DNA from: Candidatus Oxydemutator sp.
GTDB lineage: Bacteria > Pseudomonadota > Gammaproteobacteria > Poriferisulfidales > Oxydemutatoraceae
Direction: 5' to 3'
Length of the DNA: 64,000 nucleotides
Assembly (NCBI GenBank): GCA_965203445.1
Contig: OZ241883.1
Span: 1,600,001-1,664,000 of the forward strand
The notes under the pieces: generated by a model
Database searches by the model: none
The model's input: the letters and a program-made list of their open reading frames with translations, nothing else
Told to the model about the DNA's origin: nothing
Shown here: piece by piece, positions 1 to 64,000 of the stretch
How the letters are laid out: every line of letters begins with the position of its first letter
How positions within the stretch are numbered: position 1 is the first letter of the stretch
Made by a program: the position numbers and the translations under genes

Positions 1-3000
1 TAACCGTGAGCATCCTGGATGACGGGGTGGATGAGCAGGCGGAGACGCTGACGCTCAGCACCACGGCGACGGCGACGGTCGCCACCGGCGGCGGCATCGT
101 CAGCCGTTCCGCCGAAACGCAGGATCAGACGGCACAGGCGGTCATCGCCGCGAACGGCGCTGCCGTTCGCTGGTTCCATATCACGGCGCTGCCCGAGGGC
201 ACCACCAGCGTGGCCGAAGGCGCGCAGGCTACCTATGCGATCAGTTACGACGGCACGACGCCGTCCGCGGGCGAGACGATTACCGTGACCTGGGAGGTGG
301 CCGGCACCGGCACGCGCGCCGCGTCCGCCGCCGACTTTGCGCAGAGAACGGGTACCGTGGCGTTTTCTGATTCCGACGCTCCGGGTGCTCCGCGCACCGT
401 TACGCTTCAGATTGCGGAGGACACTCTGAACGAAGGCGACGAGACGTTCACGATCACGATCACCGAGGACAATGGGTTTTCGACGGTGTATTCGACCCGC
501 GCGATGGTCGAGACGACGATCAACAGCGACGCCGACGACGCGCTGGTAGCCTCGATTGCGCGCAGCGATTCGGGCGATCTGGTCGAGGGCGCACCGACGA
601 CGGACACGCGCACGGCTCAGTTTGCCGTCAGTTTGAACTTGACCGCCACGGCCGTGCTGACGATACCGCTTATGGTGAGCGGGGACGTCGGCGATTACAC
701 GCTGACGCCTTCGACGGCGCTGGAGATACCGGAAGGGGCGAAGACCGCCTCGATCACGCTCGAGGCGGCGGACGACGCGTTCAACGAGGGCGCGGAGACG
801 CTGAGCGTCGAGCTGGGCGGGGTGCAGGGAGCGCTCGGCGCGGCTTCGGTGTCGGCGGACGCGAGTTCGGCCGCGGTGACGATAGCCGCGAACGACGAGA
901 TCACGGTGTCGCTGTCGGAGCTTGTGTCCGGCGGTGCGGAAGGCACGACCGCGCGGTTCACGGTGTCGCTTGCGGGCGGCGAGGCGACCGAGGAGACCGT
1001 GGTGCCGTGGCAGGTTGTGTCGGGCACCGTTGGCGGTGCTTCCGCCGCTGATTTTGGAGCCGGAGCCGGCGGTGGCGAGTTGCGCTTTGCGGTGGGCGTC
1101 ATGCAGCAGAGCATATACGTGCGGATTGCCGACGACGACGTGCTCGAGCCCGAGGAGTCGTACATGGTGAGGATCAGCCAGCCGACGGGCGGCGGCAGCG
1201 GTTCCGTGGCTTTGGGCACCCCGTCCGTGGTGACGGCGGTGATTCCTGCTGATTCTCCGATGGTCTGGATAGAGGACGTGACCGCGGAGGTCGCGGAGGG
1301 CAGCGCCGTGGCGATGGCGTTGACCGCCACGTTTGCGACCAATGTGAACGTCAACTACCGGGTGGTTTCCCCGACCGTCGGCGTCAGCATAGACTCTGCT
1401 GATTTGGCGGCGGGTGCGCAAGGCGCGGATTGCTTTGGCGCCACGGCGACATGCGTGACGTCCGTCGGCGCGAGCGCGAATATCCTGTCCACGGTCAACG
1501 ATGCTGCCGTCGAGCCGCCGGAAGGTTTCCGAGTGATGTTGCTGCCGGGCGACGGTTATACGTTGGGTGAGCCGAGCAGCGCGGTGGGCAGCGTCGAGGC
1601 GAGCGACCGCGAGTTGACCATAGCGGTGTCGTCTGCGTCCGCCGACGAGGGAGAGACGCTGGACTTCACCATCGGGCTGACGGCGCAATCGGTAGAGTTG
1701 ACGGAGGCGATGCAGGTGTCGTACCGGGTTACCGGCACGGACGGTATCACCGCCGGAGACTTTGAGGGCGCGCCGCTCGAGAGCATGGTTACGCTGGCCG
1801 CAGGCGAGAGAAGCACGACGTTTTCGATAACCTTGCGCGACGACGGCCTTGAGGAGAGAGCCGAAAGCTTCCGCGTAGAAATCACGGAAGCAACCGGTGG
1901 CGGCGGCGATCACACCAACAACCTGCCGGCCGCGCCGGCGACGGCCGAGATCAACGCCGAAACCCGGCTGATAGCGAGGGCGATTGTTCACCGTGCGGGC
2001 ACCTATTACCGGATGGGCGAATTTGACATCAGCGAATCCGCCGACGGCACCGTCGGTATCGGTGTGGAATTGGTGAATATCGACGGCAACCCCACGACTC
2101 CGCAAGAGTCGGTTACGGTGAGTTACAGGCTGTCCGGATCAGCCGGCGGAGAAGACTACACGAGGTCAGGTACAGGGAACACGCTCACGGTCGGCACCGA
2201 CAAGAGCACTGCAACCGTCACAATCACGCTGATTGACGACAATCTGAACGAGTCCGCCGAAAACGTCGCGATAGAGCTGCTCGCGATCACCGAGGGCACC
2301 GAAACGGCCGTATTGACCTCCAAGGTCTCGTCGAGAAGCACCGCGTTCACGATCAACGACAACGATCCGGCCACCTACGCGATCACGGCCGACGAGAGCA
2401 GCGTGTCCGAGGGCGACGATCCGGGCTATCGGGTTACTTTGGACCGTCCGTCCGCGGGCGATATCACGGTGTCGTACACGGTAAGCGGGATCGCCGCCGA
2501 CGGTTATTCCGTGGGGGGCGCCGCGACTGAGACGACCGTGTTAAGTGGCGAGACCAGCGCCGCTATTGCGCTGACGATATTGGACGACAACGTCAACGAG
2601 GCGACGCAGACGCTGGTCGTAACCATAGGCGACATGCCGCGGATCGGCGCGGGCGCGGGCGCGGTGTCGCGCGCCGCCGACAGTTCGCGGCAGTCGGTCG
2701 AGATAGTATGGAGCGATCCGCTGACCTACGCGGTCGAGTCGCTGACGCCGCGCGTGCCTGATGAACCCGCTACCGCGCGCTTTCGTCTTACGCTGACGGG
2801 TGGCGTTGCCGGCGCGCGGATAACGGTGCCGTACACGCTTTCGATAACCGGCACCAACGCCGTCAACGCCGGCGGCGAGACCGCAGATTTCAGCGATAAC
2901 GACGACGGCAGTTTCGTCGTCGTCGCCGGCAGCACCCACGCCGAGATAACCGTGAGCATCCTGGATGACGGGGTGAACGAGCAAGAGGAGACGCTGACGC

Positions 3001-6000
3001 TGACGGTCGGCGCCACGCCGATAGTCGCCGCCGGCGGCGGCATGGTCAGCCGCTCCGCCGAAGCGCAGGATCAGACGGCGCAGGTGGTCATCCCGGCGAA
3101 CGGCACCGTCGCTCGCTGGTTCCGTATCGCGGCGGTGCCCGAGGGCACCACCAGCGTGACCGAAGGCGCGCAGGCCACCTATGCGGTCAGCTACGACGGT
3201 GCGAGGCCGCTCGCGGGCGTGCCCATTACCGTGACTTGGGAGGTGGCCGGCGCGGCCGGCACCGGCACGCGCGCCGCGTCCGCTGCCGACTTTGCGCAGA
3301 GAACGGGTAGCGTGGAATTTTCTGATACCGACGCTCCGGGCGTCGCCCGCAACGTCATGCTTCGGATTGCCGAGGACACTCTGAACGAGGGCGACGAGGC
3401 GTTCACGATCACGATCACCGAGGACAATCAGTTTTCGCGGGTGTATTCGACCGCTTCGATGGTCGAGACGACGGTTACCGACGATGCCGACGACGCACTG
3501 GCAGTCTCGATTGCGCGCAGTGATTCGGGCGATCTGGTCGAGGGCGCGCCGGTGACGAGCGTGCGCACGGCCGAGTTTGTCGTGACCGTGGGCAACGCGA
3601 CCGCCACCGCGGCGCTGACGATCCCGCTTACGGTGAGCGGCGACGTCGCCGGTGCGGAAGACGCCGACTATACGCTGACGCCTGCGACGATGCTGGAGAT
3701 ACCGGAAGGGATGAGCACCGCCTCGATCACGCTCGAGGCGGTGGACGACGCGCTCAACGAGGGCGCGGAGACGCTGACCGTCGAGCTGGTCGAGGTGCGG
3801 GGAGCGCTCGGCGCGGCCATGGTGTCGGCGGACGCGAGTTCGGCGTCGGCGACGATAGCCGCGAACGACGAGATCACGGTGTCGCTGTCGGAGCTAGTGT
3901 CCGGCGGTGCGGAAGGCACGACCGCGCGGTTCACGGTGTCGCTTGCGGGCGGCGAGGCGACGGCGGAGACCGTGGTGCCCTGGCAAGTTGTGTCGGGCAC
4001 CGTCGGCGGTGCCTCCGCCGCTGATTTCGCGGTCGGTGCCGGCGAGTTGCGCTTTGCGGTGGGTGTCACGCAGCAGAGCATATATGTGCGGATTGCCGAC
4101 GACGACGTGCTCGAGCCCGAGGAGTCGTACATGGTGAGAATCAATCAGCCGACGGGCGGCGGCAGCGGTTCCGTGGTCTTGGGCACCCCGTCCGTGGTGA
4201 CGGCGGTGATTCCCGCTGATTCTCCGATGGTCTGGATAGAGAGCGTGACCGCAAACGTCGCGGAAGGCGGCGCCGTGGCGATGGCGTTGACCGCCACGTT
4301 TGCGACCAACGTGAACGTCAACTACCGGGTGGTTTCCCCGACCGCCGGCGTCAGCATAGACTCCGCTGATTTGGCGGCGGGCGCGCAAGGCGCAGACTGT
4401 TTCGGCACCACGGCGACGTGCGTGACCTCCGTCGGCGCGAGCGCGAATATCCTGTCCACGCTCAACGACGCCGCCGTCGAACCGTCGGAAGGTTTCCGGG
4501 TGGTGCTGCTGGCGGGCGACGGTTATACATTAAGTGAGCCGAGCAGCGCGGTGGGCAGCGTCGAGGCGAGCGACCGCGAGTTGACGATAGCGGCGTTGTC
4601 TGCGTCCGCCGACGAGGGGGAGACGCTGGACTTCGCCATCGGGTTGACGGCGGAATCGGTAGAGTTGACGGAGGCGATGCAGGTGTCGTACCGGGTTATT
4701 ACCAGCACCAGTATCACCGCCGAAGACTTTGAGGGCGCGCTTGAGGGCATGGTTACGCTGGCCGCAGGCGAGAGAAGCACGATGTTTGCGATAACCTTGC
4801 GCGACGACGGCGTGGAGGAGACTGCGGCGGAGAGCTTCCGCGTGGAGATCACCACGGCGACCGGCGGTGGCGGCGACCACACCAACAACCTGCCGGTCGC
4901 GCCGGCGACGGCCGAGATCAACGCCGACGGCCGACTGATGGCAACGGCGTATGTTCAGCGAGGCAGTACCGCTTACCGAGTGGGCGAAGACAATCTTATC
5001 GTCAACGAACACGAAGGCACTGGAGCCGGCAGCATTTATATCGGTGTGGAACTGGTGGATGACGGTGGTAATCCTACGGATCCGCGAGAGTCGGTTACGG
5101 TGAGTTACAGGCTGTCCGGATCAGCCGACGGGGCCGACTACACGAACTCGGATTCGGGGAACACGATCACGGTCGCAACCGACAAGAGCACCGGAACCGT
5201 CACCATCACGCTGGTTGACGACAATCTGAACGAGTCCGCCGAAGACGTTGTGATAGAGCTGCTTGCGATCACCGCGGGCAACGACGCGGCCGTATTGGCC
5301 TCCGAGGCCTCGTCGAGGAGCATCGCGTTCACGATCAACGACAACGATCCGGCCACCTACGCGATCACGGCCGACGAGGGCAGCGTGTCCGAGGGCGACG
5401 ATCCGGGCTACCGGATTACTTTGGACCGGCTGTCCGCGGGCGACATCACGGTGCCGTACACGGTAAGCGGGATCGGCGCCGAGGGTTACTCGGCGGGCAC
5501 CGAGACGACCGTGTTGAGTGGCGAGACCAGCGCGTCCATCGCGCTGACGATAGTGGACGACAACGTCAACGAGGCGACGCAGACGCTGGTCGTAACCATA
5601 GGCGACATGCCGCGGATCGGCGCGGGTGCGGGCGAGGCGTTGCGCGCCGCCGACAGTTCGCGGCAGTCGGTCGAGATAGCGCGGAGCGATCCGCTGACCT
5701 ACGCGGTCGAGTCGCTGACGCCGGACGTGTCCGGCGAACCCGGGACTGCGCGCTTTCGTCTTACGCTGACGGGTGGCGTTGCCGGCGCGCGGATAACGGT
5801 GCCGTACACGCTTTCGATATCCGGCACCAACGCCGTCAACGCCGGCGGCGAGACCGCGGATTTCACCGATAACAACGACGGCAGTTTCGTTGTCGCCGTC
5901 GGCAGCAGCAGCGCCGAGATAAGCGTGAGCATCCTGGATGACGAGGTGGAAGAGCAGGAGGAGACGCTGACGCTGACGGTCAGTGCTACGTCAATAGTTG

Positions 6001-9000
6001 CCGCCGGTGGCGGCGCAGTCAGCCGCTCCACCGAAGCGCAGGATCAGACGGCGCAGGCGGTCATCCCCGCGAACGGCGCCATCGTTCGCTGGTTCCACAT
6101 CACGGCGGTGCCCGAGAGCACCACCAGCGTGGGCGAAGGTGCGCAGGCCATCTATGCGATCAGTTACGACGGTACGACGCCGTCCGCGGGTGAGACGATT
6201 ACCGTGACCTGGGAGGTGGCCGGCGCCGGCATGCGCGCCGCGTCCGCCGCCGACTTTGAGCAGAGCATGGGTAGCGTGGAATTTTCCAATACCGACGCTC
6301 CGGGCGTCGCCCGCAACGTCATGCTTCGGATTGCGGAAGACACTCTGAACGAGGGCGACGAGGCGTTCACGATCACGATCACCGAGGACAATGGGTTTTC
6401 GCGGGTGTATTCGACCGCTTCGATGGTCGAGACGACGGTTACCGACGACGCCGACGACGCGCTGGTGGTCTCGATTGCGCGCAGTGATTCGGGCGATCTG
6501 GTCGAGGGCGCGCCGACGACGGGCGTGCGCACGGCCGAGTTTGTCGTAACCGTGGGCAACGCGACCGCCACCGCGGCGCTGACGATCCCGCTTATGGTGA
6601 GCGGCGACGTCGCCGGTGCGGAAGACGCCGACTACGTGCTGACGCCTTCGGTGGAGCTGGAGATACCGGAAGGGATGAGCACTGCTTCGATCACGTTCGA
6701 GGCGGTGGACGATGCGCTCAACGAGGGCGCGGAGACATTGAGCGTCGAGCTGGGCGGGGTGCAGGGAGCGCTCGGCGCGGCCTCGGTGTCGGCGGACGCG
6801 AGTTCGGCTGCGGTGACGATAGCGGCGAACGACGAGATCACGGTGTCGCTGTCGGAGCTTGTGTCCGGCGGTGCGGAAGGCACGACGGCGCAGTTCACGG
6901 TGTCGCTTGCGGGCGGCGAGGCGACCGAGGAGACCGTGGTGCCGTGGCAGGTTGTGTCGGGCACCGTTGGCGGTGCTTCCGCCGCTGATTTTGGAGCCGG
7001 AGCCGGCGGCGGCGAGTTGCGCTTTGCAGTGGGTGTCACGCAGCAGAACATATATGTGCGGATCGTCGCCGACGACGTGATCGAGTCCGACGAGTCGTAC
7101 ATGGTGAGAATCAGTCAGCCGACGGGCGGCGGCAGCGGTTCCGTGGTCTTGGGCATCCCCTCCACGGTGACGGCGGTGATTCCCGCCGATGTTCCGGTGG
7201 TCTCGATAGAGAGCGTCGTAGCGGACGTCGCGGAAGGCGAGGTCGTGGCGATGGCGTTGACCGCCACGTTTGCGACCAATGTGAACGTCAGCTACCGGGT
7301 GGTTTCCCCGACCGCCGGCGTCAGCATAGACTCTGCTGATTTTGCGGCGGGTGCGCAAGGCGCGGATTGCTTCGGCGCCACGGCGACGTGCGAGACGCCC
7401 GTCGGCGCGAGCATGAATATCCTGTCCACGGTCAACGACGGTGCCGTCGAGCCGTTGGAAGGTTTCCGGGTGGTGCTGTTGCCGGGCGACGGTTATACAT
7501 TGGGTGAGCCGAGCAGCGCGGTGGGCAGCATCGAGGCAAGCGACCGCGAATTGACGATAGCGGCGTCGGATGCGACGTCCGCCAACGAGGGGGAGACGCT
7601 GGAATTCACCGTCGGGCTGACGGCGCAATCGGTAGAGTTGACGGAGGCGATGCGGGTGTCGTACCGGGTTACCGGCACGGCTGTCACTGCCGACGACTTT
7701 GAGGGCGCGCTTGAGGGCATGGTTACGTTGGCCGCGGGCGAGAGAAGCACGATGTTTTCGGTAACCTTGCGCGCCGACAACTACGGGGAGGGGGTAGAAC
7801 GCTTCCGCGTAGAAATCACGGAAGCGATGGGCGGTGGCGGCGATCACACCAACAACCTGCCGGCCGCGCCGGCGACGGCCGAGATCAACGCCGAAGCCCG
7901 GTTGATAGCGAGGGCGTTTGTGCACCATCGGAACGCGCACGCCTATTACCGGATGGGCGAATTCAGCATCGCCGAATCCAGCACCGACACCATTGGTATC
8001 GGTGTGGAACTGGTGGATGCCGACGGCACCCCCACGAATCCGTCAGAGTCGGTTACGGTGCGCTACAGGCTGTCCGGGTCTGCCGGCGGGGACGACTACA
8101 CGAGATCGGGTGGTTCGGGGAACACGCTCACGGTCGGCACCAGCAACAGCACTGCAACCGTCATAATCACGCTGGTTGACGACAATCTGAACGAGTCTGG
8201 CGAAGACGTCGCGATAGAGCTGCTTGCGATCACCGCGGGCACCGAAACGGCCATATTGGCCGCCGCGGCCTCGTCGAGGAGCACCGCGTTCACGATCACC
8301 GACAACGATCCGGCCACCTACGCGATCACGGCCGACGAGGACAGCGTGTCCGAGGGCGACGATCCGGGCTACCGGGTTACTTTGGATCGGGCGTCGGCGG
8401 GCGACATCACGGTATCGTACACGGTGAGCGGGATCGGCGCCGGCGGTTACTCGGCGGGCACCGAGACGACCGTGTTGAGTGGCGAGACCAGCACGGCCAT
8501 CGCGCTGACGATAGTGGACGACGACGTCAACGAGGCGACGCAGACGCTGGTCGTAACCATAGGCGACATGCCGCGGATCGGCGCGGGCGCGGGCGCGGTG
8601 TCGCGCGCCGCCGACAGTTCGCGGCAGTCGGTCGAGATAGTATGGAGCGATCCGCTGACCTACGCGGTCGAGTCGCTGACGCCGGACGTGCCCGACGAAC
8701 CCGCTACCGCACGCTTTCGTCTTACGCTGACGGGTGGCGTTGCCGGTGCGCAGATAACGGTGCCGTACACGCTTTGGATATCCGCGAGCAACACCGTCAG
8801 CCAGACCGCGGATTTCAGGGATAACGACAACGGCAATTTCGTCGTCGCCGCCGGCAGCAGCCGCGCCGAGATAACCGTGGATATCCTGGATGACGGGGTG
8901 AGCGAGGCGGCGGAGACGCTGACGCTGGCAGTCAACACCACGGCGACGGTCGCCGCCGGCGGCGGCATGGTCAGCCGCTCCGCCGAAGCGCAGGATCAGA

Positions 9001-12000
9001 CGGCGCAGGCGGTCATCGCCGAGAACGGCGTCGCCGTTCGCTGGTTCCACATCACGGCGGTGCCCGAGGGCACCACCAGCGTGGGCGAAGGCGCGCAGGC
9101 TACCTATGCGGTCAGTTACGACGGCACGACGCCCTCCGCGGGTGAGACGATTACCGTGACCTGGGAGGTGGCCGGCACCGGCATGCGCGCCGCGTCCGCC
9201 GCCGACTTTGCGCAGAGCGCGGGTAGCGTGGAATTCTCTGATGCCGACGCTCCAGGCGCCGCCCGCAACGTCACGCTTCAGATTGCGGGGGACACTCTGA
9301 ACGAGGGCGACGAGGCGTTCACGATCACGATCACCGAGGACGATCTGCTTTCGCGGGTGTATTCGACCGGTTCGATGGTCGAGACGACGGTTACCGACGA
9401 TGCCGACGACGCGCTGGTGATCTCGATTGCGCGCAGCGATTCGGGTGATCTGGTCGAGGGCGCGCCGACGACGAGCGTGCGCACGGCCGAGTTCGTCGTG
9501 ACCGTGGGCAACGCGACCGCCACCGCGGCGCTGACGATCCCGCTTACGGTGAGCGGCGACGTCGTCGGTGCGGAAGCGGCCGACTACGTGCTGACGCCTG
9601 CGACGATGCTGGAGATACCGGCAGGGATGAGCGCCGCTTCGATCACGCTCGAGGCGGTGGACGACGCGCTCAACGAGGGCGCGGAGACATTGAGCGTCGG
9701 ACTGGTCGAGGTGCAGGGAGCACTCGGCGCGGCCTCGGTGTCGGCGGACGCGAGTTCGGCTGCGGTGACGATAGCCGCGAACGACGAGATCACGGTGTCG
9801 CTGTCGGAGCTTGTGTCCGGCGGTGCGGAAGGCACGACGGCGCGGTTCACGGTGTCGCTTGCGGGCGGCGAGGCGACTGAGGAGACCGTGGTGTCGTGGC
9901 AAGTCGTGTCGGGCACCGTTGGCGGTGCTTCCGCCGCTGATTTTGGAGCCGGAGCCGGCGGCGGCGAATTGCGCTTTGCAGTGGGTGTCGCGCAGCAGAG
10001 CATATATGTGCGGATTGCCGCCGACGACGTGCTTGAGCCCGAGGAGTCGTACATGGTGAGGATCAGTCAGCCGACGGGCGGCGGCAGCGGTTCCGTGGTT
10101 TTGGGCATCCCGTCCGTGGTGACGGCGGTGATTCCCGCTGATTCTCCGGTGGTCTGGATAGAGAGCGTGGCCGCAGAGGTCGCGGAAGGCGGCGCCGTGG
10201 CGATGGCGTTGACCGCCACGTTTGCGACCAACGTGAACGTCAACTACCGGGTGGTTTCCTCGACCGCCGGCGCCAGCATAGACTCCGATGATTTGGCGGC
10301 GGGCGCGCAAGGCGCGGACTGCTTCGGCGCCACGGCGACGTGCGTGACCTCCGTCGGCGCGAGCGCGAATATCCTGTCCACGGCCAACGACGCCGCCGTC
10401 GAGCCGTCGGAAGGTTTCCGGGTGGTGCTGCTGGCGGGCGACGGTTATACATTGGGTGAGCCGAGCAGCGCGGTGGGCAGCATCGAGGCGAGCGACCGCG
10501 AGTTGACGATAGCGGCGTTGTCTGCGTCCGCCGACGAGGGGGAGACGCTGGACTTCGCCATCGGGTTGACGGCGGAATCGGTAGAGTTGACGGAGGCGAT
10601 GCAGGTGTCGTACCGGGTTATTACCAGCACCAGTATCACCGCCGAAGACTTTGAGGGCGCGCTTGAGGGCATGGTTACGCTGGCCGCAGGCGAGAGAAGC
10701 ACGATGTTTGCGATAACCTTGCGCGACGACGGCGTGGAGGAGACTGCGGCGGAGAGCTTCCGCGTGGAGATCACCACGGCGACCGGCGGTGGCGGCGACC
10801 ACACCAACAACCTGCCGGCCGCGCCGGCGACGGCCGAGATCAACGCCGACGGCCGACTGATGGCAACGGCGTATGTTCAGCGAGGCAGTACCGCTTACCG
10901 AGTGGGCGAAGACAATCTTATCGTCGACGAACACGAAGGCACTGGAGCCGGCAGCATTTATATCGGTGTGGAACTGGTGGATGACGGTGGTAATCCTACG
11001 GATCCGCGAGAGTCGGTTACGGTGAGTTACAGGCTGTCCGGATCAGCCGACGGGGCCGACTACACGAACTCGGATTCGGGGAACACGATCACGGTCGCAA
11101 CCGACAAGAGCACCGGAACCGTCACCATCACGCTGGTTGACGACAATCTGAACGAGTCCGCCGAAGACGTTGTGATAGAGCTGCTCGCGATCACCGCGGG
11201 CAGCGACGCGGCCATATTGGCCTCCGAGGCCTCGTCGAGGAGCATCGCGTTCACGATCAACGACAACGATCCGGCCACCTACGCGATCACGGTCGACGAG
11301 GGCAGCGTGTCCGAGGGCGACGATCCGGGCTACCGGATTACTTTGGACCGGCTGTCCGCGGGCGACATCACGGTGCCGTACACGGTAAGCGGGATCGGCG
11401 CCGAGGGTTACTCGGCGGGCACCGAGACGACCGTGTTGAGTGGCGAGACCAGCGCGGCCATCGCGCTGACGATAGTGGACGACAACGTCAACGAGGCGAC
11501 GCAGACGCTGGTCGTAACCGTAGGCGACATGCCGCGGATCGGCGCGGGCGCGGGCGAGGCATTGCGCGCCGCCGACAGTTCGCGGCAGTCGGTCGAGATA
11601 GCGCGGAGCGATCCGCTGACCTACGCGGTCGAGTCGCTGACGCCGGACGTGTCCGGCGAACCCGGGACTGCGCGCTTTCGTCTTACGCTGACGGGTGGCG
11701 TTGCCGGCGCGCAGATAACGGTGCCGTACACGCTTTCGATATCCGGCACCAACGCCGTCAATGCCGGCGGCCAGACCGCGGATTTCACCGATAACAACGA
11801 CGGCAGTTTCGTTGTCGCCGTCGGCAGCAGCAGCGCCGAGATAAGCGTGAGCATCCTGGATGACGAGGTGGAAGAGCAGGAGGAGACGCTGACGCTGACG
11901 GTCAGCGCTACGTCAATAGTTGCCGCCGGTGGCGGCGTAGTCAGCCGCTCCGCCGAAGCGCAGGATCAGACGGCGCAGGCGGTCATCCCGGCGAACGGCG

Positions 12001-15000
12001 CCATCGTTCGCTGGTTCCATATCACGGTGGTGCCCGAGGGCACCACCAGCGTGGGCGAAGGTGCGCAGGCCATCTATGCGATCAGTTACGACGGCACGAC
12101 GCCGTCCGCGGGTGAGACGATTACCGTGACCTGGGAGGTGGCCGGCGCCGGCATGCGCGCCGCGTCCGCCGCCGACTTTGCGCAGAGCATGGGTAGCATG
12201 GGTAGCGTGGAATTTTCCGATGCCGACGCTCCGGGCGTCGCCCGCAACGTCATGCTTCGGATTGCCGAGGACACTCTGAACGAGGGCGACGAGGCGTTCA
12301 CGATCACGATCACCGAGGACAATGGGTTTTCGCGGGTGTATTCGACCGCTTCGATGGTCGAGACGACGGTTACCGACGATGCCGCCGACGCGCTGGTGGT
12401 CTCGATTGCGCGCAGTGATTCGGGCGATCTGGTCGAGGGCGCGCCGACGACGGGCGTGCGCACGGCCGAGTTTGTCGTAACCGTGGGCAACGCGACCGCC
12501 ACCGCGGCGCTGACGATCCCGTTTATGGTGAGCGGCGACGTCGCCGGTGCGGAAGACGCCGACTACGTGCTGACGCCTTCGGTGGAGCTGGAGATACCGG
12601 CAGGGATGAGCACCGCCTCGATCACGCTCGAGGCGGTGGACGACGCGCTCAACGAGGGCGCGGAGACATTGAGCGTCGAGCTGGGCGAGGTGCAGGGAGC
12701 GCTCGGCGCGGCCTCGGTGTCGGCGGACGCGAGTTCGGCCGCGGTGACGATAGCGGCGAACGACGAGATCACGGTGTCGCTGTCGGAGCTTGTGTCCGGC
12801 GGTGCGGAAGGCACGACGGCGCGGTTCACGGTGTCGCTTGCGGGCGGCGAGGCGACCGAGGAGACCGTGGTGCCGTGGCAGGTTGTGTCGGGCACCGTTG
12901 GCGGTGCTTCCGCCGCTGATTTTGGAGCCGGAGCCGGCGGCGGCGAGTTGCGCTTTGCAGTGGGTGTCACGCAGCAGAACATATATGTGCGGATCGTCGC
13001 CGACGACGTGATCGAGTCCGACGAGTCGTACATGGTGAGAATCAGTCAGCCGACGGGCGGCGGCAGCGGTTCCGTGGCTTTGGGCATCCCCTCCACGGTG
13101 ACGGCGGTGATTCCCGCCGATGTTCCGGTGGTCTCGATAGAGAGCGTCGTAGCGGACGTCGCGGAAGGCGAGGTCGTGGCGATGGCGTTGACCGCCACGT
13201 TTGCGACCAATGTGAACGTCAGCTACCGGGTGGTTTCCCCGACCGCCGGCGCCAGCATAGACTCCGCTGATTTGGCGGCGGGTGCGCAAGGCGCGGATTG
13301 CTTCGGCGCCACGGCGACGTGCGAGACGCCCGTCGGCGCGAGCACGAATATCCTGTCCACGGTCAACGACGATGCCGTCGAGCCGTTGGAAGGTTTCCGG
13401 GTGGTGCTGTTGCCGGGCGACGGTTATACATTGGGTGAGCCGAGCAGCGCGGTGGGCAGCATCGAGGCAAGCGACCGCGAATTGACGATAGCGGCGTCGG
13501 ATGCGACGTCCGCCAACGAGGGGGAGACGCTGGAATTCACCGTCGGGCTGACGGCGCAATCGGTAGAGTTGACGGAGGCGATGCGGGTGTCGTACCGGGT
13601 TACCGGCACGGACGGTATCACCGCCGGCGACTTTGAGGGCGCGCTCGAGGGCATGGTTACGTTGGCCGCAGGCGAGAGAAGCACGACGTTTTCGGTAGCC
13701 TTGCGCGTCGACGACTACGGGGAGGGGGTAGAAAGCTTCCGCGTAGAAATCACGGAAGCGATGGGCGGTGGCGGCGACCACACCAACAACCTGCCGGCCG
13801 CGCCGGTGACGGCCGAGATCAACGCCGAAGCCCGGTTGATAGCGAGGGCGTTTGTTTCCCGTGTCAGCATCAATGAATCCGACAGCCCCAACACCGTTGG
13901 TATCGGTGTGCAACTGGTGGATGCCGACGGCACCCCTACGGATCCGTCAGAGTCGGTTACGGTGCGCTACAGGCTGTTCGGGTCTGCCGGCGGGGACGAC
14001 TACACGAGGTCGGGTTCGGGGAACACGTTCACGGTCGGCACCAGCAACAGCACCGCAACCGTCATAATCACGTTGGTTGACGACAATCTGAACGAGTCCG
14101 GCGAAGCCGTCGCGATAGAGCTGCTTGCGATCACCGCGGGCACCGAAACGGCCGTATTGGCCGCCGCGGCCTCGTCGAGGAGCACCGCGTTCACGATCAC
14201 CGACAACGATCCGGCCACCTACGCGATCACGGCCGACGAGGACAGCGTGTCCGAGGGCGACGATCCGGGCTATCGGGTTACTTTGGACCGGCCGTCCGCG
14301 GGCGACATCACGGTGTCGTACACGGTGAGCGGGATCGGCGCCGGCGGTTACTCGGCGGGCACCGAGACGACCGTGTTAAGTGGCGAGACCAGCGCCGCCA
14401 TTGCGCTGACGATAGTGGACGACGACGTCAACGAGGCGACGCAGACGCTGGTCGTAACCGTAGGCGACATGCCGCGGATCGGCGCGGGTGCGGGCGAGGC
14501 GTTGCGCGCCGCCGACAGTTCGCGGCAGTCGGTCGAGATAGTATGGAGCGATCCGCTGACCTACGCGGTCGAGTCGCTGACGCCGGACGTGCCCGGCGAA
14601 CCCGCTACCGCGCGCTTCCGTCTTACGCTGACGGGTGGCGTTGCCGGTGCGCAGATAACGGTGCCGTACCGTCTTTGGATATCCGCGAGCAACACCTCCA
14701 TGCAGACCGCGGATTTCAGGGATAACGACAACGGCAATTTCATCGTCGCCGCTGGCAGCAGCCGTGCCGAGATAACCGTGGATATCCTGGATGACGAGGT
14801 GAACGAGGCGGCGGAGACGCTGACGCTGACAGTCAACACCACGGCGACGGTCGCCGTCGGCGGCGGCATGGTCAGCGGTTCCACCGAAGCACAGGATCGG
14901 ACGGCGCAGGCGGTCATCGCCGAGAACGGCGTCGTCGCTCGCTGGTTCCATATCACGGCGGTGCCCGAGGGCACCACCAGTGTGGGCGAAGGCGCGCAGG

Positions 15001-18000
15001 CCATCTATGCAGTCAGTTACGACGGCACGACGCCGTCCGCGGGTGAGACGATTACCGTGACCTGGGAGGTGGCCGGGGCCGGCATGCGCGCCGCGTCCGC
15101 CGCCGACTTTGCGCAGAGCATGGGTAGCGTGGAATTCTCTGATGCCGACGCTCCAGGCGCCGCCCGCAACGTCACGCTTCAGATTGCGGAGGACACCCTG
15201 AACGAGGGCGACGAGGCGTTCACGATCACGATCACCGAGGACGATCTGCTTTCGCGGGTGTATTCGACCGGTTCGATGGTTATGACGACGATTACCGACG
15301 ACGCCGACGACGCGCTGGTAGTCTCGATTGCGCGCAGCGATTCGGGCGATCTGGTCGAGGGTGCGCCGGTGACGAGCGTGCGCACGGCCGAGTTCGTCGT
15401 AACCGTGGGCAACGCGACCGCCACCGCGGCGCTGACGATCCCGTTTATGGTGAGCGGCGACGTCGCCGGTGCGGAAGCTGCCGACTACGTGCTGACGCCT
15501 GCGACGATGCTGGAGATACCGGCAGGGATGAGCACCGCCTCGATCACGCTCGAGGCGGTCAACGACGATGCCGTCGAGCCGTCGGAAGGTTTCCGGGTGG
15601 TGCTGCTACCGGGCGACGGTTATACATTGGGTGAGCCGAGCAGCGCGGTGGGCAGCATCGAGGCGAGCGACCGCGAATTGACGATAGCGGCGTCGGATGC
15701 GTCGTCCGCCAACGAGGGGGAGACGCTGGAATTCACCGTCGGGCTGACGGCGCAATCGGTAGAGTTGACGGAGGCGATGCAGGTGTCGTACCGGGTTACC
15801 GGCACGGACGGTATCACCGCCGACGACTTTGAGGGCGCGCTTGAGGGCATGGTTACGTTGGCCGCAGGCGAGAGAAGCACGACGTTTTCGGTAGCCTTGC
15901 GTGCCGACGACTACGGGGAGGGGGTAGAACGCTTCCGCGTAGAAGTCACGGAAGCGACCGGCGGTGGCGGCGATCACACCAACAACCTGCCGGCCGCGCC
16001 GGTGACGGCCGAGATCAACGCCGAAACCCGACTGATAGCGAGGGCGTTTGTGCACCATCGGAACGCGCACGCCTATTACCGGATGGGCGAATTCAGCATC
16101 GCCGAATCCAGCAACGACCTCATTGGTATCGGTGTGGAACTGGTGGATGCCGACGGCACCCCTATGGATCCGTCAGAGTCGGTTACGGTGCGCTACAGGC
16201 TGTTCGGGTCTGCCGGCGGGGACGACTACACGAGGTCAGGTTCGGGGAACACGCTCACGGTCGGCACCAGCAACAGCACCGCGACCGTCATAATCACGTT
16301 GGTTGACGACAATCTGAACGAGTCCGCCGAGGCCGTTGCGATAGAGCTGCTCGCGATCACCGCGGGCACCGAAACGGCCGTATTGGCCGCCGCGGCCTCG
16401 TCGAGGAGCACCGCGTTCACGATCACCGACAACGATCCGGCCACCTACGCGATCACGGCCGACGAGGAGCGCGTGTCCGAGGGCGACGATCCGGGCTACC
16501 GGATTACTTTGGATCGGCCGTCTGCGGGCGACATCACGGTGTCGTACACGGTGAGCGGGATCGGCGCCGAGGGTTACTCGGCGGGCACCGAGACGACCGT
16601 GTTGAGTGGCGAGACCACCGCCGCCATCGCGCTGACGATAGTGGACGACGACGTCAACGAGGCGACGCAGACGCTGGTCGTAACCGTAGGCGACATGCCT
16701 CGGATCGGCGCGGGTGCGGGCGAGGCATTGCGCGCCGCCGACAGTTCGCGGCAGTCGGTCGAGATAGTATGGAGCGATCCGCTGACCTACGCGGTCGAGT
16801 CGCTGACGCCGGACGTGCCCGACGAACCCGCTACCGCGCGCTTCCGTCTTACGCTGACGGGTGGCGTTGCCGGTGCGCAGATAACGGTGCCGTACCGTCT
16901 TTGGATATCCGCTAGCAACACCTCCATGCAGACCGCGGATTTCAGGGATAACGACAACGGCAGTTTCATTGTTGCCGCCGGCAGCAGCCGTGCCGAGATA
17001 ACCGTGGATATCCTGGATGACCAGGTGGACGAGGCGGCGGAGACGCTGACGCTGGCAATCAACAGCACGGCGACGGTCGCCGCCGGCGGCGGCATGGTCA
17101 GCCGCTCCGCCGAAGCACAGGATCAGACGGCGCAGGCGGTCATCGCCGAGAACGGCGTCGTCGCTCGCTGGTTCCATATCACGGCGGTGCCCGAGGGCAC
17201 CACCAGCGTGGCCGAAGGCGCGCAGGCTACCTATGAGGTCAGTTACGACGGCACGACGCCGTCCGCGGGCGAGACGATTACCGTGACCTGGGAGGTGGCC
17301 GGCATCGGCATGCGCGCCGCGTCCGCCGCCGACTTTGTGAAGAGCACGGGTACCGTGGCATTTTCCAATGTCGACGCTCCGGGTACCACCCGCACCGTCA
17401 CGCTTCAGATTGCGGAGGACACTCTGAACGAAGGCGACGAGGCGTTCACGATCACGATCACCGAGGACAATCAGTTTTCGCGGGTGTATTCGACCGGTTC
17501 GATGGTTATGACGACGATTACCGACGACGCCGACGATGCGCTGGTAGTCTCGATTGTGCGCAGTGATTCGGGCGATCTGGTCGAGGGCGCGCCGGTGACG
17601 AGCGTGCGCACGGCCGAGTTCGTCGTGACCGTGGGCAACGCGACCGCCACCGCGGCGCTGACGATCCCGCTTACGGTGAGCGGCGACGTCGCCGGTGCGG
17701 AAGACGCCGACTACGTGCTGACGCCTGCGACGGAGCTGGAGATACCGGCAGGGATGAGCACCGCCTCGATCACGCTCGAGGCGGTCAACGACGATGCCGT
17801 CGAGCCGTCGGAAGAGTTCCGGGTGGTGCTGCTGCCGGGCGACGGTTATGAATTGGGTGAGCCGAGCAGCGCGGTGGGCAGCATCGAGGCGAGCGACCGC
17901 GAGTTGACGATAGCGGCGTCGGATGCGTCATCCGCCAACGAGGGAGAGGCGCTGGAATTCACCGTCGGGCTGACGGCGCAATCGGTAGAGTTGACGGAGG

Positions 18001-20475
18001 CGATGCAAGTGTCGTACCGGGTTACCGGCACGGACGGTATCACCGCCGACGACTTTGAGGGCGCGCTTGAGGGCATGGTTACGTTGGCCGCAGGCGAGAG
18101 AAGCACGACGTTTTCGGTAGCCTTGCGCGTCGACGACTACGGGGAGGGGGTAGAAAGCTTCCGCGTAGAAGTCACGGAAGCGACCGGCGGTGGTGGCGGT
18201 CACACCAACAACCTGCCGGCCGCGCCGGCGACGGCCGAGATCAACGCCGAAACCGGGTTGATAGCGAGGGCGGTTGTTTATCAGGCGGGCGCCTATTACC
18301 GGATGGGCGAATTCAGCATCAGCGAAGCCGGCGGCGGCACCGTTTATATCGGTGTGGAACTGGTGGATTCCGACGGCAACCACGTGCATCCGTCAGAGTC
18401 GGTTGCGGTGCGCTACAGGCTGTCCGGGTCTGCCGGCGGGGACGACTACACGAGGTCGGATTCGGGGAACACGCTCACGGTCGGCACCAGCGCCAGCACT
18501 GCAACCGTCACAATCACGCTGGTTGACGACAATCTGAACGAGTCCGCCGAAGACATTGCGATAGAGCTGCTTGCGGTCACCGCGGGCACCGAGACGGCTG
18601 TATTGGCCGCCGCGGCCTCGTCGAGGAGCACCGCGTTCACGATCACCGACAACGATCCGGCCGCCTACGCGGTCACGGCCGACGAGGACAGCGTGTCCGA
18701 GGGCGACGATCCGGGCTACCGGGTTACTTTGGACCGTCCGTCGGCGGGCGACATCACGGTGTCGTACACGGTAAGCGGGATCGGCGCCGAGGGTTACTCG
18801 GCGGGCACCGAGACGACCGTGTTGAGTGGCGAGACCAGCGCGGCCATTGCGCTGACGATAGTGGACGACAACGTCAACGAGGCGACGCAGACGCTGGTCG
18901 TAACCATAGGCGACATGCCTCGGATCGGCGCGGGCGCGGGCGCGGTGTCGCGCGCCGCCGACAGTTCGCGGCAGTCGGTCGAGATAGTATGGAGCGATCC
19001 GCTGACCTACGCGGTCGAGTCGCTGACTCCGGACGTGCCCGACGAACCCGCTACCGCGCGCTTCCGTCTTACGCTGACGGGCGGCGTTGCCGGCGCGCAG
19101 ATAACGGTGCCGTACGCGCTTTGGATATCCGCGAGCAACACCGTCAGCCAGACCGCAGATTTCAGCGATAACGACGACGGCAGTTTCGTCGTCGCCGCCG
19201 GCAGCACCCGCGCCGAGATAACCGTGGATATCCTGGATGACGGGGTGAACGAGGCGGAGGAGACGCTGACGCTGACAGTCAGCACCACGGCGATGGTCGC
19301 GGCCGGCGGCGGCATGGTCAGCCGCTCCGCCGAAGCGCAGGATCAGACGGCGCAGGCGGTCATCGCCGAGAACGGCGTTGCCGCTCGCTGGTTCCATATC
19401 ACGGCGGTGCCCGAGGGCACCACCAGCGTGGGCGAAGGCGCGCAGGCTACCTATGAGGTCAGTTACGACGGCACGACGCCGTCCGCGGGCGAGATGATTA
19501 CCGTGACCTGGGAGGTGGCCGGTGCCGGCATGCGCGCCGCGTCCGCCGCCGACTTTGCGCAGAGCGCGGGTAGCGTGACGTTTTCTGATGTCAACGCTCC
19601 GGGCACCACCCGCACCGTCACGCTTCAGATTGCGGGGGACACTCTGAACGAAGGCGACGAGGCGTTCACGATCACGATCACCGAGGACGATCTGCTTTCG
19701 CGGGTGTATTCGACCGGTTCGATGGTTATGACGACGATTACCGACGACGCCGACGACGCGCTGGTAGTCTCGATTGCGCGCAGTGATTCGGGCGATCTGG
19801 TCGAGGGCGCGACGATGACGAGCGTGCGCACGGCCGAGTTTGTCGTAACCGTGGGCGACGCGACCGCCGCCGCGGCGCTGACGATCCCGCTTACGGTAAG
19901 CGGCGACGTCGCCGGTGCGGAAGCGGCCGACTACGTGCTGACGCCTGCGACGGAGCTGGAGATACCGGCAGGGATGAGCACCGCCTCGATCACGCTCGAG
20001 GCGGTGGACGACGCGCTCAACGAGGGCGCGGAGACGCTGACCGTCGAGCTGGGCGGGGTGCAAGCGCCCGGCATGGCCTCGGTGTCGGCGGACGCGAGTT
20101 CGGCTGCGGTGACGATAGCCGCGAACGACGAGATCACGGTGTCGCTGTCGGAGCTTGTGTCCGGCGGCGCGGAAGGCACGACCGCGCGGTTCACGGTGTC
20201 GCTTGCGGGCGGTGAGGCGACCGAGGAGACCGTGGTGCCGTGGCAGATTGTGTCGGGCACCGCCTCCGCCGTCGCTGATTTTGGAACCAGTGCCGGCGAG
20301 TTGCGCTTTGCGGTGGGTGCTACGCAGCAGAGCATATATGTGCAGATTGTCGACGACGACGTGGCCGAGCCCGAGGAGTCGTACATGGTAAGAATCAGCC
20401 AGCCGACGGGCGGCGGCAGCGGTTCCGTGGCTTTGGGCACCCCGTCCATGGTAACGGCGGTGATCCCGGCGAGCG
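1..20475 (+). repeat. Intragenic tandem macro-repeats: five ~2.95-kb units, two ~2.22-kb internally deleted units and a final partial unit
   Basis: The RWF(H/R)I anchor recurs at 168, 3114, 6087, 9039, 12009, 14940, 17166 and 19386 (spacings 2946, 2973, 2952, 2970, 2931, 2226, 2220). Confidence 0.95.
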
Positions 20476-22130
20476 ACCTGCCTGTGCTGTCGGTGTCGGC
20501 GCTTGTGGCGACGGTGGCCGAGACCGAAGCCGAGGCCTCTTTCAGGGTGCAATATGGCGACGGCACGACGATGCCTCCCCAGGCGGTGACCGTCCGTTAT
20601 CGCTTGTCGGGCACCGCCGAAGCCGTTGACGGCGGAGGCGACTACGAATATCCCGCTGGCTACAACCCCATCGGGGATGCCGCCGGCGGCGCCGTAACGA
20701 TAGGCACGGACGCGAGTTCTGCCAACGTCGTGCTGGCCCTGCGCGACGACGACCTCGATGAGCCTGATGAGACCATCGTCCTCGAGCTGCTTGAGGTTAC
20801 CGCGGGCGACGCCATGCTGCCGGCCGCTACCAGCGCGACCATCACGATAGAGGACGACGACAAGTTGTCGTTGTCGGTGGCGGCGTCGGAGGCGAGAACT
20901 CTCGAAGGCGATTCGGCCGAGATTGCGTTCACGGTGTCGCTGTTGAACGACGGTGTCGAGCCGACGCGCCCGCGCACGCAAGAAGTGCGCGTGGCCTACA
21001 CCTTAGGGGGCACCGCGGCCGGTGCCGGCACGGACTACACCGACCCGAGCGGATACGACGCGGGTGCGAGTTCGGGCGTGGTCGTGTTGAGCGCGGGCAC
21101 CAATAGCGCCGATGTTTCGATAACGGTGCAGGACGACGCGGTGGTCGAGCCCGACGAGACCGTGATCTTCGAGTTGACCGAGGTCATCGAGGGCGGTGAT
21201 TTGGCCGAATTGCGCGCCGCCGACACCACGCGCGCAAGCGTAACCATCATCGACAACGACGAGCCGGCGGGCACAGTAGTAAGCGCGGGCGTGTTTCTGG
21301 AGGGGGCGTATCGTGTCGCAAATGACGACATGGGCACGTTTTTGAATCAAGCGCTGCCACGTATGCAACCGTATAACGTGAGGCCCTGGAACCACGCGGC
21401 GACGACGACGGTGCCGCGTATAGAGGGCGCCACTAACGCCAACGGCATGCCGCCGAATGTGGTGGATTGGGTACTGTTGGAATTGCGGGTGGTGGACGAG
21501 GGTTCCGCGCCGAGTGCTGCGGATCCGGACAGCGTGCCCGCGGGCGGCGTGAAGGCGGGCTTGATTCTGTCCGACGGCAGCATAGTAGGCGTGAACGAGA
21601 ATGCGACCATGACGACGGATGTGTTGGCTCGGCAAGGGGTGCGCTTTGACGCCGAGATAGGGCCGAACCAGGACGTGTATCTGCTGTTGCAGCACCGCAA
21701 CCACCTGTCGGTGTTGTCAGGGCGTCCGTTGTCCGCGGATTGCGGCGGTTCGGGCGCAGACTATTGTATAGACTACCGAGAGGTGGGAGCCTCTGCGGAT
21801 TTGTATAATGGGAGCTGCCCGATGTTCCGTAACAATGACCGTTTGTTCATGGTAACCGGCGACGTGAATGCTGACGGCGTGATAGTAACGGCGGATGCTG
21901 AGTTTGCAAACGAGGCTCTTAGTCGTGCTACCGATTTGAATCTTCAGGCCACAAATAATCCGGCTTCGTTCAGGATTCTCACATTTAGAGGCACGGATTT
22001 TTATATGCCAAGCGCGAACGTCAGTCTTGACGAGTTGCTAGTCTCATCTGATTTCGATCGTGTGCTGGCGCAATTAAGGCGTCCATCCGGTCTCCTTAGC
22101 GGGCTGATTTGCCGATCAAGTGGGCAGTGA
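6..22130 (+). CDS. Giant Calx-beta repeat surface protein/adhesin (>7,374 aa, N-terminus outside window) with C-terminal dockerin-like domain
   Basis: The frame is open from the window edge (..TVSILDDGVDE). It has dozens of Calx-beta-type motifs (I.DD..NE..ETL.V.L, ADF, V.EG) and is acidic, Ala/Thr/Val-rich and almost Lys-free. The C-terminal ~290 aa read VFLEGAY..LP..QPY...PW..VVDWVLLELR..HRNHL..GDVNADGVI..D. Confidence 0.9.
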   Translation: MSILDDGVDEQAETLTLSTTATATVATGGGIVSRSAETQDQTAQAVIAANGAAVRWFHITALPEGTTSVAEGAQATYAISYDGTTPSAGETITVTWEVAGTGTRAASAADFAQRTGTVAFSDSDAPGAPRTVTLQIAEDTLNEGDETFTITITEDNGFSTVYSTRAMVETTINSDADDALVASIARSDSGDLVEGAPTTDTRTAQFAVSLNLTATAVLTIPLMVSGDVGDYTLTPSTALEIPEGAKTASITLEAADDAFNEGAETLSVELGGVQGALGAASVSADASSAAVTIAANDEITVSLSELVSGGAEGTTARFTVSLAGGEATEETVVPWQVVSGTVGGASAADFGAGAGGGELRFAVGVMQQSIYVRIADDDVLEPEESYMVRISQPTGGGSGSVALGTPSVVTAVIPADSPMVWIEDVTAEVAEGSAVAMALTATFATNVNVNYRVVSPTVGVSIDSADLAAGAQGADCFGATATCVTSVGASANILSTVNDAAVEPPEGFRVMLLPGDGYTLGEPSSAVGSVEASDRELTIAVSSASADEGETLDFTIGLTAQSVELTEAMQVSYRVTGTDGITAGDFEGAPLESMVTLAAGERSTTFSITLRDDGLEERAESFRVEITEATGGGGDHTNNLPAAPATAEINAETRLIARAIVHRAGTYYRMGEFDISESADGTVGIGVELVNIDGNPTTPQESVTVSYRLSGSAGGEDYTRSGTGNTLTVGTDKSTATVTITLIDDNLNESAENVAIELLAITEGTETAVLTSKVSSRSTAFTINDNDPATYAITADESSVSEGDDPGYRVTLDRPSAGDITVSYTVSGIAADGYSVGGAATETTVLSGETSAAIALTILDDNVNEATQTLVVTIGDMPRIGAGAGAVSRAADSSRQSVEIVWSDPLTYAVESLTPRVPDEPATARFRLTLTGGVAGARITVPYTLSITGTNAVNAGGETADFSDNDDGSFVVVAGSTHAEITVSILDDGVNEQEETLTLTVGATPIVAAGGGMVSRSAEAQDQTAQVVIPANGTVARWFRIAAVPEGTTSVTEGAQATYAVSYDGARPLAGVPITVTWEVAGAAGTGTRAASAADFAQRTGSVEFSDTDAPGVARNVMLRIAEDTLNEGDEAFTITITEDNQFSRVYSTASMVETTVTDDADDALAVSIARSDSGDLVEGAPVTSVRTAEFVVTVGNATATAALTIPLTVSGDVAGAEDADYTLTPATMLEIPEGMSTASITLEAVDDALNEGAETLTVELVEVRGALGAAMVSADASSASATIAANDEITVSLSELVSGGAEGTTARFTVSLAGGEATAETVVPWQVVSGTVGGASAADFAVGAGELRFAVGVTQQSIYVRIADDDVLEPEESYMVRINQPTGGGSGSVVLGTPSVVTAVIPADSPMVWIESVTANVAEGGAVAMALTATFATNVNVNYRVVSPTAGVSIDSADLAAGAQGADCFGTTATCVTSVGASANILSTLNDAAVEPSEGFRVVLLAGDGYTLSEPSSAVGSVEASDRELTIAALSASADEGETLDFAIGLTAESVELTEAMQVSYRVITSTSITAEDFEGALEGMVTLAAGERSTMFAITLRDDGVEETAAESFRVEITTATGGGGDHTNNLPVAPATAEINADGRLMATAYVQRGSTAYRVGEDNLIVNEHEGTGAGSIYIGVELVDDGGNPTDPRESVTVSYRLSGSADGADYTNSDSGNTITVATDKSTGTVTITLVDDNLNESAEDVVIELLAITAGNDAAVLASEASSRSIAFTINDNDPATYAITADEGSVSEGDDPGYRITLDRLSAGDITVPYTVSGIGAEGYSAGTETTVLSGETSASIALTIVDDNVNEATQTLVVTIGDMPRIGAGAGEALRAADSSRQSVEIARSDPLTYAVESLTPDVSGEPGTARFRLTLTGGVAGARITVPYTLSISGTNAVNAGGETADFTDNNDGSFVVAVGSSSAEISVSILDDEVEEQEETLTLTVSATSIVAAGGGAVSRSTEAQDQTAQAVIPANGAIVRWFHITAVPESTTSVGEGAQAIYAISYDGTTPSAGETITVTWEVAGAGMRAASAADFEQSMGSVEFSNTDAPGVARNVMLRIAEDTLNEGDEAFTITITEDNGFSRVYSTASMVETTVTDDADDALVVSIARSDSGDLVEGAPTTGVRTAEFVVTVGNATATAALTIPLMVSGDVAGAEDADYVLTPSVELEIPEGMSTASITFEAVDDALNEGAETLSVELGGVQGALGAASVSADASSAAVTIAANDEITVSLSELVSGGAEGTTAQFTVSLAGGEATEETVVPWQVVSGTVGGASAADFGAGAGGGELRFAVGVTQQNIYVRIVADDVIESDESYMVRISQPTGGGSGSVVLGIPSTVTAVIPADVPVVSIESVVADVAEGEVVAMALTATFATNVNVSYRVVSPTAGVSIDSADFAAGAQGADCFGATATCETPVGASMNILSTVNDGAVEPLEGFRVVLLPGDGYTLGEPSSAVGSIEASDRELTIAASDATSANEGETLEFTVGLTAQSVELTEAMRVSYRVTGTAVTADDFEGALEGMVTLAAGERSTMFSVTLRADNYGEGVERFRVEITEAMGGGGDHTNNLPAAPATAEINAEARLIARAFVHHRNAHAYYRMGEFSIAESSTDTIGIGVELVDADGTPTNPSESVTVRYRLSGSAGGDDYTRSGGSGNTLTVGTSNSTATVIITLVDDNLNESGEDVAIELLAITAGTETAILAAAASSRSTAFTITDNDPATYAITADEDSVSEGDDPGYRVTLDRASAGDITVSYTVSGIGAGGYSAGTETTVLSGETSTAIALTIVDDDVNEATQTLVVTIGDMPRIGAGAGAVSRAADSSRQSVEIVWSDPLTYAVESLTPDVPDEPATARFRLTLTGGVAGAQITVPYTLWISASNTVSQTADFRDNDNGNFVVAAGSSRAEITVDILDDGVSEAAETLTLAVNTTATVAAGGGMVSRSAEAQDQTAQAVIAENGVAVRWFHITAVPEGTTSVGEGAQATYAVSYDGTTPSAGETITVTWEVAGTGMRAASAADFAQSAGSVEFSDADAPGAARNVTLQIAGDTLNEGDEAFTITITEDDLLSRVYSTGSMVETTVTDDADDALVISIARSDSGDLVEGAPTTSVRTAEFVVTVGNATATAALTIPLTVSGDVVGAEAADYVLTPATMLEIPAGMSAASITLEAVDDALNEGAETLSVGLVEVQGALGAASVSADASSAAVTIAANDEITVSLSELVSGGAEGTTARFTVSLAGGEATEETVVSWQVVSGTVGGASAADFGAGAGGGELRFAVGVAQQSIYVRIAADDVLEPEESYMVRISQPTGGGSGSVVLGIPSVVTAVIPADSPVVWIESVAAEVAEGGAVAMALTATFATNVNVNYRVVSSTAGASIDSDDLAAGAQGADCFGATATCVTSVGASANILSTANDAAVEPSEGFRVVLLAGDGYTLGEPSSAVGSIEASDRELTIAALSASADEGETLDFAIGLTAESVELTEAMQVSYRVITSTSITAEDFEGALEGMVTLAAGERSTMFAITLRDDGVEETAAESFRVEITTATGGGGDHTNNLPAAPATAEINADGRLMATAYVQRGSTAYRVGEDNLIVDEHEGTGAGSIYIGVELVDDGGNPTDPRESVTVSYRLSGSADGADYTNSDSGNTITVATDKSTGTVTITLVDDNLNESAEDVVIELLAITAGSDAAILASEASSRSIAFTINDNDPATYAITVDEGSVSEGDDPGYRITLDRLSAGDITVPYTVSGIGAEGYSAGTETTVLSGETSAAIALTIVDDNVNEATQTLVVTVGDMPRIGAGAGEALRAADSSRQSVEIARSDPLTYAVESLTPDVSGEPGTARFRLTLTGGVAGAQITVPYTLSISGTNAVNAGGQTADFTDNNDGSFVVAVGSSSAEISVSILDDEVEEQEETLTLTVSATSIVAAGGGVVSRSAEAQDQTAQAVIPANGAIVRWFHITVVPEGTTSVGEGAQAIYAISYDGTTPSAGETITVTWEVAGAGMRAASAADFAQSMGSMGSVEFSDADAPGVARNVMLRIAEDTLNEGDEAFTITITEDNGFSRVYSTASMVETTVTDDAADALVVSIARSDSGDLVEGAPTTGVRTAEFVVTVGNATATAALTIPFMVSGDVAGAEDADYVLTPSVELEIPAGMSTASITLEAVDDALNEGAETLSVELGEVQGALGAASVSADASSAAVTIAANDEITVSLSELVSGGAEGTTARFTVSLAGGEATEETVVPWQVVSGTVGGASAADFGAGAGGGELRFAVGVTQQNIYVRIVADDVIESDESYMVRISQPTGGGSGSVALGIPSTVTAVIPADVPVVSIESVVADVAEGEVVAMALTATFATNVNVSYRVVSPTAGASIDSADLAAGAQGADCFGATATCETPVGASTNILSTVNDDAVEPLEGFRVVLLPGDGYTLGEPSSAVGSIEASDRELTIAASDATSANEGETLEFTVGLTAQSVELTEAMRVSYRVTGTDGITAGDFEGALEGMVTLAAGERSTTFSVALRVDDYGEGVESFRVEITEAMGGGGDHTNNLPAAPVTAEINAEARLIARAFVSRVSINESDSPNTVGIGVQLVDADGTPTDPSESVTVRYRLFGSAGGDDYTRSGSGNTFTVGTSNSTATVIITLVDDNLNESGEAVAIELLAITAGTETAVLAAAASSRSTAFTITDNDPATYAITADEDSVSEGDDPGYRVTLDRPSAGDITVSYTVSGIGAGGYSAGTETTVLSGETSAAIALTIVDDDVNEATQTLVVTVGDMPRIGAGAGEALRAADSSRQSVEIVWSDPLTYAVESLTPDVPGEPATARFRLTLTGGVAGAQITVPYRLWISASNTSMQTADFRDNDNGNFIVAAGSSRAEITVDILDDEVNEAAETLTLTVNTTATVAVGGGMVSGSTEAQDRTAQAVIAENGVVARWFHITAVPEGTTSVGEGAQAIYAVSYDGTTPSAGETITVTWEVAGAGMRAASAADFAQSMGSVEFSDADAPGAARNVTLQIAEDTLNEGDEAFTITITEDDLLSRVYSTGSMVMTTITDDADDALVVSIARSDSGDLVEGAPVTSVRTAEFVVTVGNATATAALTIPFMVSGDVAGAEAADYVLTPATMLEIPAGMSTASITLEAVNDDAVEPSEGFRVVLLPGDGYTLGEPSSAVGSIEASDRELTIAASDASSANEGETLEFTVGLTAQSVELTEAMQVSYRVTGTDGITADDFEGALEGMVTLAAGERSTTFSVALRADDYGEGVERFRVEVTEATGGGGDHTNNLPAAPVTAEINAETRLIARAFVHHRNAHAYYRMGEFSIAESSNDLIGIGVELVDADGTPMDPSESVTVRYRLFGSAGGDDYTRSGSGNTLTVGTSNSTATVIITLVDDNLNESAEAVAIELLAITAGTETAVLAAAASSRSTAFTITDNDPATYAITADEERVSEGDDPGYRITLDRPSAGDITVSYTVSGIGAEGYSAGTETTVLSGETTAAIALTIVDDDVNEATQTLVVTVGDMPRIGAGAGEALRAADSSRQSVEIVWSDPLTYAVESLTPDVPDEPATARFRLTLTGGVAGAQITVPYRLWISASNTSMQTADFRDNDNGSFIVAAGSSRAEITVDILDDQVDEAAETLTLAINSTATVAAGGGMVSRSAEAQDQTAQAVIAENGVVARWFHITAVPEGTTSVAEGAQATYEVSYDGTTPSAGETITVTWEVAGIGMRAASAADFVKSTGTVAFSNVDAPGTTRTVTLQIAEDTLNEGDEAFTITITEDNQFSRVYSTGSMVMTTITDDADDALVVSIVRSDSGDLVEGAPVTSVRTAEFVVTVGNATATAALTIPLTVSGDVAGAEDADYVLTPATELEIPAGMSTASITLEAVNDDAVEPSEEFRVVLLPGDGYELGEPSSAVGSIEASDRELTIAASDASSANEGEALEFTVGLTAQSVELTEAMQVSYRVTGTDGITADDFEGALEGMVTLAAGERSTTFSVALRVDDYGEGVESFRVEVTEATGGGGGHTNNLPAAPATAEINAETGLIARAVVYQAGAYYRMGEFSISEAGGGTVYIGVELVDSDGNHVHPSESVAVRYRLSGSAGGDDYTRSDSGNTLTVGTSASTATVTITLVDDNLNESAEDIAIELLAVTAGTETAVLAAAASSRSTAFTITDNDPAAYAVTADEDSVSEGDDPGYRVTLDRPSAGDITVSYTVSGIGAEGYSAGTETTVLSGETSAAIALTIVDDNVNEATQTLVVTIGDMPRIGAGAGAVSRAADSSRQSVEIVWSDPLTYAVESLTPDVPDEPATARFRLTLTGGVAGAQITVPYALWISASNTVSQTADFSDNDDGSFVVAAGSTRAEITVDILDDGVNEAEETLTLTVSTTAMVAAGGGMVSRSAEAQDQTAQAVIAENGVAARWFHITAVPEGTTSVGEGAQATYEVSYDGTTPSAGEMITVTWEVAGAGMRAASAADFAQSAGSVTFSDVNAPGTTRTVTLQIAGDTLNEGDEAFTITITEDDLLSRVYSTGSMVMTTITDDADDALVVSIARSDSGDLVEGATMTSVRTAEFVVTVGDATAAAALTIPLTVSGDVAGAEAADYVLTPATELEIPAGMSTASITLEAVDDALNEGAETLTVELGGVQAPGMASVSADASSAAVTIAANDEITVSLSELVSGGAEGTTARFTVSLAGGEATEETVVPWQIVSGTASAVADFGTSAGELRFAVGATQQSIYVQIVDDDVAEPEESYMVRISQPTGGGSGSVALGTPSMVTAVIPASDLPVLSVSALVATVAETEAEASFRVQYGDGTTMPPQAVTVRYRLSGTAEAVDGGGDYEYPAGYNPIGDAAGGAVTIGTDASSANVVLALRDDDLDEPDETIVLELLEVTAGDAMLPAATSATITIEDDDKLSLSVAASEARTLEGDSAEIAFTVSLLNDGVEPTRPRTQEVRVAYTLGGTAAGAGTDYTDPSGYDAGASSGVVVLSAGTNSADVSITVQDDAVVEPDETVIFELTEVIEGGDLAELRAADTTRASVTIIDNDEPAGTVVSAGVFLEGAYRVANDDMGTFLNQALPRMQPYNVRPWNHAATTTVPRIEGATNANGMPPNVVDWVLLELRVVDEGSAPSAADPDSVPAGGVKAGLILSDGSIVGVNENATMTTDVLARQGVRFDAEIGPNQDVYLLLQHRNHLSVLSGRPLSADCGGSGADYCIDYREVGASADLYNGSCPMFRNNDRLFMVTGDVNADGVIVTADAEFANEALSRATDLNLQATNNPASFRILTFRGTDFYMPSANVSLDELLVSSDFDRVLAQLRRPSGLLSGLICRSSGQ

Positions 22131-22186
22131 AGTTCTTGCAGGCTTCGTATTACATGAAAAATAAAAAAACTGGTTGGAGAGAAACC

Positions 22187-25100
22187 ATGAGTATGTTCAA
22201 AAAAGATATATCTTACATTTTGTTCGTGGCAGTATTGCTCGGGGCCAGTTTGCCCTCGGCATCACTTGCCCAGGCTTTGCGTACTTCTGACAGTCCGCCA
22301 TGCCCGAGCACGGGCACAGATTGCTTGATTTTTACTACATACATGGACAATGAGAGAGTTGTACCCAATTCTGGTAGTCCCAGTGGATATGACTATGCCT
22401 TTGATCTCTCCTACTCGGTTAACAGTAACATAAGGCTTGGAGCTCTGGTTGTGGCTAATAGGAATACTGTATATCAATCAGGTGATAGCCTGCCACTTCT
22501 GATGCATAATATAGAGACGATCATCGGATTTGATAGAGATGTATTTGTAGTCACTGAAAGCGCGATAACTATAGCTTATGCCGAGGGTGCGAGCATCTTT
22601 GATCCAGACTCTGAGGATTCTTCGTTTACTAGGGAGGTTGCTCCTGGAGTATCCATAACAGCCCCCAGCTACCAACATCCCTCCCTGGACGGTCGTCCTG
22701 GTGTTACGGCTCGCATACTCCTCAGTGCTGACCAGCGGCTGTCAGTATCAATACAGGGAGACGCTCGAACCCCTATCGGTGCAACTCCACTATATGACTT
22801 TGGCAATGGCAGCAGAAGGGTACTTTTTAACATTCGCATACCTATTAGGAATGCCGCGAATTTCAACGCTGCGGCGACTAGCGCTGACGCAGATATCTTT
22901 ATGAGTAGAGGGGGTGCTGGGATAGGCGAAAGCAGTATTCTAAACTATGCCAATGCTGTGAGTGATAGGGCTCTAGCACGGTTCGGGGCCACAACAGTAC
23001 GCATACGCCGCCCCAACCCCATCCAGAGTCTGGCGGCGCCGGTGAATTTGGCGGTAAGCTCCCAGAGAGTGGAGGAGGGCCAAGATCTGACGATCACCCT
23101 GAACCGGGGTGCCGCAGTAGCCACTGATACGGATATCACTTTAAGATTGTCGCTTGGAGGGGAGTCCGGCGAGGCGGGACGGGAAGATCTTAACCTCACT
23201 GGTTGGGCGACAAGCGGCACGGTGGCCACAAGAACGGTAACAATGGCCAAGGACGAAAGTAGTGTGTCAATCGATATTCCCGTCATAGACGACATGTTGA
23301 GCGAAGGCGATGAGACCTTTCGCGTTGAGTTTCTCCCGAGCTCCACCGTGGGTCAGGGGGATCCGTCCGCGTTGACCGTGACGATACCGGCCAACGACCC
23401 GATAAGATACTCGATCAGTCCGCCTCCGGGAGATGTGATGGAAGGGAGCGACGCTGAATTTGAGGTCACTTTGGGAGCGGAAACCACCCGGGCATTGATG
23501 CTTGAATATACAGTAGCCGTAGCCGGGGACGGCACTCCCCAGGGCACAACGCCAGACTATACCGATCCAAATAGCGGCAGCATTCTCATTGCTGCCGGGA
23601 GCACCAGGACCACGATCACTATCACGATAAATGGCGACGCGCTGGCGGAAGGTCAGGAGACTTTGACGGTCACGCTGACGGGAGATGCCAACGGCATCGG
23701 CACCGTCGTGCAGGCGAGAGCTACTGCTACTGCGACCATCCCAGAAAACGAGGCCAACGTGCGCGAGTTTTTCGTGGTGGATGGCGACTTCACTGCCCTG
23801 GCCGAAGATGCGGCGGCTGCTCGTAGCTATAATGTCAGTTTCCGGCCGGTCGGCGGCATTTCAGCAAATGCCGATCTGCCCAGCACGACGACCGTCCGCT
23901 GGAGCTTGGTTGGTTCGAGCGCTTCGGGCGCCAACCCGATCGAAGCGGCTGATTTTGCCGAGACTTCCGGCACGCTGACGTTCGCCGCCGGCACCAGCAG
24001 CGTGAAGAACTTCTCGGTTACGGTTACCAATGACAACCTGAACGAAGGCGCAGAAAGCTATCGGGTGAGTCTGCGAGTAGTGAGCGGCGACACCGCCGGC
24101 TCCGCCGGTGTTGATTCTCCGGTCGGCACCGTTGCGGACGACGCTGCCGATACGATAACGGTCGCGTTCACGGCTGGCCCCGTCACCACAATTAACGAAG
24201 GCGAGCACTCCACGCAGACGCTCGTCCGTTCGGGTGGCACGCCCACCGCCGAGAACGTCGTCGTGCCGTTGCTCATCACTCCCGTTGCCATGCAGGATGA
24301 GGTCAGGATAACGAATCCCGTCGGCCTGCGCATCCTGCGTGTGCCGGACGATGTTACCGTTACCGGAGGCGAAACCGGTCTGTACGGCTTTGCGGTGTTC
24401 ACCGCAACCGGCGGCCAATACGCAACGAACGCCACCTTCCAGATTATGGCTTTCAACGACAACCTCCTTGAGGATGCGGAGATGGTGAGTGTGACTATCG
24501 GTGATCCGACGGCCGCTGCGTATAGCAGCGTTCCTGGTGTCGGCAGCGCCGGCACGGTTGCCAGAGCCACGCCTGCTCCGACGTACACCGGAACCATTGC
24601 GGCAAACGACCCGATAACGGTCGCGGTGAATCCGGTGCGGGGGCAGGAACGCGGTGTCGGCGAAGGCAGCAACCTGGGTTACACGATAACGTTTTCCAAC
24701 AACCGGCCGACGGCGGATATAACCGTTGGTATGACGATTGAGGGCATTATCGTTGGTAGCACAACTGGTACGGAAAATGCCGATTTTGACGCGGCGGCGT
24801 CGGGATGGAACACCTCCGCGGCGACGGTTACTACCGACGCCACGATCACCGTGGCCGACGTAGTATTGGGCCGGCCCATCGCACTCCCGACCCTGCGCGT
24901 GGTGACGGGTGATACGGACGACAGAGAGGAGACTTTCCAACTGACCGTGGTTCCGAGCGGGGGTGCTCCAGCGCAAACGGCGGCCATCGCTCGCTTCTCG
25001 CCGCCACAGGTCACCACCACCTCGACGATCTTGCGCATAGACACCGAAGCACCGGGTTTGAACGGCGTGGGTTACGCCACCGACGACCCGACCCGGCGCG

Positions 25101-27385
25101 CGTGGTTGAGATCGGGAGATCCGGAGCTTGCCATCCTGTTGCCATCTGAAGCAGCTGCACCCGCGGGTTCCGGCGCACAGACTGGTGCCATGTTGGGCGG
25201 CTTCAGCGTGATGGTGATGAGCCGCCCCACCGATACGAGAACGGTTAGCGTCCAGGCCATGTATAGCTCGCCCAACGTGATAGTTTTGACACTGCCGCCG
25301 GGTGCTGCGCTTACCGCTGATGACATGGGTGTGTTTGCAAGATACGAATATCCGGGAAGCGGTCTGGGCATATTTGACCGCTCGCTGGAGGCGGGCTTGC
25401 GCCCGGCGGATGACCAGAATCGCAACCAGCAACGCGGCCCGTTGATGATAAGTTTGGCAGCTTTCTCGGAAACCGCCGACACCGACGGCGACGGCATCCC
25501 GGATGCCACCGAGGCCAAGTTGAACGGCGATCCGCTGGACTCGGAGTTGCCGGCCGGCGTGCCGCAAGTTTCAGTGGATGAGGACATGCTCTACTTCGCA
25601 TATTCGGGAATACGTCGACACGGGATTGACACCGCCACGTTGATCAGTCACCTTGGCCTCACGACGACGGGAACGGCGTCGTTCCCGGCAGTGTCGGCAG
25701 AGGCCTATTACCTGGATAGAGGCAACTGCACTGGTGGACAATTCCCTGCAAATTATGACGCGCCGATGGGCGGCTGCGAGCGGGTGAACTTTTGGAACAT
25801 GAAAGCCGGCGAGAATCACAAGATAGGCTGGGTGGTGATGGGCGATGATGTGCCGGAGGGCCATCCCGCGCGAGGCTACTGGTTCACCGCGAACACGCCG
25901 AGCAGGTTGCCGGAGCAGACGGTCTATCGCGTGCCGGAGCTGAACATGCTGTCGCAGCACTTGTTCTTTGCGAGTGGCGCGACCGATAGCGATGCTGTCT
26001 CAATTAAATTTGAGCGCGATGGCCGTGAAACGGATCAATTGACATTTGAGTCGTCCGAGGGGAACACCGAGGAGTTGACTGGGGCACGGTTTTCCCGCGA
26101 AGTTAATAAATCTGATCTCGGTGGTGCTTCGCGCACGTATTCGATTGCGGATTTGGTTGATGCGACACTATATGAGCCGAGCACTGCTGGTCATAGGCCG
26201 GGGGAAAATGATTATTCCTTGGGGCTGGTAACGCAGACGCAAGTTGTCGTGGTACCTGACTCGTACTTGTGGCCAAGGTTCGGGGCGCTGAAGTTGACGA
26301 GGATGGGGAGCACCAGCACCTCCGTGGTCAACTTTGTGGTTCGAGGTGATAGCTACAAGCTGACGGTGGAGATGGAGAACATGGACGATGCGGTGAGGAC
26401 GATACCGCACACGGGTTTCACAAATGTGGAGGGCCACCGCGGGTTTGATCGTGATGATATCAGCACTGATGTGGGTACGTTGACTGTAGATTTCACCGTA
26501 CCCACGGACGCCCCCGAATTATTGTCATTGATGTTGACTGCTTATGCTCCTCACGGTGGCGCGACTAGGAGCGCGGTGTATAGCTGGAGGGTGATTAATA
26601 CTAATGACCGTAATGTGGTGAGGTTGGGCATGCCAGACGATGATGATGACGGTGACGGAATTCCGAATACCCATGATAGATATGAAGATATGGCATTGCC
26701 TGTATTGGTGAAAGATACTGCGGGTGAGGATGGTAGTCACCACATGCGCTTGGCGGTGCCGTTACAGCAGCAGTTGCGCGTCGGCGGACATACGCTCCGC
26801 CGCCTAGAAGAACGGAGCACACAGACGGTGACATACGCACTCCACTCTGCGTCGGCGAACAAAGGTGAAAAAGTGAGGTATAACTTCGAGATCCATGGCG
26901 TGGATTACGACGTGGGTGAGGATGGCAACACCACCGGCGGCATGGCCACTGTGTTTGTTAAACTGCCAGAGTCGTCTTTTAGCCGTGGCTTACAGCTGGC
27001 GAAGTTCGCTGACGAGGATATCAGCGCTCATAGGCACCTTTTTTCTGTCTACAAGGCCGAGGGTCATGGCGAGTATGGTTTTGAGTCTTCGCGTCTTGGC
27101 GAAGACTGTCCCGTTCCCAACGGTAATAATTATAAAGCCACGGAGAGGGGAGAGCACGACTGTCTCATGGTGCGGATAAGGGATGGCGGTCGCCACGATG
27201 AGGATTGCTGGAGCGACGGAAGCTACGATATGGAGTGCAGGCCAAACGGCATCATACGCGACCCGCTGGGCTTTGGCCGAGATGCTCCGGGTGGCGGCAG
27301 TGGCGGCAGCGTCGGCCTGTTGGGTATTGCCCTGCTGATGTTGGCCTTGGCGGCAACCCTGCTGCGCCGTCGTCGCGTGCACTGA
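22187..27385 (+). CDS. Large surface-anchored protein: signal peptide, novel (possibly cohesin-like) N-domain, Calx-beta repeats, SwmB-like domain, TSP3-like DxDGDG motifs, choice-of-anchor-U-like domain, GlyGly-CTERM tail
   Basis: GGAGA RBS precedes the ATG at 22187 (the ORF track extends to a TTG at 22109). Signal peptide MSMFKKDISYILFVAVLLGASLPSASLA; Calx-beta motifs; DTDGDGIPD and DDDGDGIPN; IRDGGRHDED..NGIIRDP; terminal GGGSGGSVG + hydrophobic helix + RRRR. Confidence 0.85.
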   Translation: MSMFKKDISYILFVAVLLGASLPSASLAQALRTSDSPPCPSTGTDCLIFTTYMDNERVVPNSGSPSGYDYAFDLSYSVNSNIRLGALVVANRNTVYQSGDSLPLLMHNIETIIGFDRDVFVVTESAITIAYAEGASIFDPDSEDSSFTREVAPGVSITAPSYQHPSLDGRPGVTARILLSADQRLSVSIQGDARTPIGATPLYDFGNGSRRVLFNIRIPIRNAANFNAAATSADADIFMSRGGAGIGESSILNYANAVSDRALARFGATTVRIRRPNPIQSLAAPVNLAVSSQRVEEGQDLTITLNRGAAVATDTDITLRLSLGGESGEAGREDLNLTGWATSGTVATRTVTMAKDESSVSIDIPVIDDMLSEGDETFRVEFLPSSTVGQGDPSALTVTIPANDPIRYSISPPPGDVMEGSDAEFEVTLGAETTRALMLEYTVAVAGDGTPQGTTPDYTDPNSGSILIAAGSTRTTITITINGDALAEGQETLTVTLTGDANGIGTVVQARATATATIPENEANVREFFVVDGDFTALAEDAAAARSYNVSFRPVGGISANADLPSTTTVRWSLVGSSASGANPIEAADFAETSGTLTFAAGTSSVKNFSVTVTNDNLNEGAESYRVSLRVVSGDTAGSAGVDSPVGTVADDAADTITVAFTAGPVTTINEGEHSTQTLVRSGGTPTAENVVVPLLITPVAMQDEVRITNPVGLRILRVPDDVTVTGGETGLYGFAVFTATGGQYATNATFQIMAFNDNLLEDAEMVSVTIGDPTAAAYSSVPGVGSAGTVARATPAPTYTGTIAANDPITVAVNPVRGQERGVGEGSNLGYTITFSNNRPTADITVGMTIEGIIVGSTTGTENADFDAAASGWNTSAATVTTDATITVADVVLGRPIALPTLRVVTGDTDDREETFQLTVVPSGGAPAQTAAIARFSPPQVTTTSTILRIDTEAPGLNGVGYATDDPTRRAWLRSGDPELAILLPSEAAAPAGSGAQTGAMLGGFSVMVMSRPTDTRTVSVQAMYSSPNVIVLTLPPGAALTADDMGVFARYEYPGSGLGIFDRSLEAGLRPADDQNRNQQRGPLMISLAAFSETADTDGDGIPDATEAKLNGDPLDSELPAGVPQVSVDEDMLYFAYSGIRRHGIDTATLISHLGLTTTGTASFPAVSAEAYYLDRGNCTGGQFPANYDAPMGGCERVNFWNMKAGENHKIGWVVMGDDVPEGHPARGYWFTANTPSRLPEQTVYRVPELNMLSQHLFFASGATDSDAVSIKFERDGRETDQLTFESSEGNTEELTGARFSREVNKSDLGGASRTYSIADLVDATLYEPSTAGHRPGENDYSLGLVTQTQVVVVPDSYLWPRFGALKLTRMGSTSTSVVNFVVRGDSYKLTVEMENMDDAVRTIPHTGFTNVEGHRGFDRDDISTDVGTLTVDFTVPTDAPELLSLMLTAYAPHGGATRSAVYSWRVINTNDRNVVRLGMPDDDDDGDGIPNTHDRYEDMALPVLVKDTAGEDGSHHMRLAVPLQQQLRVGGHTLRRLEERSTQTVTYALHSASANKGEKVRYNFEIHGVDYDVGEDGNTTGGMATVFVKLPESSFSRGLQLAKFADEDISAHRHLFSVYKAEGHGEYGFESSRLGEDCPVPNGNNYKATERGEHDCLMVRIRDGGRHDEDCWSDGSYDMECRPNGIIRDPLGFGRDAPGGGSGGSVGLLGIALLMLALAATLLRRRRVH

Positions 27386-27396
27386 TAACCCCGTTC

Positions 27397-27441
27397 CAGC
27401 CGGCCCGCACCCCCACCTCCGCGGGCCGGCTGCTTTCCTTT
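27397..27441 (+). terminator. Rho-independent terminator after the adhesin pair
   Basis: CAGCCGGCCCGC...GCGGGCCGGCTG 12-bp stem followed by CTTTCCTTT. Confidence 0.65.
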
Positions 27442-27509
27442 CACCTAGATATCCCCATCAAACTCTCTCCCTCTGGGAGGGAAACAGCATGCAAACGTGA
27501 ACCCCCGCC

Positions 27510-28034
27510 ATGACTGACGCCCCCGCCACCCCCCTGGTCGGCCTGGTCATGGGCAGTGCCGGCGACTGGCCGGTTATGCGCGTTGCCGCCGAATACCTCG
27601 AACGCTTTTCGGTGGCCTATGAAAAACGCATCGTGTCGGCGCATCGCACGCCGGAACAGATGTTCGACTACGCGCGCACCGCCGACGAACGCGGCCTGCG
27701 CTGCATCATCGCCGGCGCCGGCGGCGCCGCCCATCTGCCGGGTATGATCGCCGCGCTCACGACTCTGCCGGTGCTCGGCGTGCCGGTGCCCGGACGCCAC
27801 CTGTCCGGCTACGACTCGCTGTTGTCCATCGTCCAGATGCCGAAGGGCGTTCCGGTTGCGACCTTCGCCGTCGGCGAGGCCGGCGCCGCCAACGCCGCGC
27901 TGTTCGCCTGCGCGCTGCTGGCAGGTGAGGGCGCGCCCCAGGCCGCGCCCGGTGCCGCATCTTTGGGCGAGGCGCTGCGGCGCTACCGAGACGAGCAACG
28001 CCAAAGCGTCCTGCAAGCGACCCTGCCCGACTGA
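27510..28034 (+). CDS. purE: N5-carboxyaminoimidazole ribonucleotide mutase
   Basis: [48 protein letters not shown] motifs. Confidence 0.97.
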
Positions 28035-29194
28035 TGTTGGCGCCCGGCGCCACGCTGGGAGTGCTCGGCGGCGGCCAGCTCGGGCGCATGTTCGTCGCCG
28101 CCGCGCGCACGATGGGCTATCGCAGCGCGGTGCTCGACCCCGACCGCGACAGCCCCGCGGGCGCCGTCGCCGATCACCACTTGCGCGCCGACTATACCGA
28201 CGAACAAGCCCTCGCGCGCTTCGCGCGTACGTGCGACGCGGTTACCACCGAGTTCGAGAACGTGCCGGCCGCGGCGCTCGAACGCCTGCGCCGCGACGTG
28301 CCGGTGCGTCCCGGCGTGCTGGCGCTGGGTCTGGCCCAGGATCGCATCGCCGAGAAGAACTTTCTGCGCACCGCCGGCATCGCGACCGTGCCGTACGCCG
28401 AGGTGCGCGACGCCGACGACCTGGCCGATGCGCTGCGGCGGCTGACGCCGCCGCTGATCCTGAAGCGCGCGCGCCTGGGCTACGACGGCAAGGGACAGAT
28501 CGAAGTGCGCGACGCGCGCGAGGCGCGGCGCGCGTTCGCGGCCGTGGCCGGCGACGCGGGCGCCGTCGCCTGCGTCGCCGAGCAGCGCGTCGAACTGGCC
28601 GCCGAGATTTCGGTGATTCTGGCGCGCGCGCCCGACGGCCGCTGCACCTTCTTCCCGGTGGCCGAGAACCGCCACCGCGACGGCATACTCCATTCCACCT
28701 CGGTGCCGGCGTCGGTGCCGCGAGCGACGCAGGACGCCGCGCGCGCGCAGGCCGCGCACGCGGCCGCCGCGATGGACTACCAGGGCGTATTGGCGATCGA
28801 GTTTTTCATCACGCGCACCGGCGAGCTGCTGGCCAACGAGTTTGCGCCGCGCCCGCACAACAGCGGCCACTACACGTTGGACGCCTGCGCGGCGTCGCAA
28901 TTCGATCAACAGGTGCGGATGACGTGCGCGCTGGCCGCGGCTGATACGCGCCTGCTGACGCCGGTGGTCATGGTCAACCTGCTGGGCGACTTGTGGGGCG
29001 CGGGCGAGCCGGCATGGGACGTGCTGCTGCGTGAACCGCACGCGCGCCTGCACCTGTACGGCAAACGCCACGCGCGCCGCGGGCGCAAGATGGGACACTT
29101 CTGCCTGCTCGGCGACGACGTCGCGGCGTTGCGCGCGCAAGCCTGCGACATCCACCGGCGTCTCGCCCGCCAGACTTCCCACCAGACACAATGA
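28034..29194 (+). CDS. purK: N5-carboxyaminoimidazole ribonucleotide synthase
   Basis: LGVLGGGQLGRM, TTEFENVP, GYDGKGQ, NEFAPRPHNSGH, HLYGK..RKMGH; follows purE. Confidence 0.97.
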   Translation: MLAPGATLGVLGGGQLGRMFVAAARTMGYRSAVLDPDRDSPAGAVADHHLRADYTDEQALARFARTCDAVTTEFENVPAAALERLRRDVPVRPGVLALGLAQDRIAEKNFLRTAGIATVPYAEVRDADDLADALRRLTPPLILKRARLGYDGKGQIEVRDAREARRAFAAVAGDAGAVACVAEQRVELAAEISVILARAPDGRCTFFPVAENRHRDGILHSTSVPASVPRATQDAARAQAAHAAAAMDYQGVLAIEFFITRTGELLANEFAPRPHNSGHYTLDACAASQFDQQVRMTCALAAADTRLLTPVVMVNLLGDLWGAGEPAWDVLLREPHARLHLYGKRHARRGRKMGHFCLLGDDVAALRAQACDIHRRLARQTSHQTQ

Positions 29195-29707
29195 CGCGCG
29201 AGTTCGACGCTTTTCGCATCCGCTACGACGCCGGCGCGTTCCATGCCGGCATCGAGAACACCAGCGTCGCCGCTCCCGCCGCCGGCGCGCTCCACCGGCG
29301 TCTCGCCCGCCAGACTTCCCGCCAGACGCAATGACGCGCGAGTTCGACGCTTTTCGTATCCGTTGCGCCGCCGGCGCGTTCCATGCCGGCATCGAGAACA
29401 CCAGCGTCGCCGCTCCCGCCGCCGGCGCGCTCCACCGGCGTCTCACCCGCCAGACTTCCTGCCAGACGCAATGACACGCGAGTTCGACGCATTCCGCATC
29501 CGTTGCGCCGCCGGCGCGTTCCATGCCGGCATCGAGAACACCAGCGTCGCCGCTCCCGCCGCCGGCGCGCTCTACCGGCGTCTCGCCCGCCAGACTTTCC
29601 ACCAGACGCAATGATGCGCGAGTTCGACGCATTCCGCATCCGTTGCGCCGCCGGCGCGTTCCATGCCGGCATCGAGAACACCAGCGTCGCCGCTCCCGCC
29701 GCCGGCG
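29151..29707 (+). repeat. Four tandem ~140-bp copies spanning the purK 3' end and the reductase 5' end; encode three 47-aa ATGA-coupled mini-ORFs (29191-29334, 29331-29474, 29471-29614)
   Basis: Units start at 29151, 29291, 29431 and 29571 (TC[C/T]ACCGGCGTCTC..CAATGA..GAGTTCGACGC..), with few SNPs. Confidence 0.93.
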
Positions 29708-30615
29708 AGGTGCTGATCGCCGTCGACTATTCCGGCGTCAATTATAAGGACGCGCTGGCCGGCGCCGGCGCCGCAAAAATTACACGCACCAGCCCGCTGA
29801 CCGGCGGCATAGACCTGGCCGGCGTCGTCGCCGAGAGCGCCGCGCCGGCGCTGGCGCCGGGAACCGCGGTGCTGGTTCACGGCAGCGGGTTGAGCGAGAC
29901 CCGCGACGGCGGCTACGCGCCGTACGCGCTGGTGCCGGCCGATCTGGTCGTGCCGATTCCGATGCCCCTCGATACGCGCACCGCGATGATCATCGGCACC
30001 GCCGGCTTCACCGCGGCCCTTGCGATAGAGCGTATGCGCGACAACGGGCAGCGCCCCGATGGCGGCCCGGTGCTGGTAACCGGTGCCAGCGGCGGCGTCG
30101 GCAGCTTCGCGGTGCATCTGCTTGCGAAACTCGGCTTTGAGGTCGTCGCCGCGACGCGCAAGCCCGGCGCGCGCGATTACCTGCACAAGCTCGGCGCGGC
30201 GTGTGTTATCGGCGCGCCCGAATCCTCGTCGCGCGCGCCGGCCCGCGCGCTGGACAAGGCCCAATGGGGCGGCGCGATAGACAACCTGGGCGGCGGTGCG
30301 CTGGCCGTCGCGGTGGCCGCGACGCGCCCGTGGGGCAACGTCGTAAGCGTCGGTCTGGCGCAGTCGCAGTCGCTGCCGCTGACGGTGATGCCGTTCATCA
30401 TACGCGGCGTCAGCCTGCTCGGCGTCACCTCCGCGAATTGCCCGATGCACCGGAAAAGGCACATATGGGAACTGCTCGCGGGAGAAATGCACCCAAACTG
30501 CCTGGACGACATGCTCGCCGATACAAAAACCCTGCAAGACCTGCCCGCCTGCTTCCAACGCCTCCTCTCCGGCAAACAACAAGGTCGCACCCTGATCCGC
30601 TGCCGCAAGGAGTAG
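29611..30615 (+). CDS. acuI: YhdH/AcuI family acryloyl-CoA reductase (MDR quinone oxidoreductase)
   Basis: YSGVNYKDALA, GIDLAG, IGTAGFTAAL, VLVTGASGGVGS, TVMPFIIRGVSLLG. The true start is the ATG in the last 140-bp copy, not 29383. Confidence 0.85.
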   Translation: MMREFDAFRIRCAAGAFHAGIENTSVAAPAAGEVLIAVDYSGVNYKDALAGAGAAKITRTSPLTGGIDLAGVVAESAAPALAPGTAVLVHGSGLSETRDGGYAPYALVPADLVVPIPMPLDTRTAMIIGTAGFTAALAIERMRDNGQRPDGGPVLVTGASGGVGSFAVHLLAKLGFEVVAATRKPGARDYLHKLGAACVIGAPESSSRAPARALDKAQWGGAIDNLGGGALAVAVAATRPWGNVVSVGLAQSQSLPLTVMPFIIRGVSLLGVTSANCPMHRKRHIWELLAGEMHPNCLDDMLADTKTLQDLPACFQRLLSGKQQGRTLIRCRKE

Positions 30616-30633
30616 CAGCAACCTCCATTCGTA

Positions 30634-30705
30634 CTCCTTCTCCCTCTGGCAGAGAGCTTGATCGGCAAGCCCTGACGTAACCCTCTCCCCCTAGGAGAGG
30701 GTGGG
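30634..30705. repeat. REP/BoxC-like palindromic element (CCCTCTCCC..GGAGAGGG); related half-copy at ~27463-27481
   Basis: ACCCTCTCCCCCTAGGAGAGGGT hairpin plus CTCCCTCTGGCAGAGAG; CTCTCCCTCTGGGAGGG upstream of purE. Confidence 0.4.
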
Positions 30706-30725
30706 CGGATTCCATGAGGGCCGCA

Positions 30726-30740
30726 GGACATTTGTGCTTT
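30726..30740 (+). repeat. 15-bp direct repeat GGACATTTGTGCTTT, copy 1
   Basis: Identical copies at 35954-35968 and 36359-36373. Confidence 0.85.
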
Positions 30741-30818
30741 CGTTTGATAATCCAGTCCGTTATATACAACTGCACCGCAAGCGTCCGGGTCGTCGATTCC
30801 ATCAATGATCGAACCGCC

Positions 30819-30867
30819 GTACCGTTCGTCGGAAATTTCTTGCAGGGCGCGCGCGCTGCTATAAAAT
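30819..30867 (+). promoter_or_regulatory. Promoter of the nuclease array: AlgR/LytTR-type box ACCGTTCGTC + sigma70 -35/-10, probably leaderless
   Basis: ACCGTTCGTC at 30821-30830; TTGCAG at 30840-30845; 16-bp spacer; TAAAAT at 30862-30867; ATG at 30875, 7 nt later. Confidence 0.6.
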
Positions 30868-30874
30868 GGCGGCC

Positions 30875-31702
30875 ATGAACAACGTGCATGACATACGGCA
30901 CTACCGGATTGCCGAGAAGCGCCCGGATCCATATTCGGATGCGGCGTCGCGCGCGCGCTGGGCGCGGATCGAGGCGGCCCAGGAAGAGATACAAAGGGCG
31001 ATAGCGGCGACCGACCGGCAACTGGAAGAGACCGCCAAGGAGGTAAAGGAAGCCGCCAGAGTGTCCCGGGAGTCTATCCAGGAACTCTCCAAGGAGGTAA
31101 AGGAGACCGCCAGAGTGTCCCGGGAGTCCATCCAGGAACTCTCCAAGGAGGTAAAGGAAACCGCCAGAGTGTCCCGGGAGTCCATCCAGAAACTTTCCAG
31201 GCAAGTGGAAGAGACTTCCAAGGAAGTAAAGGAAACCACCAGAGCGGTAAAGGATCTCAACAAGAAAGTCGGGGGCGCGGGGCAAGTTCGGGGGCGCATC
31301 ACCGAGGAGTTTTTCTATAAGGCGTTGCGCGAGGAGCGGCGTATCGGCGCGTTGAAGTTCGACGATATATACCTGAACTTCGAGGCAAAGCGCGATGGTC
31401 GGAGAACCGAATATGACCTGCTGTTGACCAACGGCGAATTGGTGGCGGTGGTCGAGGTCAAGCACAATCTGCGCCTCGACAACGTGGAGGATATGCGCAA
31501 GATACGTGCGCCGCACGCCCGTTATTATCTGCGCCGTTTCAGCGACAAGAAGATGTTGTTTGTGATGGCGTATATGACTGCGGACACCCAGGCGGTGGCC
31601 CTGGCGCACGAATGCGGCTACGCGACGCTGTCGCCGGATGGTCAGAAGGCGCGCGCGGACATAAGTTGCGTGCGCTACGTCGAGTGTGAGGAACAATCAT
31701 GA
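30875..31702 (+). CDS. Coiled-coil + PD-(D/E)XK nuclease (DUF3782-like), array copy 1 (275 aa; three 18-aa stalk repeats)
   Basis: Heptad stalk, then G.ITEEFFYKAL..KFDDI..EYDLLLTNG..VVEVK. The start at MNNVHD matches MSNVHD of the other copies (ORF track starts 30866). Confidence 0.85.
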   Translation: MNNVHDIRHYRIAEKRPDPYSDAASRARWARIEAAQEEIQRAIAATDRQLEETAKEVKEAARVSRESIQELSKEVKETARVSRESIQELSKEVKETARVSRESIQKLSRQVEETSKEVKETTRAVKDLNKKVGGAGQVRGRITEEFFYKALREERRIGALKFDDIYLNFEAKRDGRRTEYDLLLTNGELVAVVEVKHNLRLDNVEDMRKIRAPHARYYLRRFSDKKMLFVMAYMTADTQAVALAHECGYATLSPDGQKARADISCVRYVECEEQS

Positions 31703-32460
31703 GCAACGTACACGACATGCAAAGCTACCGGATTGCCGAGAAGCGCCCGGATCCATATTCGGATGCGGCGTCGCGCGCGCGCTGGGCGCGGATCGAGGCG
31801 GCCCAGGAAGAGATACAAAGGGCGATAACGGCGACCGACCGGCAACTGGAAGAGACCTCCAAGGAGGTGAAGGATGCTGCCAGAGTAGCAAAAGAGGCCG
31901 CCAGGGAGGTAAAGGAAACCGCCAGAGTGTCCCGGGAGTCCATCCAGAAACTTTCCAGGCAAGTGGAAGAGACCTCCAAGGAAGTAAAGGAAACCACCAG
32001 AGCGGTAAAGGATCTCAACAAGAAAGTCGGGGGCGCGGGGCAAGTTCGGGGGCGCATCACCGAGGAGTTTTTCTATAAGGCATTGCGCGAGGAGCGGCGT
32101 ATCGGCGTGTTGAAGTTCGACGATATATACCTGAACTTCGAGGCAAAGCGCGATGGTCGGAGAACCGAATATGACCTGCTGTTGACCAACGGCGAATTGG
32201 TGGCGGTGGTCGAGGTCAAGCACAATCTGCGCCTCGACAACGTGGAGGATATGCGCAAGATACGTGCGCCGCACGCCCGTTATTATCTGCGCCGTTTCAG
32301 CGACAAGAAGATGTTGTTTGTGATGGCGTATATGACCGCGGACACCCAGGCGGTGGCCCTGGCGCACGAATGCGGCTACGCGACGCTGTCGCCGGACGGC
32401 CAGAAGGCGCGCGCGGACATAAGTTGCGTGCGCTACGTCGAGTGTGAGGAACAATCATGA
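31699..32460 (+). CDS. Coiled-coil + PD-(D/E)XK nuclease, array copy 2 (253 aa)
   Basis: Near-identical paralog; ATGA overlap with copy 1. Confidence 0.85.
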   Translation: MSNVHDMQSYRIAEKRPDPYSDAASRARWARIEAAQEEIQRAITATDRQLEETSKEVKDAARVAKEAAREVKETARVSRESIQKLSRQVEETSKEVKETTRAVKDLNKKVGGAGQVRGRITEEFFYKALREERRIGVLKFDDIYLNFEAKRDGRRTEYDLLLTNGELVAVVEVKHNLRLDNVEDMRKIRAPHARYYLRRFSDKKMLFVMAYMTADTQAVALAHECGYATLSPDGQKARADISCVRYVECEEQS

Positions 32461-33239
32461 GCAACGTACACGACATGCAAAGCTACCGGATTGCCGAGAA
32501 GCGCCCGGATCCATATTCGGATGCGGCGTCGCGCGCGCGCTGGGCGCGGATCGAGGCGGCCCAGGAAGAGATACAAAGGGCGATAGCGGCGACCGACCGG
32601 CAACTGGAAGAGACCTCCAAGGAGGTGAAGGATGCTGCCAGAGTAGCAAAAGAGGCCGCCAGGGAGGTAAAGGAAACCGCCAGAGTGTCCCGGGAGTCCA
32701 TCCAGAAACTTTCCAAGGCGATAGAAGCAGCTACCGGGCAAGTGGAAGAGACCTCCAAGGAAGTAAAGGAAACCACTAGAGCGGTAAAGGATCTCAACAA
32801 GAAAGTCGGGGGCGCGGGGCAAGTTCGGGGGCGCATCACCGAGGAGTTTTTCTATAAGGCATTGCGCGAGGAGCGGCGTATCGGCGTGTTGAAGTTCGAC
32901 GATATATACCTGAACTTCGAGGCAAAGCGCGATGGTCGGAGAACCGAATATGACCTGCTGTTGACCAACGGCGAATTGGTGGCGGTGGTCGAGGTCAAGC
33001 ACAATCTGCGCCTCGACAACGTGGAGGATATGCGCAAGATACGTGCGCCGCACGCCCGTTATTATCTGCGCCGTTTCAGCGACAAGAAGATGTTGTTTGT
33101 GATGGCGTATATGACCGCGGACACCCAGGCGGTGGCCCTGGCGCACGAATGCGGCTACGCGACGCTGTCGCCGGACGGCCAGAAGGCGCGCGCGGACATA
33201 AGTTGTGTGCGCTACGTCGAGTGTGAGGAACAATCATGA
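32457..33239 (+). CDS. Coiled-coil + PD-(D/E)XK nuclease, array copy 3 (260 aa)
   Basis: Near-identical paralog; ATGA overlap. Confidence 0.85.
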   Translation: MSNVHDMQSYRIAEKRPDPYSDAASRARWARIEAAQEEIQRAIAATDRQLEETSKEVKDAARVAKEAAREVKETARVSRESIQKLSKAIEAATGQVEETSKEVKETTRAVKDLNKKVGGAGQVRGRITEEFFYKALREERRIGVLKFDDIYLNFEAKRDGRRTEYDLLLTNGELVAVVEVKHNLRLDNVEDMRKIRAPHARYYLRRFSDKKMLFVMAYMTADTQAVALAHECGYATLSPDGQKARADISCVRYVECEEQS

Positions 33240-33976
33240 GCAACGTACACGACATGCAAAGCTACCGGATTGCCGAGAAGCGCCCGGATCCATATTCGGA
33301 TGCGGCGTCGCGCGCGCGCTGGGCGCGGATCGAGGCGGCCCAGGAAGAGATACAAAGGGCGATAGCGGCGACCGACCGGCAACTGGAAGAGGCCGCCAGG
33401 GAGGTAAAGGAAACCGCCAGAGTGTCCCGGGAGTCCATCCAGAAACTTTCCAAGGCGATAGAAGCAGCTACCAGGCAAGTGGAAGAGACCTCCAAGGAAG
33501 TAAAGGAAACCACCAGAGCGGTAAAGGATCTCAACAAGAAAGTCGGGGGCGCGGGGCAAGTTCGGGGGCGCATCACCGAGGAGTTTTTCTATAAGGCATT
33601 GCGCGAGGAGCGGCGTATCGGCGTGTTGAAGTTCGACGATATATACCTGAACTTCGAGGCAAAGCGCGATGGTCGGAGAACCGAATATGACCTGCTGTTG
33701 ACCAACGGCGAGTTGGTGGCGGTGGTCGAGGTCAAGCACAATCTGCGCCTCGACAACGTGGAGGATATGCGCAAGATACGTGCGCCGCACGCCCGTTATT
33801 ATCTGCGCCGTTTCAGCGACAAGAAGATGTTGTTTGTGATGGCGTATATGACCGCGGACACCCAGGCGGTGGCCCTGGCGCACGAATGCGGCTACGCGAC
33901 GCTGTCGCCGGACGGCCAGAAGGCGCGCGCGGACATAAGTTGTGTGCGCTACGTCGAGTGTGAGGAACAATCATGA
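33236..33976 (+). CDS. Coiled-coil + PD-(D/E)XK nuclease, array copy 4 (246 aa)
   Basis: Near-identical paralog; ATGA overlap. Confidence 0.85.
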   Translation: MSNVHDMQSYRIAEKRPDPYSDAASRARWARIEAAQEEIQRAIAATDRQLEEAAREVKETARVSRESIQKLSKAIEAATRQVEETSKEVKETTRAVKDLNKKVGGAGQVRGRITEEFFYKALREERRIGVLKFDDIYLNFEAKRDGRRTEYDLLLTNGELVAVVEVKHNLRLDNVEDMRKIRAPHARYYLRRFSDKKMLFVMAYMTADTQAVALAHECGYATLSPDGQKARADISCVRYVECEEQS

Positions 33977-34692
33977 GCAACGTACACGACATGCAAAGCT
34001 ACCGGATTGCCGAGAAGCGCCCGGATCCATATTCGGATGCGGCGTCGCGCGCGCGCTGGGCGCGGATCGAGGCGGCCCAGGAAGAGATACAAAGGGCGAT
34101 AGCGGCGACCGACCGGCAACTGGAAGAGGCCGCCAGGGAGGTAAAGGAAACCGCCAGAGTGTCCCGGGAGTCCATCCAGAAACTTTCCAGGCAAGTGGAA
34201 GAGACCTCCAAGGAAGTAAAGGCAACCACCAGAGCGGTAAAGGATCTCAACAAGAAAGTCGGGGGCGCGGGGCAAGTTCGGGGGCGCATCACCGAGGAGT
34301 TTTTCTATAAGGCATTGCGCGAGGAGCGGCGTATCGGCGTGTTGAAGTTCGACGATATATACCTGAACTTCGAGGCAAAGCGCGATGGTCGGAGAACCGA
34401 ATATGACCTGCTGTTGACCAACGGCGAGTTGGTGGCGGTGGTCGAGGTCAAGCACAATCTGCGCCTCGACAACGTGGAGGATATGCGCAAGATACGTGCG
34501 CCGCACGCCCGTTATTATCTGCGCCGTTTCAGCGACAAGAAGATGTTGTTTGTGATGGCGTATATGACTGCGGACACCCAGGCGGTGGCCCTGGCGCACG
34601 AATGCGGCTACGCGACGCTGTCGCCGGATGGTCAGAAGGCGCGCGCGGACATAAGTTGCGTACGCTACGTCGAGTGTGAGGAACAATCATGA
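33973..34692 (+). CDS. Coiled-coil + PD-(D/E)XK nuclease, array copy 5 (239 aa, shortest stalk)
   Basis: Near-identical paralog; ATGA overlap. Confidence 0.85.
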   Translation: MSNVHDMQSYRIAEKRPDPYSDAASRARWARIEAAQEEIQRAIAATDRQLEEAAREVKETARVSRESIQKLSRQVEETSKEVKATTRAVKDLNKKVGGAGQVRGRITEEFFYKALREERRIGVLKFDDIYLNFEAKRDGRRTEYDLLLTNGELVAVVEVKHNLRLDNVEDMRKIRAPHARYYLRRFSDKKMLFVMAYMTADTQAVALAHECGYATLSPDGQKARADISCVRYVECEEQS

Positions 34693-35513
34693 GCAACGTA
34701 CACGACATGCAAAGCTACCGGATTGCCGAGAAGCGCCCGGATCCATATTCGGATGCGGCGTCGCGCGCGCGCTGGGCGCGGATCGAGGCGGCCCAGGAAG
34801 AGATACAAAGGGCGATAGCGGCGACCGACCGGCAACTGGAAGAGACCTCCAAGGAGGTGAAGGATGCTGCCAGAGTAGCAAAAGAGGCCGCCAGGGAGGT
34901 AAAGGAAACCGCCAGAGTGTCCCGGGAGTCCATCCAGAAACTTTCCAAGGCGATAGAAGCAGCTACCAGGCAAGTGGAAGAGACCTCCAAGGAAGTAAAG
35001 AAAACCACCAGGCAAGTGGAAGAGACCTCCAAGGAAGTAAAGGCAACCACCAGAGCGATAAAGGATCTCAACAAGAAAGTCGGGGGCGCGGGGCAAGTTC
35101 GGGGGCGCATCACCGAGGAGTTTTTCTATAAGGCATTGCGCGAGGAGCGGCGTATCGGCGTGTTGAAGTTCGACGATATATACCTGAACTTCGAGGCAAA
35201 GCGCGATGGTCGGAGAACCGAATATGACTTGCTGTTGACCAACGGCGAATTGGTGGCGGTGGTCGAGGTCAAGCACAATCTGCGCCTCGACAACGTGGAG
35301 GATATGCGCAAGATACGTGCGCCGCACGCCCGTTATTATCTGCGCCGTTTCAGCGACAAGAAGATGTTGTTTGTGATGGCGTATATGACCGCGGACACCC
35401 AGGCGGTGGCCCTGGCGCACGAATGCGGCTACGCGACGCTGTCGCCGGATGGTCAGAAGGCGCGCGCGGACATAAGTTGCGTACGCTACGTCGAGTGTGA
35501 GGAACAATCATGA
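34689..35513 (+). CDS. Coiled-coil + PD-(D/E)XK nuclease, array copy 6 (274 aa)
   Basis: Near-identical paralog; ATGA overlap. Confidence 0.85.
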   Translation: MSNVHDMQSYRIAEKRPDPYSDAASRARWARIEAAQEEIQRAIAATDRQLEETSKEVKDAARVAKEAAREVKETARVSRESIQKLSKAIEAATRQVEETSKEVKKTTRQVEETSKEVKATTRAIKDLNKKVGGAGQVRGRITEEFFYKALREERRIGVLKFDDIYLNFEAKRDGRRTEYDLLLTNGELVAVVEVKHNLRLDNVEDMRKIRAPHARYYLRRFSDKKMLFVMAYMTADTQAVALAHECGYATLSPDGQKARADISCVRYVECEEQS

Positions 35514-35537
35514 GCGGTGTACTATAATCGCAACAGC

Positions 35538-35864
35538 ATGGAAAACCGAGAACTCAACGACCGCCTTGCCGCCATCGAGGGCAGAGTAACTGCCATCGAG
35601 GGCAGAGTGGCGGCCATCGAGGGCAACATAAAGGTCCTTGAAAATGACGTGGCGCATATCCAGCGAGACGTTACCGAGATCAAGACCGGCATAAAGGTAT
35701 TGACAGAGAACGTTGCCAAGATGATGGGGATGATGACGAATTTAGCCGGCTTGCCCGAGAAGGTGGAAAAGCAGGGCCGGGAAATCGGCCGCCTGCAAGG
35801 GGGAGCTGCCGTTATCGTCAGCCTTGCAGTCGCCGTAGGTATCTTCTACAAACTCTTCTTCTGA
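35538..35864 (+). CDS. Small heptad-repeat coiled-coil protein with C-terminal TM anchor
   Basis: RLAAIEG/RVTAIEG/RVAAIEG heptads; C-terminal GAAVIVSLAVAVGIFYKLFF; TATAAT at 35523-35528 just upstream of the ATG. Confidence 0.75.
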   Translation: MENRELNDRLAAIEGRVTAIEGRVAAIEGNIKVLENDVAHIQRDVTEIKTGIKVLTENVAKMMGMMTNLAGLPEKVEKQGREIGRLQGGAAVIVSLAVAVGIFYKLFF

Positions 35865-35953
35865 GCGCTTCAGCCTTGAGGCGCCACGCGAACCGGCGCG
35901 GTGGATTATCGAGACGCCGCCGGCAACAAAACGTCTGTGCTTTGGAAACGGCG

Positions 35954-35968
35954 GGACATTTGTGCTTT
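35954..35968 (+). repeat. 15-bp direct repeat GGACATTTGTGCTTT, copy 2
   Basis: Exact match to 30726-30740; followed by GGTTTGACAC. Confidence 0.85.
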
Positions 35969-36001
35969 GGTTTGACACGACGTTGAGAGCCGGTGCCGGA
36001 T

Positions 36002-36231
36002 ATGCTGGGGGATAGACCTTCATCAGCTGCTCAGGCGCATTCCCGACGCCACCGAAGATTGAGGCGAAGGCGGTGGCGGACTCGATTGCCCAAGCCGACG
36101 AAATAGTCACTAAGGCCGATTTGGAGGCTGCGCTTGCCCGGCTCGAGGCTAAGCTGACCAGATTGATATTCAGCGCCGCCGCCGTTGTTATCGCCGCGGT
36201 CAGCGCAATAACGAAGTTCATCATCACCTGA
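36002..36231 (+). pseudogene. Frameshifted DUF1640/CCDC90-like coiled-coil membrane-anchored protein (~75 aa)
   Basis: Removing one G in the G5 run (~36007-36011) and one T (~36060) gives MLGIDLHQLLRRIPDATEDEAKAVADSIAQADEIVTKADLEAALARLEAKLTRLIFSAAAVVIAAVSAITKFIIT*, with a VTKADL neck motif and C-terminal TM. Confidence 0.6.
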
Positions 36232-36358
36232 TATGCGCCGCCGGCGCCGCGGTCCAGGCCACGGACCGGTGCCGAATCACCCATGGAGACGCTGGCGGGG
36301 AGACCATCAAAGCGCTAAGTGCTGCCGCCAATGGGACGCCCGTACTTCGGAAACAATA

Positions 36359-36373
36359 GGACATTTGTGCTTT
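36359..36373 (+). repeat. 15-bp direct repeat GGACATTTGTGCTTT, copy 3
   Basis: Exact match; lies directly upstream of the pyrB promoter. Confidence 0.85.
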
Positions 36374-36397
36374 GGCTTTACAGTTTGACACCCGAAC

Positions 36398-36427
36398 TTG
36401 ACGGGTTTGCGGGTGCCGTCTTACAAT
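36398..36427 (+). promoter_or_regulatory. sigma70 promoter of the pyrB operon
   Basis: TTGACG - 18 bp - TACAAT, 9 nt before the GTG at 36437. Confidence 0.55.
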
Positions 36428-36436
36428 GGCTTTTTA

Positions 36437-37426
36437 GTGACCGCCCGCGCTTCTTCCCGTTCCCGTCTTCAGCTCAATTCCCAGGGCCGGCTGCGGCATT
36501 TTCTCGGCATCGAGGGGCTTGGGCGCGAGCATCTGCTTGACATATTAGACGTCGCACGCTCTTTCGCGGTCGCCGGCGGGCGCGTCGTCAGGAAGGTGCC
36601 GTTGCTGCGCGGCAAGACCGTCGCCAATCTGTTCTTCGAGGCGAGCACGCGCACGCGCTCGACCTTCGAGCTTGCGGCCAAACGCCTGTCCGCGGACGTG
36701 CTCAACCTCAATATAGACGTGGCCGCGGTGCACAAGGGCGAGTCGCTGATAGACACGCTCAGAAACGTGCGCGCGATGGGCGTGGACATGTTCGTCGTGC
36801 GCCACGGCGCCAGCGGCGCCGCGCAATTCATCGCGCGCAACGTCGACGAAGGCGTCGCCGTGATCAACGCCGGCGACGGCGGACACGAGCACCCGACGCA
36901 GGCGATGCTCGACGCGTTCACGATCCGCCACTACAAGAAAAGCTTTCCCGGGCTGCGCGTCGCAATCGTCGGCGACATCCGCCATTCGCGCGTCGCGCGT
37001 TCCCAGATCGCGGCCTTGAACGTGCTCGGCGTCGGCGAGGTGCGCGTCATCGGCCCGGCGACGCTGATGCCGGCGGGCGTCGAGCGCCTGGGCGCGCGCG
37101 TGTTCCACGACTGCGAGCGCGGGCTGGCCGGGGCCGACGTCGTGATCATCCTGCGTTTGCAAAAGGAACGGATGCGCGGCGGTTTTCTGCCGAGCGAGGG
37201 CGAGTATTACCGCCGCTACGGTCTCAATGCGCGGCGTCTTGCGCTGGCCGCCGACGACGCCATCGTCATGCACCCGGGGCCGATCAACCGCGGCGTCGAG
37301 ATCAGTTCGCTGGTCGCCGACGGCAGCCGGTCGGTGATCCTGCGCCAGGTTACGTTCGGCATCGCGGTGCGCATGGCGGTGATGTCGCTGGCGCTCGGCG
37401 GGCGCATGGGCGGAGGCGATCGGTGA
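36437..37426 (+). CDS. pyrB: Aspartate carbamoyltransferase catalytic subunit
   Basis: [48 protein letters not shown]. Start is uncertain (36398 in the ORF track). Confidence 0.96.
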
Positions 37427-38700
37427 ACGTGCTGATACGCGGCGCGCGCGTGCTGAATCCCGCCGACGGCGGCGACGGACGGCGCGCCGACGTCGTCATC
37501 GAGCGCGGTGTCATCGCCGCCATCGGCAAGACGCCGCCCGCCTTCGAGCCGCACCAGGTTATCGAGGCCGACGGCCTGCTCGCGCTGCCCGGTCTGGTGG
37601 ACTTGGCCGTGTGCCTGCGCGAACCGGGGTTCGAGCACAAGGGAACGATTTTCTCCGAGACCCGGGCCGCCGCCGCCGGCGGCGTGACGACGCTGTGCTG
37701 CATGCCCGAGACGCGCCCGGTGGTGGATACGCCGGCGACGGTCGAGCTGATCCGCCGGCGTGCCGACGAGGCCTCTTTTTGCCGCGTGCTCGTCGTCGGC
37801 GCGCTCAGTCGCGGCCTCGGCGGCGAGGAGTTGAGCGAGATGGCGGCGCTCAAGGAAGCCGGCTGCGTCGCGTTCGGCAACGGTCTGCATCCGTTTCACG
37901 ATTTGCGCGTGCTCAAGCGCGCGATGGAATACGCCGCGGGGCTTGCGATGCCGCTGTTTCTGCACGTCCAGGACGCGGCGCTCGCCGCCGGCGGCTGCGC
38001 CCACGACGGTGCGTGCGCGACGCGCCTGGGGCTTGCCGGCATCCCGGCCTCGGCCGAGGGCGCCGCGCTCGGGCAGTGTCTGGCGCTGGTCGAGGATACC
38101 GGCGCGCGCGTGCATTTTTGCCGCTTGTCGTGCGCGCGCTCGGTCGAGCTGATGGCGTCGGCGCGCGCGCGCGGCCTGCCGGTGACCGCCGACGTCGCCG
38201 CCCACCAGCTGTTTCTGACCGACGACGACGTCGGCGATTTCAACCCGGATTGCCACGTGTTGCCGCCGCTGCGCGACGGCGCCGACCGCGCGGCGTTGCG
38301 CGAGGGTCTGCGCGATGGCGTGATAGACGCGGTGTGCTCGGACCACCAGCCGCACGACATCAACGCCAAGTTGGCGCCGTTTCCGGCGAGCGAGCCGGGC
38401 GCCGCGGGCGTCGAAACACTGCTGCCGCTGTTGCTGCGCCTGGCTCGCACCGACGACTTTGACCTGGCGCGGGCGCTGGCGTTGGCCACGTCGCGTCCGG
38501 CGTCGCTGCTGGCCGGCGCGCACGGGCAACTGCGCACGGGCGGGCGCGCCGACCTGTGTCTGGTGGACGCCGACGCGGCCTTTGAAGTTACCGCCGAAAG
38601 CCTATACAGCAGCGGCAAAAACACGCCGTTTCTCGGCGCGACGCTGCCGGGCCGGGTGCGCTGGACGCTCTACCGGGGCCGCGTCGTCCACGAGGCGTGA
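37423..38700 (+). CDS. pyrC: Dihydroorotase-like protein (PyrC', probably catalytically inactive ATCase partner)
   Basis: PGLVDL...REPG, SDHQPH, KNTPF. The metal-binding HxH is replaced by AVC, as in Pseudomonas-type PyrC'. Confidence 0.88.
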
Positions 38701-39599
38701 AATCCGTGGCCGGTAGCCCGCGTGTCCCCCGCGAGCCGACGATTTTTTCGGAGCAGGCGCGCGTCGTCTCGCATACGGCGTTCGCCGACGATCAGTACGT
38801 TCTGCGGTTGCACGCGCCGCGTGCCGCGGCCGCGCAACCCGGGCAGTTTGTGCATCTGCGCTGCGCCGGCGACTTGCCGCTGCGCCGCCCGTACTCGGTG
38901 TTGGCGGCCGACGCTGCCGCCGGCACGCTCGACCTCCTGTACAAGGTCGTCGGCGACGGCGGGCGCCGCCTGGCGGCGGTGCGCGCGGGCGACTCCCTGG
39001 GCTTGCTGGGGCCCATCGGCAACACGTTCGCGCCGCGTCCCGAACGCCCGAAGCTGCTGCTGATCGGCGGCGGCGTGGGTATTCCGCCGGTCGTGTTCCT
39101 GGCCGAGCGCGCCCGCGACGACGCGCGTTATCAGCCGTTCGTGTTTCTCGGTTCGGAGATCGCGTTTCCTTTCCGGGTTGCCGAATCGGCGCTGGCGTTC
39201 ACGGGCGTAGCCGATGCGACCAACGCGACGATGGAAGCGCTCGAGCGCCGTGGCGTCGCGGCGCGGCTTGCGAGCGGGCGCGCCGGCGAGCGCGGCTTTG
39301 AAGGCTGTCATCGCGGCACCGTCGTTGATCTCGCGCACCAATGGCTGGCCTCGGCGCCGTCGCGCACGGTCGAGGCGGCCGCGGTGTTCGCGTGCGGCCC
39401 GCGCCCGATGCTTGCGGCCGTGGCGCGGCTTGCGGCACGCTACGCGCTGCCGTGCCAGGTCGCGCTCGAGGAATACATGGCCTGCGGCGTCGGCGGCTGC
39501 GCCGGCTGCACGGTCGCGGTGCGCGAGGAGCGGCGCGTCGTGATGCGCCGCGTGTGCGTGGATGGCCCGGTGTTCGACGCCGCCGGCGTCTTCTTCTGA
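38697..39599 (+). CDS. pyrK: Dihydroorotate dehydrogenase electron transfer subunit
   Basis: [43 protein letters not shown]. Confidence 0.9.
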
Positions 39600-39652
39600 C
39601 GCCGGTATCCGCGGGTGCCGTGGGCCGCTTTCCGTGTTGTTCCTTCCTTGGC

Positions 39653-40351
39653 GTGAACCAGGCTGACTCCATCGCCGCCCGGTTGGCGGCCGTGCGCCGC
39701 CGGATCGCCGCGGCCGAGGCCGCCTGCGGGCGTGAACCGGGCAGCGTGCGCCTGCTGGTCGCGTCGAAAGCGCACGCCGCGGCGGCCGTCGCCGAGGCCG
39801 CCGACGCCGGGCAGCGCGACTTCGGAGAGAATTACCTGCAGGAGGCGCAAGCCAAGATCGAGGCGCTGCGCGGACGCCCGCTGTGCTGGCATTTTATCGG
39901 CGCGATCCAGAGCAACAAGACGCGCGCGATCGCGGCGCGTTTCGATTGGGTGCACGGCGTCGCGCGCCCCTCGATCGCGAGGCGTCTGAGCGAACAGCGT
40001 CCCGCGCGGCGGCCCGAACTGAACGTGTGCCTGCAAGTCAACGTCGACGCCGAACCGGGCAAGGCCGGCGTCGCGCCGTCCGAGGTCGCGGCGCTCGCGG
40101 CGCAAGTCGCGGCGTTGCCACGCCTCGCGCTGCGCGGCCTGATGGCGATTCCGAAGCCGCTCGCGGAGCTTGCGGCCCGGCGGCGTGCCTTTGCGCGATT
40201 GCGCGCGTTGTTCGAGGACCTAGCGGCGCGTTGCGGCGGCGACGATTTCGACACGCTGTCCGTCGGCATGAGCGGCGACTTCGAGGCCGCGATTGCCGAG
40301 GGTGCGACCATCGTGCGCATCGGCAGCGCGGTGATGGGGCCGCGGGCCTAG
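39653..40351 (+). CDS. yggS: PLP homeostasis protein (YggS family)
   Basis: LLVASK, FGENYLQEA, WHFIGAIQSNK, LRGLMAIP, GMSGDFEAAIAEGATIVRIG; start placed at the GTG at 39653. Confidence 0.93.
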   Translation: MNQADSIAARLAAVRRRIAAAEAACGREPGSVRLLVASKAHAAAAVAEAADAGQRDFGENYLQEAQAKIEALRGRPLCWHFIGAIQSNKTRAIAARFDWVHGVARPSIARRLSEQRPARRPELNVCLQVNVDAEPGKAGVAPSEVAALAAQVAALPRLALRGLMAIPKPLAELAARRRAFARLRALFEDLAARCGGDDFDTLSVGMSGDFEAAIAEGATIVRIGSAVMGPRA

Positions 40352-40468
40352 GCGTCGTGCTCGTCGTCGTGCTCGTCGTGCCCGCCGCGCCCGTCGCGGA
40401 GCGCCCGCGACGGGTGCGGCGGACGCCTCTGTTGAAGCCGCTGAAGCCGGCGCCCGCGAGCCGCGCGT

Positions 40469-40972
40469 CTATCGGGTCGTCAGGATTTCGACCGACAGCG
40501 GATCGCGGCCGCGCAGCTTGATCTGCTGGTTCGCCTCGAGTGCTACGGTGGCGCCGCAGACGTCGGGGCACACCGGCATCTCGCGCCCGCCCCGGTCTAT
40601 CAGCACCGCGAGCACGACCGCGGCCGCGCGCCCGTAGTCGGCAAGCTCGTTGAGCGCGGCGCACACGGTGCGCCCGGTGTGCAGCACGTCGTCTACCAGG
40701 ATGACGTGCCGGTCGTTCACGTCCGAGGTGATCGCCGACGGGCGCACGCGCGGATTCAGGCCGACGCGGCTGAAGTCGTCGCGGTAGAAATTGATGTCGA
40801 GCACGCCGAGCGGCGTGCCGACGTCGAGCGCGCGGTGCAGCCGCTCGGCGACCCATTCGCCGCCGGTGTGGACGCCTATGATGATCGGATCACGCAGGCC
40901 GCGCGAGCGTATCAGTGCCTTCAGTTCGTCCGCCATGCGCGCGATCAGCGTTTCCGGCTGTATTTCGTTCAT
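40469..40972 (-). CDS. pyrR: PyrR pyrimidine operon regulator / uracil phosphoribosyltransferase
   Basis: LDINFYRDDF, VILVDDVLHTGRT, LIDRGGREMP. Confidence 0.93.
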   Translation of the reverse strand: MNEIQPETLIARMADELKALIRSRGLRDPIIIGVHTGGEWVAERLHRALDVGTPLGVLDINFYRDDFSRVGLNPRVRPSAITSDVNDRHVILVDDVLHTGRTVCAALNELADYGRAAAVVLAVLIDRGGREMPVCPDVCGATVALEANQQIKLRGRDPLSVEILTTR

Positions 40973-41463
40973 CGTCGCGCCGGCCGCGGCTTCGGCGGAT
41001 TGCCGCGGGCGTTCATTGGTGCCGGCGTTCGCGGGCGGCGCGCGCACGGCGTCTTTGCATAGTCGGCGAGCCATCCCTCTACTATCAGCGCCGCCGCGGC
41101 CTTGTCAATCTCCTCCTTGCGGATCGCGCGCCGCCGTCGTTTGAGCAGCGCGTAGGCTTCGTTCGAGGTGCAGGTCTCGCTTGCGGCGTGCACCGGCAAG
41201 TCCAGGCGCCGCCGCAGCCCCGAGACAAAACCTTGCAGATGGCGCAGCAGCCGCGGCGGCGAACGCTCGTCCGGTTTGCCGACGACCAGACAACACGGCA
41301 GCCACGTTGCGCACAGTTCCTCGAGGCGCCGCCATTCGGGGCGTCCGTCACGACATCGAAGCGTCGTCAGCGGCTGTACGGTGCGCGTCTGCACGTCGCC
41401 GACGGCGACGCCGATGCGCGCCAGCCCGTAGTCGAAACCGAGCACCTTACCCGTGTTTTTCAT
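40969..41463 (-). CDS. yqgF: YqgF/RuvX pre-16S rRNA nuclease
   Basis: VLGFDYGLARIGVAVG, E..TS.EA, ID..AA.LI; located between gshB and pyrR. Confidence 0.9.
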   Translation of the reverse strand: MKNTGKVLGFDYGLARIGVAVGDVQTRTVQPLTTLRCRDGRPEWRRLEELCATWLPCCLVVGKPDERSPPRLLRHLQGFVSGLRRRLDLPVHAASETCTSNEAYALLKRRRRAIRKEEIDKAAAALIVEGWLADYAKTPCARRPRTPAPMNARGNPPKPRPARR

Positions 41464-42427
41464 CGTCGATCCTCTCAGCCAGCGCGTCTATCACCATCCC
41501 GCAGACGTCGACGCCGCGCTCGCGCTCGATCTCGCGCGCGCAGGTCGGGCTGGTCACGTTGATCTCGGTCAGGTGGCCGGCGATGACGTCTATGCCGACG
41601 AACAGTAGCTGCAATTCGGCCAAGCGCGGGGCGATGCGCTCGCACAGACGGCGGTCGTCGTCGTCGAGCGCGACCACGCGGCCGCTGCCGCCGGCGGCTA
41701 TGTTGGCGCGCAGTTCGCCGGCGGCGGGCACGCGCTCGAGCGCGTACAGCACCGGTCGCCCGGCGATCATCAGGATGCGCTTGTCGCCGTCGCGGTAGCG
41801 CGGGATCAGACGTTGCATCAGTATCGTGCGCGTGGAACCGCGCGTCATCGTCTCGATCAGCGTGCGCGCGTTGACGTCGTCGGTGCTCACCCGGAACACC
41901 GACGCGCCGCCCATGTTGTCGAGCGGCTTGACGACGGTGTCGCGGTGGCGCTCGAGAAACGCGCCCAGGCGGCGTGCGTCGCCGCTGACCAGCGTCGGCG
42001 GGGAGTACTCGGGAAACTCCTGCGCCATGATTTTTTCGTTGACGGTGCAGATGCCGCGCGGACGGTTGACGACGACGACGCCGGCGCGCGCGGCGTGCTC
42101 GAGCACCTGGCAGGTGTAGAAATACTCGAGGGTCAGCGGCGGGTCCTTGCGCATCAGCACCGCGTCGAGCGCCGTGAGTTCGATTTCCCGGGCGTCGCCC
42201 GCGAACTCGAACCAGCGCTTTGCGTCGAGCGCCACGCGCAGCTCGCGCGCGCGCGCGCGCGCGTGGCCGTCCGACAGAAACAGGTCGCGCGGCTCGAAGT
42301 ACGACAGCCGCCAGCCTCTTGTCTGCGCCGCGGCCAGCAGCCCCAGGGTGGTGTCCTTGTCGGGATGGATGCCGCTTATCGGATCCATGACGACGCCTAG
42401 GGCGCGTGCGCGGGTGTTTTTGTCCAA
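41447..42427 (-). CDS. gshB: Glutathione synthetase
   Basis: VVMDPI..KDTT, MRKDPP, KPLDNMGG, GDKRIL, RANIAAGG, EINVTSPT. Confidence 0.96.
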   Translation of the reverse strand: MDKNTRARALGVVMDPISGIHPDKDTTLGLLAAAQTRGWRLSYFEPRDLFLSDGHARARARELRVALDAKRWFEFAGDAREIELTALDAVLMRKDPPLTLEYFYTCQVLEHAARAGVVVVNRPRGICTVNEKIMAQEFPEYSPPTLVSGDARRLGAFLERHRDTVVKPLDNMGGASVFRVSTDDVNARTLIETMTRGSTRTILMQRLIPRYRDGDKRILMIAGRPVLYALERVPAAGELRANIAAGGSGRVVALDDDDRRLCERIAPRLAELQLLFVGIDVIAGHLTEINVTSPTCAREIERERGVDVCGMVIDALAERIDDEKHG

Positions 42428-42564
42428 GGGATTGCGTTCGGCTTGTTTGATTGCTTCCTCGGCAATTATATAGGAGCGCCCGGTTCGTGCGTCGCGCCAA
42501 GCTCGTCGAGATTGCGCGCGCCCCGGCGCGCCGGCGCAAGGGACGGGTATAATCGCGTGCTCCG

Positions 42565-44352
42565 ATGGAGTGCATCCGCAATTTCTCGATCATCGCGCAC
42601 GTGGACCACGGCAAATCCACGCTGGCGGACCGTTTCATCGAGTCGTGCGGCAGCCTGCACCGGCGCAAGTTGGAGCAGCAGGTGCTGGACTCGATGGACA
42701 TCGAGCGCGAGCGCGGCATCACCATCAAGGCGCAGGCGGTGTCGCTCGAATACCGCGCCGCCGACGGGCGCGCCTACCAGCTGAATCTGATTGACACGCC
42801 CGGCCACGTGGACTTCAGCTACGAGGTGTCGCGCTCGCTGTCGGCGTGCGAAGGCGCGCTGCTCGTCGTGGACGCGGCGCAGGGCGTCGAGGCGCAGAGC
42901 ATCGCCAACTGCTACAGCGCGCTCGAGCACGACCTCGAAGTGCTGCCGGTGCTGAACAAAATTGACCTGCCGGCGGCGGACGCGCCGCGCGCCGCGCGCG
43001 AGATCGCCGATCTGATCGGCCTGGACGCCGCCGCCAGCCTGGTCAGCGCGCGTACCGGCGAGGGTGTGTCCGAGTTGCTCGAGCGCGTCGTCGCCGAAGT
43101 GCCATCGCCACGCGGCGACCCGGACGCACCGCTGAAGGCGCTGATCATAGATTCCTGGTTCGACCCCTACGTCGGCGTCGTCGTTCTGGTGCGCATAGTG
43201 GACGGGCGCCTGGCGCGGCGCGACCGCGTCATGGCGATGGCCAGCGGTGCGGTGCACCAGGTCGAGAAGGTCGGCGTGTTCACGCCGGCGCGCGTGGACA
43301 AGCAGGCGCTCGAGGCCGGCGAGGTCGGCTTCGTCGTGGCCGGCGTCAAGGACGTCGCCTCGGCGCGCGTCGGCGACACGCTGACCCTGGCCGGGCGTCC
43401 GGCGGCGGCGCCGTTGTCCGGTTTCGAGCGCGTCACGCCGCGCGTGTTCGCGGGTCTCTACCCGTCCGACTCCGACGACTACAAGGAGTTGCGCGAGGCC
43501 CTCACAAAGTTGAGTCTGAACGACGCCTCGCTGCAATGGGAGCCGGAGACCTCGCGCGCGCTGGGTTTCGGTTTTCGCTGCGGCTTCCTCGGCATGCTGC
43601 ACATGGAGGTCGTGCAGGAGCGCCTGGAACGCGAATACGGGCGCGATCTGGTGACCACGGCGCCGACGGTCACCTATCGCGTGCACGTCGCCGGCGGCGA
43701 CGTCATCCGCGTGCACAACCCCGACGGCCTGCCCGAGGCGGGCCGCATCCAGCGCATCGAGGAGCCGATGATAGCGGCGACGATACTGGCGCCGAAGGAA
43801 TACATCGGCGTGGTCATCGGTCTGTGCGTCGAAAAGCGCGGCGTGCACAAGCGCATCCAGTACGCCGGCGCGGCCGCGGTGCTCGAATTCGAGCTGCCGC
43901 TGAACGAGGTCGTGTTCGATTTCTTCGACAGGCTGAAGTCGCTGACGCGCGGCTTTGCGTCGTTCGACTACCACCCGTCGGGCTACGCCGAGGCGCCGCT
44001 GGTGCGCCTCGACGTGCTGATCAACGGCGAGCGCGTGGACGCGCTGTCGACCATCGTCCACAAGGACAACGCGGCGCGCTTGGGGCGCGCGCTGGTCGAG
44101 AAGATGCGCGACCTGATTCCGCGCCAGATGTTCGACGTCGCGTTGCAGGCGGCGGTCGGCGCGCGCGTCATCGCGCGCGCGACCGCCAAGGCGCTGCGCA
44201 AGAACGTCACCGCCAAGTGTTACGGCGGCGACGTCACGCGCAAGCGCAAATTGCTCGAAAAACAGAAAGCCGGCAAGAAGCGCATGAAGCGCATCGGCAA
44301 AGTCGCGGTGCCGCAGGAGGCGTTCCTTGCGGTGTTGCGCGTCGAACGATGA
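42565..44352 (+). CDS. lepA: Elongation factor 4
   Basis: [59 protein letters not shown]. Confidence 0.98.
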
Positions 44353-45266
44353 GCGCGCGCGCCGCCTGCCTGCTGTTCGCGGTGCTGGCCGGCGCGCCGC
44401 CGGCGGGCGCCGACGTCGTCGTCGTGACGCTGCTCGGCACCGGCACGCCGCGCCCGCAGATGGATCGCTTCGGGGCCGCGGTGCTGGTCGAGGCCGGCGC
44501 CGACAAACTGCTGTTCGACGCCGGGCGCGGCGTCGCCCAGCGCCTGCTGCAAGTGGGCGCCGATTTCGTCGACGTGCGCAAGGTGTTCATTACGCACTTG
44601 CATTACGACCACGTCGTCGGCTTGCCGGACCTGCTGCTGACCGGCTGGATCTACGGGCGCGCGCATGCGCTCGAGGTATCGGGGCCGGCGGGCGTCGCGG
44701 CCCACGTCAAGCACCTGCGTCTGGCCTACGACGAGGACATCCGGCTGCGCCTGCGCCACACCCGGCTGCCCGCGCGCGGCGGCGAATTTGTGGCCCGCGA
44801 AATCACCCCCGGCGTCGCCTACCGCGAAGGCGACCTGAAAGTGACGGCGTTTGCGGTCGACCACGGCGTCGTCGAACCCGCCTTCGGCTACCGCGTGGAT
44901 TACCGCGGGCGCTCGCTCGTCGTCTCCGGCGACACGACGTACTCGCAAAATCTCGTCGCGCACGCGCGCGGCGTGGATCTGCTGGTGCACGAGGTTGCGA
45001 CCGCCAGCGCCGCGCTGCTACGCGCCAACCCGCGTCTGCGACGGGTGCTCGACTACCACGCGACGCCGCACGAGGTGGCGCGCGTGCTGCGCGAGGCCGA
45101 GCCGCGTCTGGCGGTGCTGGTGCATCCGCTTTTGTACGGCGTCTCCGAGGAGCAGGCGTCGGCGGCGGTCGGCGACGGCCACGCGGTCGAGGTTTTGTTC
45201 GGCGAGGATCGCATGGCGATAGACGTCGGCGAGCGCCTGCGCGTCTATCGCCGCCCCGGGTTCTGA
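44349..45266 (+). CDS. Exported MBL-fold hydrolase (RNase Z/arylsulfatase AtsA-like)
   Basis: Signal-like N-terminus; [30 protein letters not shown]. The ATG overlaps the lepA stop. Confidence 0.85.
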
Positions 45267-45270
45267 CGCC

Positions 45271-46125
45271 GTGACCACCGACGCCCCGTTCGCGTCGCGG
45301 CGCCCGCGTCTGATGGGTATTTTGAATCTGACGCCGGACAGTTTCTCCGACGGCGGCCTTTACAACGACGCCGCCAAGGCGCTGGCGCGCGCGGGCGAGA
45401 TGATCGGGCAGGGCGCCGAGATTATCGACGTCGGCGGCGAGTCCACGCGCCCCGGCGCCGCGCGCGTCGTCGCGTCCGAGCAGAAGTCGCGCGTGCTCGA
45501 GACCGTGGCCGCGCTGGCGGCGCGCCATCCGCGCTGCCTCGTCAGCATAGACACGACGCTGGCCGAGGTCGCCGAAGCCGCGCTCGACGCCGGCGCCGGC
45601 ATGATCAACGACGTTTCGGCCGGGCGCTGCGATGCGCGCATGATCGAGCTGGCGGCGGCGCGGCGCGTGCCGATCTGCCTGATGCACATGCAAAACGATC
45701 CGGCCACGATGCAGGACGATCCGCGCTACGACGACGTCGTCGCCGAGGTGCGCGCGTTTCTCGACGAGCGCGCCGCGCACGCCGTCGCGCGCGGCGTCGC
45801 GCGCGACAACGTGGTGCTCGATCCCGGCATCGGCTTCGGCAAGACGACCGCGCACAACCTCGCGCTGATCAACCACTTGGGCGCGTTCACCGCGCTCGGC
45901 TACCCGGTGTTGCTCGGCACCAGCCGCAAGCGCTTCATCGGCGAGGCCTGCGCCGCCGGCGCCACCGGCGCGCCCGTCGAAGGCCCCGCCGGGCGCGTCG
46001 CCGCCGGCGTCGCCACGACCGTGCTCGGCGTGCAGGCCGGCGTTCGCATCTTCCGCGTGCACGACGTCTGGCAGCACCGCCAGGCGCTGCACCTGATGGG
46101 CGCGCTCGGCGCGAGCGCGCGATGA
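45271..46125 (+). CDS. folP: Dihydropteroate synthase
   Basis: MGILNLTPDSFSDGG, DVGGESTRPGA, DPGIGFGK, SRKRF, RVHDV. Confidence 0.96.
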   Translation: MTTDAPFASRRPRLMGILNLTPDSFSDGGLYNDAAKALARAGEMIGQGAEIIDVGGESTRPGAARVVASEQKSRVLETVAALAARHPRCLVSIDTTLAEVAEAALDAGAGMINDVSAGRCDARMIELAAARRVPICLMHMQNDPATMQDDPRYDDVVAEVRAFLDERAAHAVARGVARDNVVLDPGIGFGKTTAHNLALINHLGAFTALGYPVLLGTSRKRFIGEACAAGATGAPVEGPAGRVAAGVATTVLGVQAGVRIFRVHDVWQHRQALHLMGALGASAR

Positions 46126-46994
46126 GAGTCCTGTCCGTCGCCGATCGCTACGACGACCATCCCGAGGAACTGCTGATCACGGTGTCGCGCGTCAAGGACG
46201 CCTCGTGCCTGTATCGCTACTACAAGAACTACGTCGAGAGGCCCAGGCGCGAGCAGGCGTTTGTCAGTATCGAGAACGGCGTCGGCAGTTTTTTTCACGC
46301 CTACGTCGAGGACTGGTTCAAAGCCGTCGCCGCGCGCGGCGGCGTCATCGCCGATGGCGACGCGCTCGACGTGGACGACCTCGTGCGCCGCTTTCGCCTG
46401 GCTTTCCTATGGCGGGGCGAGTTGCGCGCGCCGTATCGGATCGTGCGCCACGGCGCTTGTTTCGACGACTTCGTCGCGCGTCTGCAAGCCGTCGCCCGCC
46501 ATTTCAACGAGTTTTTGCCGCGCCACCTCGCCGGCTGCGAAGTGGTCGCGGTCGAGGGCGCGCTGCAAATCCGCACCGACTCGCTCTACGTGCGCGGCAA
46601 ATACGACCTGATCTCGCGCGCCGCCGACGGGCGCCTGATGTTATGGGATTGGAAGAGCGGACGCCTGCCGAAGGCCGAATACCACGATGATTATCTGCAT
46701 CAGAAAGTGCAGCTCGGCATTTACGCGACCTGGATGCGCCATAAGTTCGGCACTTCCGAGGTCGAGGGCGCCGCGGTGTTTCTGCGCGACGCCCCGCGCT
46801 GTCTGTCGGAGGCGTTCACGCCCGAGGTCGAGCGCATGGTGCTCGACTACCTGCATACCCGCAGGGAGCGCTTGAATCGCGTCACAACGTGGCCGCCGTC
46901 GCCGAGCGCGTTGTGCGACTGGTGCGGCTGGAAGCCGGCGTGCCCGGCGTTTGCGAACGAACGAGACGGCCCTCCGAATCCCCCGAATCCGTAA
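46122..46994 (+). CDS. Stand-alone RecB/AddB/Cas4-like PD-(D/E)XK nuclease with Fe-S cysteines
   Basis: S....C...Y at the N-terminus, G..FH, E..L..RGKYDLI..DWKSG, QL.IY, C-terminal CDWCGWKPAC. Confidence 0.8.
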   Translation: MRVLSVADRYDDHPEELLITVSRVKDASCLYRYYKNYVERPRREQAFVSIENGVGSFFHAYVEDWFKAVAARGGVIADGDALDVDDLVRRFRLAFLWRGELRAPYRIVRHGACFDDFVARLQAVARHFNEFLPRHLAGCEVVAVEGALQIRTDSLYVRGKYDLISRAADGRLMLWDWKSGRLPKAEYHDDYLHQKVQLGIYATWMRHKFGTSEVEGAAVFLRDAPRCLSEAFTPEVERMVLDYLHTRRERLNRVTTWPPSPSALCDWCGWKPACPAFANERDGPPNPPNP

Positions 46995-47045
46995 CACGTA
47001 AACGCGCGCGGCGCGCGCCGCGGGCGCCGCCTCCCCGGTTCGTCC

Positions 47046-48122
47046 TTACGCGTCGCAGGGAATGCAGCGCAGGTGCGTCGTATCGGTGCGCACCTGCTGG
47101 CCGTTCGGCGTCAGTACCGCGTAGCCGTAGTTGTGGGCCAGGGCGACGGCGCCCTCGTCCACGGTCATGCCCGCCACCACCGGCACCAGGGTCTTGCCGT
47201 GCAGTTCCCGCAGCAGGTATCTGGCGTTCGGCATCAGCACCGCGTGCACCTTCTCGACGTCGGTTTCGCGCAGTCTCTGCTTGATCTCGACGATTGCGAC
47301 GAACTTTCCGTTCTCCATCACCAAGTCGTACTCGGCGCGTTTGTCGCGGCGGCGGACTCTGACGTTGGAGCGGATGTCCTCGAACGGTATACCGCCGATG
47401 CCTCGGGCCTTGAGCAACGCCTGATAAAAGAAATCCTCGGCGATCTGCCCCTGGGTTTCACCGATACCGCCGACCATCTTTTTGAGCGCCTCCCACTCTT
47501 TCTGGCGCACTGCTTCCTGTTTGTGCTGTTGCTCCCAGTATTCGGCCGCTGCTTTTTTATATCTGGTCACTGCCTTCTGGTGCTTGGCTGTTTCTCTCTT
47601 GCACTTGGCTGTTTCTCTCTTGCACTTGGCTGTTTCCTCCTTGCACTTTTTGATTTTCGCGTCCAGCTTGGCCATCTTTTTCCGATGGGCTTTCATTTCT
47701 TCCTCGAAGCGCGCGTCGCTTCTGGCGGTCTCGTCTTTGATCGCTTTTATTTCTTTCTCGAAGCGCGCGGTGTTCCTGGCGGTCTCGGCTTCGATTGCCT
47801 TCCTGCTGGCCTCGCTGGCTTTAATGCGCGCGTTGCTCTTGGCGATTTCGGCTTCGATCGCTTTCATTTCTTCCTTGAAGCGCGCGGTGTTCCTGGCGCT
47901 CTTGTCTTTGATCGCTTTCATTTCTTCCTTGAAGCGCGCGGTGTTCCTGGCACTCTTGTCTTTGATCGCTTTCATCTCTTCCTTGAAGCGTGCGTCGCTT
48001 TTGGCGGTTTTGGCCTTGATCGCTTTCATTTCGGCCTCGAAGCGCAAGTCGCGCGCGGCGATTCGCGCGTGGAGTTTCGCGGCGCGATCCAGGTTTCGTT
48101 CTACTCTGTCGAGGATGTCCAT
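47046..48122 (-). CDS. Solo coiled-coil + PD-(D/E)XK nuclease, homolog of the array genes, with a long basic 18-aa/7-aa repeat stalk
   Basis: (ARFKEEMKAIKDKSARNT)n and (KRETAKC)n repeats, then GQIAEDFFYQAL..EYDLVMENG..IVEIK..AHNYGYAVLTPNGQ. Confidence 0.85.
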   Translation of the reverse strand: MDILDRVERNLDRAAKLHARIAARDLRFEAEMKAIKAKTAKSDARFKEEMKAIKDKSARNTARFKEEMKAIKDKSARNTARFKEEMKAIEAEIAKSNARIKASEASRKAIEAETARNTARFEKEIKAIKDETARSDARFEEEMKAHRKKMAKLDAKIKKCKEETAKCKRETAKCKRETAKHQKAVTRYKKAAAEYWEQQHKQEAVRQKEWEALKKMVGGIGETQGQIAEDFFYQALLKARGIGGIPFEDIRSNVRVRRRDKRAEYDLVMENGKFVAIVEIKQRLRETDVEKVHAVLMPNARYLLRELHGKTLVPVVAGMTVDEGAVALAHNYGYAVLTPNGQQVRTDTTHLRCIPCDA

Positions 48123-48128
48123 GGCGAT

Positions 48129-48251
48129 ATTGTACGTCCGAATATGCGATGTGCAAGCGATGACGGGCGCAATTTTGGGCGTAAAATCGTTAATTTATTG
48201 TTGTGATTGGAGAACTCATCCGACGAACGGTTTTGTTACCCGACGGACGGT
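48129..48251 (-). promoter_or_regulatory. Leaderless sigma70 promoter plus tandem AlgR/LytTR-type boxes upstream of the solo nuclease
   Basis: Minus strand: ACCGTCCGTC (48251-48242), ACCGTTCGTC (48231-48222), then TTGCAC - 16 bp - TACAAT - 6 nt - ATG. Confidence 0.6.
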
Positions 48252-48325
48252 ACCGGGCATCGCCGACGTATGGGCAAGGTGGTGGAGGTCGTTATTCGCA
48301 AACGTGTCTGGCGTCGCCCGTTTTT

Positions 48326-49012
48326 TTACCGGATGCCCGCTTCCCCGTTCACGTCGGCGCCGCTGGTTGCATGGTCGCGCAGGGCCTCGAGATAGCCTTC
48401 GACCGCGGCGCGCGGGTCGTCGGCTTGCAGGATTCCGGACGCCGCCGCGATCATTTCGACGCCGCAGCATAGCACCGTACGCGCGTTGTCGGGACGGATG
48501 CCTCCGATCGCGCACACCGGCAGCGGCGAGCGCGCGGCGAGCGCGCGCAGCACGTCCGGCGCGACGTGCGCCGCGTGCGGTTTCGTCGGGGACGCGAACA
48601 CCGCGCCGAAGGCCACGTAGTCGGCGCCGTCGCGCGCGGCTTGTTGCGCGCGCGTTCCCGATCCATAGCACGATACGCCGATCAGCCGGTCGCGGCCCAA
48701 GTACTCGCGCGCGTGCGCCGGCGGCGCGTCGTCGCGCCCCAGATGGACGCCGTCGGCGCCGATTGCGCGCGCCAGTTCGACGTCGTCGTTGACGATGAAC
48801 GGCACGCCCACGCGGGCGCACGCGGATTGCAGCGACGCGGCCTGCGCGCGCCGGCCCGTGCCGCGCGCGCGCGCGGCGTCGCGCTTGCAACGGTATTGGA
48901 CGAGCGCGACGCCGGCTGCGAGCAACGGCTCGACGGCGTCGCCGGGGTCGCGCGCCGGCAGCAGCGCGGCGTCGGCGATCAGATACAGTCCGCGCAACGG
49001 CGCGCGCGTCAT
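48326..49012 (-). CDS. thiE: Thiamine-phosphate synthase
   Basis: RGLYLI, VQYR.K, FIVNDD, ADGVHLG, IGVSCY, ADYVAFGAVF.S.TKP, AIGGI. Confidence 0.93.
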   Translation of the reverse strand: MTRAPLRGLYLIADAALLPARDPGDAVEPLLAAGVALVQYRCKRDAARARGTGRRAQAASLQSACARVGVPFIVNDDVELARAIGADGVHLGRDDAPPAHAREYLGRDRLIGVSCYGSGTRAQQAARDGADYVAFGAVFASPTKPHAAHVAPDVLRALAARSPLPVCAIGGIRPDNARTVLCCGVEMIAAASGILQADDPRAAVEGYLEALRDHATSGADVNGEAGIR

Positions 49013-49785
49013 CGCCCGCCGTGATCGGGGCGCGGGTTGCCGCGCGCCGGTATCGGTGCCCGTGCCAGACAGCGCCAGGTGTATTCGTGCGCGCGCCGCA
49101 CCGCGCGCGCCGTCGGCGTGGCGCGCGCGAGTTCGACCGCGAGCGCGCTCGACAGCGTGCAGCCGCTGCCGTGGTAGCGGTGCGGCAGCCGCCTGCACGT
49201 GATCGCCAGCGGCTTGTCGTCGGCGCGGTACAGACGATGTTCCAGGCGCTCGCCGTTTTTGGCCGCGCCGGTGATCAGCACCGCGCCGCAACCGTCTCGC
49301 AACACGTGCGCCGCGGCGGCATCGGCGTTACGCGCGCCCGGCGCCAGGCGCATCGCCTCGGCGAGGTTCGGGGTCGCGACGTCGGCGCGCGGCAGCAGGC
49401 GCCGCAAGATGCTTTGCGTGGTCTGGTCGTCGCAGAACACGTAGCCGCCTCCGGCCGCCAGCACCGGATCGAGCACCACCTTCGCGGGCGGCAGCGCGGC
49501 CAACGCACGGGCGATTGCCTCGACGATGGCCGGCGTCGGCGTCAGGCCGATTTTGACGGCGTCTATCGAGTGGTGCGCGGCCAGTTCCTCGATGCGCGCA
49601 CACACCGCGCCGGCGTCGGCGGCCTCGCACGAGTAGGCGTCTATGCTGTCCTGTTCGGTGTCGCAAGTGACTACCTCGAGCGCGCGCGCGCCCAAGGCGG
49701 CGATGGTCTCGACGTCGGCGCGGATGCCGGCGCCGCCGCCGGGGTCGCGGCCGGCGACGGCAAGTATGGTCGGGTGCGTGTCCAT
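49009..49785 (-). CDS. thiD: Hydroxymethylpyrimidine/phosphomethylpyrimidine kinase
   Basis: AG.DPGGGAGI.AD, KIG, VLDPVL, TPNLAEA, YHGSGCTLSSA. Confidence 0.92.
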   Translation of the reverse strand: MDTHPTILAVAGRDPGGGAGIRADVETIAALGARALEVVTCDTEQDSIDAYSCEAADAGAVCARIEELAAHHSIDAVKIGLTPTPAIVEAIARALAALPPAKVVLDPVLAAGGGYVFCDDQTTQSILRRLLPRADVATPNLAEAMRLAPGARNADAAAAHVLRDGCGAVLITGAAKNGERLEHRLYRADDKPLAITCRRLPHRYHGSGCTLSSALAVELARATPTARAVRRAHEYTWRCLARAPIPARGNPRPDHGGR

Positions 49786-49844
49786 CGCGGCGCTCGCGGA
49801 TATAATAGCAAGAAGCGGCGCGCCGGCGCGCCGCGAACCCGGCT

Positions 49845-50018
49845 ATGCAATACAAGAGATACATGTGCGTCGTATGCGGCTACGTGTACGACGAGGAGCG
49901 GGGCGCGCCCGAGGACGGGCTTGCGCCGGGCACGCGCTGGGACGACGTGCCGTGGAACTGGGTATGCCCCGAGTGCGGCGCCGCGAAGTCCGATTTCGAG
50001 ATGATCGAGGTGGAGTGA
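49845..50018 (+). CDS. Rubredoxin (57 aa; below the ORF-track cutoff)
   Basis: [57 protein letters not shown], with two CxxC motifs. Confidence 0.95.
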
Positions 50019-50022
50019 GACG

Positions 50023-50961
50023 ATGACGGTGCTGGTGTGCGGCTCGTGCGCCTTCGACAACATCATGGTGTTCGAGGACCGCTTCAAGAACCACATTCTG
50101 CCCGACCGCCTGCACGTGCTGAACGTCTCGTTCCTGGTGCCGCGCATGCGCCAGCAGTTCGGCGGCTGTGCCGGCAACATCTGCTACAACCTGGCGCTGC
50201 TCGGTTGCGACGCGCGGCCGATGGCGACCGTCGGCAGGGACTTCGGCGAATACGCCGCGTGGATGGACAAAAACGGCGTAAGCCGCCGCTATCTGCTGGC
50301 CATCGAGGACGAGTACACGGCGCGCGCGTTTATCGTAACCGACCTCGACGACAACCAGATCACCGCGTTTCACCCGGGCGCGATGGAGCACTGCCACCGC
50401 AATCGCGTATCCGCAAACGACGGTGTCGAGATCGGCCTGGTGTCGCCGGAGACGCGCGTCGGCATGATGCAGCACGCGCGCGAGTTCAACGACGCCGGCG
50501 TTCCGTTTTTGTTCGATCCGGGGCAGGGCACGACCTTGTTTACGGCCGCGGAGCTGGCCGATTTGATCGACCGCGCCGAGTGGCTCGCGTGCAACGACTA
50601 CGAGGCGCGCGTCATCGCCGAGCGCACCGGCTGGACGACGGCGCAACTGGCGGCGCGGGTACGCGCGCTCATTATCACCCGAGGCGGCGAGGGTTCCGCC
50701 CTCTACGCCGACGGCAAGACGTTCGAGATTCCGGTGGTGCGCGCCGGGCGGATCGTCGACCCGACCGGCTGCGGCGACGCCTACCGCGCCGGACTGATCT
50801 ACGGCCTCGTACACGGCCTCGACTGGGAGACGAGCGGGCGCGTCGCGTCGCTGCTGGGAGCGATCAAGGTGGGCTGCCGCGGCGGCCAGAACCACCGCTT
50901 GTCCGGGCAGGAACTCGAGCAGCGTTTCGCCGAGGAGTTCGGCTACCGCATCGCGTCGTAG
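50023..50961 (+). CDS. PfkB-family carbohydrate/nucleoside (adenosine-type) kinase
   Basis: GGCAGNI.YNL, DNQITAFHPGAM, FDPGQ, NDYE, DPTGCGDAYRAG. Confidence 0.9.
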   Translation: MTVLVCGSCAFDNIMVFEDRFKNHILPDRLHVLNVSFLVPRMRQQFGGCAGNICYNLALLGCDARPMATVGRDFGEYAAWMDKNGVSRRYLLAIEDEYTARAFIVTDLDDNQITAFHPGAMEHCHRNRVSANDGVEIGLVSPETRVGMMQHAREFNDAGVPFLFDPGQGTTLFTAAELADLIDRAEWLACNDYEARVIAERTGWTTAQLAARVRALIITRGGEGSALYADGKTFEIPVVRAGRIVDPTGCGDAYRAGLIYGLVHGLDWETSGRVASLLGAIKVGCRGGQNHRLSGQELEQRFAEEFGYRIAS

Positions 50962-50977
50962 CGCGTCCGCCGCGGCG

Positions 50978-51685
50978 CTATTCCGCCCCGGTGTCCTCGG
51001 GCGCCGGCGACGCCAGATTCCCGCGCTCGCCGCGCCGCAGCGACAGCATCGGCCAGCCGCGCCGCGCGGCGTGTTCGCGCAACTCGTCGTCGCCGTCCAC
51101 GACGACCGGCTTGTCGACCCATTCGAGCGTCGCCAGGTCGTTGATCGAGTCGCTGTAGAACCAGCTGCGCCGATACGCCGGGCGCTGCCGCTCGCACCAG
51201 CGGCGCACGCGTTGCAACTTGCCTTCGCGGAAACACGGCGCGCCGCGCACGCGCCCGCTGAAACGCGCGCCGACGATTTCCGCTTGCGTCGCGATCAGGT
51301 CGTCGGCGTCGAGCAGGCGCGCGATCGGTTCGGTCACGAACGCGTTGGTCGAGGTCGCGATGACCGCGAGGTCGCCGCGTTCGTGGTGGCGTTCGATCAG
51401 CGCGCGCGCGCGCGGCGCGACGATGGGTTTGATCTTGTCGGCGACGAAGCGGCGGCGCCAGGCAAGCAGCGTGCTCATGTCGTTGTCCGCCAGCGGTCGT
51501 AACGCAAAGCGCAGGTATTCGTCAATATCGAGTCGCCCGGCCTCGTAATCGCGGTAGAACGCGAGGTTGCGCGCCTCGAAGCGGTCGCGCTCGACGGCGC
51601 CGATCTCGCACAGGAACCGCCCCCACAGATAGTCGCTGTCGCCGGCGAGCAGCGTGTCGTCCAGATCAAACAGCGCGAGATCCAT
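50978..51685 (-). CDS. HAD-IB family phosphatase (SerB/histidinol-phosphatase-like)
   Basis: FDLDDTLL.GDSD, FREGK, FYSDSINDL. Confidence 0.9.
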   Translation of the reverse strand: MDLALFDLDDTLLAGDSDYLWGRFLCEIGAVERDRFEARNLAFYRDYEAGRLDIDEYLRFALRPLADNDMSTLLAWRRRFVADKIKPIVAPRARALIERHHERGDLAVIATSTNAFVTEPIARLLDADDLIATQAEIVGARFSGRVRGAPCFREGKLQRVRRWCERQRPAYRRSWFYSDSINDLATLEWVDKPVVVDGDDELREHAARRGWPMLSLRRGERGNLASPAPEDTGAE

Positions 51686-51691
51686 AACGGC

Positions 51692-51712
51692 ATTATAGCG
51701 GTGGTCTATAAT
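51692..51712. promoter_or_regulatory. Back-to-back -10 boxes (bidirectional, leaderless promoters)
   Basis: ATTATA at 51692-51697 lies 6 nt from the HAD start; TATAAT at 51707-51712 lies 8 nt from the GT start; the intergenic gap is 35 bp. Confidence 0.65.
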
Positions 51713-51720
51713 CGCCCGGC

Positions 51721-52719
51721 ATGCCCGCCGCCGCTTTTCACTTCGACGCCGACGCCCTCGATCCGCGCAACCGCGCCGACGGCGTCAGCGCGATGCTGCG
51801 GGTGCGCGACGGCGCCCGCTTTCTGCGTCTCGGCCTGGATTCGTGCATCGACGTCTTCGACGAGATCGTCGCGGTGCACCACCAGTGCGACGACGACACG
51901 CCGCACATTCTGCAGGAATACGCGGCGGCGCATCCGCACCGCTTCAAAGTGTACGAATACCCGCACGAGGTGATTCCTCCGGGCACCGCGCGGCATGCGC
52001 GGGAGGGCGCCGAATCGCCGCACACGATCGCCGCGTTGTGCAACTACGCGCTGTCGAAGACGACGCGGCGTTTTGTCGTAAAACACGACGCCGACCACGT
52101 GTATTTTCCGCGCTTTGCGGAGATCGTCGGTGCCGTGCGTGGGCGCGGTCGGTGCGCCGGTGCGGTGTACGTCTCCGGCGTCAACCTGGCGCGTTCGCGC
52201 GCGGGCGAACTCGGGGTGGCCCTTCGGGATCCGATCTGCGGCGTCGGCGACTACGCGTTTTTCCCGGTGTCGAGGAGCACCTTCTTCGTCCACGGCGACC
52301 GCTTCGAGCACTTGTCGCTGCCGCCGCGCCCGGCCACGTACGCCGGCGTCGCGTTCTGGCACCTGAAGCTGCTGTCGGAGCACTACGGGCTGCGCGAATA
52401 CCGCTGGCGCTACGAGGACAACGTCGCGGAGTTGCGCCGCCGCGTCGCCGCGCTCGAGGAGAGCCTGGAGGTCGTGTCGGTCGAGCGGTTCATCGCCTTG
52501 TTCAGCGGCGTCGGCAGCCTGTTCGTTGACCGGCACTGCGTGCATCCGCTGTGGCGCAACCGCACGGCGAGGTTGCTCGCGTGGCACTTGGCAAGGTCTT
52601 GCGCCCGCTGGCCGCTGCCTTCCCGCATGCGCTGCCTGCCCTTGCTGCTGTCGTTCCGGTTGCGGCGGGACTTGCGCGGAGTTTCCCCGCCTTCGGAACG
52701 TGAATTGGCGTCGTTCTGA
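51721..52719 (+). CDS. GT-A fold glycosyltransferase (GT2/CgtA-like), copy 1
   Basis: VSAMLRVRD..L...LDS..DEIVAV..C.DDT..IL; NYALS..VKHDADHVY (DxD). Confidence 0.75.
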   Translation: MPAAAFHFDADALDPRNRADGVSAMLRVRDGARFLRLGLDSCIDVFDEIVAVHHQCDDDTPHILQEYAAAHPHRFKVYEYPHEVIPPGTARHAREGAESPHTIAALCNYALSKTTRRFVVKHDADHVYFPRFAEIVGAVRGRGRCAGAVYVSGVNLARSRAGELGVALRDPICGVGDYAFFPVSRSTFFVHGDRFEHLSLPPRPATYAGVAFWHLKLLSEHYGLREYRWRYEDNVAELRRRVAALEESLEVVSVERFIALFSGVGSLFVDRHCVHPLWRNRTARLLAWHLARSCARWPLPSRMRCLPLLLSFRLRRDLRGVSPPSERELASF

Positions 52720-52758
52720 TCGCCGCCGCGGCCCGCCGGTGATGTATAATCCGGAGCG

Positions 52759-53865
52759 ATGACCGCTCCCGTCCCCGCCTGCAACTACGACCCGAAAGCC
52801 CTCGACCCTGGCAGGCGTGCCGACGGTATCAGCGCGGTGCTGCGGGTGCGCGACGGCGCGCAGTTTCTGCGGATCGGCCTGGATTCGTGCGTGGACGTGT
52901 TCGACGAGATCGTCGCCGTGCATCACCAATGCAGCGACGACACGCCGCAAATTCTGCATGAGTACGCGGCGGCGCGCCCGCATCGGTTCAAGGTGTACGA
53001 ATACCCGCACGAGGTTTTTCCGCCGGACACCAGGGAGCACGCGGCGCAGGGGGCCGAGTCGCCGCACACGATCGCGGCGCTGTGCAACTACGCGCTGGCG
53101 AGGACTACGCGGCGCATCGCCATCAAGTACGACGCCGACCAGGTGTATTTCCCGCGCTACGCGGAAATTGCCGATGTCATGCGCAGCGCCCGCACCGCCG
53201 CCTGCATCGTGCGCGTTTGGGGCGTCAATCTGGCGCGTTCGCGCGCGGGCGAGCTCGGCGTGCATCTGCGGTACCCGGTTTGCGGCGGCTATGACATGAT
53301 GTCTTTTCCGGTGTCACGGGACACGTACTTTGTCCATGGCGACGCATGTGAAGCGTTGCACCTGCCGCGGCGGCGGCACGTAGACGCTGGTTTTGGATAC
53401 TGGCATCTGAAATTTCTGCAACGGCACTACGGGTTGCACCAGTGGCTGTGGCGCTACCAGACCAACGATTCGATAATGAAGACAGGGTACTACGGTTCCA
53501 GCCGGGATGCAGAGCCGGCGTGCGGCGACGACGAGAAGTGGCGCGGTTACGCCGCCGCCTTCGAGCGCGATCTCGACGTCGTCCCCCTGGATGAATTCGT
53601 CGCTTTGTACGGCGGCGGGGACAGTCCGTTCATGTCCGACGTTCGCCGGCTGTACTTTCGGTGGCCAGGGGGAAGGGTGAAGACGGTGTGCATGCGCGAC
53701 TGGATGTCGCCACTCGTGTGGAGTCTGGTCGGGCGCTTTGTCGGCACCTACGCAAGGTTTCCCCGGTTGCTGGGTGATCTTTTGATCCCTCAGCTGAAGG
53801 CGCGCTCGGTGAGGAGGCACCTGCGCGAGATACCCCTGCCCGCGGAAAGTGATCTGGCGGCATAG
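52759..53865 (+). CDS. GT-A fold glycosyltransferase (GT2/CgtA-like), copy 2
   Basis: Tandem paralog with IKYDADQVY; divergent C-terminal half; own TATAAT at 52745-52750. Confidence 0.75.
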   Translation: MTAPVPACNYDPKALDPGRRADGISAVLRVRDGAQFLRIGLDSCVDVFDEIVAVHHQCSDDTPQILHEYAAARPHRFKVYEYPHEVFPPDTREHAAQGAESPHTIAALCNYALARTTRRIAIKYDADQVYFPRYAEIADVMRSARTAACIVRVWGVNLARSRAGELGVHLRYPVCGGYDMMSFPVSRDTYFVHGDACEALHLPRRRHVDAGFGYWHLKFLQRHYGLHQWLWRYQTNDSIMKTGYYGSSRDAEPACGDDEKWRGYAAAFERDLDVVPLDEFVALYGGGDSPFMSDVRRLYFRWPGGRVKTVCMRDWMSPLVWSLVGRFVGTYARFPRLLGDLLIPQLKARSVRRHLREIPLPAESDLAA

Positions 53866-54344
53866 TGCCCGCCTCGGTTTTGTTCGTGTGCTCGTACAAC
53901 CTCTGCCGTTCGGTGGCGGCGCAGGGCGTGTTCCGCTACATCTTGCGTGAGACCGGCGCCGTCGCGCGCGCCGACTCGGCCGGGGCCTTGGCTTACGCGG
54001 GCGAGCCGCCGCACCCGATGCTGCTTCGCGCCGCGCGGATGCGCGGCTACGACCTGTCGGGAATCCGCTCGAAAACGCTGGAACGGGCGGACTGCGCGCG
54101 TTTCGATTATCTGCTGGCGCTCGATTCGTCGCAGTTGCAACCGCTGCGTGCGCGGCGCGCGGGCGCGGTCGTCGGATTGTTGATGTCGTACTCGGCGTAC
54201 TTCGATGAGACCGAGGTGCAGGCGCCGCCCGAGAGCGCGGGCGTCGGCGGCTATCTGCGCATGTTGGACCGCATCGAGGACGCCTGCCTCGGCCTGCACC
54301 GCCACCTCGCCGAGCGCGCGCCGGCCGTGTCCGATGACGTTTGA
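53865..54344 (+). CDS. Low molecular weight protein-tyrosine phosphatase
   Basis: VLFVCSYNLCRS P-loop, DSAG, FDYLLALD. Confidence 0.85.
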   Translation: MPASVLFVCSYNLCRSVAAQGVFRYILRETGAVARADSAGALAYAGEPPHPMLLRAARMRGYDLSGIRSKTLERADCARFDYLLALDSSQLQPLRARRAGAVVGLLMSYSAYFDETEVQAPPESAGVGGYLRMLDRIEDACLGLHRHLAERAPAVSDDV

Positions 54345-55461
54345 CCCGCTCGACTACTGCGGTTCCAGCATAGCCGGCCTCGCGCCGTACGAACCGGGCC
54401 GGTCGGCGCGGCAACTTTCGCGCGAGCTCGGCGTGCACGACGCGCTCCCGCTGGCCTCGAACGAAAACCTGCTGGGGCCTTCGCCGAAGGTGATCGAAGC
54501 GCTGCACCGCGCGCTCGACGACGTTCACTTTTATCCCGACGGCGCGGGCCGGCGGCTGAAGGAGTTGCTGGCGCGGCGCCACGGCGTAACGCCTTCGCAA
54601 ATCACGCTCGGCAACGGCTCGAACGACGTGCTCGAACTCGCCGGGCGTTGCTTTCTGGGCGTGGGCAGCGGGGCGCTCTGGTCGCGCCACGCCTTTGCGG
54701 TGTACGCGTTGACGGCGCAGGCGGTCGGTGCCGCGCGGCAGGTGGCACCGCCGCGCCCGGCGTCGGACGCAATGCCGTACGGTCACGATCCCGACGCGAT
54801 GCTGGGGCAGGTGAACGACGCCACCGGCGTGGTGTTCATTGCCAATCCGAACAACCCGACGGGCACCTGGATCGGCGCGGACGCGCTGCATGATTTTCTG
54901 CGGCGGCTGCCGGCTCGCGTCGTCGCCGTCGTGGATCAGGCTTACGCCGAGTACGCGACGGCCGCCGACTATCCCGACGCCGCGGCTTGGCTCGACGAGT
55001 TTCCGAACCTGATAGTGACGCGCACTTTCTCCAAGATCTTCGCCCTCGCCGGGCTGCGCGTCGGCTACGCGCTGGCGTCGTCGGCGATCAGCGACCTGCT
55101 GAACCGGCTGCGCCAGCCGTTCAACGTCAACGCGCTCGCGCAGTGCGCGTCGGCGGCGGCGCTCGCCGACGACGAGCACGTGGCCGCGAGCGTCGCGGCC
55201 AACGCCGCGGCGTTGACGCAACTGCGCGCCGGCTGCGCGCGTCTCGGCGTCGCCTGCCTGCCGTCGGCGGCCAACTTTCTGTGCCTGGAGATCGGCGACG
55301 ACGCGCAACGGGTGTACCGGCGGCTGCTAGAACGCGGCGTCATCGTGCGCCCGCTGTCGAACTACGGATTGCCGCGCCACCTGCGGGTGACGACCGGCCG
55401 GCCCGAACACAACGAGCGTTTTCTCGAGGCGCTCGCCGCCGTCGTCGGCGCCGGAGCTTGA
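54334..55461 (+). CDS. hisC: Histidinol-phosphate aminotransferase
   Basis: LASNEN, YPD, GNGSND, ANPNNPTGT, DQAY, RTFSKIFALAGLRVGY. Confidence 0.95.
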   Translation: MTFDPLDYCGSSIAGLAPYEPGRSARQLSRELGVHDALPLASNENLLGPSPKVIEALHRALDDVHFYPDGAGRRLKELLARRHGVTPSQITLGNGSNDVLELAGRCFLGVGSGALWSRHAFAVYALTAQAVGAARQVAPPRPASDAMPYGHDPDAMLGQVNDATGVVFIANPNNPTGTWIGADALHDFLRRLPARVVAVVDQAYAEYATAADYPDAAAWLDEFPNLIVTRTFSKIFALAGLRVGYALASSAISDLLNRLRQPFNVNALAQCASAAALADDEHVAASVAANAAALTQLRAGCARLGVACLPSAANFLCLEIGDDAQRVYRRLLERGVIVRPLSNYGLPRHLRVTTGRPEHNERFLEALAAVVGAGA

Positions 55462-55462
55462 G

Positions 55463-56359
55463 ATGTTCGGCGTGGTCGCGATAGTCGGCACCGGCATGAT
55501 CGGAACGTCGCTCGGGCTGGCGTTGAAGCGCGCCGGTGCTACGCGCGCGATCGTCGGTGTCGACGCCGCGCGCGACGCCGTGCGCGCGGCGCGCGCGCGC
55601 GGCGCCTTGGATCGCGTCGCCGCGAGCACCGCCGAGCTCGGCGCCTGCGACGTGATCGTCGTCGCGGTGCCGGTCGCCGCGCTCGGCGGCGTGCTCGCGT
55701 CGTTGCCGCCGCTGAACGGCGCCGTCGTCACCGACGTCGGCAGCGTCAAGGGTGCGGTGCTCGAGGCCGCGCGCGCGGCGCTCGGCGCCGCCGCCGCGAA
55801 CTTTGTGCCGGGACATCCGGTCGCCGGTAGTCATGAAAGCGGGCCGGCGGCCGCGACCGCGGATCGGTTCGACGGCTGCCGCGTCGTGCTGACGCCCGAC
55901 GAAGGCACCGACGACGCGGCGCTGCGACGGGTCGAGGAATTGTGGGTCGCCGCCGGCGCCGGCGCCGTCACCACGATGGACGCCGCGGCGCACGACCGCG
56001 TCTTTGCGTACACCAGCCACCTGCCGCACGCCGTCGCCTATGCGCTGATAGGAGGCTTGCTGGCGCGCACGGACGCCGACCGGCTGTTTGCCTATACCGC
56101 CGGCGGTCTGCGCGACTTCACGCGCATCGCGGCCAGCGATCCGGTTATGTGGCGCGACGTCTTTTTGGCCAATGCCGGGCGCGTGCTCGAGGCGATGGAC
56201 GATTTCAGCGCCGGCCTCGCGCGCTTGCGCGGGCATATCGCGCGCGGCGACGGCGCCGCGTTGCGCGATTTTCTGGACGCCGCGGCGGCGCGTCGCGCCG
56301 TCGGATATAATGACCGATCGGATAGCGCGAAGCTGCACCGCGCCTTGGACGAGGATTGA
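55463..56359 (+). CDS. tyrA: Prephenate/arogenate dehydrogenase
   Basis: GTGMIGTS, TDVGSVK, GHPVAG, HD...AYTSHLPH, GLRDFTRIAASDPVMWRD. Confidence 0.93.
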   Translation: MFGVVAIVGTGMIGTSLGLALKRAGATRAIVGVDAARDAVRAARARGALDRVAASTAELGACDVIVVAVPVAALGGVLASLPPLNGAVVTDVGSVKGAVLEAARAALGAAAANFVPGHPVAGSHESGPAAATADRFDGCRVVLTPDEGTDDAALRRVEELWVAAGAGAVTTMDAAAHDRVFAYTSHLPHAVAYALIGGLLARTDADRLFAYTAGGLRDFTRIAASDPVMWRDVFLANAGRVLEAMDDFSAGLARLRGHIARGDGAALRDFLDAAAARRAVGYNDRSDSAKLHRALDED

Positions 56360-57115
56360 ATGCCGTTTACAGGTATCAAAGAGCGTATCAAGGACTGGGT
56401 TCGGACCGTTTCATGGCCCAAGACCGATATAGGCACGAAGCATGGGCCAAATCTTAAAGGCTGGATCACGGAGAAACTCGGGCAGCTGCCCGCCGGCGGC
56501 AGGATATTGGACGTTGGCGCCGGGAGCCAACCCTATCGCGAGGCTTGCGGCCATCTGCGTTACGTGTCGCAGGATAGGGAGAAACCGTCCCGTTTTGAGG
56601 AAGGATACATGAGTATGCGTGAGGCCGATTACAAGGAGCCGGACATAGTCTGCGACGCTGTCTCCATTCCGGAACCCGACGCCTCTTTTGATGCGATTTT
56701 GTGCACCGAAGTACTGGAGCACGTTCCACACCCCGTTCGCGTTCTGCAGGAAACGTCGCGCCTCGTCAAGTCCGGTGGGTCGCTGATCCTGACGGCGCCT
56801 TTTGCTTTTCCGGTACATGGGTTTCCGCAGCATTTTTTTTCGGGTTTCAGCAGAGGCTGGTACGAGAAGCATTTGCCCGATGCCGGTTTTGACGTGGAGG
56901 AGATAACGCCGAACGGCAATTATTTCGAGTATACCGCCCAGCACGTACGAATTTTAGACGGCGCTGGTCCCTATTACTCCACGGGCCCCAGAGAATTTTA
57001 TAGAATGATCGCGAGTGGCCTGATTCTGAAAATACTTGAGCGCTATAACGTCAACGACAGAGGGTCATCCGAGTTGTGTTGCCACGCTTGGCACGTATTT
57101 GCCCGCAAGCGTTGA
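56360..57115 (+). CDS. Class I SAM-dependent methyltransferase, copy 1
   Basis: ILDVGAG, SFDAILCTEVLEHV, GGSLILTAPF; lower GC than the flanks. Confidence 0.88.
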   Translation: MPFTGIKERIKDWVRTVSWPKTDIGTKHGPNLKGWITEKLGQLPAGGRILDVGAGSQPYREACGHLRYVSQDREKPSRFEEGYMSMREADYKEPDIVCDAVSIPEPDASFDAILCTEVLEHVPHPVRVLQETSRLVKSGGSLILTAPFAFPVHGFPQHFFSGFSRGWYEKHLPDAGFDVEEITPNGNYFEYTAQHVRILDGAGPYYSTGPREFYRMIASGLILKILERYNVNDRGSSELCCHAWHVFARKR

Positions 57116-57153
57116 CGGATCGGATAGCGCGAAACTATACCGCGTTTTGAAGG

Positions 57154-57921
57154 ATGATAGGCGTGTCGTTTTCAAGGTATAAAAAATGGTTTGGGGACGT
57201 CTTGCGCTCCGACGTAGGCACGAAGTATGAGACCAATCTTGCCGCTTGGGTCACGGAGAAACTCGGGCAGCTGCCTGCCGGCGGCAGGATATTGGACGTC
57301 GGTGCCGGGAGCCAGCCCTATCGCGAGGCTTGCGGCCATCTGCGTTACGTGTCGCAGGATATGGAGAAGCCGTCCTGTTTTGAGGAAGGGTTTATGAGTA
57401 TGCGTGAGGCCGATTACAAGGAGCCGGACATAGTCTGCGACGCTGTCTCCATTCCGGAACCCGACGCCTCTTTTGACGCGATTTTGTGCACCGAAGTACT
57501 GGAGCACGTTTCACATCCCGTCCGCGTGCTGCAGGAAATATCGCGCCTCGTCAAGTCCGGTGGGTCGCTGATCCTGACGGCGCCTTTTGCTTTGCCGGTA
57601 CACGGGTTTTCGCAGCATTTTTTTTCGGGTTTCAGCAGAGGCTGGTATGAGAAGCATCTGCCCGATGCCGGGTTTGACGTGGAGGAGATAACGCCGAACG
57701 GCAATTATTTTGAGCATATCGGCCAGGAAATACGACGCTTAAACGGTGTCGCCCCCCTATATTGCACCGGAATGAAAAAGGGAGTCAAAATATTTTATGG
57801 AATTTATAGGATAATCGTAAGCATCCCGATTCTGAGGATGCTTAAGCGCTATAGCGTCAACGACAGAGGGTCGTCCGAGTTGTTTTGCTGCGCTTGGCAC
57901 GTGGTTGCCCGCAAGCGTTGA
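57154..57921 (+). CDS. Class I SAM-dependent methyltransferase, copy 2
   Basis: Tandem paralog with a near-identical core and divergent N-terminus and sub-terminal segment. Confidence 0.88.
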   Translation: MIGVSFSRYKKWFGDVLRSDVGTKYETNLAAWVTEKLGQLPAGGRILDVGAGSQPYREACGHLRYVSQDMEKPSCFEEGFMSMREADYKEPDIVCDAVSIPEPDASFDAILCTEVLEHVSHPVRVLQEISRLVKSGGSLILTAPFALPVHGFSQHFFSGFSRGWYEKHLPDAGFDVEEITPNGNYFEHIGQEIRRLNGVAPLYCTGMKKGVKIFYGIYRIIVSIPILRMLKRYSVNDRGSSELFCCAWHVVARKR

Positions 57922-57996
57922 CGTTGTACGCAAGAACCTTCGTGGGCAGAGTACGGGGGGCGGCCTTGACCCCGGCGGGGCAGAGTTGACGTATAA

Positions 57997-59301
57997 ATGA
58001 TGATCGAATCGTCGCCGGTGCGTTCGCTGCGCGGCACGCTGCGCGCGCCCGGCGACAAGTCTATCTCGCACCGCGCGCTGCTGTTGGGCGCCGTCGCGCG
58101 CGGCGACACCGAAATCCTCGGCTTTCTCGAAAGCGCCGATTGCCTGGCGACGATGGAGGCGTTGCGCGCGCTCGGCGTTGTTTTCGAGCGCAACGACGGG
58201 CGCGTGTCGGTGCGCGGCGCCGGCTTGCACGGCCTGCGCCCGTGTCCGCATCCGCTCGATCTAGGCAATTCGGGGACCGCGATGCGCCTGCTGGCCGGAT
58301 TGCTTGCCGGCCAGCGGTTTGCGAGCACGTTGACCGGCGATGAGTCGCTTTGCCGCCGGCCGATGCGGCGCGTGGTCGAGCCGCTGCGCGCCATCGGCGC
58401 CGAGGTCGCGGCCGCGCCCGGCGGCACGCCGCCGCTTGCGATAGGCGCCGCCGCCGGCCCGTTGCACGGCGCCCGCCACGAGTTGCCGCTGGCGAGCGCC
58501 CAGGTCAAGTCGTGCCTGCTGCTGGCCGGCCTCTACGCCGACGGCGAGACCGTCGTCGTCGAACCCGCGCCCAGCCGCGATCACACCGAGAGAATGTTGG
58601 GCGCCTTCGGGTGCGTGCCTGCGGCGCGCGCCGGCGGGGTCGCGGTCGCGGGCGGCGCCGAGTTGCGTGGCGCGCGCGTCGAGGTGCCGGCGGATTTGTC
58701 GTCGGCGACGTTTTTCATGGTCGCCGCGTCCATCGTCGCCGACGCCGACGTCACGCTACCCGGCGTCGGCGTCAATCCGACGCGCGCCGGCGGGCTTGCG
58801 ATCCTGCGCGCGATGGGCGCGGACGTCGAGGTCGGCGCCGAGCGCATGATGGGCGGCGAGCCGGTGGCCGATATTCGCGTGCGCGCGGCGCGGCTGTCCG
58901 GCGTCGACGTGGCGCCGCACCAGGTGGCGTCCGCGATAGACGAGTTTCCGGCGTTGTTCATCGCCGCCGCGTGCGCCGCCGGCACGACGCGCGTATCCGG
59001 CGCCGCCGAGTTGCGCCACAAGGAGAGCGACCGCCTCGAGGCGATGGCCCGGGGGTTGCGCGCCTGCGGCATAAAGGTCGCCACCGCCGCCGACGGCCTG
59101 GTTATCGAAGGCGGGCGCCTGCGCGGCGCCACCGTGGACAGTTTCGGGGACCACCGCGTGGCGATGGCGTTCGCGGTCGCCGGCGCGGCCGCGACCGGTG
59201 CCGTTTGCGTGCGCGACTGCGCGAACGTCGGCACTTCGTTTCCCGGCTTCGTCGAGGCCGCGAACCGCGTCGGCTTGCGGTTGCGCGCGCGAAGCGGATG
59301 A
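57997..59301 (+). CDS. aroA: EPSP synthase
   Basis: PGDKSISHRA, GNSGTAMRL, ASAQVKS, SRDHTERML, IDEFP, KESDR, GDHRVAMAF. Confidence 0.97.
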   Translation: MMIESSPVRSLRGTLRAPGDKSISHRALLLGAVARGDTEILGFLESADCLATMEALRALGVVFERNDGRVSVRGAGLHGLRPCPHPLDLGNSGTAMRLLAGLLAGQRFASTLTGDESLCRRPMRRVVEPLRAIGAEVAAAPGGTPPLAIGAAAGPLHGARHELPLASAQVKSCLLLAGLYADGETVVVEPAPSRDHTERMLGAFGCVPAARAGGVAVAGGAELRGARVEVPADLSSATFFMVAASIVADADVTLPGVGVNPTRAGGLAILRAMGADVEVGAERMMGGEPVADIRVRAARLSGVDVAPHQVASAIDEFPALFIAAACAAGTTRVSGAAELRHKESDRLEAMARGLRACGIKVATAADGLVIEGGRLRGATVDSFGDHRVAMAFAVAGAAATGAVCVRDCANVGTSFPGFVEAANRVGLRLRARSG

Positions 59302-59984
59302 GCGACGCGCCGGTGATCGCGCTGGATGGGCCGGGCAGCGTCGGCAAGAGCACGCTGAGCTGCGAACTGGCGCGCCGTCTGCGTTTTCATCTGCTGGTCA
59401 GCGGCGCGCTCTACCGGATCGTCGGCGCGCGTCTGGCGCGCGCCGCCGCGCCGCTTGCCGACGCCGCCGCGATCGCGGGCGTCGTCTCGGCGATGGAGGT
59501 GCGTTTCACGGCCACGCCCGGCGGCGTCGAGATCGAGTGCGACGGACGCCGCGTGACCGACGACATCGGCGGCGAGGAGATCGCCGCCGCCGCGGCCCGC
59601 GCCGGCGAGTCGCCGCTGGTGCGCGCCGCGCTGCTGGGGCTGCAACGCGCCCGGCGTCGTCCTCCCGGCCTCGTCGCCGATGGCCGCGACATGGGAACGG
59701 TGGTGTTTTCCGACGCCGATCTGAAGGTGTTTTTGACCGCGCGTCTCGAGGAGCGCGCGCGGCGGCGGTATAAGCAGTTGAGAGAGCGGGGATTTGATGT
59801 TACCCTGAGCGACCTCGCCGCGGAACTGGCGCGACGCGACGAGCGCGACCGGGGTCGCGCGGTCGCGCCGTTGCGGGCGGCGGACGATGCCGTCGTTCTC
59901 GACACCACCGATTTGTCGGTGGCGGAGGCGGTCTCGAAGATCGCCGCGCTGGCGGCGGAAAGAAACATAGGGACATCCGAATGA
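59298..59984 (+). CDS. cmk: Cytidylate kinase
   Basis: IALDGP..VGKST, SGALYR, LVADGRDMGTVVF, RDERD..R.VAPL; located between aroA and rpsA. Confidence 0.93.
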   Translation: MSDAPVIALDGPGSVGKSTLSCELARRLRFHLLVSGALYRIVGARLARAAAPLADAAAIAGVVSAMEVRFTATPGGVEIECDGRRVTDDIGGEEIAAAAARAGESPLVRAALLGLQRARRRPPGLVADGRDMGTVVFSDADLKVFLTARLEERARRRYKQLRERGFDVTLSDLAAELARRDERDRGRAVAPLRAADDAVVLDTTDLSVAEAVSKIAALAAERNIGTSE

Positions 59985-61693
59985 ATGAAAGTTTTGCCGA
60001 TTTGCTGGAGCAGAGCAAAACCGCGGCGCGCCTGAAGCCGGGCGCCCTGCTCGAGGGCGAGGTCGTCGAGATCAGGGAAGGCGCGGTGGTCGTCAACGCC
60101 GGATTGAAGTCCGAGGGCGTGATCCCGATCGGCCAGTTTTACGACAAGAACGGCGAGCTCGAGGTCAGCGAGGGCGACGTCGTCGAGGTCGCGCTCGACA
60201 GCCTCGAGGACGGTTTCGGCGAGACGCGCCTGTCGCGCGAACGCGCCAAGGGCATACGCGCGTGGACGCGCCTCGAGGAGACGTGTGAATCCGGCGCCAC
60301 CGTCAAGGGTTTTCTGGCGAGCAAGGTCAAGGGCGGCTTCATCGTCGACTTGGGCGGCGTCAACGCGTTCTTGCCCGGTTCGCTGGTGGACGTGCGCCCG
60401 ATGCGCGACCTCGGCTATCTCGAGGGGAAGGAGCTGGAGTTCAAGATCATCAAGCTGGATCGCAGCCGCAACAACGTCGTGGTCTCGAGGCGCGCGGTGC
60501 TCGAATCCGAGCGCGGCGCGGGCTACGAGGAGATGATGAAGAACCTGGAGGAAGGGGCGGTGGTCAAGGGCATCGTCAAGAACCTCACCGAGTACGGCGC
60601 GTTCCTCGGTTTCGGCGGCTTCGACGGCTTGCTGCACATCACCGACATGGCGTGGAAGCGCGTGCACCATCCTTCCGAGGTGTTGTCGGTCGGCGACGAG
60701 ATCGAGGTCAAGATCCTCAAGTACGACAGGGACAAGAACCGCATTTCGTTGGGCTTGAAGCAGATGACCGAGGATCCGTGGCGCAAGCTGGTGCGGCGCT
60801 ACCCCAAGAATTCGCGTGTTTTCGGGCGCGTCGTCAGCATCACCGACTATGGTTGTTTTATCGAGATCGAGGAGGGCGTCGAGGGCTTGGCGCACGTCTC
60901 CGAGATGGATTGGACCAACAAGAACGTCAATCCGTCGAAAGTCGTCTCGGTCGGCGAGGAAGTCGAGGCGATGGTGGTGGAAGTGGACGAGGGCAAGCGG
61001 CGCGTGTCCCTCAGTCTCAAGCAATGCAAACCGAACCCGTGGGAGGATTTTCGCGCCAACCACCGCAAGGGCGAGAAGGTGCGGGGCGTGGTCAGCTCGA
61101 TCAACGACTTCGGGATTTTCGTCGGCTTCAAGGACTACGGCATAGACGGCTTGGTGCACATCAGCGATATTTCCGCGACCGGGCAGGCCGACCAGGCGAT
61201 CCGCCAATACAAGAAGGGGCAGGAGGTCGAGGTCGTGATTCTTTCGATGGACGTCGGGCGCGAGCGCGTGTCGCTCGGCATCAAGCAGCTGAACCAGAGT
61301 TTTTTGCAGGCTTATTTTGCGAAACATCCGAAAAAATCCCTGGTGAGCGGCAGCGTCGCCGAGATCACCGACAAGGCGCTCGTCGTGAACCTGGCCGACA
61401 AGGTGAGCGGCGTGATACCGTTCTCCGAGCTGGAGCTCGGCAAGGAACAACGGGCCGCCGACAAGTTCAAGACGGGCGATCCGATCGAGGCCCAGATGAC
61501 CGGCATGGACAAGAAAAACTGCGTGTTGACGTTGTCGGTCAAGGCCCGGGAGAGAGAGGAGCAGGAGCGCAAGGTGCAGGAATACACCGCCGCCTCCAAG
61601 AAGCCCGCGACCACCTCGCTGGGCGCGCTGTTGCTCAAGAAGCTGGGGCGCATGACCGGCGTCGCCGACAAAGGCGAAGGCGCCAAATCCTGA
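59981..61693 (+). CDS. rpsA: 30S ribosomal protein S1
   Basis: MNESFADLL, AFLPGSLVDVRP, DGLLHITDMAWKR; repeated S1 domains. Confidence 0.97.
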   Translation: MNESFADLLEQSKTAARLKPGALLEGEVVEIREGAVVVNAGLKSEGVIPIGQFYDKNGELEVSEGDVVEVALDSLEDGFGETRLSRERAKGIRAWTRLEETCESGATVKGFLASKVKGGFIVDLGGVNAFLPGSLVDVRPMRDLGYLEGKELEFKIIKLDRSRNNVVVSRRAVLESERGAGYEEMMKNLEEGAVVKGIVKNLTEYGAFLGFGGFDGLLHITDMAWKRVHHPSEVLSVGDEIEVKILKYDRDKNRISLGLKQMTEDPWRKLVRRYPKNSRVFGRVVSITDYGCFIEIEEGVEGLAHVSEMDWTNKNVNPSKVVSVGEEVEAMVVEVDEGKRRVSLSLKQCKPNPWEDFRANHRKGEKVRGVVSSINDFGIFVGFKDYGIDGLVHISDISATGQADQAIRQYKKGQEVEVVILSMDVGRERVSLGIKQLNQSFLQAYFAKHPKKSLVSGSVAEITDKALVVNLADKVSGVIPFSELELGKEQRAADKFKTGDPIEAQMTGMDKKNCVLTLSVKAREREEQERKVQEYTAASKKPATTSLGALLLKKLGRMTGVADKGEGAKS

Positions 61694-61705
61694 GCGGGCG
61701 GCGTC

Positions 61706-62083
61706 GTGGCCAGCGACCACAAATTTTCCTCGATCACGTGTTCGGAGCTGATCAAAAGGATCGCCAACCGGCAGGGGCGCCTGAGCTACAAGGACGTAAA
61801 GATGGCGGTGCACGAGTCGCTCGATTACATGAGCGAGGCGCTGAGCCGCGGTGACAGAATCGAAGTACGGGGCTTCGGCAGCTTCGCGCTGCGCTTCCGC
61901 GAGCCGCGCATGACGCGCAACCCGAAAACGCGCCAGGTGGTCGCGGTTTCCGGCAGAAGCATTCCCCATTTCAAGCCGAGCAGCCTGCTCGCCGCCGGCG
62001 TCAACGAGAGCGCCGGCGACGCTTCGCCCGACGCGCGCGAAGGCGCCGAGCCGCGACGGACGCCCTGGGGCGAGCGCCCCTGA
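61706..62083 (+). CDS. ihfB: Integration host factor beta
   Basis: SELI..I, GDRIEVRGFGSF, RNPKT, PHFKP; follows rpsA. Confidence 0.92.
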   Translation: MASDHKFSSITCSELIKRIANRQGRLSYKDVKMAVHESLDYMSEALSRGDRIEVRGFGSFALRFREPRMTRNPKTRQVVAVSGRSIPHFKPSSLLAAGVNESAGDASPDAREGAEPRRTPWGERP

Positions 62084-62100
62084 GGCGCCGGTGCGGCCGG

Positions 62101-63303
62101 ATGGACGCGGGCGTGTTCGAGTGGCTGTGGTTTCTGCTGCCGGTCGCGGCTTTCAGCGGCTGGTACATCGGTTCGCGCCAAGCCGCGGCCAAGCCCCGTC
62201 ATCACGCGGTGGCGCCGGAATACATCAAGGGCCTCAACTATATTCTCGAACAGCAGACCGGCAAGGCGATAGAGATTTTCATCAGGTTCTTCGAGGTCAA
62301 CCCGACGACGGTGGACACGCACATCATACTCGGCAACCTGTTTCGCCAGAAGGGCGAGATAGAAAAGGCCATACGCATCCATCACAACGTCGCGTCGCGC
62401 TCGCGCATCGGCGACGAGCACAAGACCGCGGCGTTGCTCGAACTGGGGCGCGATTACTTTAACGCCGGCCTGCTCGACAGCGCCGAAAAAATCTTCAAGG
62501 AACTGGTGTCGGTCGAGACGCGCGCGGCCGCGGTCGAGGGGTACCGCCGTCTGTTGACCTTGTACGAGGTGGAGAAGTCGTGGGATGACGCGATTCACTG
62601 CGCCCAATGGCTGGAACGCACCGGCACCGACGACTGTGGTTTGCGCATCGCCCACTATCACTGCGAGCTGGCCGAGAAGGCCATGGACCAACGGGATTAC
62701 AAGCGGGCCAGCCACCACCTGGGCCGCGCCGAGAAGCACGACAAGTCGCTGATTCGCGTGCCGATGGCGCGCGGCGACCTGGAGGCCGCGCGCGGCAACC
62801 GGCGCGGCGCGCTGCGCCACTATTCCAACGTGTTCGCCGCGCGTTCCGAATACGCCGGCGCGTTGCTGCCCAAGATACGCGAATGTTTCGTGCCGTATGA
62901 ACCGGGCGAGTTCGCCGATTACATCCGTTCCCTGAATTTGCGCGTGATGACCGTTTCGTACATCGTCGCCTACATGCACGCGCTGCTACAGGCGCGGCGC
63001 ACCGGCGAAGCCGAGCATTTTCTGCTGGAGCTGATCGGCGCCGAGCGCGCGCCGGTCTCGGCGCTCAAGATTTTTCTCGAGGACAAGATCAAGCACACCG
63101 GCTTGGCCGAGGACGAACTCGTGCAGCAGGTCATCAGCGGCCTGAGCCACGGCGAGGAGACCGGTTATTTCTACCAGTGTTCGGGTTGCGGCTTCGAGAC
63201 CTACCACGTGTACTGGCATTGTCCCAGCTGCCACGCCTGGGGCACCGCCAAGCCGCTGGACGTCATAGAAAGCCTGGCGCCCGCGAAAGCCACGTCCGGC
63301 TGA
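62101..63303 (+). CDS. lapB: Lipopolysaccharide assembly protein B
   Basis: N-terminal TM LLPVAA.SGW, Y.KGLNY, LGNLFRQKGE..AIRIH, TPRs, C-terminal CxxCG..CPSC. Confidence 0.93.
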   Translation: MDAGVFEWLWFLLPVAAFSGWYIGSRQAAAKPRHHAVAPEYIKGLNYILEQQTGKAIEIFIRFFEVNPTTVDTHIILGNLFRQKGEIEKAIRIHHNVASRSRIGDEHKTAALLELGRDYFNAGLLDSAEKIFKELVSVETRAAAVEGYRRLLTLYEVEKSWDDAIHCAQWLERTGTDDCGLRIAHYHCELAEKAMDQRDYKRASHHLGRAEKHDKSLIRVPMARGDLEAARGNRRGALRHYSNVFAARSEYAGALLPKIRECFVPYEPGEFADYIRSLNLRVMTVSYIVAYMHALLQARRTGEAEHFLLELIGAERAPVSALKIFLEDKIKHTGLAEDELVQQVISGLSHGEETGYFYQCSGCGFETYHVYWHCPSCHAWGTAKPLDVIESLAPAKATSG

Positions 63304-63309
63304 AGCCCC

Positions 63310-63342
63310 GCTGTTCGTCGGCTCCACGCTACCGTTGGTCCG
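63310..63342 (+). promoter_or_regulatory. LytTR/AlgR-type direct repeat upstream of comEA
   Basis: CTGTTCGTC (63311) and CCGTTGGTC (63332) are exactly 21 bp apart, each one mismatch from CCGTTCGTC. Confidence 0.5.
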
Positions 63343-63415
63343 CCCGGCGCGCGCCGCCGGCCCGGGCGCGCGTTAACCTGGCGCCTCCTTTGAACTTCCA
63401 ACAAAAGGAGGAAAA

Positions 63416-63814
63416 ATGTATTCGTTCAAAATGAGTCTGATCGCCGCGCTCGCGTTGTTTTGCAACTGCGTCCACGCGGACGTCAACGTCAACACGGCGA
63501 CCGAGCAGCAGCTGATGGAGCAGCTGAAAAACATCGGCCCCGCCAAGGCCGCGGCCATCGTCGAGTATCGCGTCCGGCACGGGCGCTTCACCGACGTCGG
63601 GCAGCTGACCGAGGTGGGCGGCATCGGCCAAGCCACGCTCGAGATGAATCGGCACCTGCTGAACGTCGGCGACGACGCGCAGCCTGGCGCCGACGCGCAG
63701 CCTGGCGCCGACGCGCAGCCGGGCGACGCCGCACGCTTGGGTGGCGCCGCGGGCGCACCGCGGCACGCGCCCGATGCGGCGACCGGAGAAAAACCGGCCG
63801 CGGACGGGCGCTGA
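63416..63814 (+). CDS. comEA: ComEA-family helix-hairpin-helix DNA-binding protein with a low-complexity tail (3x DAQPG[A/D], 63674-63727)
   Basis: AAGGAGG RBS; signal peptide; VNVNTA, LKNIGPAKAAAIVEYR..G.F, L.EV.GIG. Confidence 0.88.
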   Translation: MYSFKMSLIAALALFCNCVHADVNVNTATEQQLMEQLKNIGPAKAAAIVEYRVRHGRFTDVGQLTEVGGIGQATLEMNRHLLNVGDDAQPGADAQPGADAQPGDAARLGGAAGAPRHAPDAATGEKPAADGR

Positions 63815-63827
63815 CGCGACCGGCTGG

Positions 63828-63867
63828 AAGGGGGGCGGGGCGCGATCCGCGCTCCGCCCGCCTTTTT
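63828..63867 (+). terminator. Rho-independent terminator after comEA
   Basis: GGCGGGGCGCG-ATC-CGCGCTCCGCC stem followed by a T5 tract. Confidence 0.55.
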
Positions 63868-63912
63868 CGCGCGGCCCGTAGTAACGGCCGGCGCCGCCTC
63901 GGGCCGACGTTC

Positions 63913-64000
63913 TGGTAGTCCGCGCATGCGTGGAGAGGCATCGGCGGGGCAAGGAGTATTCGCTTGTGGCATACGGTAGTCCGCGCGTGCGTGGAGAGGC
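63913..64000 (-). CRISPR. Probable end of a type I-E-like CRISPR array, truncated by the window edge
   Basis: A 29-bp repeat (63913-63941), a 32-bp unique spacer (63942-63973) and a second repeat from 63974 (CGGTAGTCCGCGCGTGCGTGGAGAGGC..): 61-bp period with an internal hairpin. Only two copies are visible. Confidence 0.55.

Follow-up and report, generated by a model that had tools for sequence, protein, structure and literature searches.

Six tandem nuclease genes with near-identical heads and a ladder of stalk lengths in Candidatus Oxydemutator sp.

Six plus-strand genes fill positions 30875-35513 of the window analysed here, a 64,000-nt stretch of contig OZ241883.1 from Candidatus Oxydemutator sp., each gene overlapping the next by ATGA (Table 1). 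The start-to-start distances of the six array genes are 758, 779, 737, 716 and 821 nt. An initial annotation of this DNA had described six ATGA-coupled paralogs, and the coordinates, protein lengths and junctions agree with that description. A 35-nt sequence with a GAGGA box, together with the ATGA stop/start overlap, is common to all five junctions, which represent a single junction that was amplified and not independent events. Since copy 1 has no Shine-Dalgarno sequence ahead of its start, the TATAAA box read upstream of it could be a -10 element giving a leaderless transcript; a promoter scan gave no call for this box.

Table 1 Features of the array and its surroundings in the window
Feature	Coordinates	Strand	Description
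TATAAA box	30860..30865	+	9 nt 5' of the ATG at 30875; read from sequence; candidate -10 box
Copy 1	30875 (or 30866)-31702	+	275 aa (278 aa from the ATG at 30866); 3 x 18-aa stalk repeats; head A where other copies have V
Copy 2	31699-32460	+	253 aa; module A
Copy 3	32457-33239	+	260 aa; modules A+B
Copy 4	33236-33976	+	246 aa; module B
Copy 5	33973-34692	+	239 aa; no module; model: helix 23-117, then PD-(D/E)XK head
Copy 6	34689-35513	+	274 aa; modules A+B+C
Neighbouring gene	35538..35864	+	108 aa, 25 nt past copy 6; AIEGRV heptad-repeat coiled coil, C-terminal hydrophobic helix; putative link to the array
Seventh family member	47046..48122	-	358 aa; different stalk repeat (ARFKEEMKAIKDKSARNT); head 46% identical to copy 5

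The stalks of the six copies differ by whole repeat units of 7, 14 or 18 aa. Repeat analysis recovered the modules that had been proposed from the initial reading, namely A (14 aa), B (7 aa) and C (14 aa, a 42-nt tandem duplicate in copy 6), as well as the 18-aa additions in copy 1, whose stalk holds 3.1 copies of a 54-nt unit. All four combinations of modules A and B are present in the array, and the order of copy 3 (A+B), copy 4 (B) and copy 5 (neither) is the outcome expected from one unequal crossover. In a four-gamete test across the array, the informative site patterns formed 36 pairs, of which 21 were incompatible, with all four gametes present, in line with the mosaic SNPs noted earlier. 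Module combinations and four-gamete conflicts together argue for unequal crossover as a source of the variants, as had been suggested, and for gene conversion in addition. The indels are indeed in frame and keep helical register, as claimed; however, the repeat units are all multiples of 3, so that the in-frame state follows from the repeat mechanism and provides no evidence of selection. Along the stalk, hydrophobicity repeats every 3.55-3.6 residues, with z scores of 7.4-16 relative to shuffled sequences. Among copies 2 to 6, replacement and synonymous changes stand at 5:1 in tip and stalk and at 0:7 in the head (Fisher p 0.005), confirming that variation lies mainly in the stalk and that the head is conserved.

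The C-terminal heads (143-149 aa) of the six copies are identical save for one A/V change. Nine of the last 149 codons vary, eight of them synonymously only, and the ninth carries the A/V change of copy 1; given 101 synonymous sites and 346 non-synonymous ones, this 8:1 ratio has a binomial probability of 5e-5. The array heads are under purifying selection, and the copies are therefore working genes. AF2 modelling of the whole copy 5 protein (pLDDT 81) gave a long helix followed by an alpha/beta head, and modelling of the head by itself (pLDDT 94.3, pTM 0.88) gave helices at 2-27 and 75-92 and strands at 38-47, 50-59, 63-73 and 100-110. All matches listed in a Foldseek search of the PDB with the head model were PD-(D/E)XK nucleases, the best being R2 RLE (E 5.8e-4, TMq 0.52), followed by Can2, Card1, NucS/EndoMS and AF1548. 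The signature of the superfamily is present, with E in helix 1, D in strand 2 and (D/E)xK in strand 3: E18, D55 and E68 are invariant in the ten aligned heads and K70 is found in nine, the exception being paralog P2 elsewhere in the genome, while the six array copies are identical at all four positions (E..D..ExK). The models, the Foldseek matches and the hydrophobicity period thus agree with the earlier description of a coiled-coil-type stalk bearing a PD-(D/E)XK head, and codon comparison and head alignment with that of a near-invariant, catalytically intact head. The array protein would be a metal-dependent DNA endonuclease on a rigid helical spacer; its stalk probably self-associates, and we infer a role in handling foreign or branched DNA.

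The array proteins scored below every Pfam cut-off tested. Copies 1, 2 and 5 reached 13.7-15.0 bits against DUF3782 (PF12644; gathering cut-off 24.4), which was absent for copy 6 among the best 25 Pfam families listed; scores were 14.9-15.4 bits against PDDEXK_10 (PF07788, formerly DUF1626; cut-off 21.2) and 19.4-19.7 bits against NERD (PF08378; cut-off 22.1), the last covering just the first part of the head. Hjc (PF01870; cut-off 21.1 bits) was absent from the best 25 of the 28-47 families matched per copy at E<=1. Among distant homologs, P0015, P0016 and P0018 lie above the DUF3782 cut-off (26.1-29.6 bits), P0016 and P0017 lie above that of Hjc and are annotated with DUF8196 in precomputed records, and hhalign aligned the head profile with P0017 at a probability of 97.2 (E 4.5e-11, 130 columns). 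In the nearest ESM Atlas clusters DUF8196 (PF26618) was assigned to 20-28% of members, and Hjc, PDDEXK_10 and DUF3782 likewise to part of them. By profile comparison, then, the array heads are homologous to DUF3782- and Hjc-positive proteins; the label 'DUF3782-like' given earlier holds as kinship to the DUF3782/PDDEXK_10 group but not as membership at the Pfam cut-off. The profile search returned 1854 cluster representatives (50% identity) at E<=1e-3, spread patchily across many phyla, and in 148 of 150 listed representatives (not in P0024 and P0108) an N-terminal stretch of 6-212 residues precedes the head. Only 12 representatives reached E<=1e-30, several of which are proteins of the source genome itself, and a Limisphaerales MAG has a broken copy.

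Fourteen family paralogs are encoded in the 2.38-Mb single-contig source genome, whereas three genomes of the same genus gave no match and 40 relatives gave a single weak one (E 3e-4). Besides the six-gene array there are a second array of three genes and one tandem pair, and within each of these sets all stalk lengths differ (6/6, 3/3 and 2/2). Divergent paralogs evolve fast (dN/dS 0.27-0.9). In paralog P2 the GG motif is gone and the ExK motif changed, the stalk of a paralog at 67 kb consists of 74% charged residues and has no amphipathic period, and one paralog adjoins a TnpB-type IS; the paralogs share no mobile-element flank, and no viral contig matched the family with the patterns used. 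The array itself is flanked by an oxidoreductase gene, which was confirmed, and otherwise by genes that we take, from their translations, to be purE/purK and pyr genes. GC3 is 0.72-0.75 in the array and 0.83-0.93 in the flanking purE, purK and pyr-type genes. The product of the gene directly downstream scored 23.9 bits against XhlA (cut-off 34.7). Tail-anchored coiled-coil membrane proteins (CCDC90/DUF1640-like) are expanded in this genome and occur just downstream of the array. In PADLOC-DB 2.0 the head matched no defence-system component significantly, the matches being of coiled-coil type (LmuB, JetC, ZorA) or weak (Csx1/CARF-PDDEXK, E 5.6e-5 to 1.2e-3), and no recurrent partner gene was found among 55 neighbour ORFs of 11 loci. 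The defence role proposed initially is thus not indicated.

Tandem sets with unequal stalks were found in at least 14 other genomes. In a 400-genome sample of the class, 18 genomes besides the source genome were positive and seven of them held tandem sets, as did seven more in a phylum sample; six of the 18 had a single family match. Of 19 usable adjacent pairs, 18 were unequal in length by raw count, and head divergence within pairs ranged from 0 to 0.50 for pS and from 0 to 0.074 for pN. Two pairs have a pS of 0; one is equal in length and the other already differs by 7 aa, or one heptad, and thus stalk change outruns point mutation. Older pairs (pS 0.2-0.5) retain two intact heads and differ in length by 7-36 aa, as in genomes G065 (pS 0.50, pN 0.02) and G381 (pS 0.37, pN 0.024), and these intact heads and modest differences point to selection for several versions. 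The sets recur in independent lineages with differing tips and repeat sequences. The search of related genomes proposed in the initial annotation therefore did find arrays with non-identical stalks, both heads of a pair being under purifying selection, and this recurrence across genomes is new.

We consider it probable (roughly 0.65) that the locus is a young, homogenised tandem array of intact stand-alone nuclease genes, its ladder of lengths arising from repeat slippage and unequal crossover. Each protein would consist of a short conserved N-terminal tip, a long amphipathic helical repeat stalk and an Hjc/AHJR-like PD-(D/E)XK head. Gene conversion would have homogenised the six intact genes, while slippage and recombination of the 21-, 42- and 54-nt stalk repeats would generate the ladder, and unequal crossover between neighbouring copies would add genes and shuffle stalk modules; the reading frame would be kept because repeats come and go as whole units, and purifying selection would maintain the heads. 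The length pattern is most likely the product of slippery in-frame repeats. Within this analysis the array is the largest case of a family-wide pattern of tandem paralogs with like heads and differing stalks, and the length diversity would be tolerated or modestly useful, not designed.

A selected set of lengths, in which the same nuclease is carried on several stalks whose length determines its reach, the spacing of its cuts or the choice of partner, the repeats acting as a tuner like a contingency locus, appears unlikely, yet it draws on several of the observations above. Unequal-stalk sets recur in independent lineages, every array of the source genome has all lengths different, the old pairs in G065 and G381 hold both heads under purifying selection, and replacements in copies 2 to 6 are concentrated in the stalk; the charged stalk of the 67-kb paralog suggests that a rigid spacer matters. 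That the steps, whole heptads or 18-mers, preserve helical phase could be added, but this is automatic from repeat units. Moreover, one of the two freshly duplicated pairs is equal in length, and the other, already one heptad apart although its heads are identical, indicates that stalks mutate fast enough to build the ladder without selection, drift alone quickly giving unequal lengths; six of those 18 class-sample genomes have a single match, and there is no known partner, target or anchor. The set of 'rulers' or self-sorting oligomers envisaged initially is not borne out by anything found here. In a stronger form, which we regard as rather doubtful, stalk-length multiplexing would be a selected family-wide strategy in which slippery repeats tune the reach or cut spacing of an anchored or paired enzyme, with the six-gene ladder as the fullest set yet seen; each heptad step would amount to some 1 nm, equal to roughly 3 bp of DNA, and the array stalks may dock on CCDC90/DUF1640-like tail-anchored membrane proteins.

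The 14 copies in a genome whose relatives have almost none, the low GC3 relative to flanking genes, the patchy taxonomic distribution, the broken Limisphaerales copy, the degenerate paralog P2 and the paralog next to a TnpB-type IS would also fit a recombination-prone gene that spreads in the genome without benefit to the cell and is heading for loss. This is made very improbable by the six intact array genes with their 8:1 ratio in the head, by tandem pairs elsewhere that last to a pS of 0.5 with a pN of 0.02, and by the lack of a common mobile-element flank and, for the patterns applied, of matches among viral contigs. Expansion by the assembler of one or two real copies is extremely unlikely. 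The count of six comes from the single-contig assembly, and the contigs of runs X1 and X2 all end within the array's repeats without bridging the locus, but the six copies differ in stalk structure and in copy-specific SNP combinations, the genome is one contig that also holds a three-gene array and a tandem pair, similar arrays occur in the single-contig genomes G421, G169 and G055, and mean word depth of X1 unitigs, which does not equal copy number, is 34-90 for those matching exactly inside the array and 13-20 in its flanks.

The homogenised array provides an entry point to characterising a large, functionally uncharacterised family that is present in many phyla. Across lineages its recurring property is that heads are conserved while stalk lengths change by whole repeats faster than silent head substitutions accumulate, and that several stalk versions persist next to each other over long spans of time. 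Should stalk length prove relevant to function, the family would offer an uncommon example of an intracellular enzyme made geometrically diverse through unstable repeats; should it not, the family still lends itself as a clean natural system to measuring slippage and unequal crossover against point mutation.

Among known systems, DUF3782-type proteins have been described as a coiled coil plus a predicted nuclease, and excerpts of PMC1913061 and PMC4786415 that classify them or treat their coiled coil make no mention of tandem arrays or of stalk-length variation between paralogs. Pfam catalogues such proteins under DUF3782 for the stalk and PDDEXK_10, Hjc or DUF8196 for the head. Like the array proteins they begin with a helix rich in repeats and end in a restriction-endonuclease-like head with E..D..ExK, and they are likewise functionally uncharacterised, although the array proteins remain under all Pfam cut-offs tested. 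The archaeal Holliday-junction resolvase Hjc and AHJR-like proteins, NucS/EndoMS and the nuclease domains of Can2/Card1 have the same PD-(D/E)XK core and catalytic order and are the closest structural matches (TMq 0.43-0.54), at an identity of 10-19% and with the R2 RLE match still the best by E value, but they have no long N-terminal repeat stalk. Coiled coils are also joined with nucleases, in a setting of biological conflict, in the CoCoNuT systems (coiled-coil nuclease tandems, PMC11090510), which are McrBC-type multi-gene systems, 'tandem' referring there to nuclease domains and not to a gene array. In RmuC, too, a long coiled coil precedes the nuclease head, but its only match here, a weak one in Pfam (E 0.019), is to the coiled-coil part, with no evidence of homology in the head. 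In contrast to the CoCoNuTs, the array is flanked by the oxidoreductase gene and the presumed purE/purK and pyr genes. In surface-protein stalks and contingency loci, slipping or recombining in-frame tandem repeats alter coiled-coil length, usually in one gene over time and in proteins that are secreted or lie on the cell surface and face immune or phage pressure. The array differs from these in being made up of genes for an intracellular enzyme, with several length versions side by side.

As assembled, the array comprises six forward-strand genes with start spacings of 758, 779, 737, 716 and 821 nt, and a repeat finder, which returned six copies, placed the identity of their head regions at 98-100% over a 300-nt stretch. 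In the DNA alignment the copies differ in length in the stalk only, and always by whole repeat units: module A (42 nt), module B (21 nt) and, in copy 6, module C, a 42-nt tandem duplicate. Copy 1 carries a 54-nt unit repeated 3.1 times. The initial annotation had described six near-identical nuclease heads on unequal stalks; this was borne out, and is extended below by sets in other genomes. The same 35 nt occur at all five junctions, with a GAGGA box 7 nt ahead of each ATG, and the five are one amplified junction, not five separate events. The G+C content of the array is about 58% compared with about 70% in its flanks, and third-position G+C (GC3) is 0.72-0.75, lower than the 0.83-0.93 of the flanking purE-, purK- and pyr-type genes; the antisense long ORFs of the array have a lower GC3 (0.58-0.62) and were taken as by-products of GC-rich sequence. 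Elsewhere in the window, G+C falls to 53-59% in a region that includes a 1127-aa ORF, for which Pfam gave no match at E<=1e-3. Tandem repeats of a 140-bp unit run from the end of the purK-like gene into the beginning of an oxidoreductase ORF, and the peptide MPASRTPASPLPPPARST... is therefore encoded three times in one frame.

Coordinates and lengths of the array, of family members and neighbouring features in the same genome, and of tandem sets in other genomes (G numbers)
Feature	Location	Strand	Length or remark
Six-gene array, copies 1-6	window 30875-35513	+	275 (278 from upstream ATG), 253, 260, 246, 239, 274 aa; ATGA overlaps
Three-gene array	genome 1.798 Mb		232, 219, 268 aa
Adjacent pair	genome 1.677 Mb		295 and 239 aa
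P2, second gene of adjacent pair	genome 1,678,096-1,678,815
Single family member	genome 67 kb
Single family member	genome 1.719 Mb
Single family member	genome 1.647 Mb (window 47046-48122)	minus
PDDEXK_1 (RecB/Cas4-type) nuclease gene	window 46122-46994	+	81.6 bits
1127-aa ORF	window 24002-27385	+
140-bp tandem repeat	window 29151-29707		4.0 copies, 95% matches
REP-like element	window 30652-30710		upstream of array
Repeat GGACATTTGTGCTTTGG	window 30726-30750, 35954-35978, 36359-36383		same orientation; brackets array and 52-aa ORF
52-aa ORF	window 36073-36231	+	VTKADL motif, C-terminal hydrophobic helix
Relatives of 52-aa ORF	genome 112056, 145119, 745786, 831619, 1129693
Longer CCDC90-like (DUF1640) genes	genome 1,670,616-1,671,278; 1,713,016-1,713,600		over Pfam cut-off
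TnpB-type gene (OrfB_IS605 + Cas12f1-like TNB domain)	genome 1,720,212-1,721,432 (L025:9212-10432)		adjoins 1.719-Mb paralog
G421 first set			202 / 237 / 216 / 251 aa
G421 second set			209 / 188 / 195 aa; 6, 3 and 4 KTDAQLA heptads
G169 first set			191 / 183 aa
G169 second set			222 / 204 aa
G055			223 / 216 aa
G065			224 / 260 aa
G365			213 / 234 aa
G381			208 / 180 aa; genes 1 kb apart
G425			196 / 189 aa
G510 first set			228 / 193 aa
G510 second set			189 / 203 aa
G558			241 / 205 aa
G442			211 / 243 aa
G465			204 / 222 aa
G471			209 / 216 aa
G474 (L076)	G474:C13:45201-48500		207 / 207 aa; heads identical, pS 0

Two sequencing runs, X1 and X2, matched the sampled words at fractions of 0.69 and 0.57, respectively, and may represent the source sample; no RNA run was found among the runs containing the sequence. 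None of the Logan contigs placed on the locus spans the array, and several bins are without cover. In X1, mean word depth was 34-90 for exact unitigs in the array versus 13-20 for flanking unitigs, which would fit multi-copy sequence, though depth is not copy number. One contig joint (31013>33444, 15 other letters, side 22) and the joints of run X5 recorded as 'goes back 92/64', all of them short, may reflect other stalk variants or other paralogs. X5, labelled as a sponge metagenome, contains pieces of 87-120 nt with 0-11 mismatches each (likeness threshold 90%), so related genes occur in that run.

Across the last 149 codons of the array heads, eight codons vary synonymously and one by replacement, at 101 synonymous and 346 non-synonymous sites (binomial P 5e-5 for at most one replacement in nine). 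Pairwise synonymous differences per site (pS) between these heads are 0.010-0.059, indicating that the array is recent, yet not a momentary amplification. Among copies 2-6, the ratio of replacement to synonymous changes was 5:1 in tip and stalk versus 0:7 in the head (Fisher p 0.005); one of the five tip and stalk replacements lies at an indel edge, and without it the ratio is 4:1 (p about 0.01, hand calculation).

The stalk-length ladder bears the marks of recombination between copies. All four possible states of modules A and B are represented (A in copy 2, AB in copy 3, B in copy 4, neither in copy 5), and the order of copies 3, 4 and 5 is what would result if an AB copy and an empty copy had undergone a single unequal crossover. 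Four gametes were observed in 21 of the 36 pairs of informative site patterns, hence the array copies keep exchanging segments; with the module combinations, this count upholds unequal crossover, the mechanism initially proposed for generating the variants. Repeat-unit sizes are multiples of three nucleotides and of the helical repeat (7, 14 and 18 = 7 + 11 residues), so that in-frame, in-register indels are automatic. Copy 1 is similar to the last of the three genes in the 1.798-Mb array, both in the stalk (three 54-nt units) and in the head (dS 0.074, dN 0.009), and the 5' leaders of copy 1 and of the 1.798-Mb array align at 83% over 113 nt.

The genome, a single contig of 2,378,814 bases with 63.6% G+C, encodes 14 family members, the six-gene array included. 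The stalks of its paralogs use unrelated repeats (WRAESDQ heptads, an 18-mer ARFKEEMKAIKDKSARNT, an ER/K-rich stretch); those of the array show a pronounced amphipathic period of 3.55-3.6 residues (z 7.4-16), and that of the 67-kb paralog has 74% charged residues and is without an amphipathic period. The divergent paralogs are fast-evolving (dN/dS 0.27-0.9). P2 reaches a dN/dS of 1.28 against its pair neighbour, has lost the GG motif and carries EIEIK in place of EVK; it looks degenerate and, given these features, may be decaying or changing function. With the copy-5 head as query, none of three same-genus genomes matched, and one weak match (E 3e-4) was obtained in the 40 relatives searched. 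The minus-strand family member in the window stands tail to tail with the PDDEXK_1 nuclease gene.

No mobile-element flank common to the paralogs was found; only short REP-like elements recur at some loci. The element upstream of the array (about 60-90 nt, core CCCTCTCCC...GGAGAGGG) is present at more than 30 other genome loci, including both sides of the 1.719-Mb paralog. A further copy of the bracketing repeat GGACATTTGTGCTTTGG lies about 3 kb from the 1719-kb paralog, and the search found no copy close to the remaining paralog loci. The motif GGACATTTGTGCTTTGG(T/C)TTGACA has 29 matches genome-wide (up to 3 mismatches), grouped at fewer loci and frequently arranged as doublets or inverted pairs that recall element ends; the 52-aa ORF is one of a small multi-copy family that accompanies this motif. 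The TnpB-type gene beside the 1.719-Mb paralog belongs to an IS with about 13 copies, and its 5' region matched about 13 other loci at 67-85% identity.

A head-profile search returned 1854 cluster representatives at E<=1e-3, 678 of them at E<=1e-10. Among the 150 representatives listed of the 1854, the head lies downstream of 6-212 N-terminal residues in 148 (exceptions P0024 and P0108), and all 15 representatives inspected carry other tandem repeats in the stalk; one of these 15, P0034, looks like two tandem genes with differing repeat numbers read as one. A same-class sample of 400 genomes contained 18 other genomes matching at E<=1e-5, seven of which hold tandem sets. In a phylum sample, 42 other genomes matched at E<=1e-8, nine of these with at least nine scored matches, and at least seven further genomes had tandem pairs among the matches listed. 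A copy-5 query found no close relatives in JGI metagenomes, where the head profile found five distant loci, and none of 122 pattern matches in viral contigs was confirmed (two peptide patterns only, of limited sensitivity). The family is patchily distributed (e.g. Limisphaerales, Saccharibacteria, Comamonadaceae, Nitrospirales, Chitinispirillales, Sulfurovum).

Seventeen tandem sets were retrieved; the G492 pair, with an ambiguous start in its second gene, was excluded when lengths were compared, and starts were shifted by eye to the homologous Met in four pairs (two in G510, and those of G474 and G471). Lengths are unequal in 18 of the 19 usable adjacent pairs, and the sole equal pair, in G474, is apparently a fresh duplication. 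In the literature searched, we found no earlier description of such recurrent tandem sets with unequal stalks. Their recurrence bears on the proposal that the set of stalk lengths is itself selected, as a series of molecular rulers. Heads of adjacent pairs differ by pS 0-0.50 and pN (replacement differences per site) 0-0.074, with codon alignments used for the G169 first set and the G055 and G425 pairs. Two pairs have pS = 0, one of equal length and one differing by one heptad. Stalk length thus changes no more slowly than the earliest silent substitutions arise, so unequal lengths need no selection. Both genes of a pair also stay intact over long periods, so several versions are at least tolerated and possibly useful. 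We regard the ruler reading as unlikely, at roughly one chance in five.

No curated family covers the array protein in searches of Pfam, NCBIfam, PADLOC and PHROGs. Its Pfam scores lie below cut-off for NERD (19.4-19.7 bits, cut-off 22.1), PDDEXK_10 (14.9-15.4, cut-off 21.2) and DUF3782 (13.7-15.0, cut-off 24.4). NCBIfam and PHROGs matches (e.g. tape-measure, SMC, Rad50) were dismissed as coiled-coil noise, and PADLOC gave similar noise plus weak Csx1 / CARF-PDDEXK matches. The sole match in a PDB sequence search was UPF0102 (3fov, E 0.6). In the whole-protein model (pLDDT 81), a single helix spanning residues 23-117 leads into an alpha/beta head, which modelled alone reached pLDDT 94.3 and pTM 0.88. 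Every PDB match listed by Foldseek for the head is a PD-(D/E)XK nuclease: the R2 retrotransposon endonuclease domain (E 5.8e-4, TMq 0.52), Can2, Card1, NucS/EndoMS, AF1548, Bax1, McrC and XisH. An alignment of ten heads from this genome has E18, D55 and E68 in every sequence and K70 in nine. The head profile aligned with P0017, a homolog over the Pfam Hjc cut-off, at an hhalign probability of 97.2 (E 4.5e-11), and in the nearest ESM Atlas clusters some members bear annotations of DUF8196, Hjc, PDDEXK_10 and DUF3782. Two-chain prediction for copy 5 scored 0.02 and 0.05 against a mark of 0.42, an uncontrolled result that is uninformative on self-association. The protein would be a metal-dependent endonuclease carried by a rigid helical spacer; that it acts in conflicts with foreign DNA or processes DNA structures is a guess.

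Outside this genome the family gene stands alone amid unrelated, often housekeeping, genes, and the 55 ORFs neighbouring 11 loci yielded no conserved partner. Each neighbour family was seen at most twice, with repeats only in closely related loci (a RecD-like helicase in two Patescibacteria loci, ClpP, a class II tRNA synthetase). Seven CCDC90-like matches were scored in this genome, and a shared coiled-coil motif is described as connecting DUF1640 and DUF3782 (PMC4786415). CCDC90-like (PF07798) genes occur in 5 of the 18 nuclease-positive genomes of the 400-genome class sample versus 27 of 381 other genomes (Fisher p 0.01; the 27 include the unpublished G183 and G349, for which depositors' permission is needed before the count is published), a lead only, since related genomes are not independent samples and the two kinds of gene are both accessory.

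Searches of the literature on DUF3782, DUF1626, DUF8196, COG5493 and the matching PF numbers found no functional account; the family has been defined by bioinformatics alone. DUF3782 is presented as the coiled-coil segments of a prokaryotic endonuclease family (PMC4786415), and DUF1626 as a predicted, uncharacterised PD-(D/E)XK domain, mostly placed after an N-terminal coiled coil (PMC1913061). MNT- or HEPN-like genes, judged by reading translations, lie near three of the loci considered here, and a table row in PMC3710099 gives archaeal operons that join a DUF1626 nuclease with MNT and HEPN genes.
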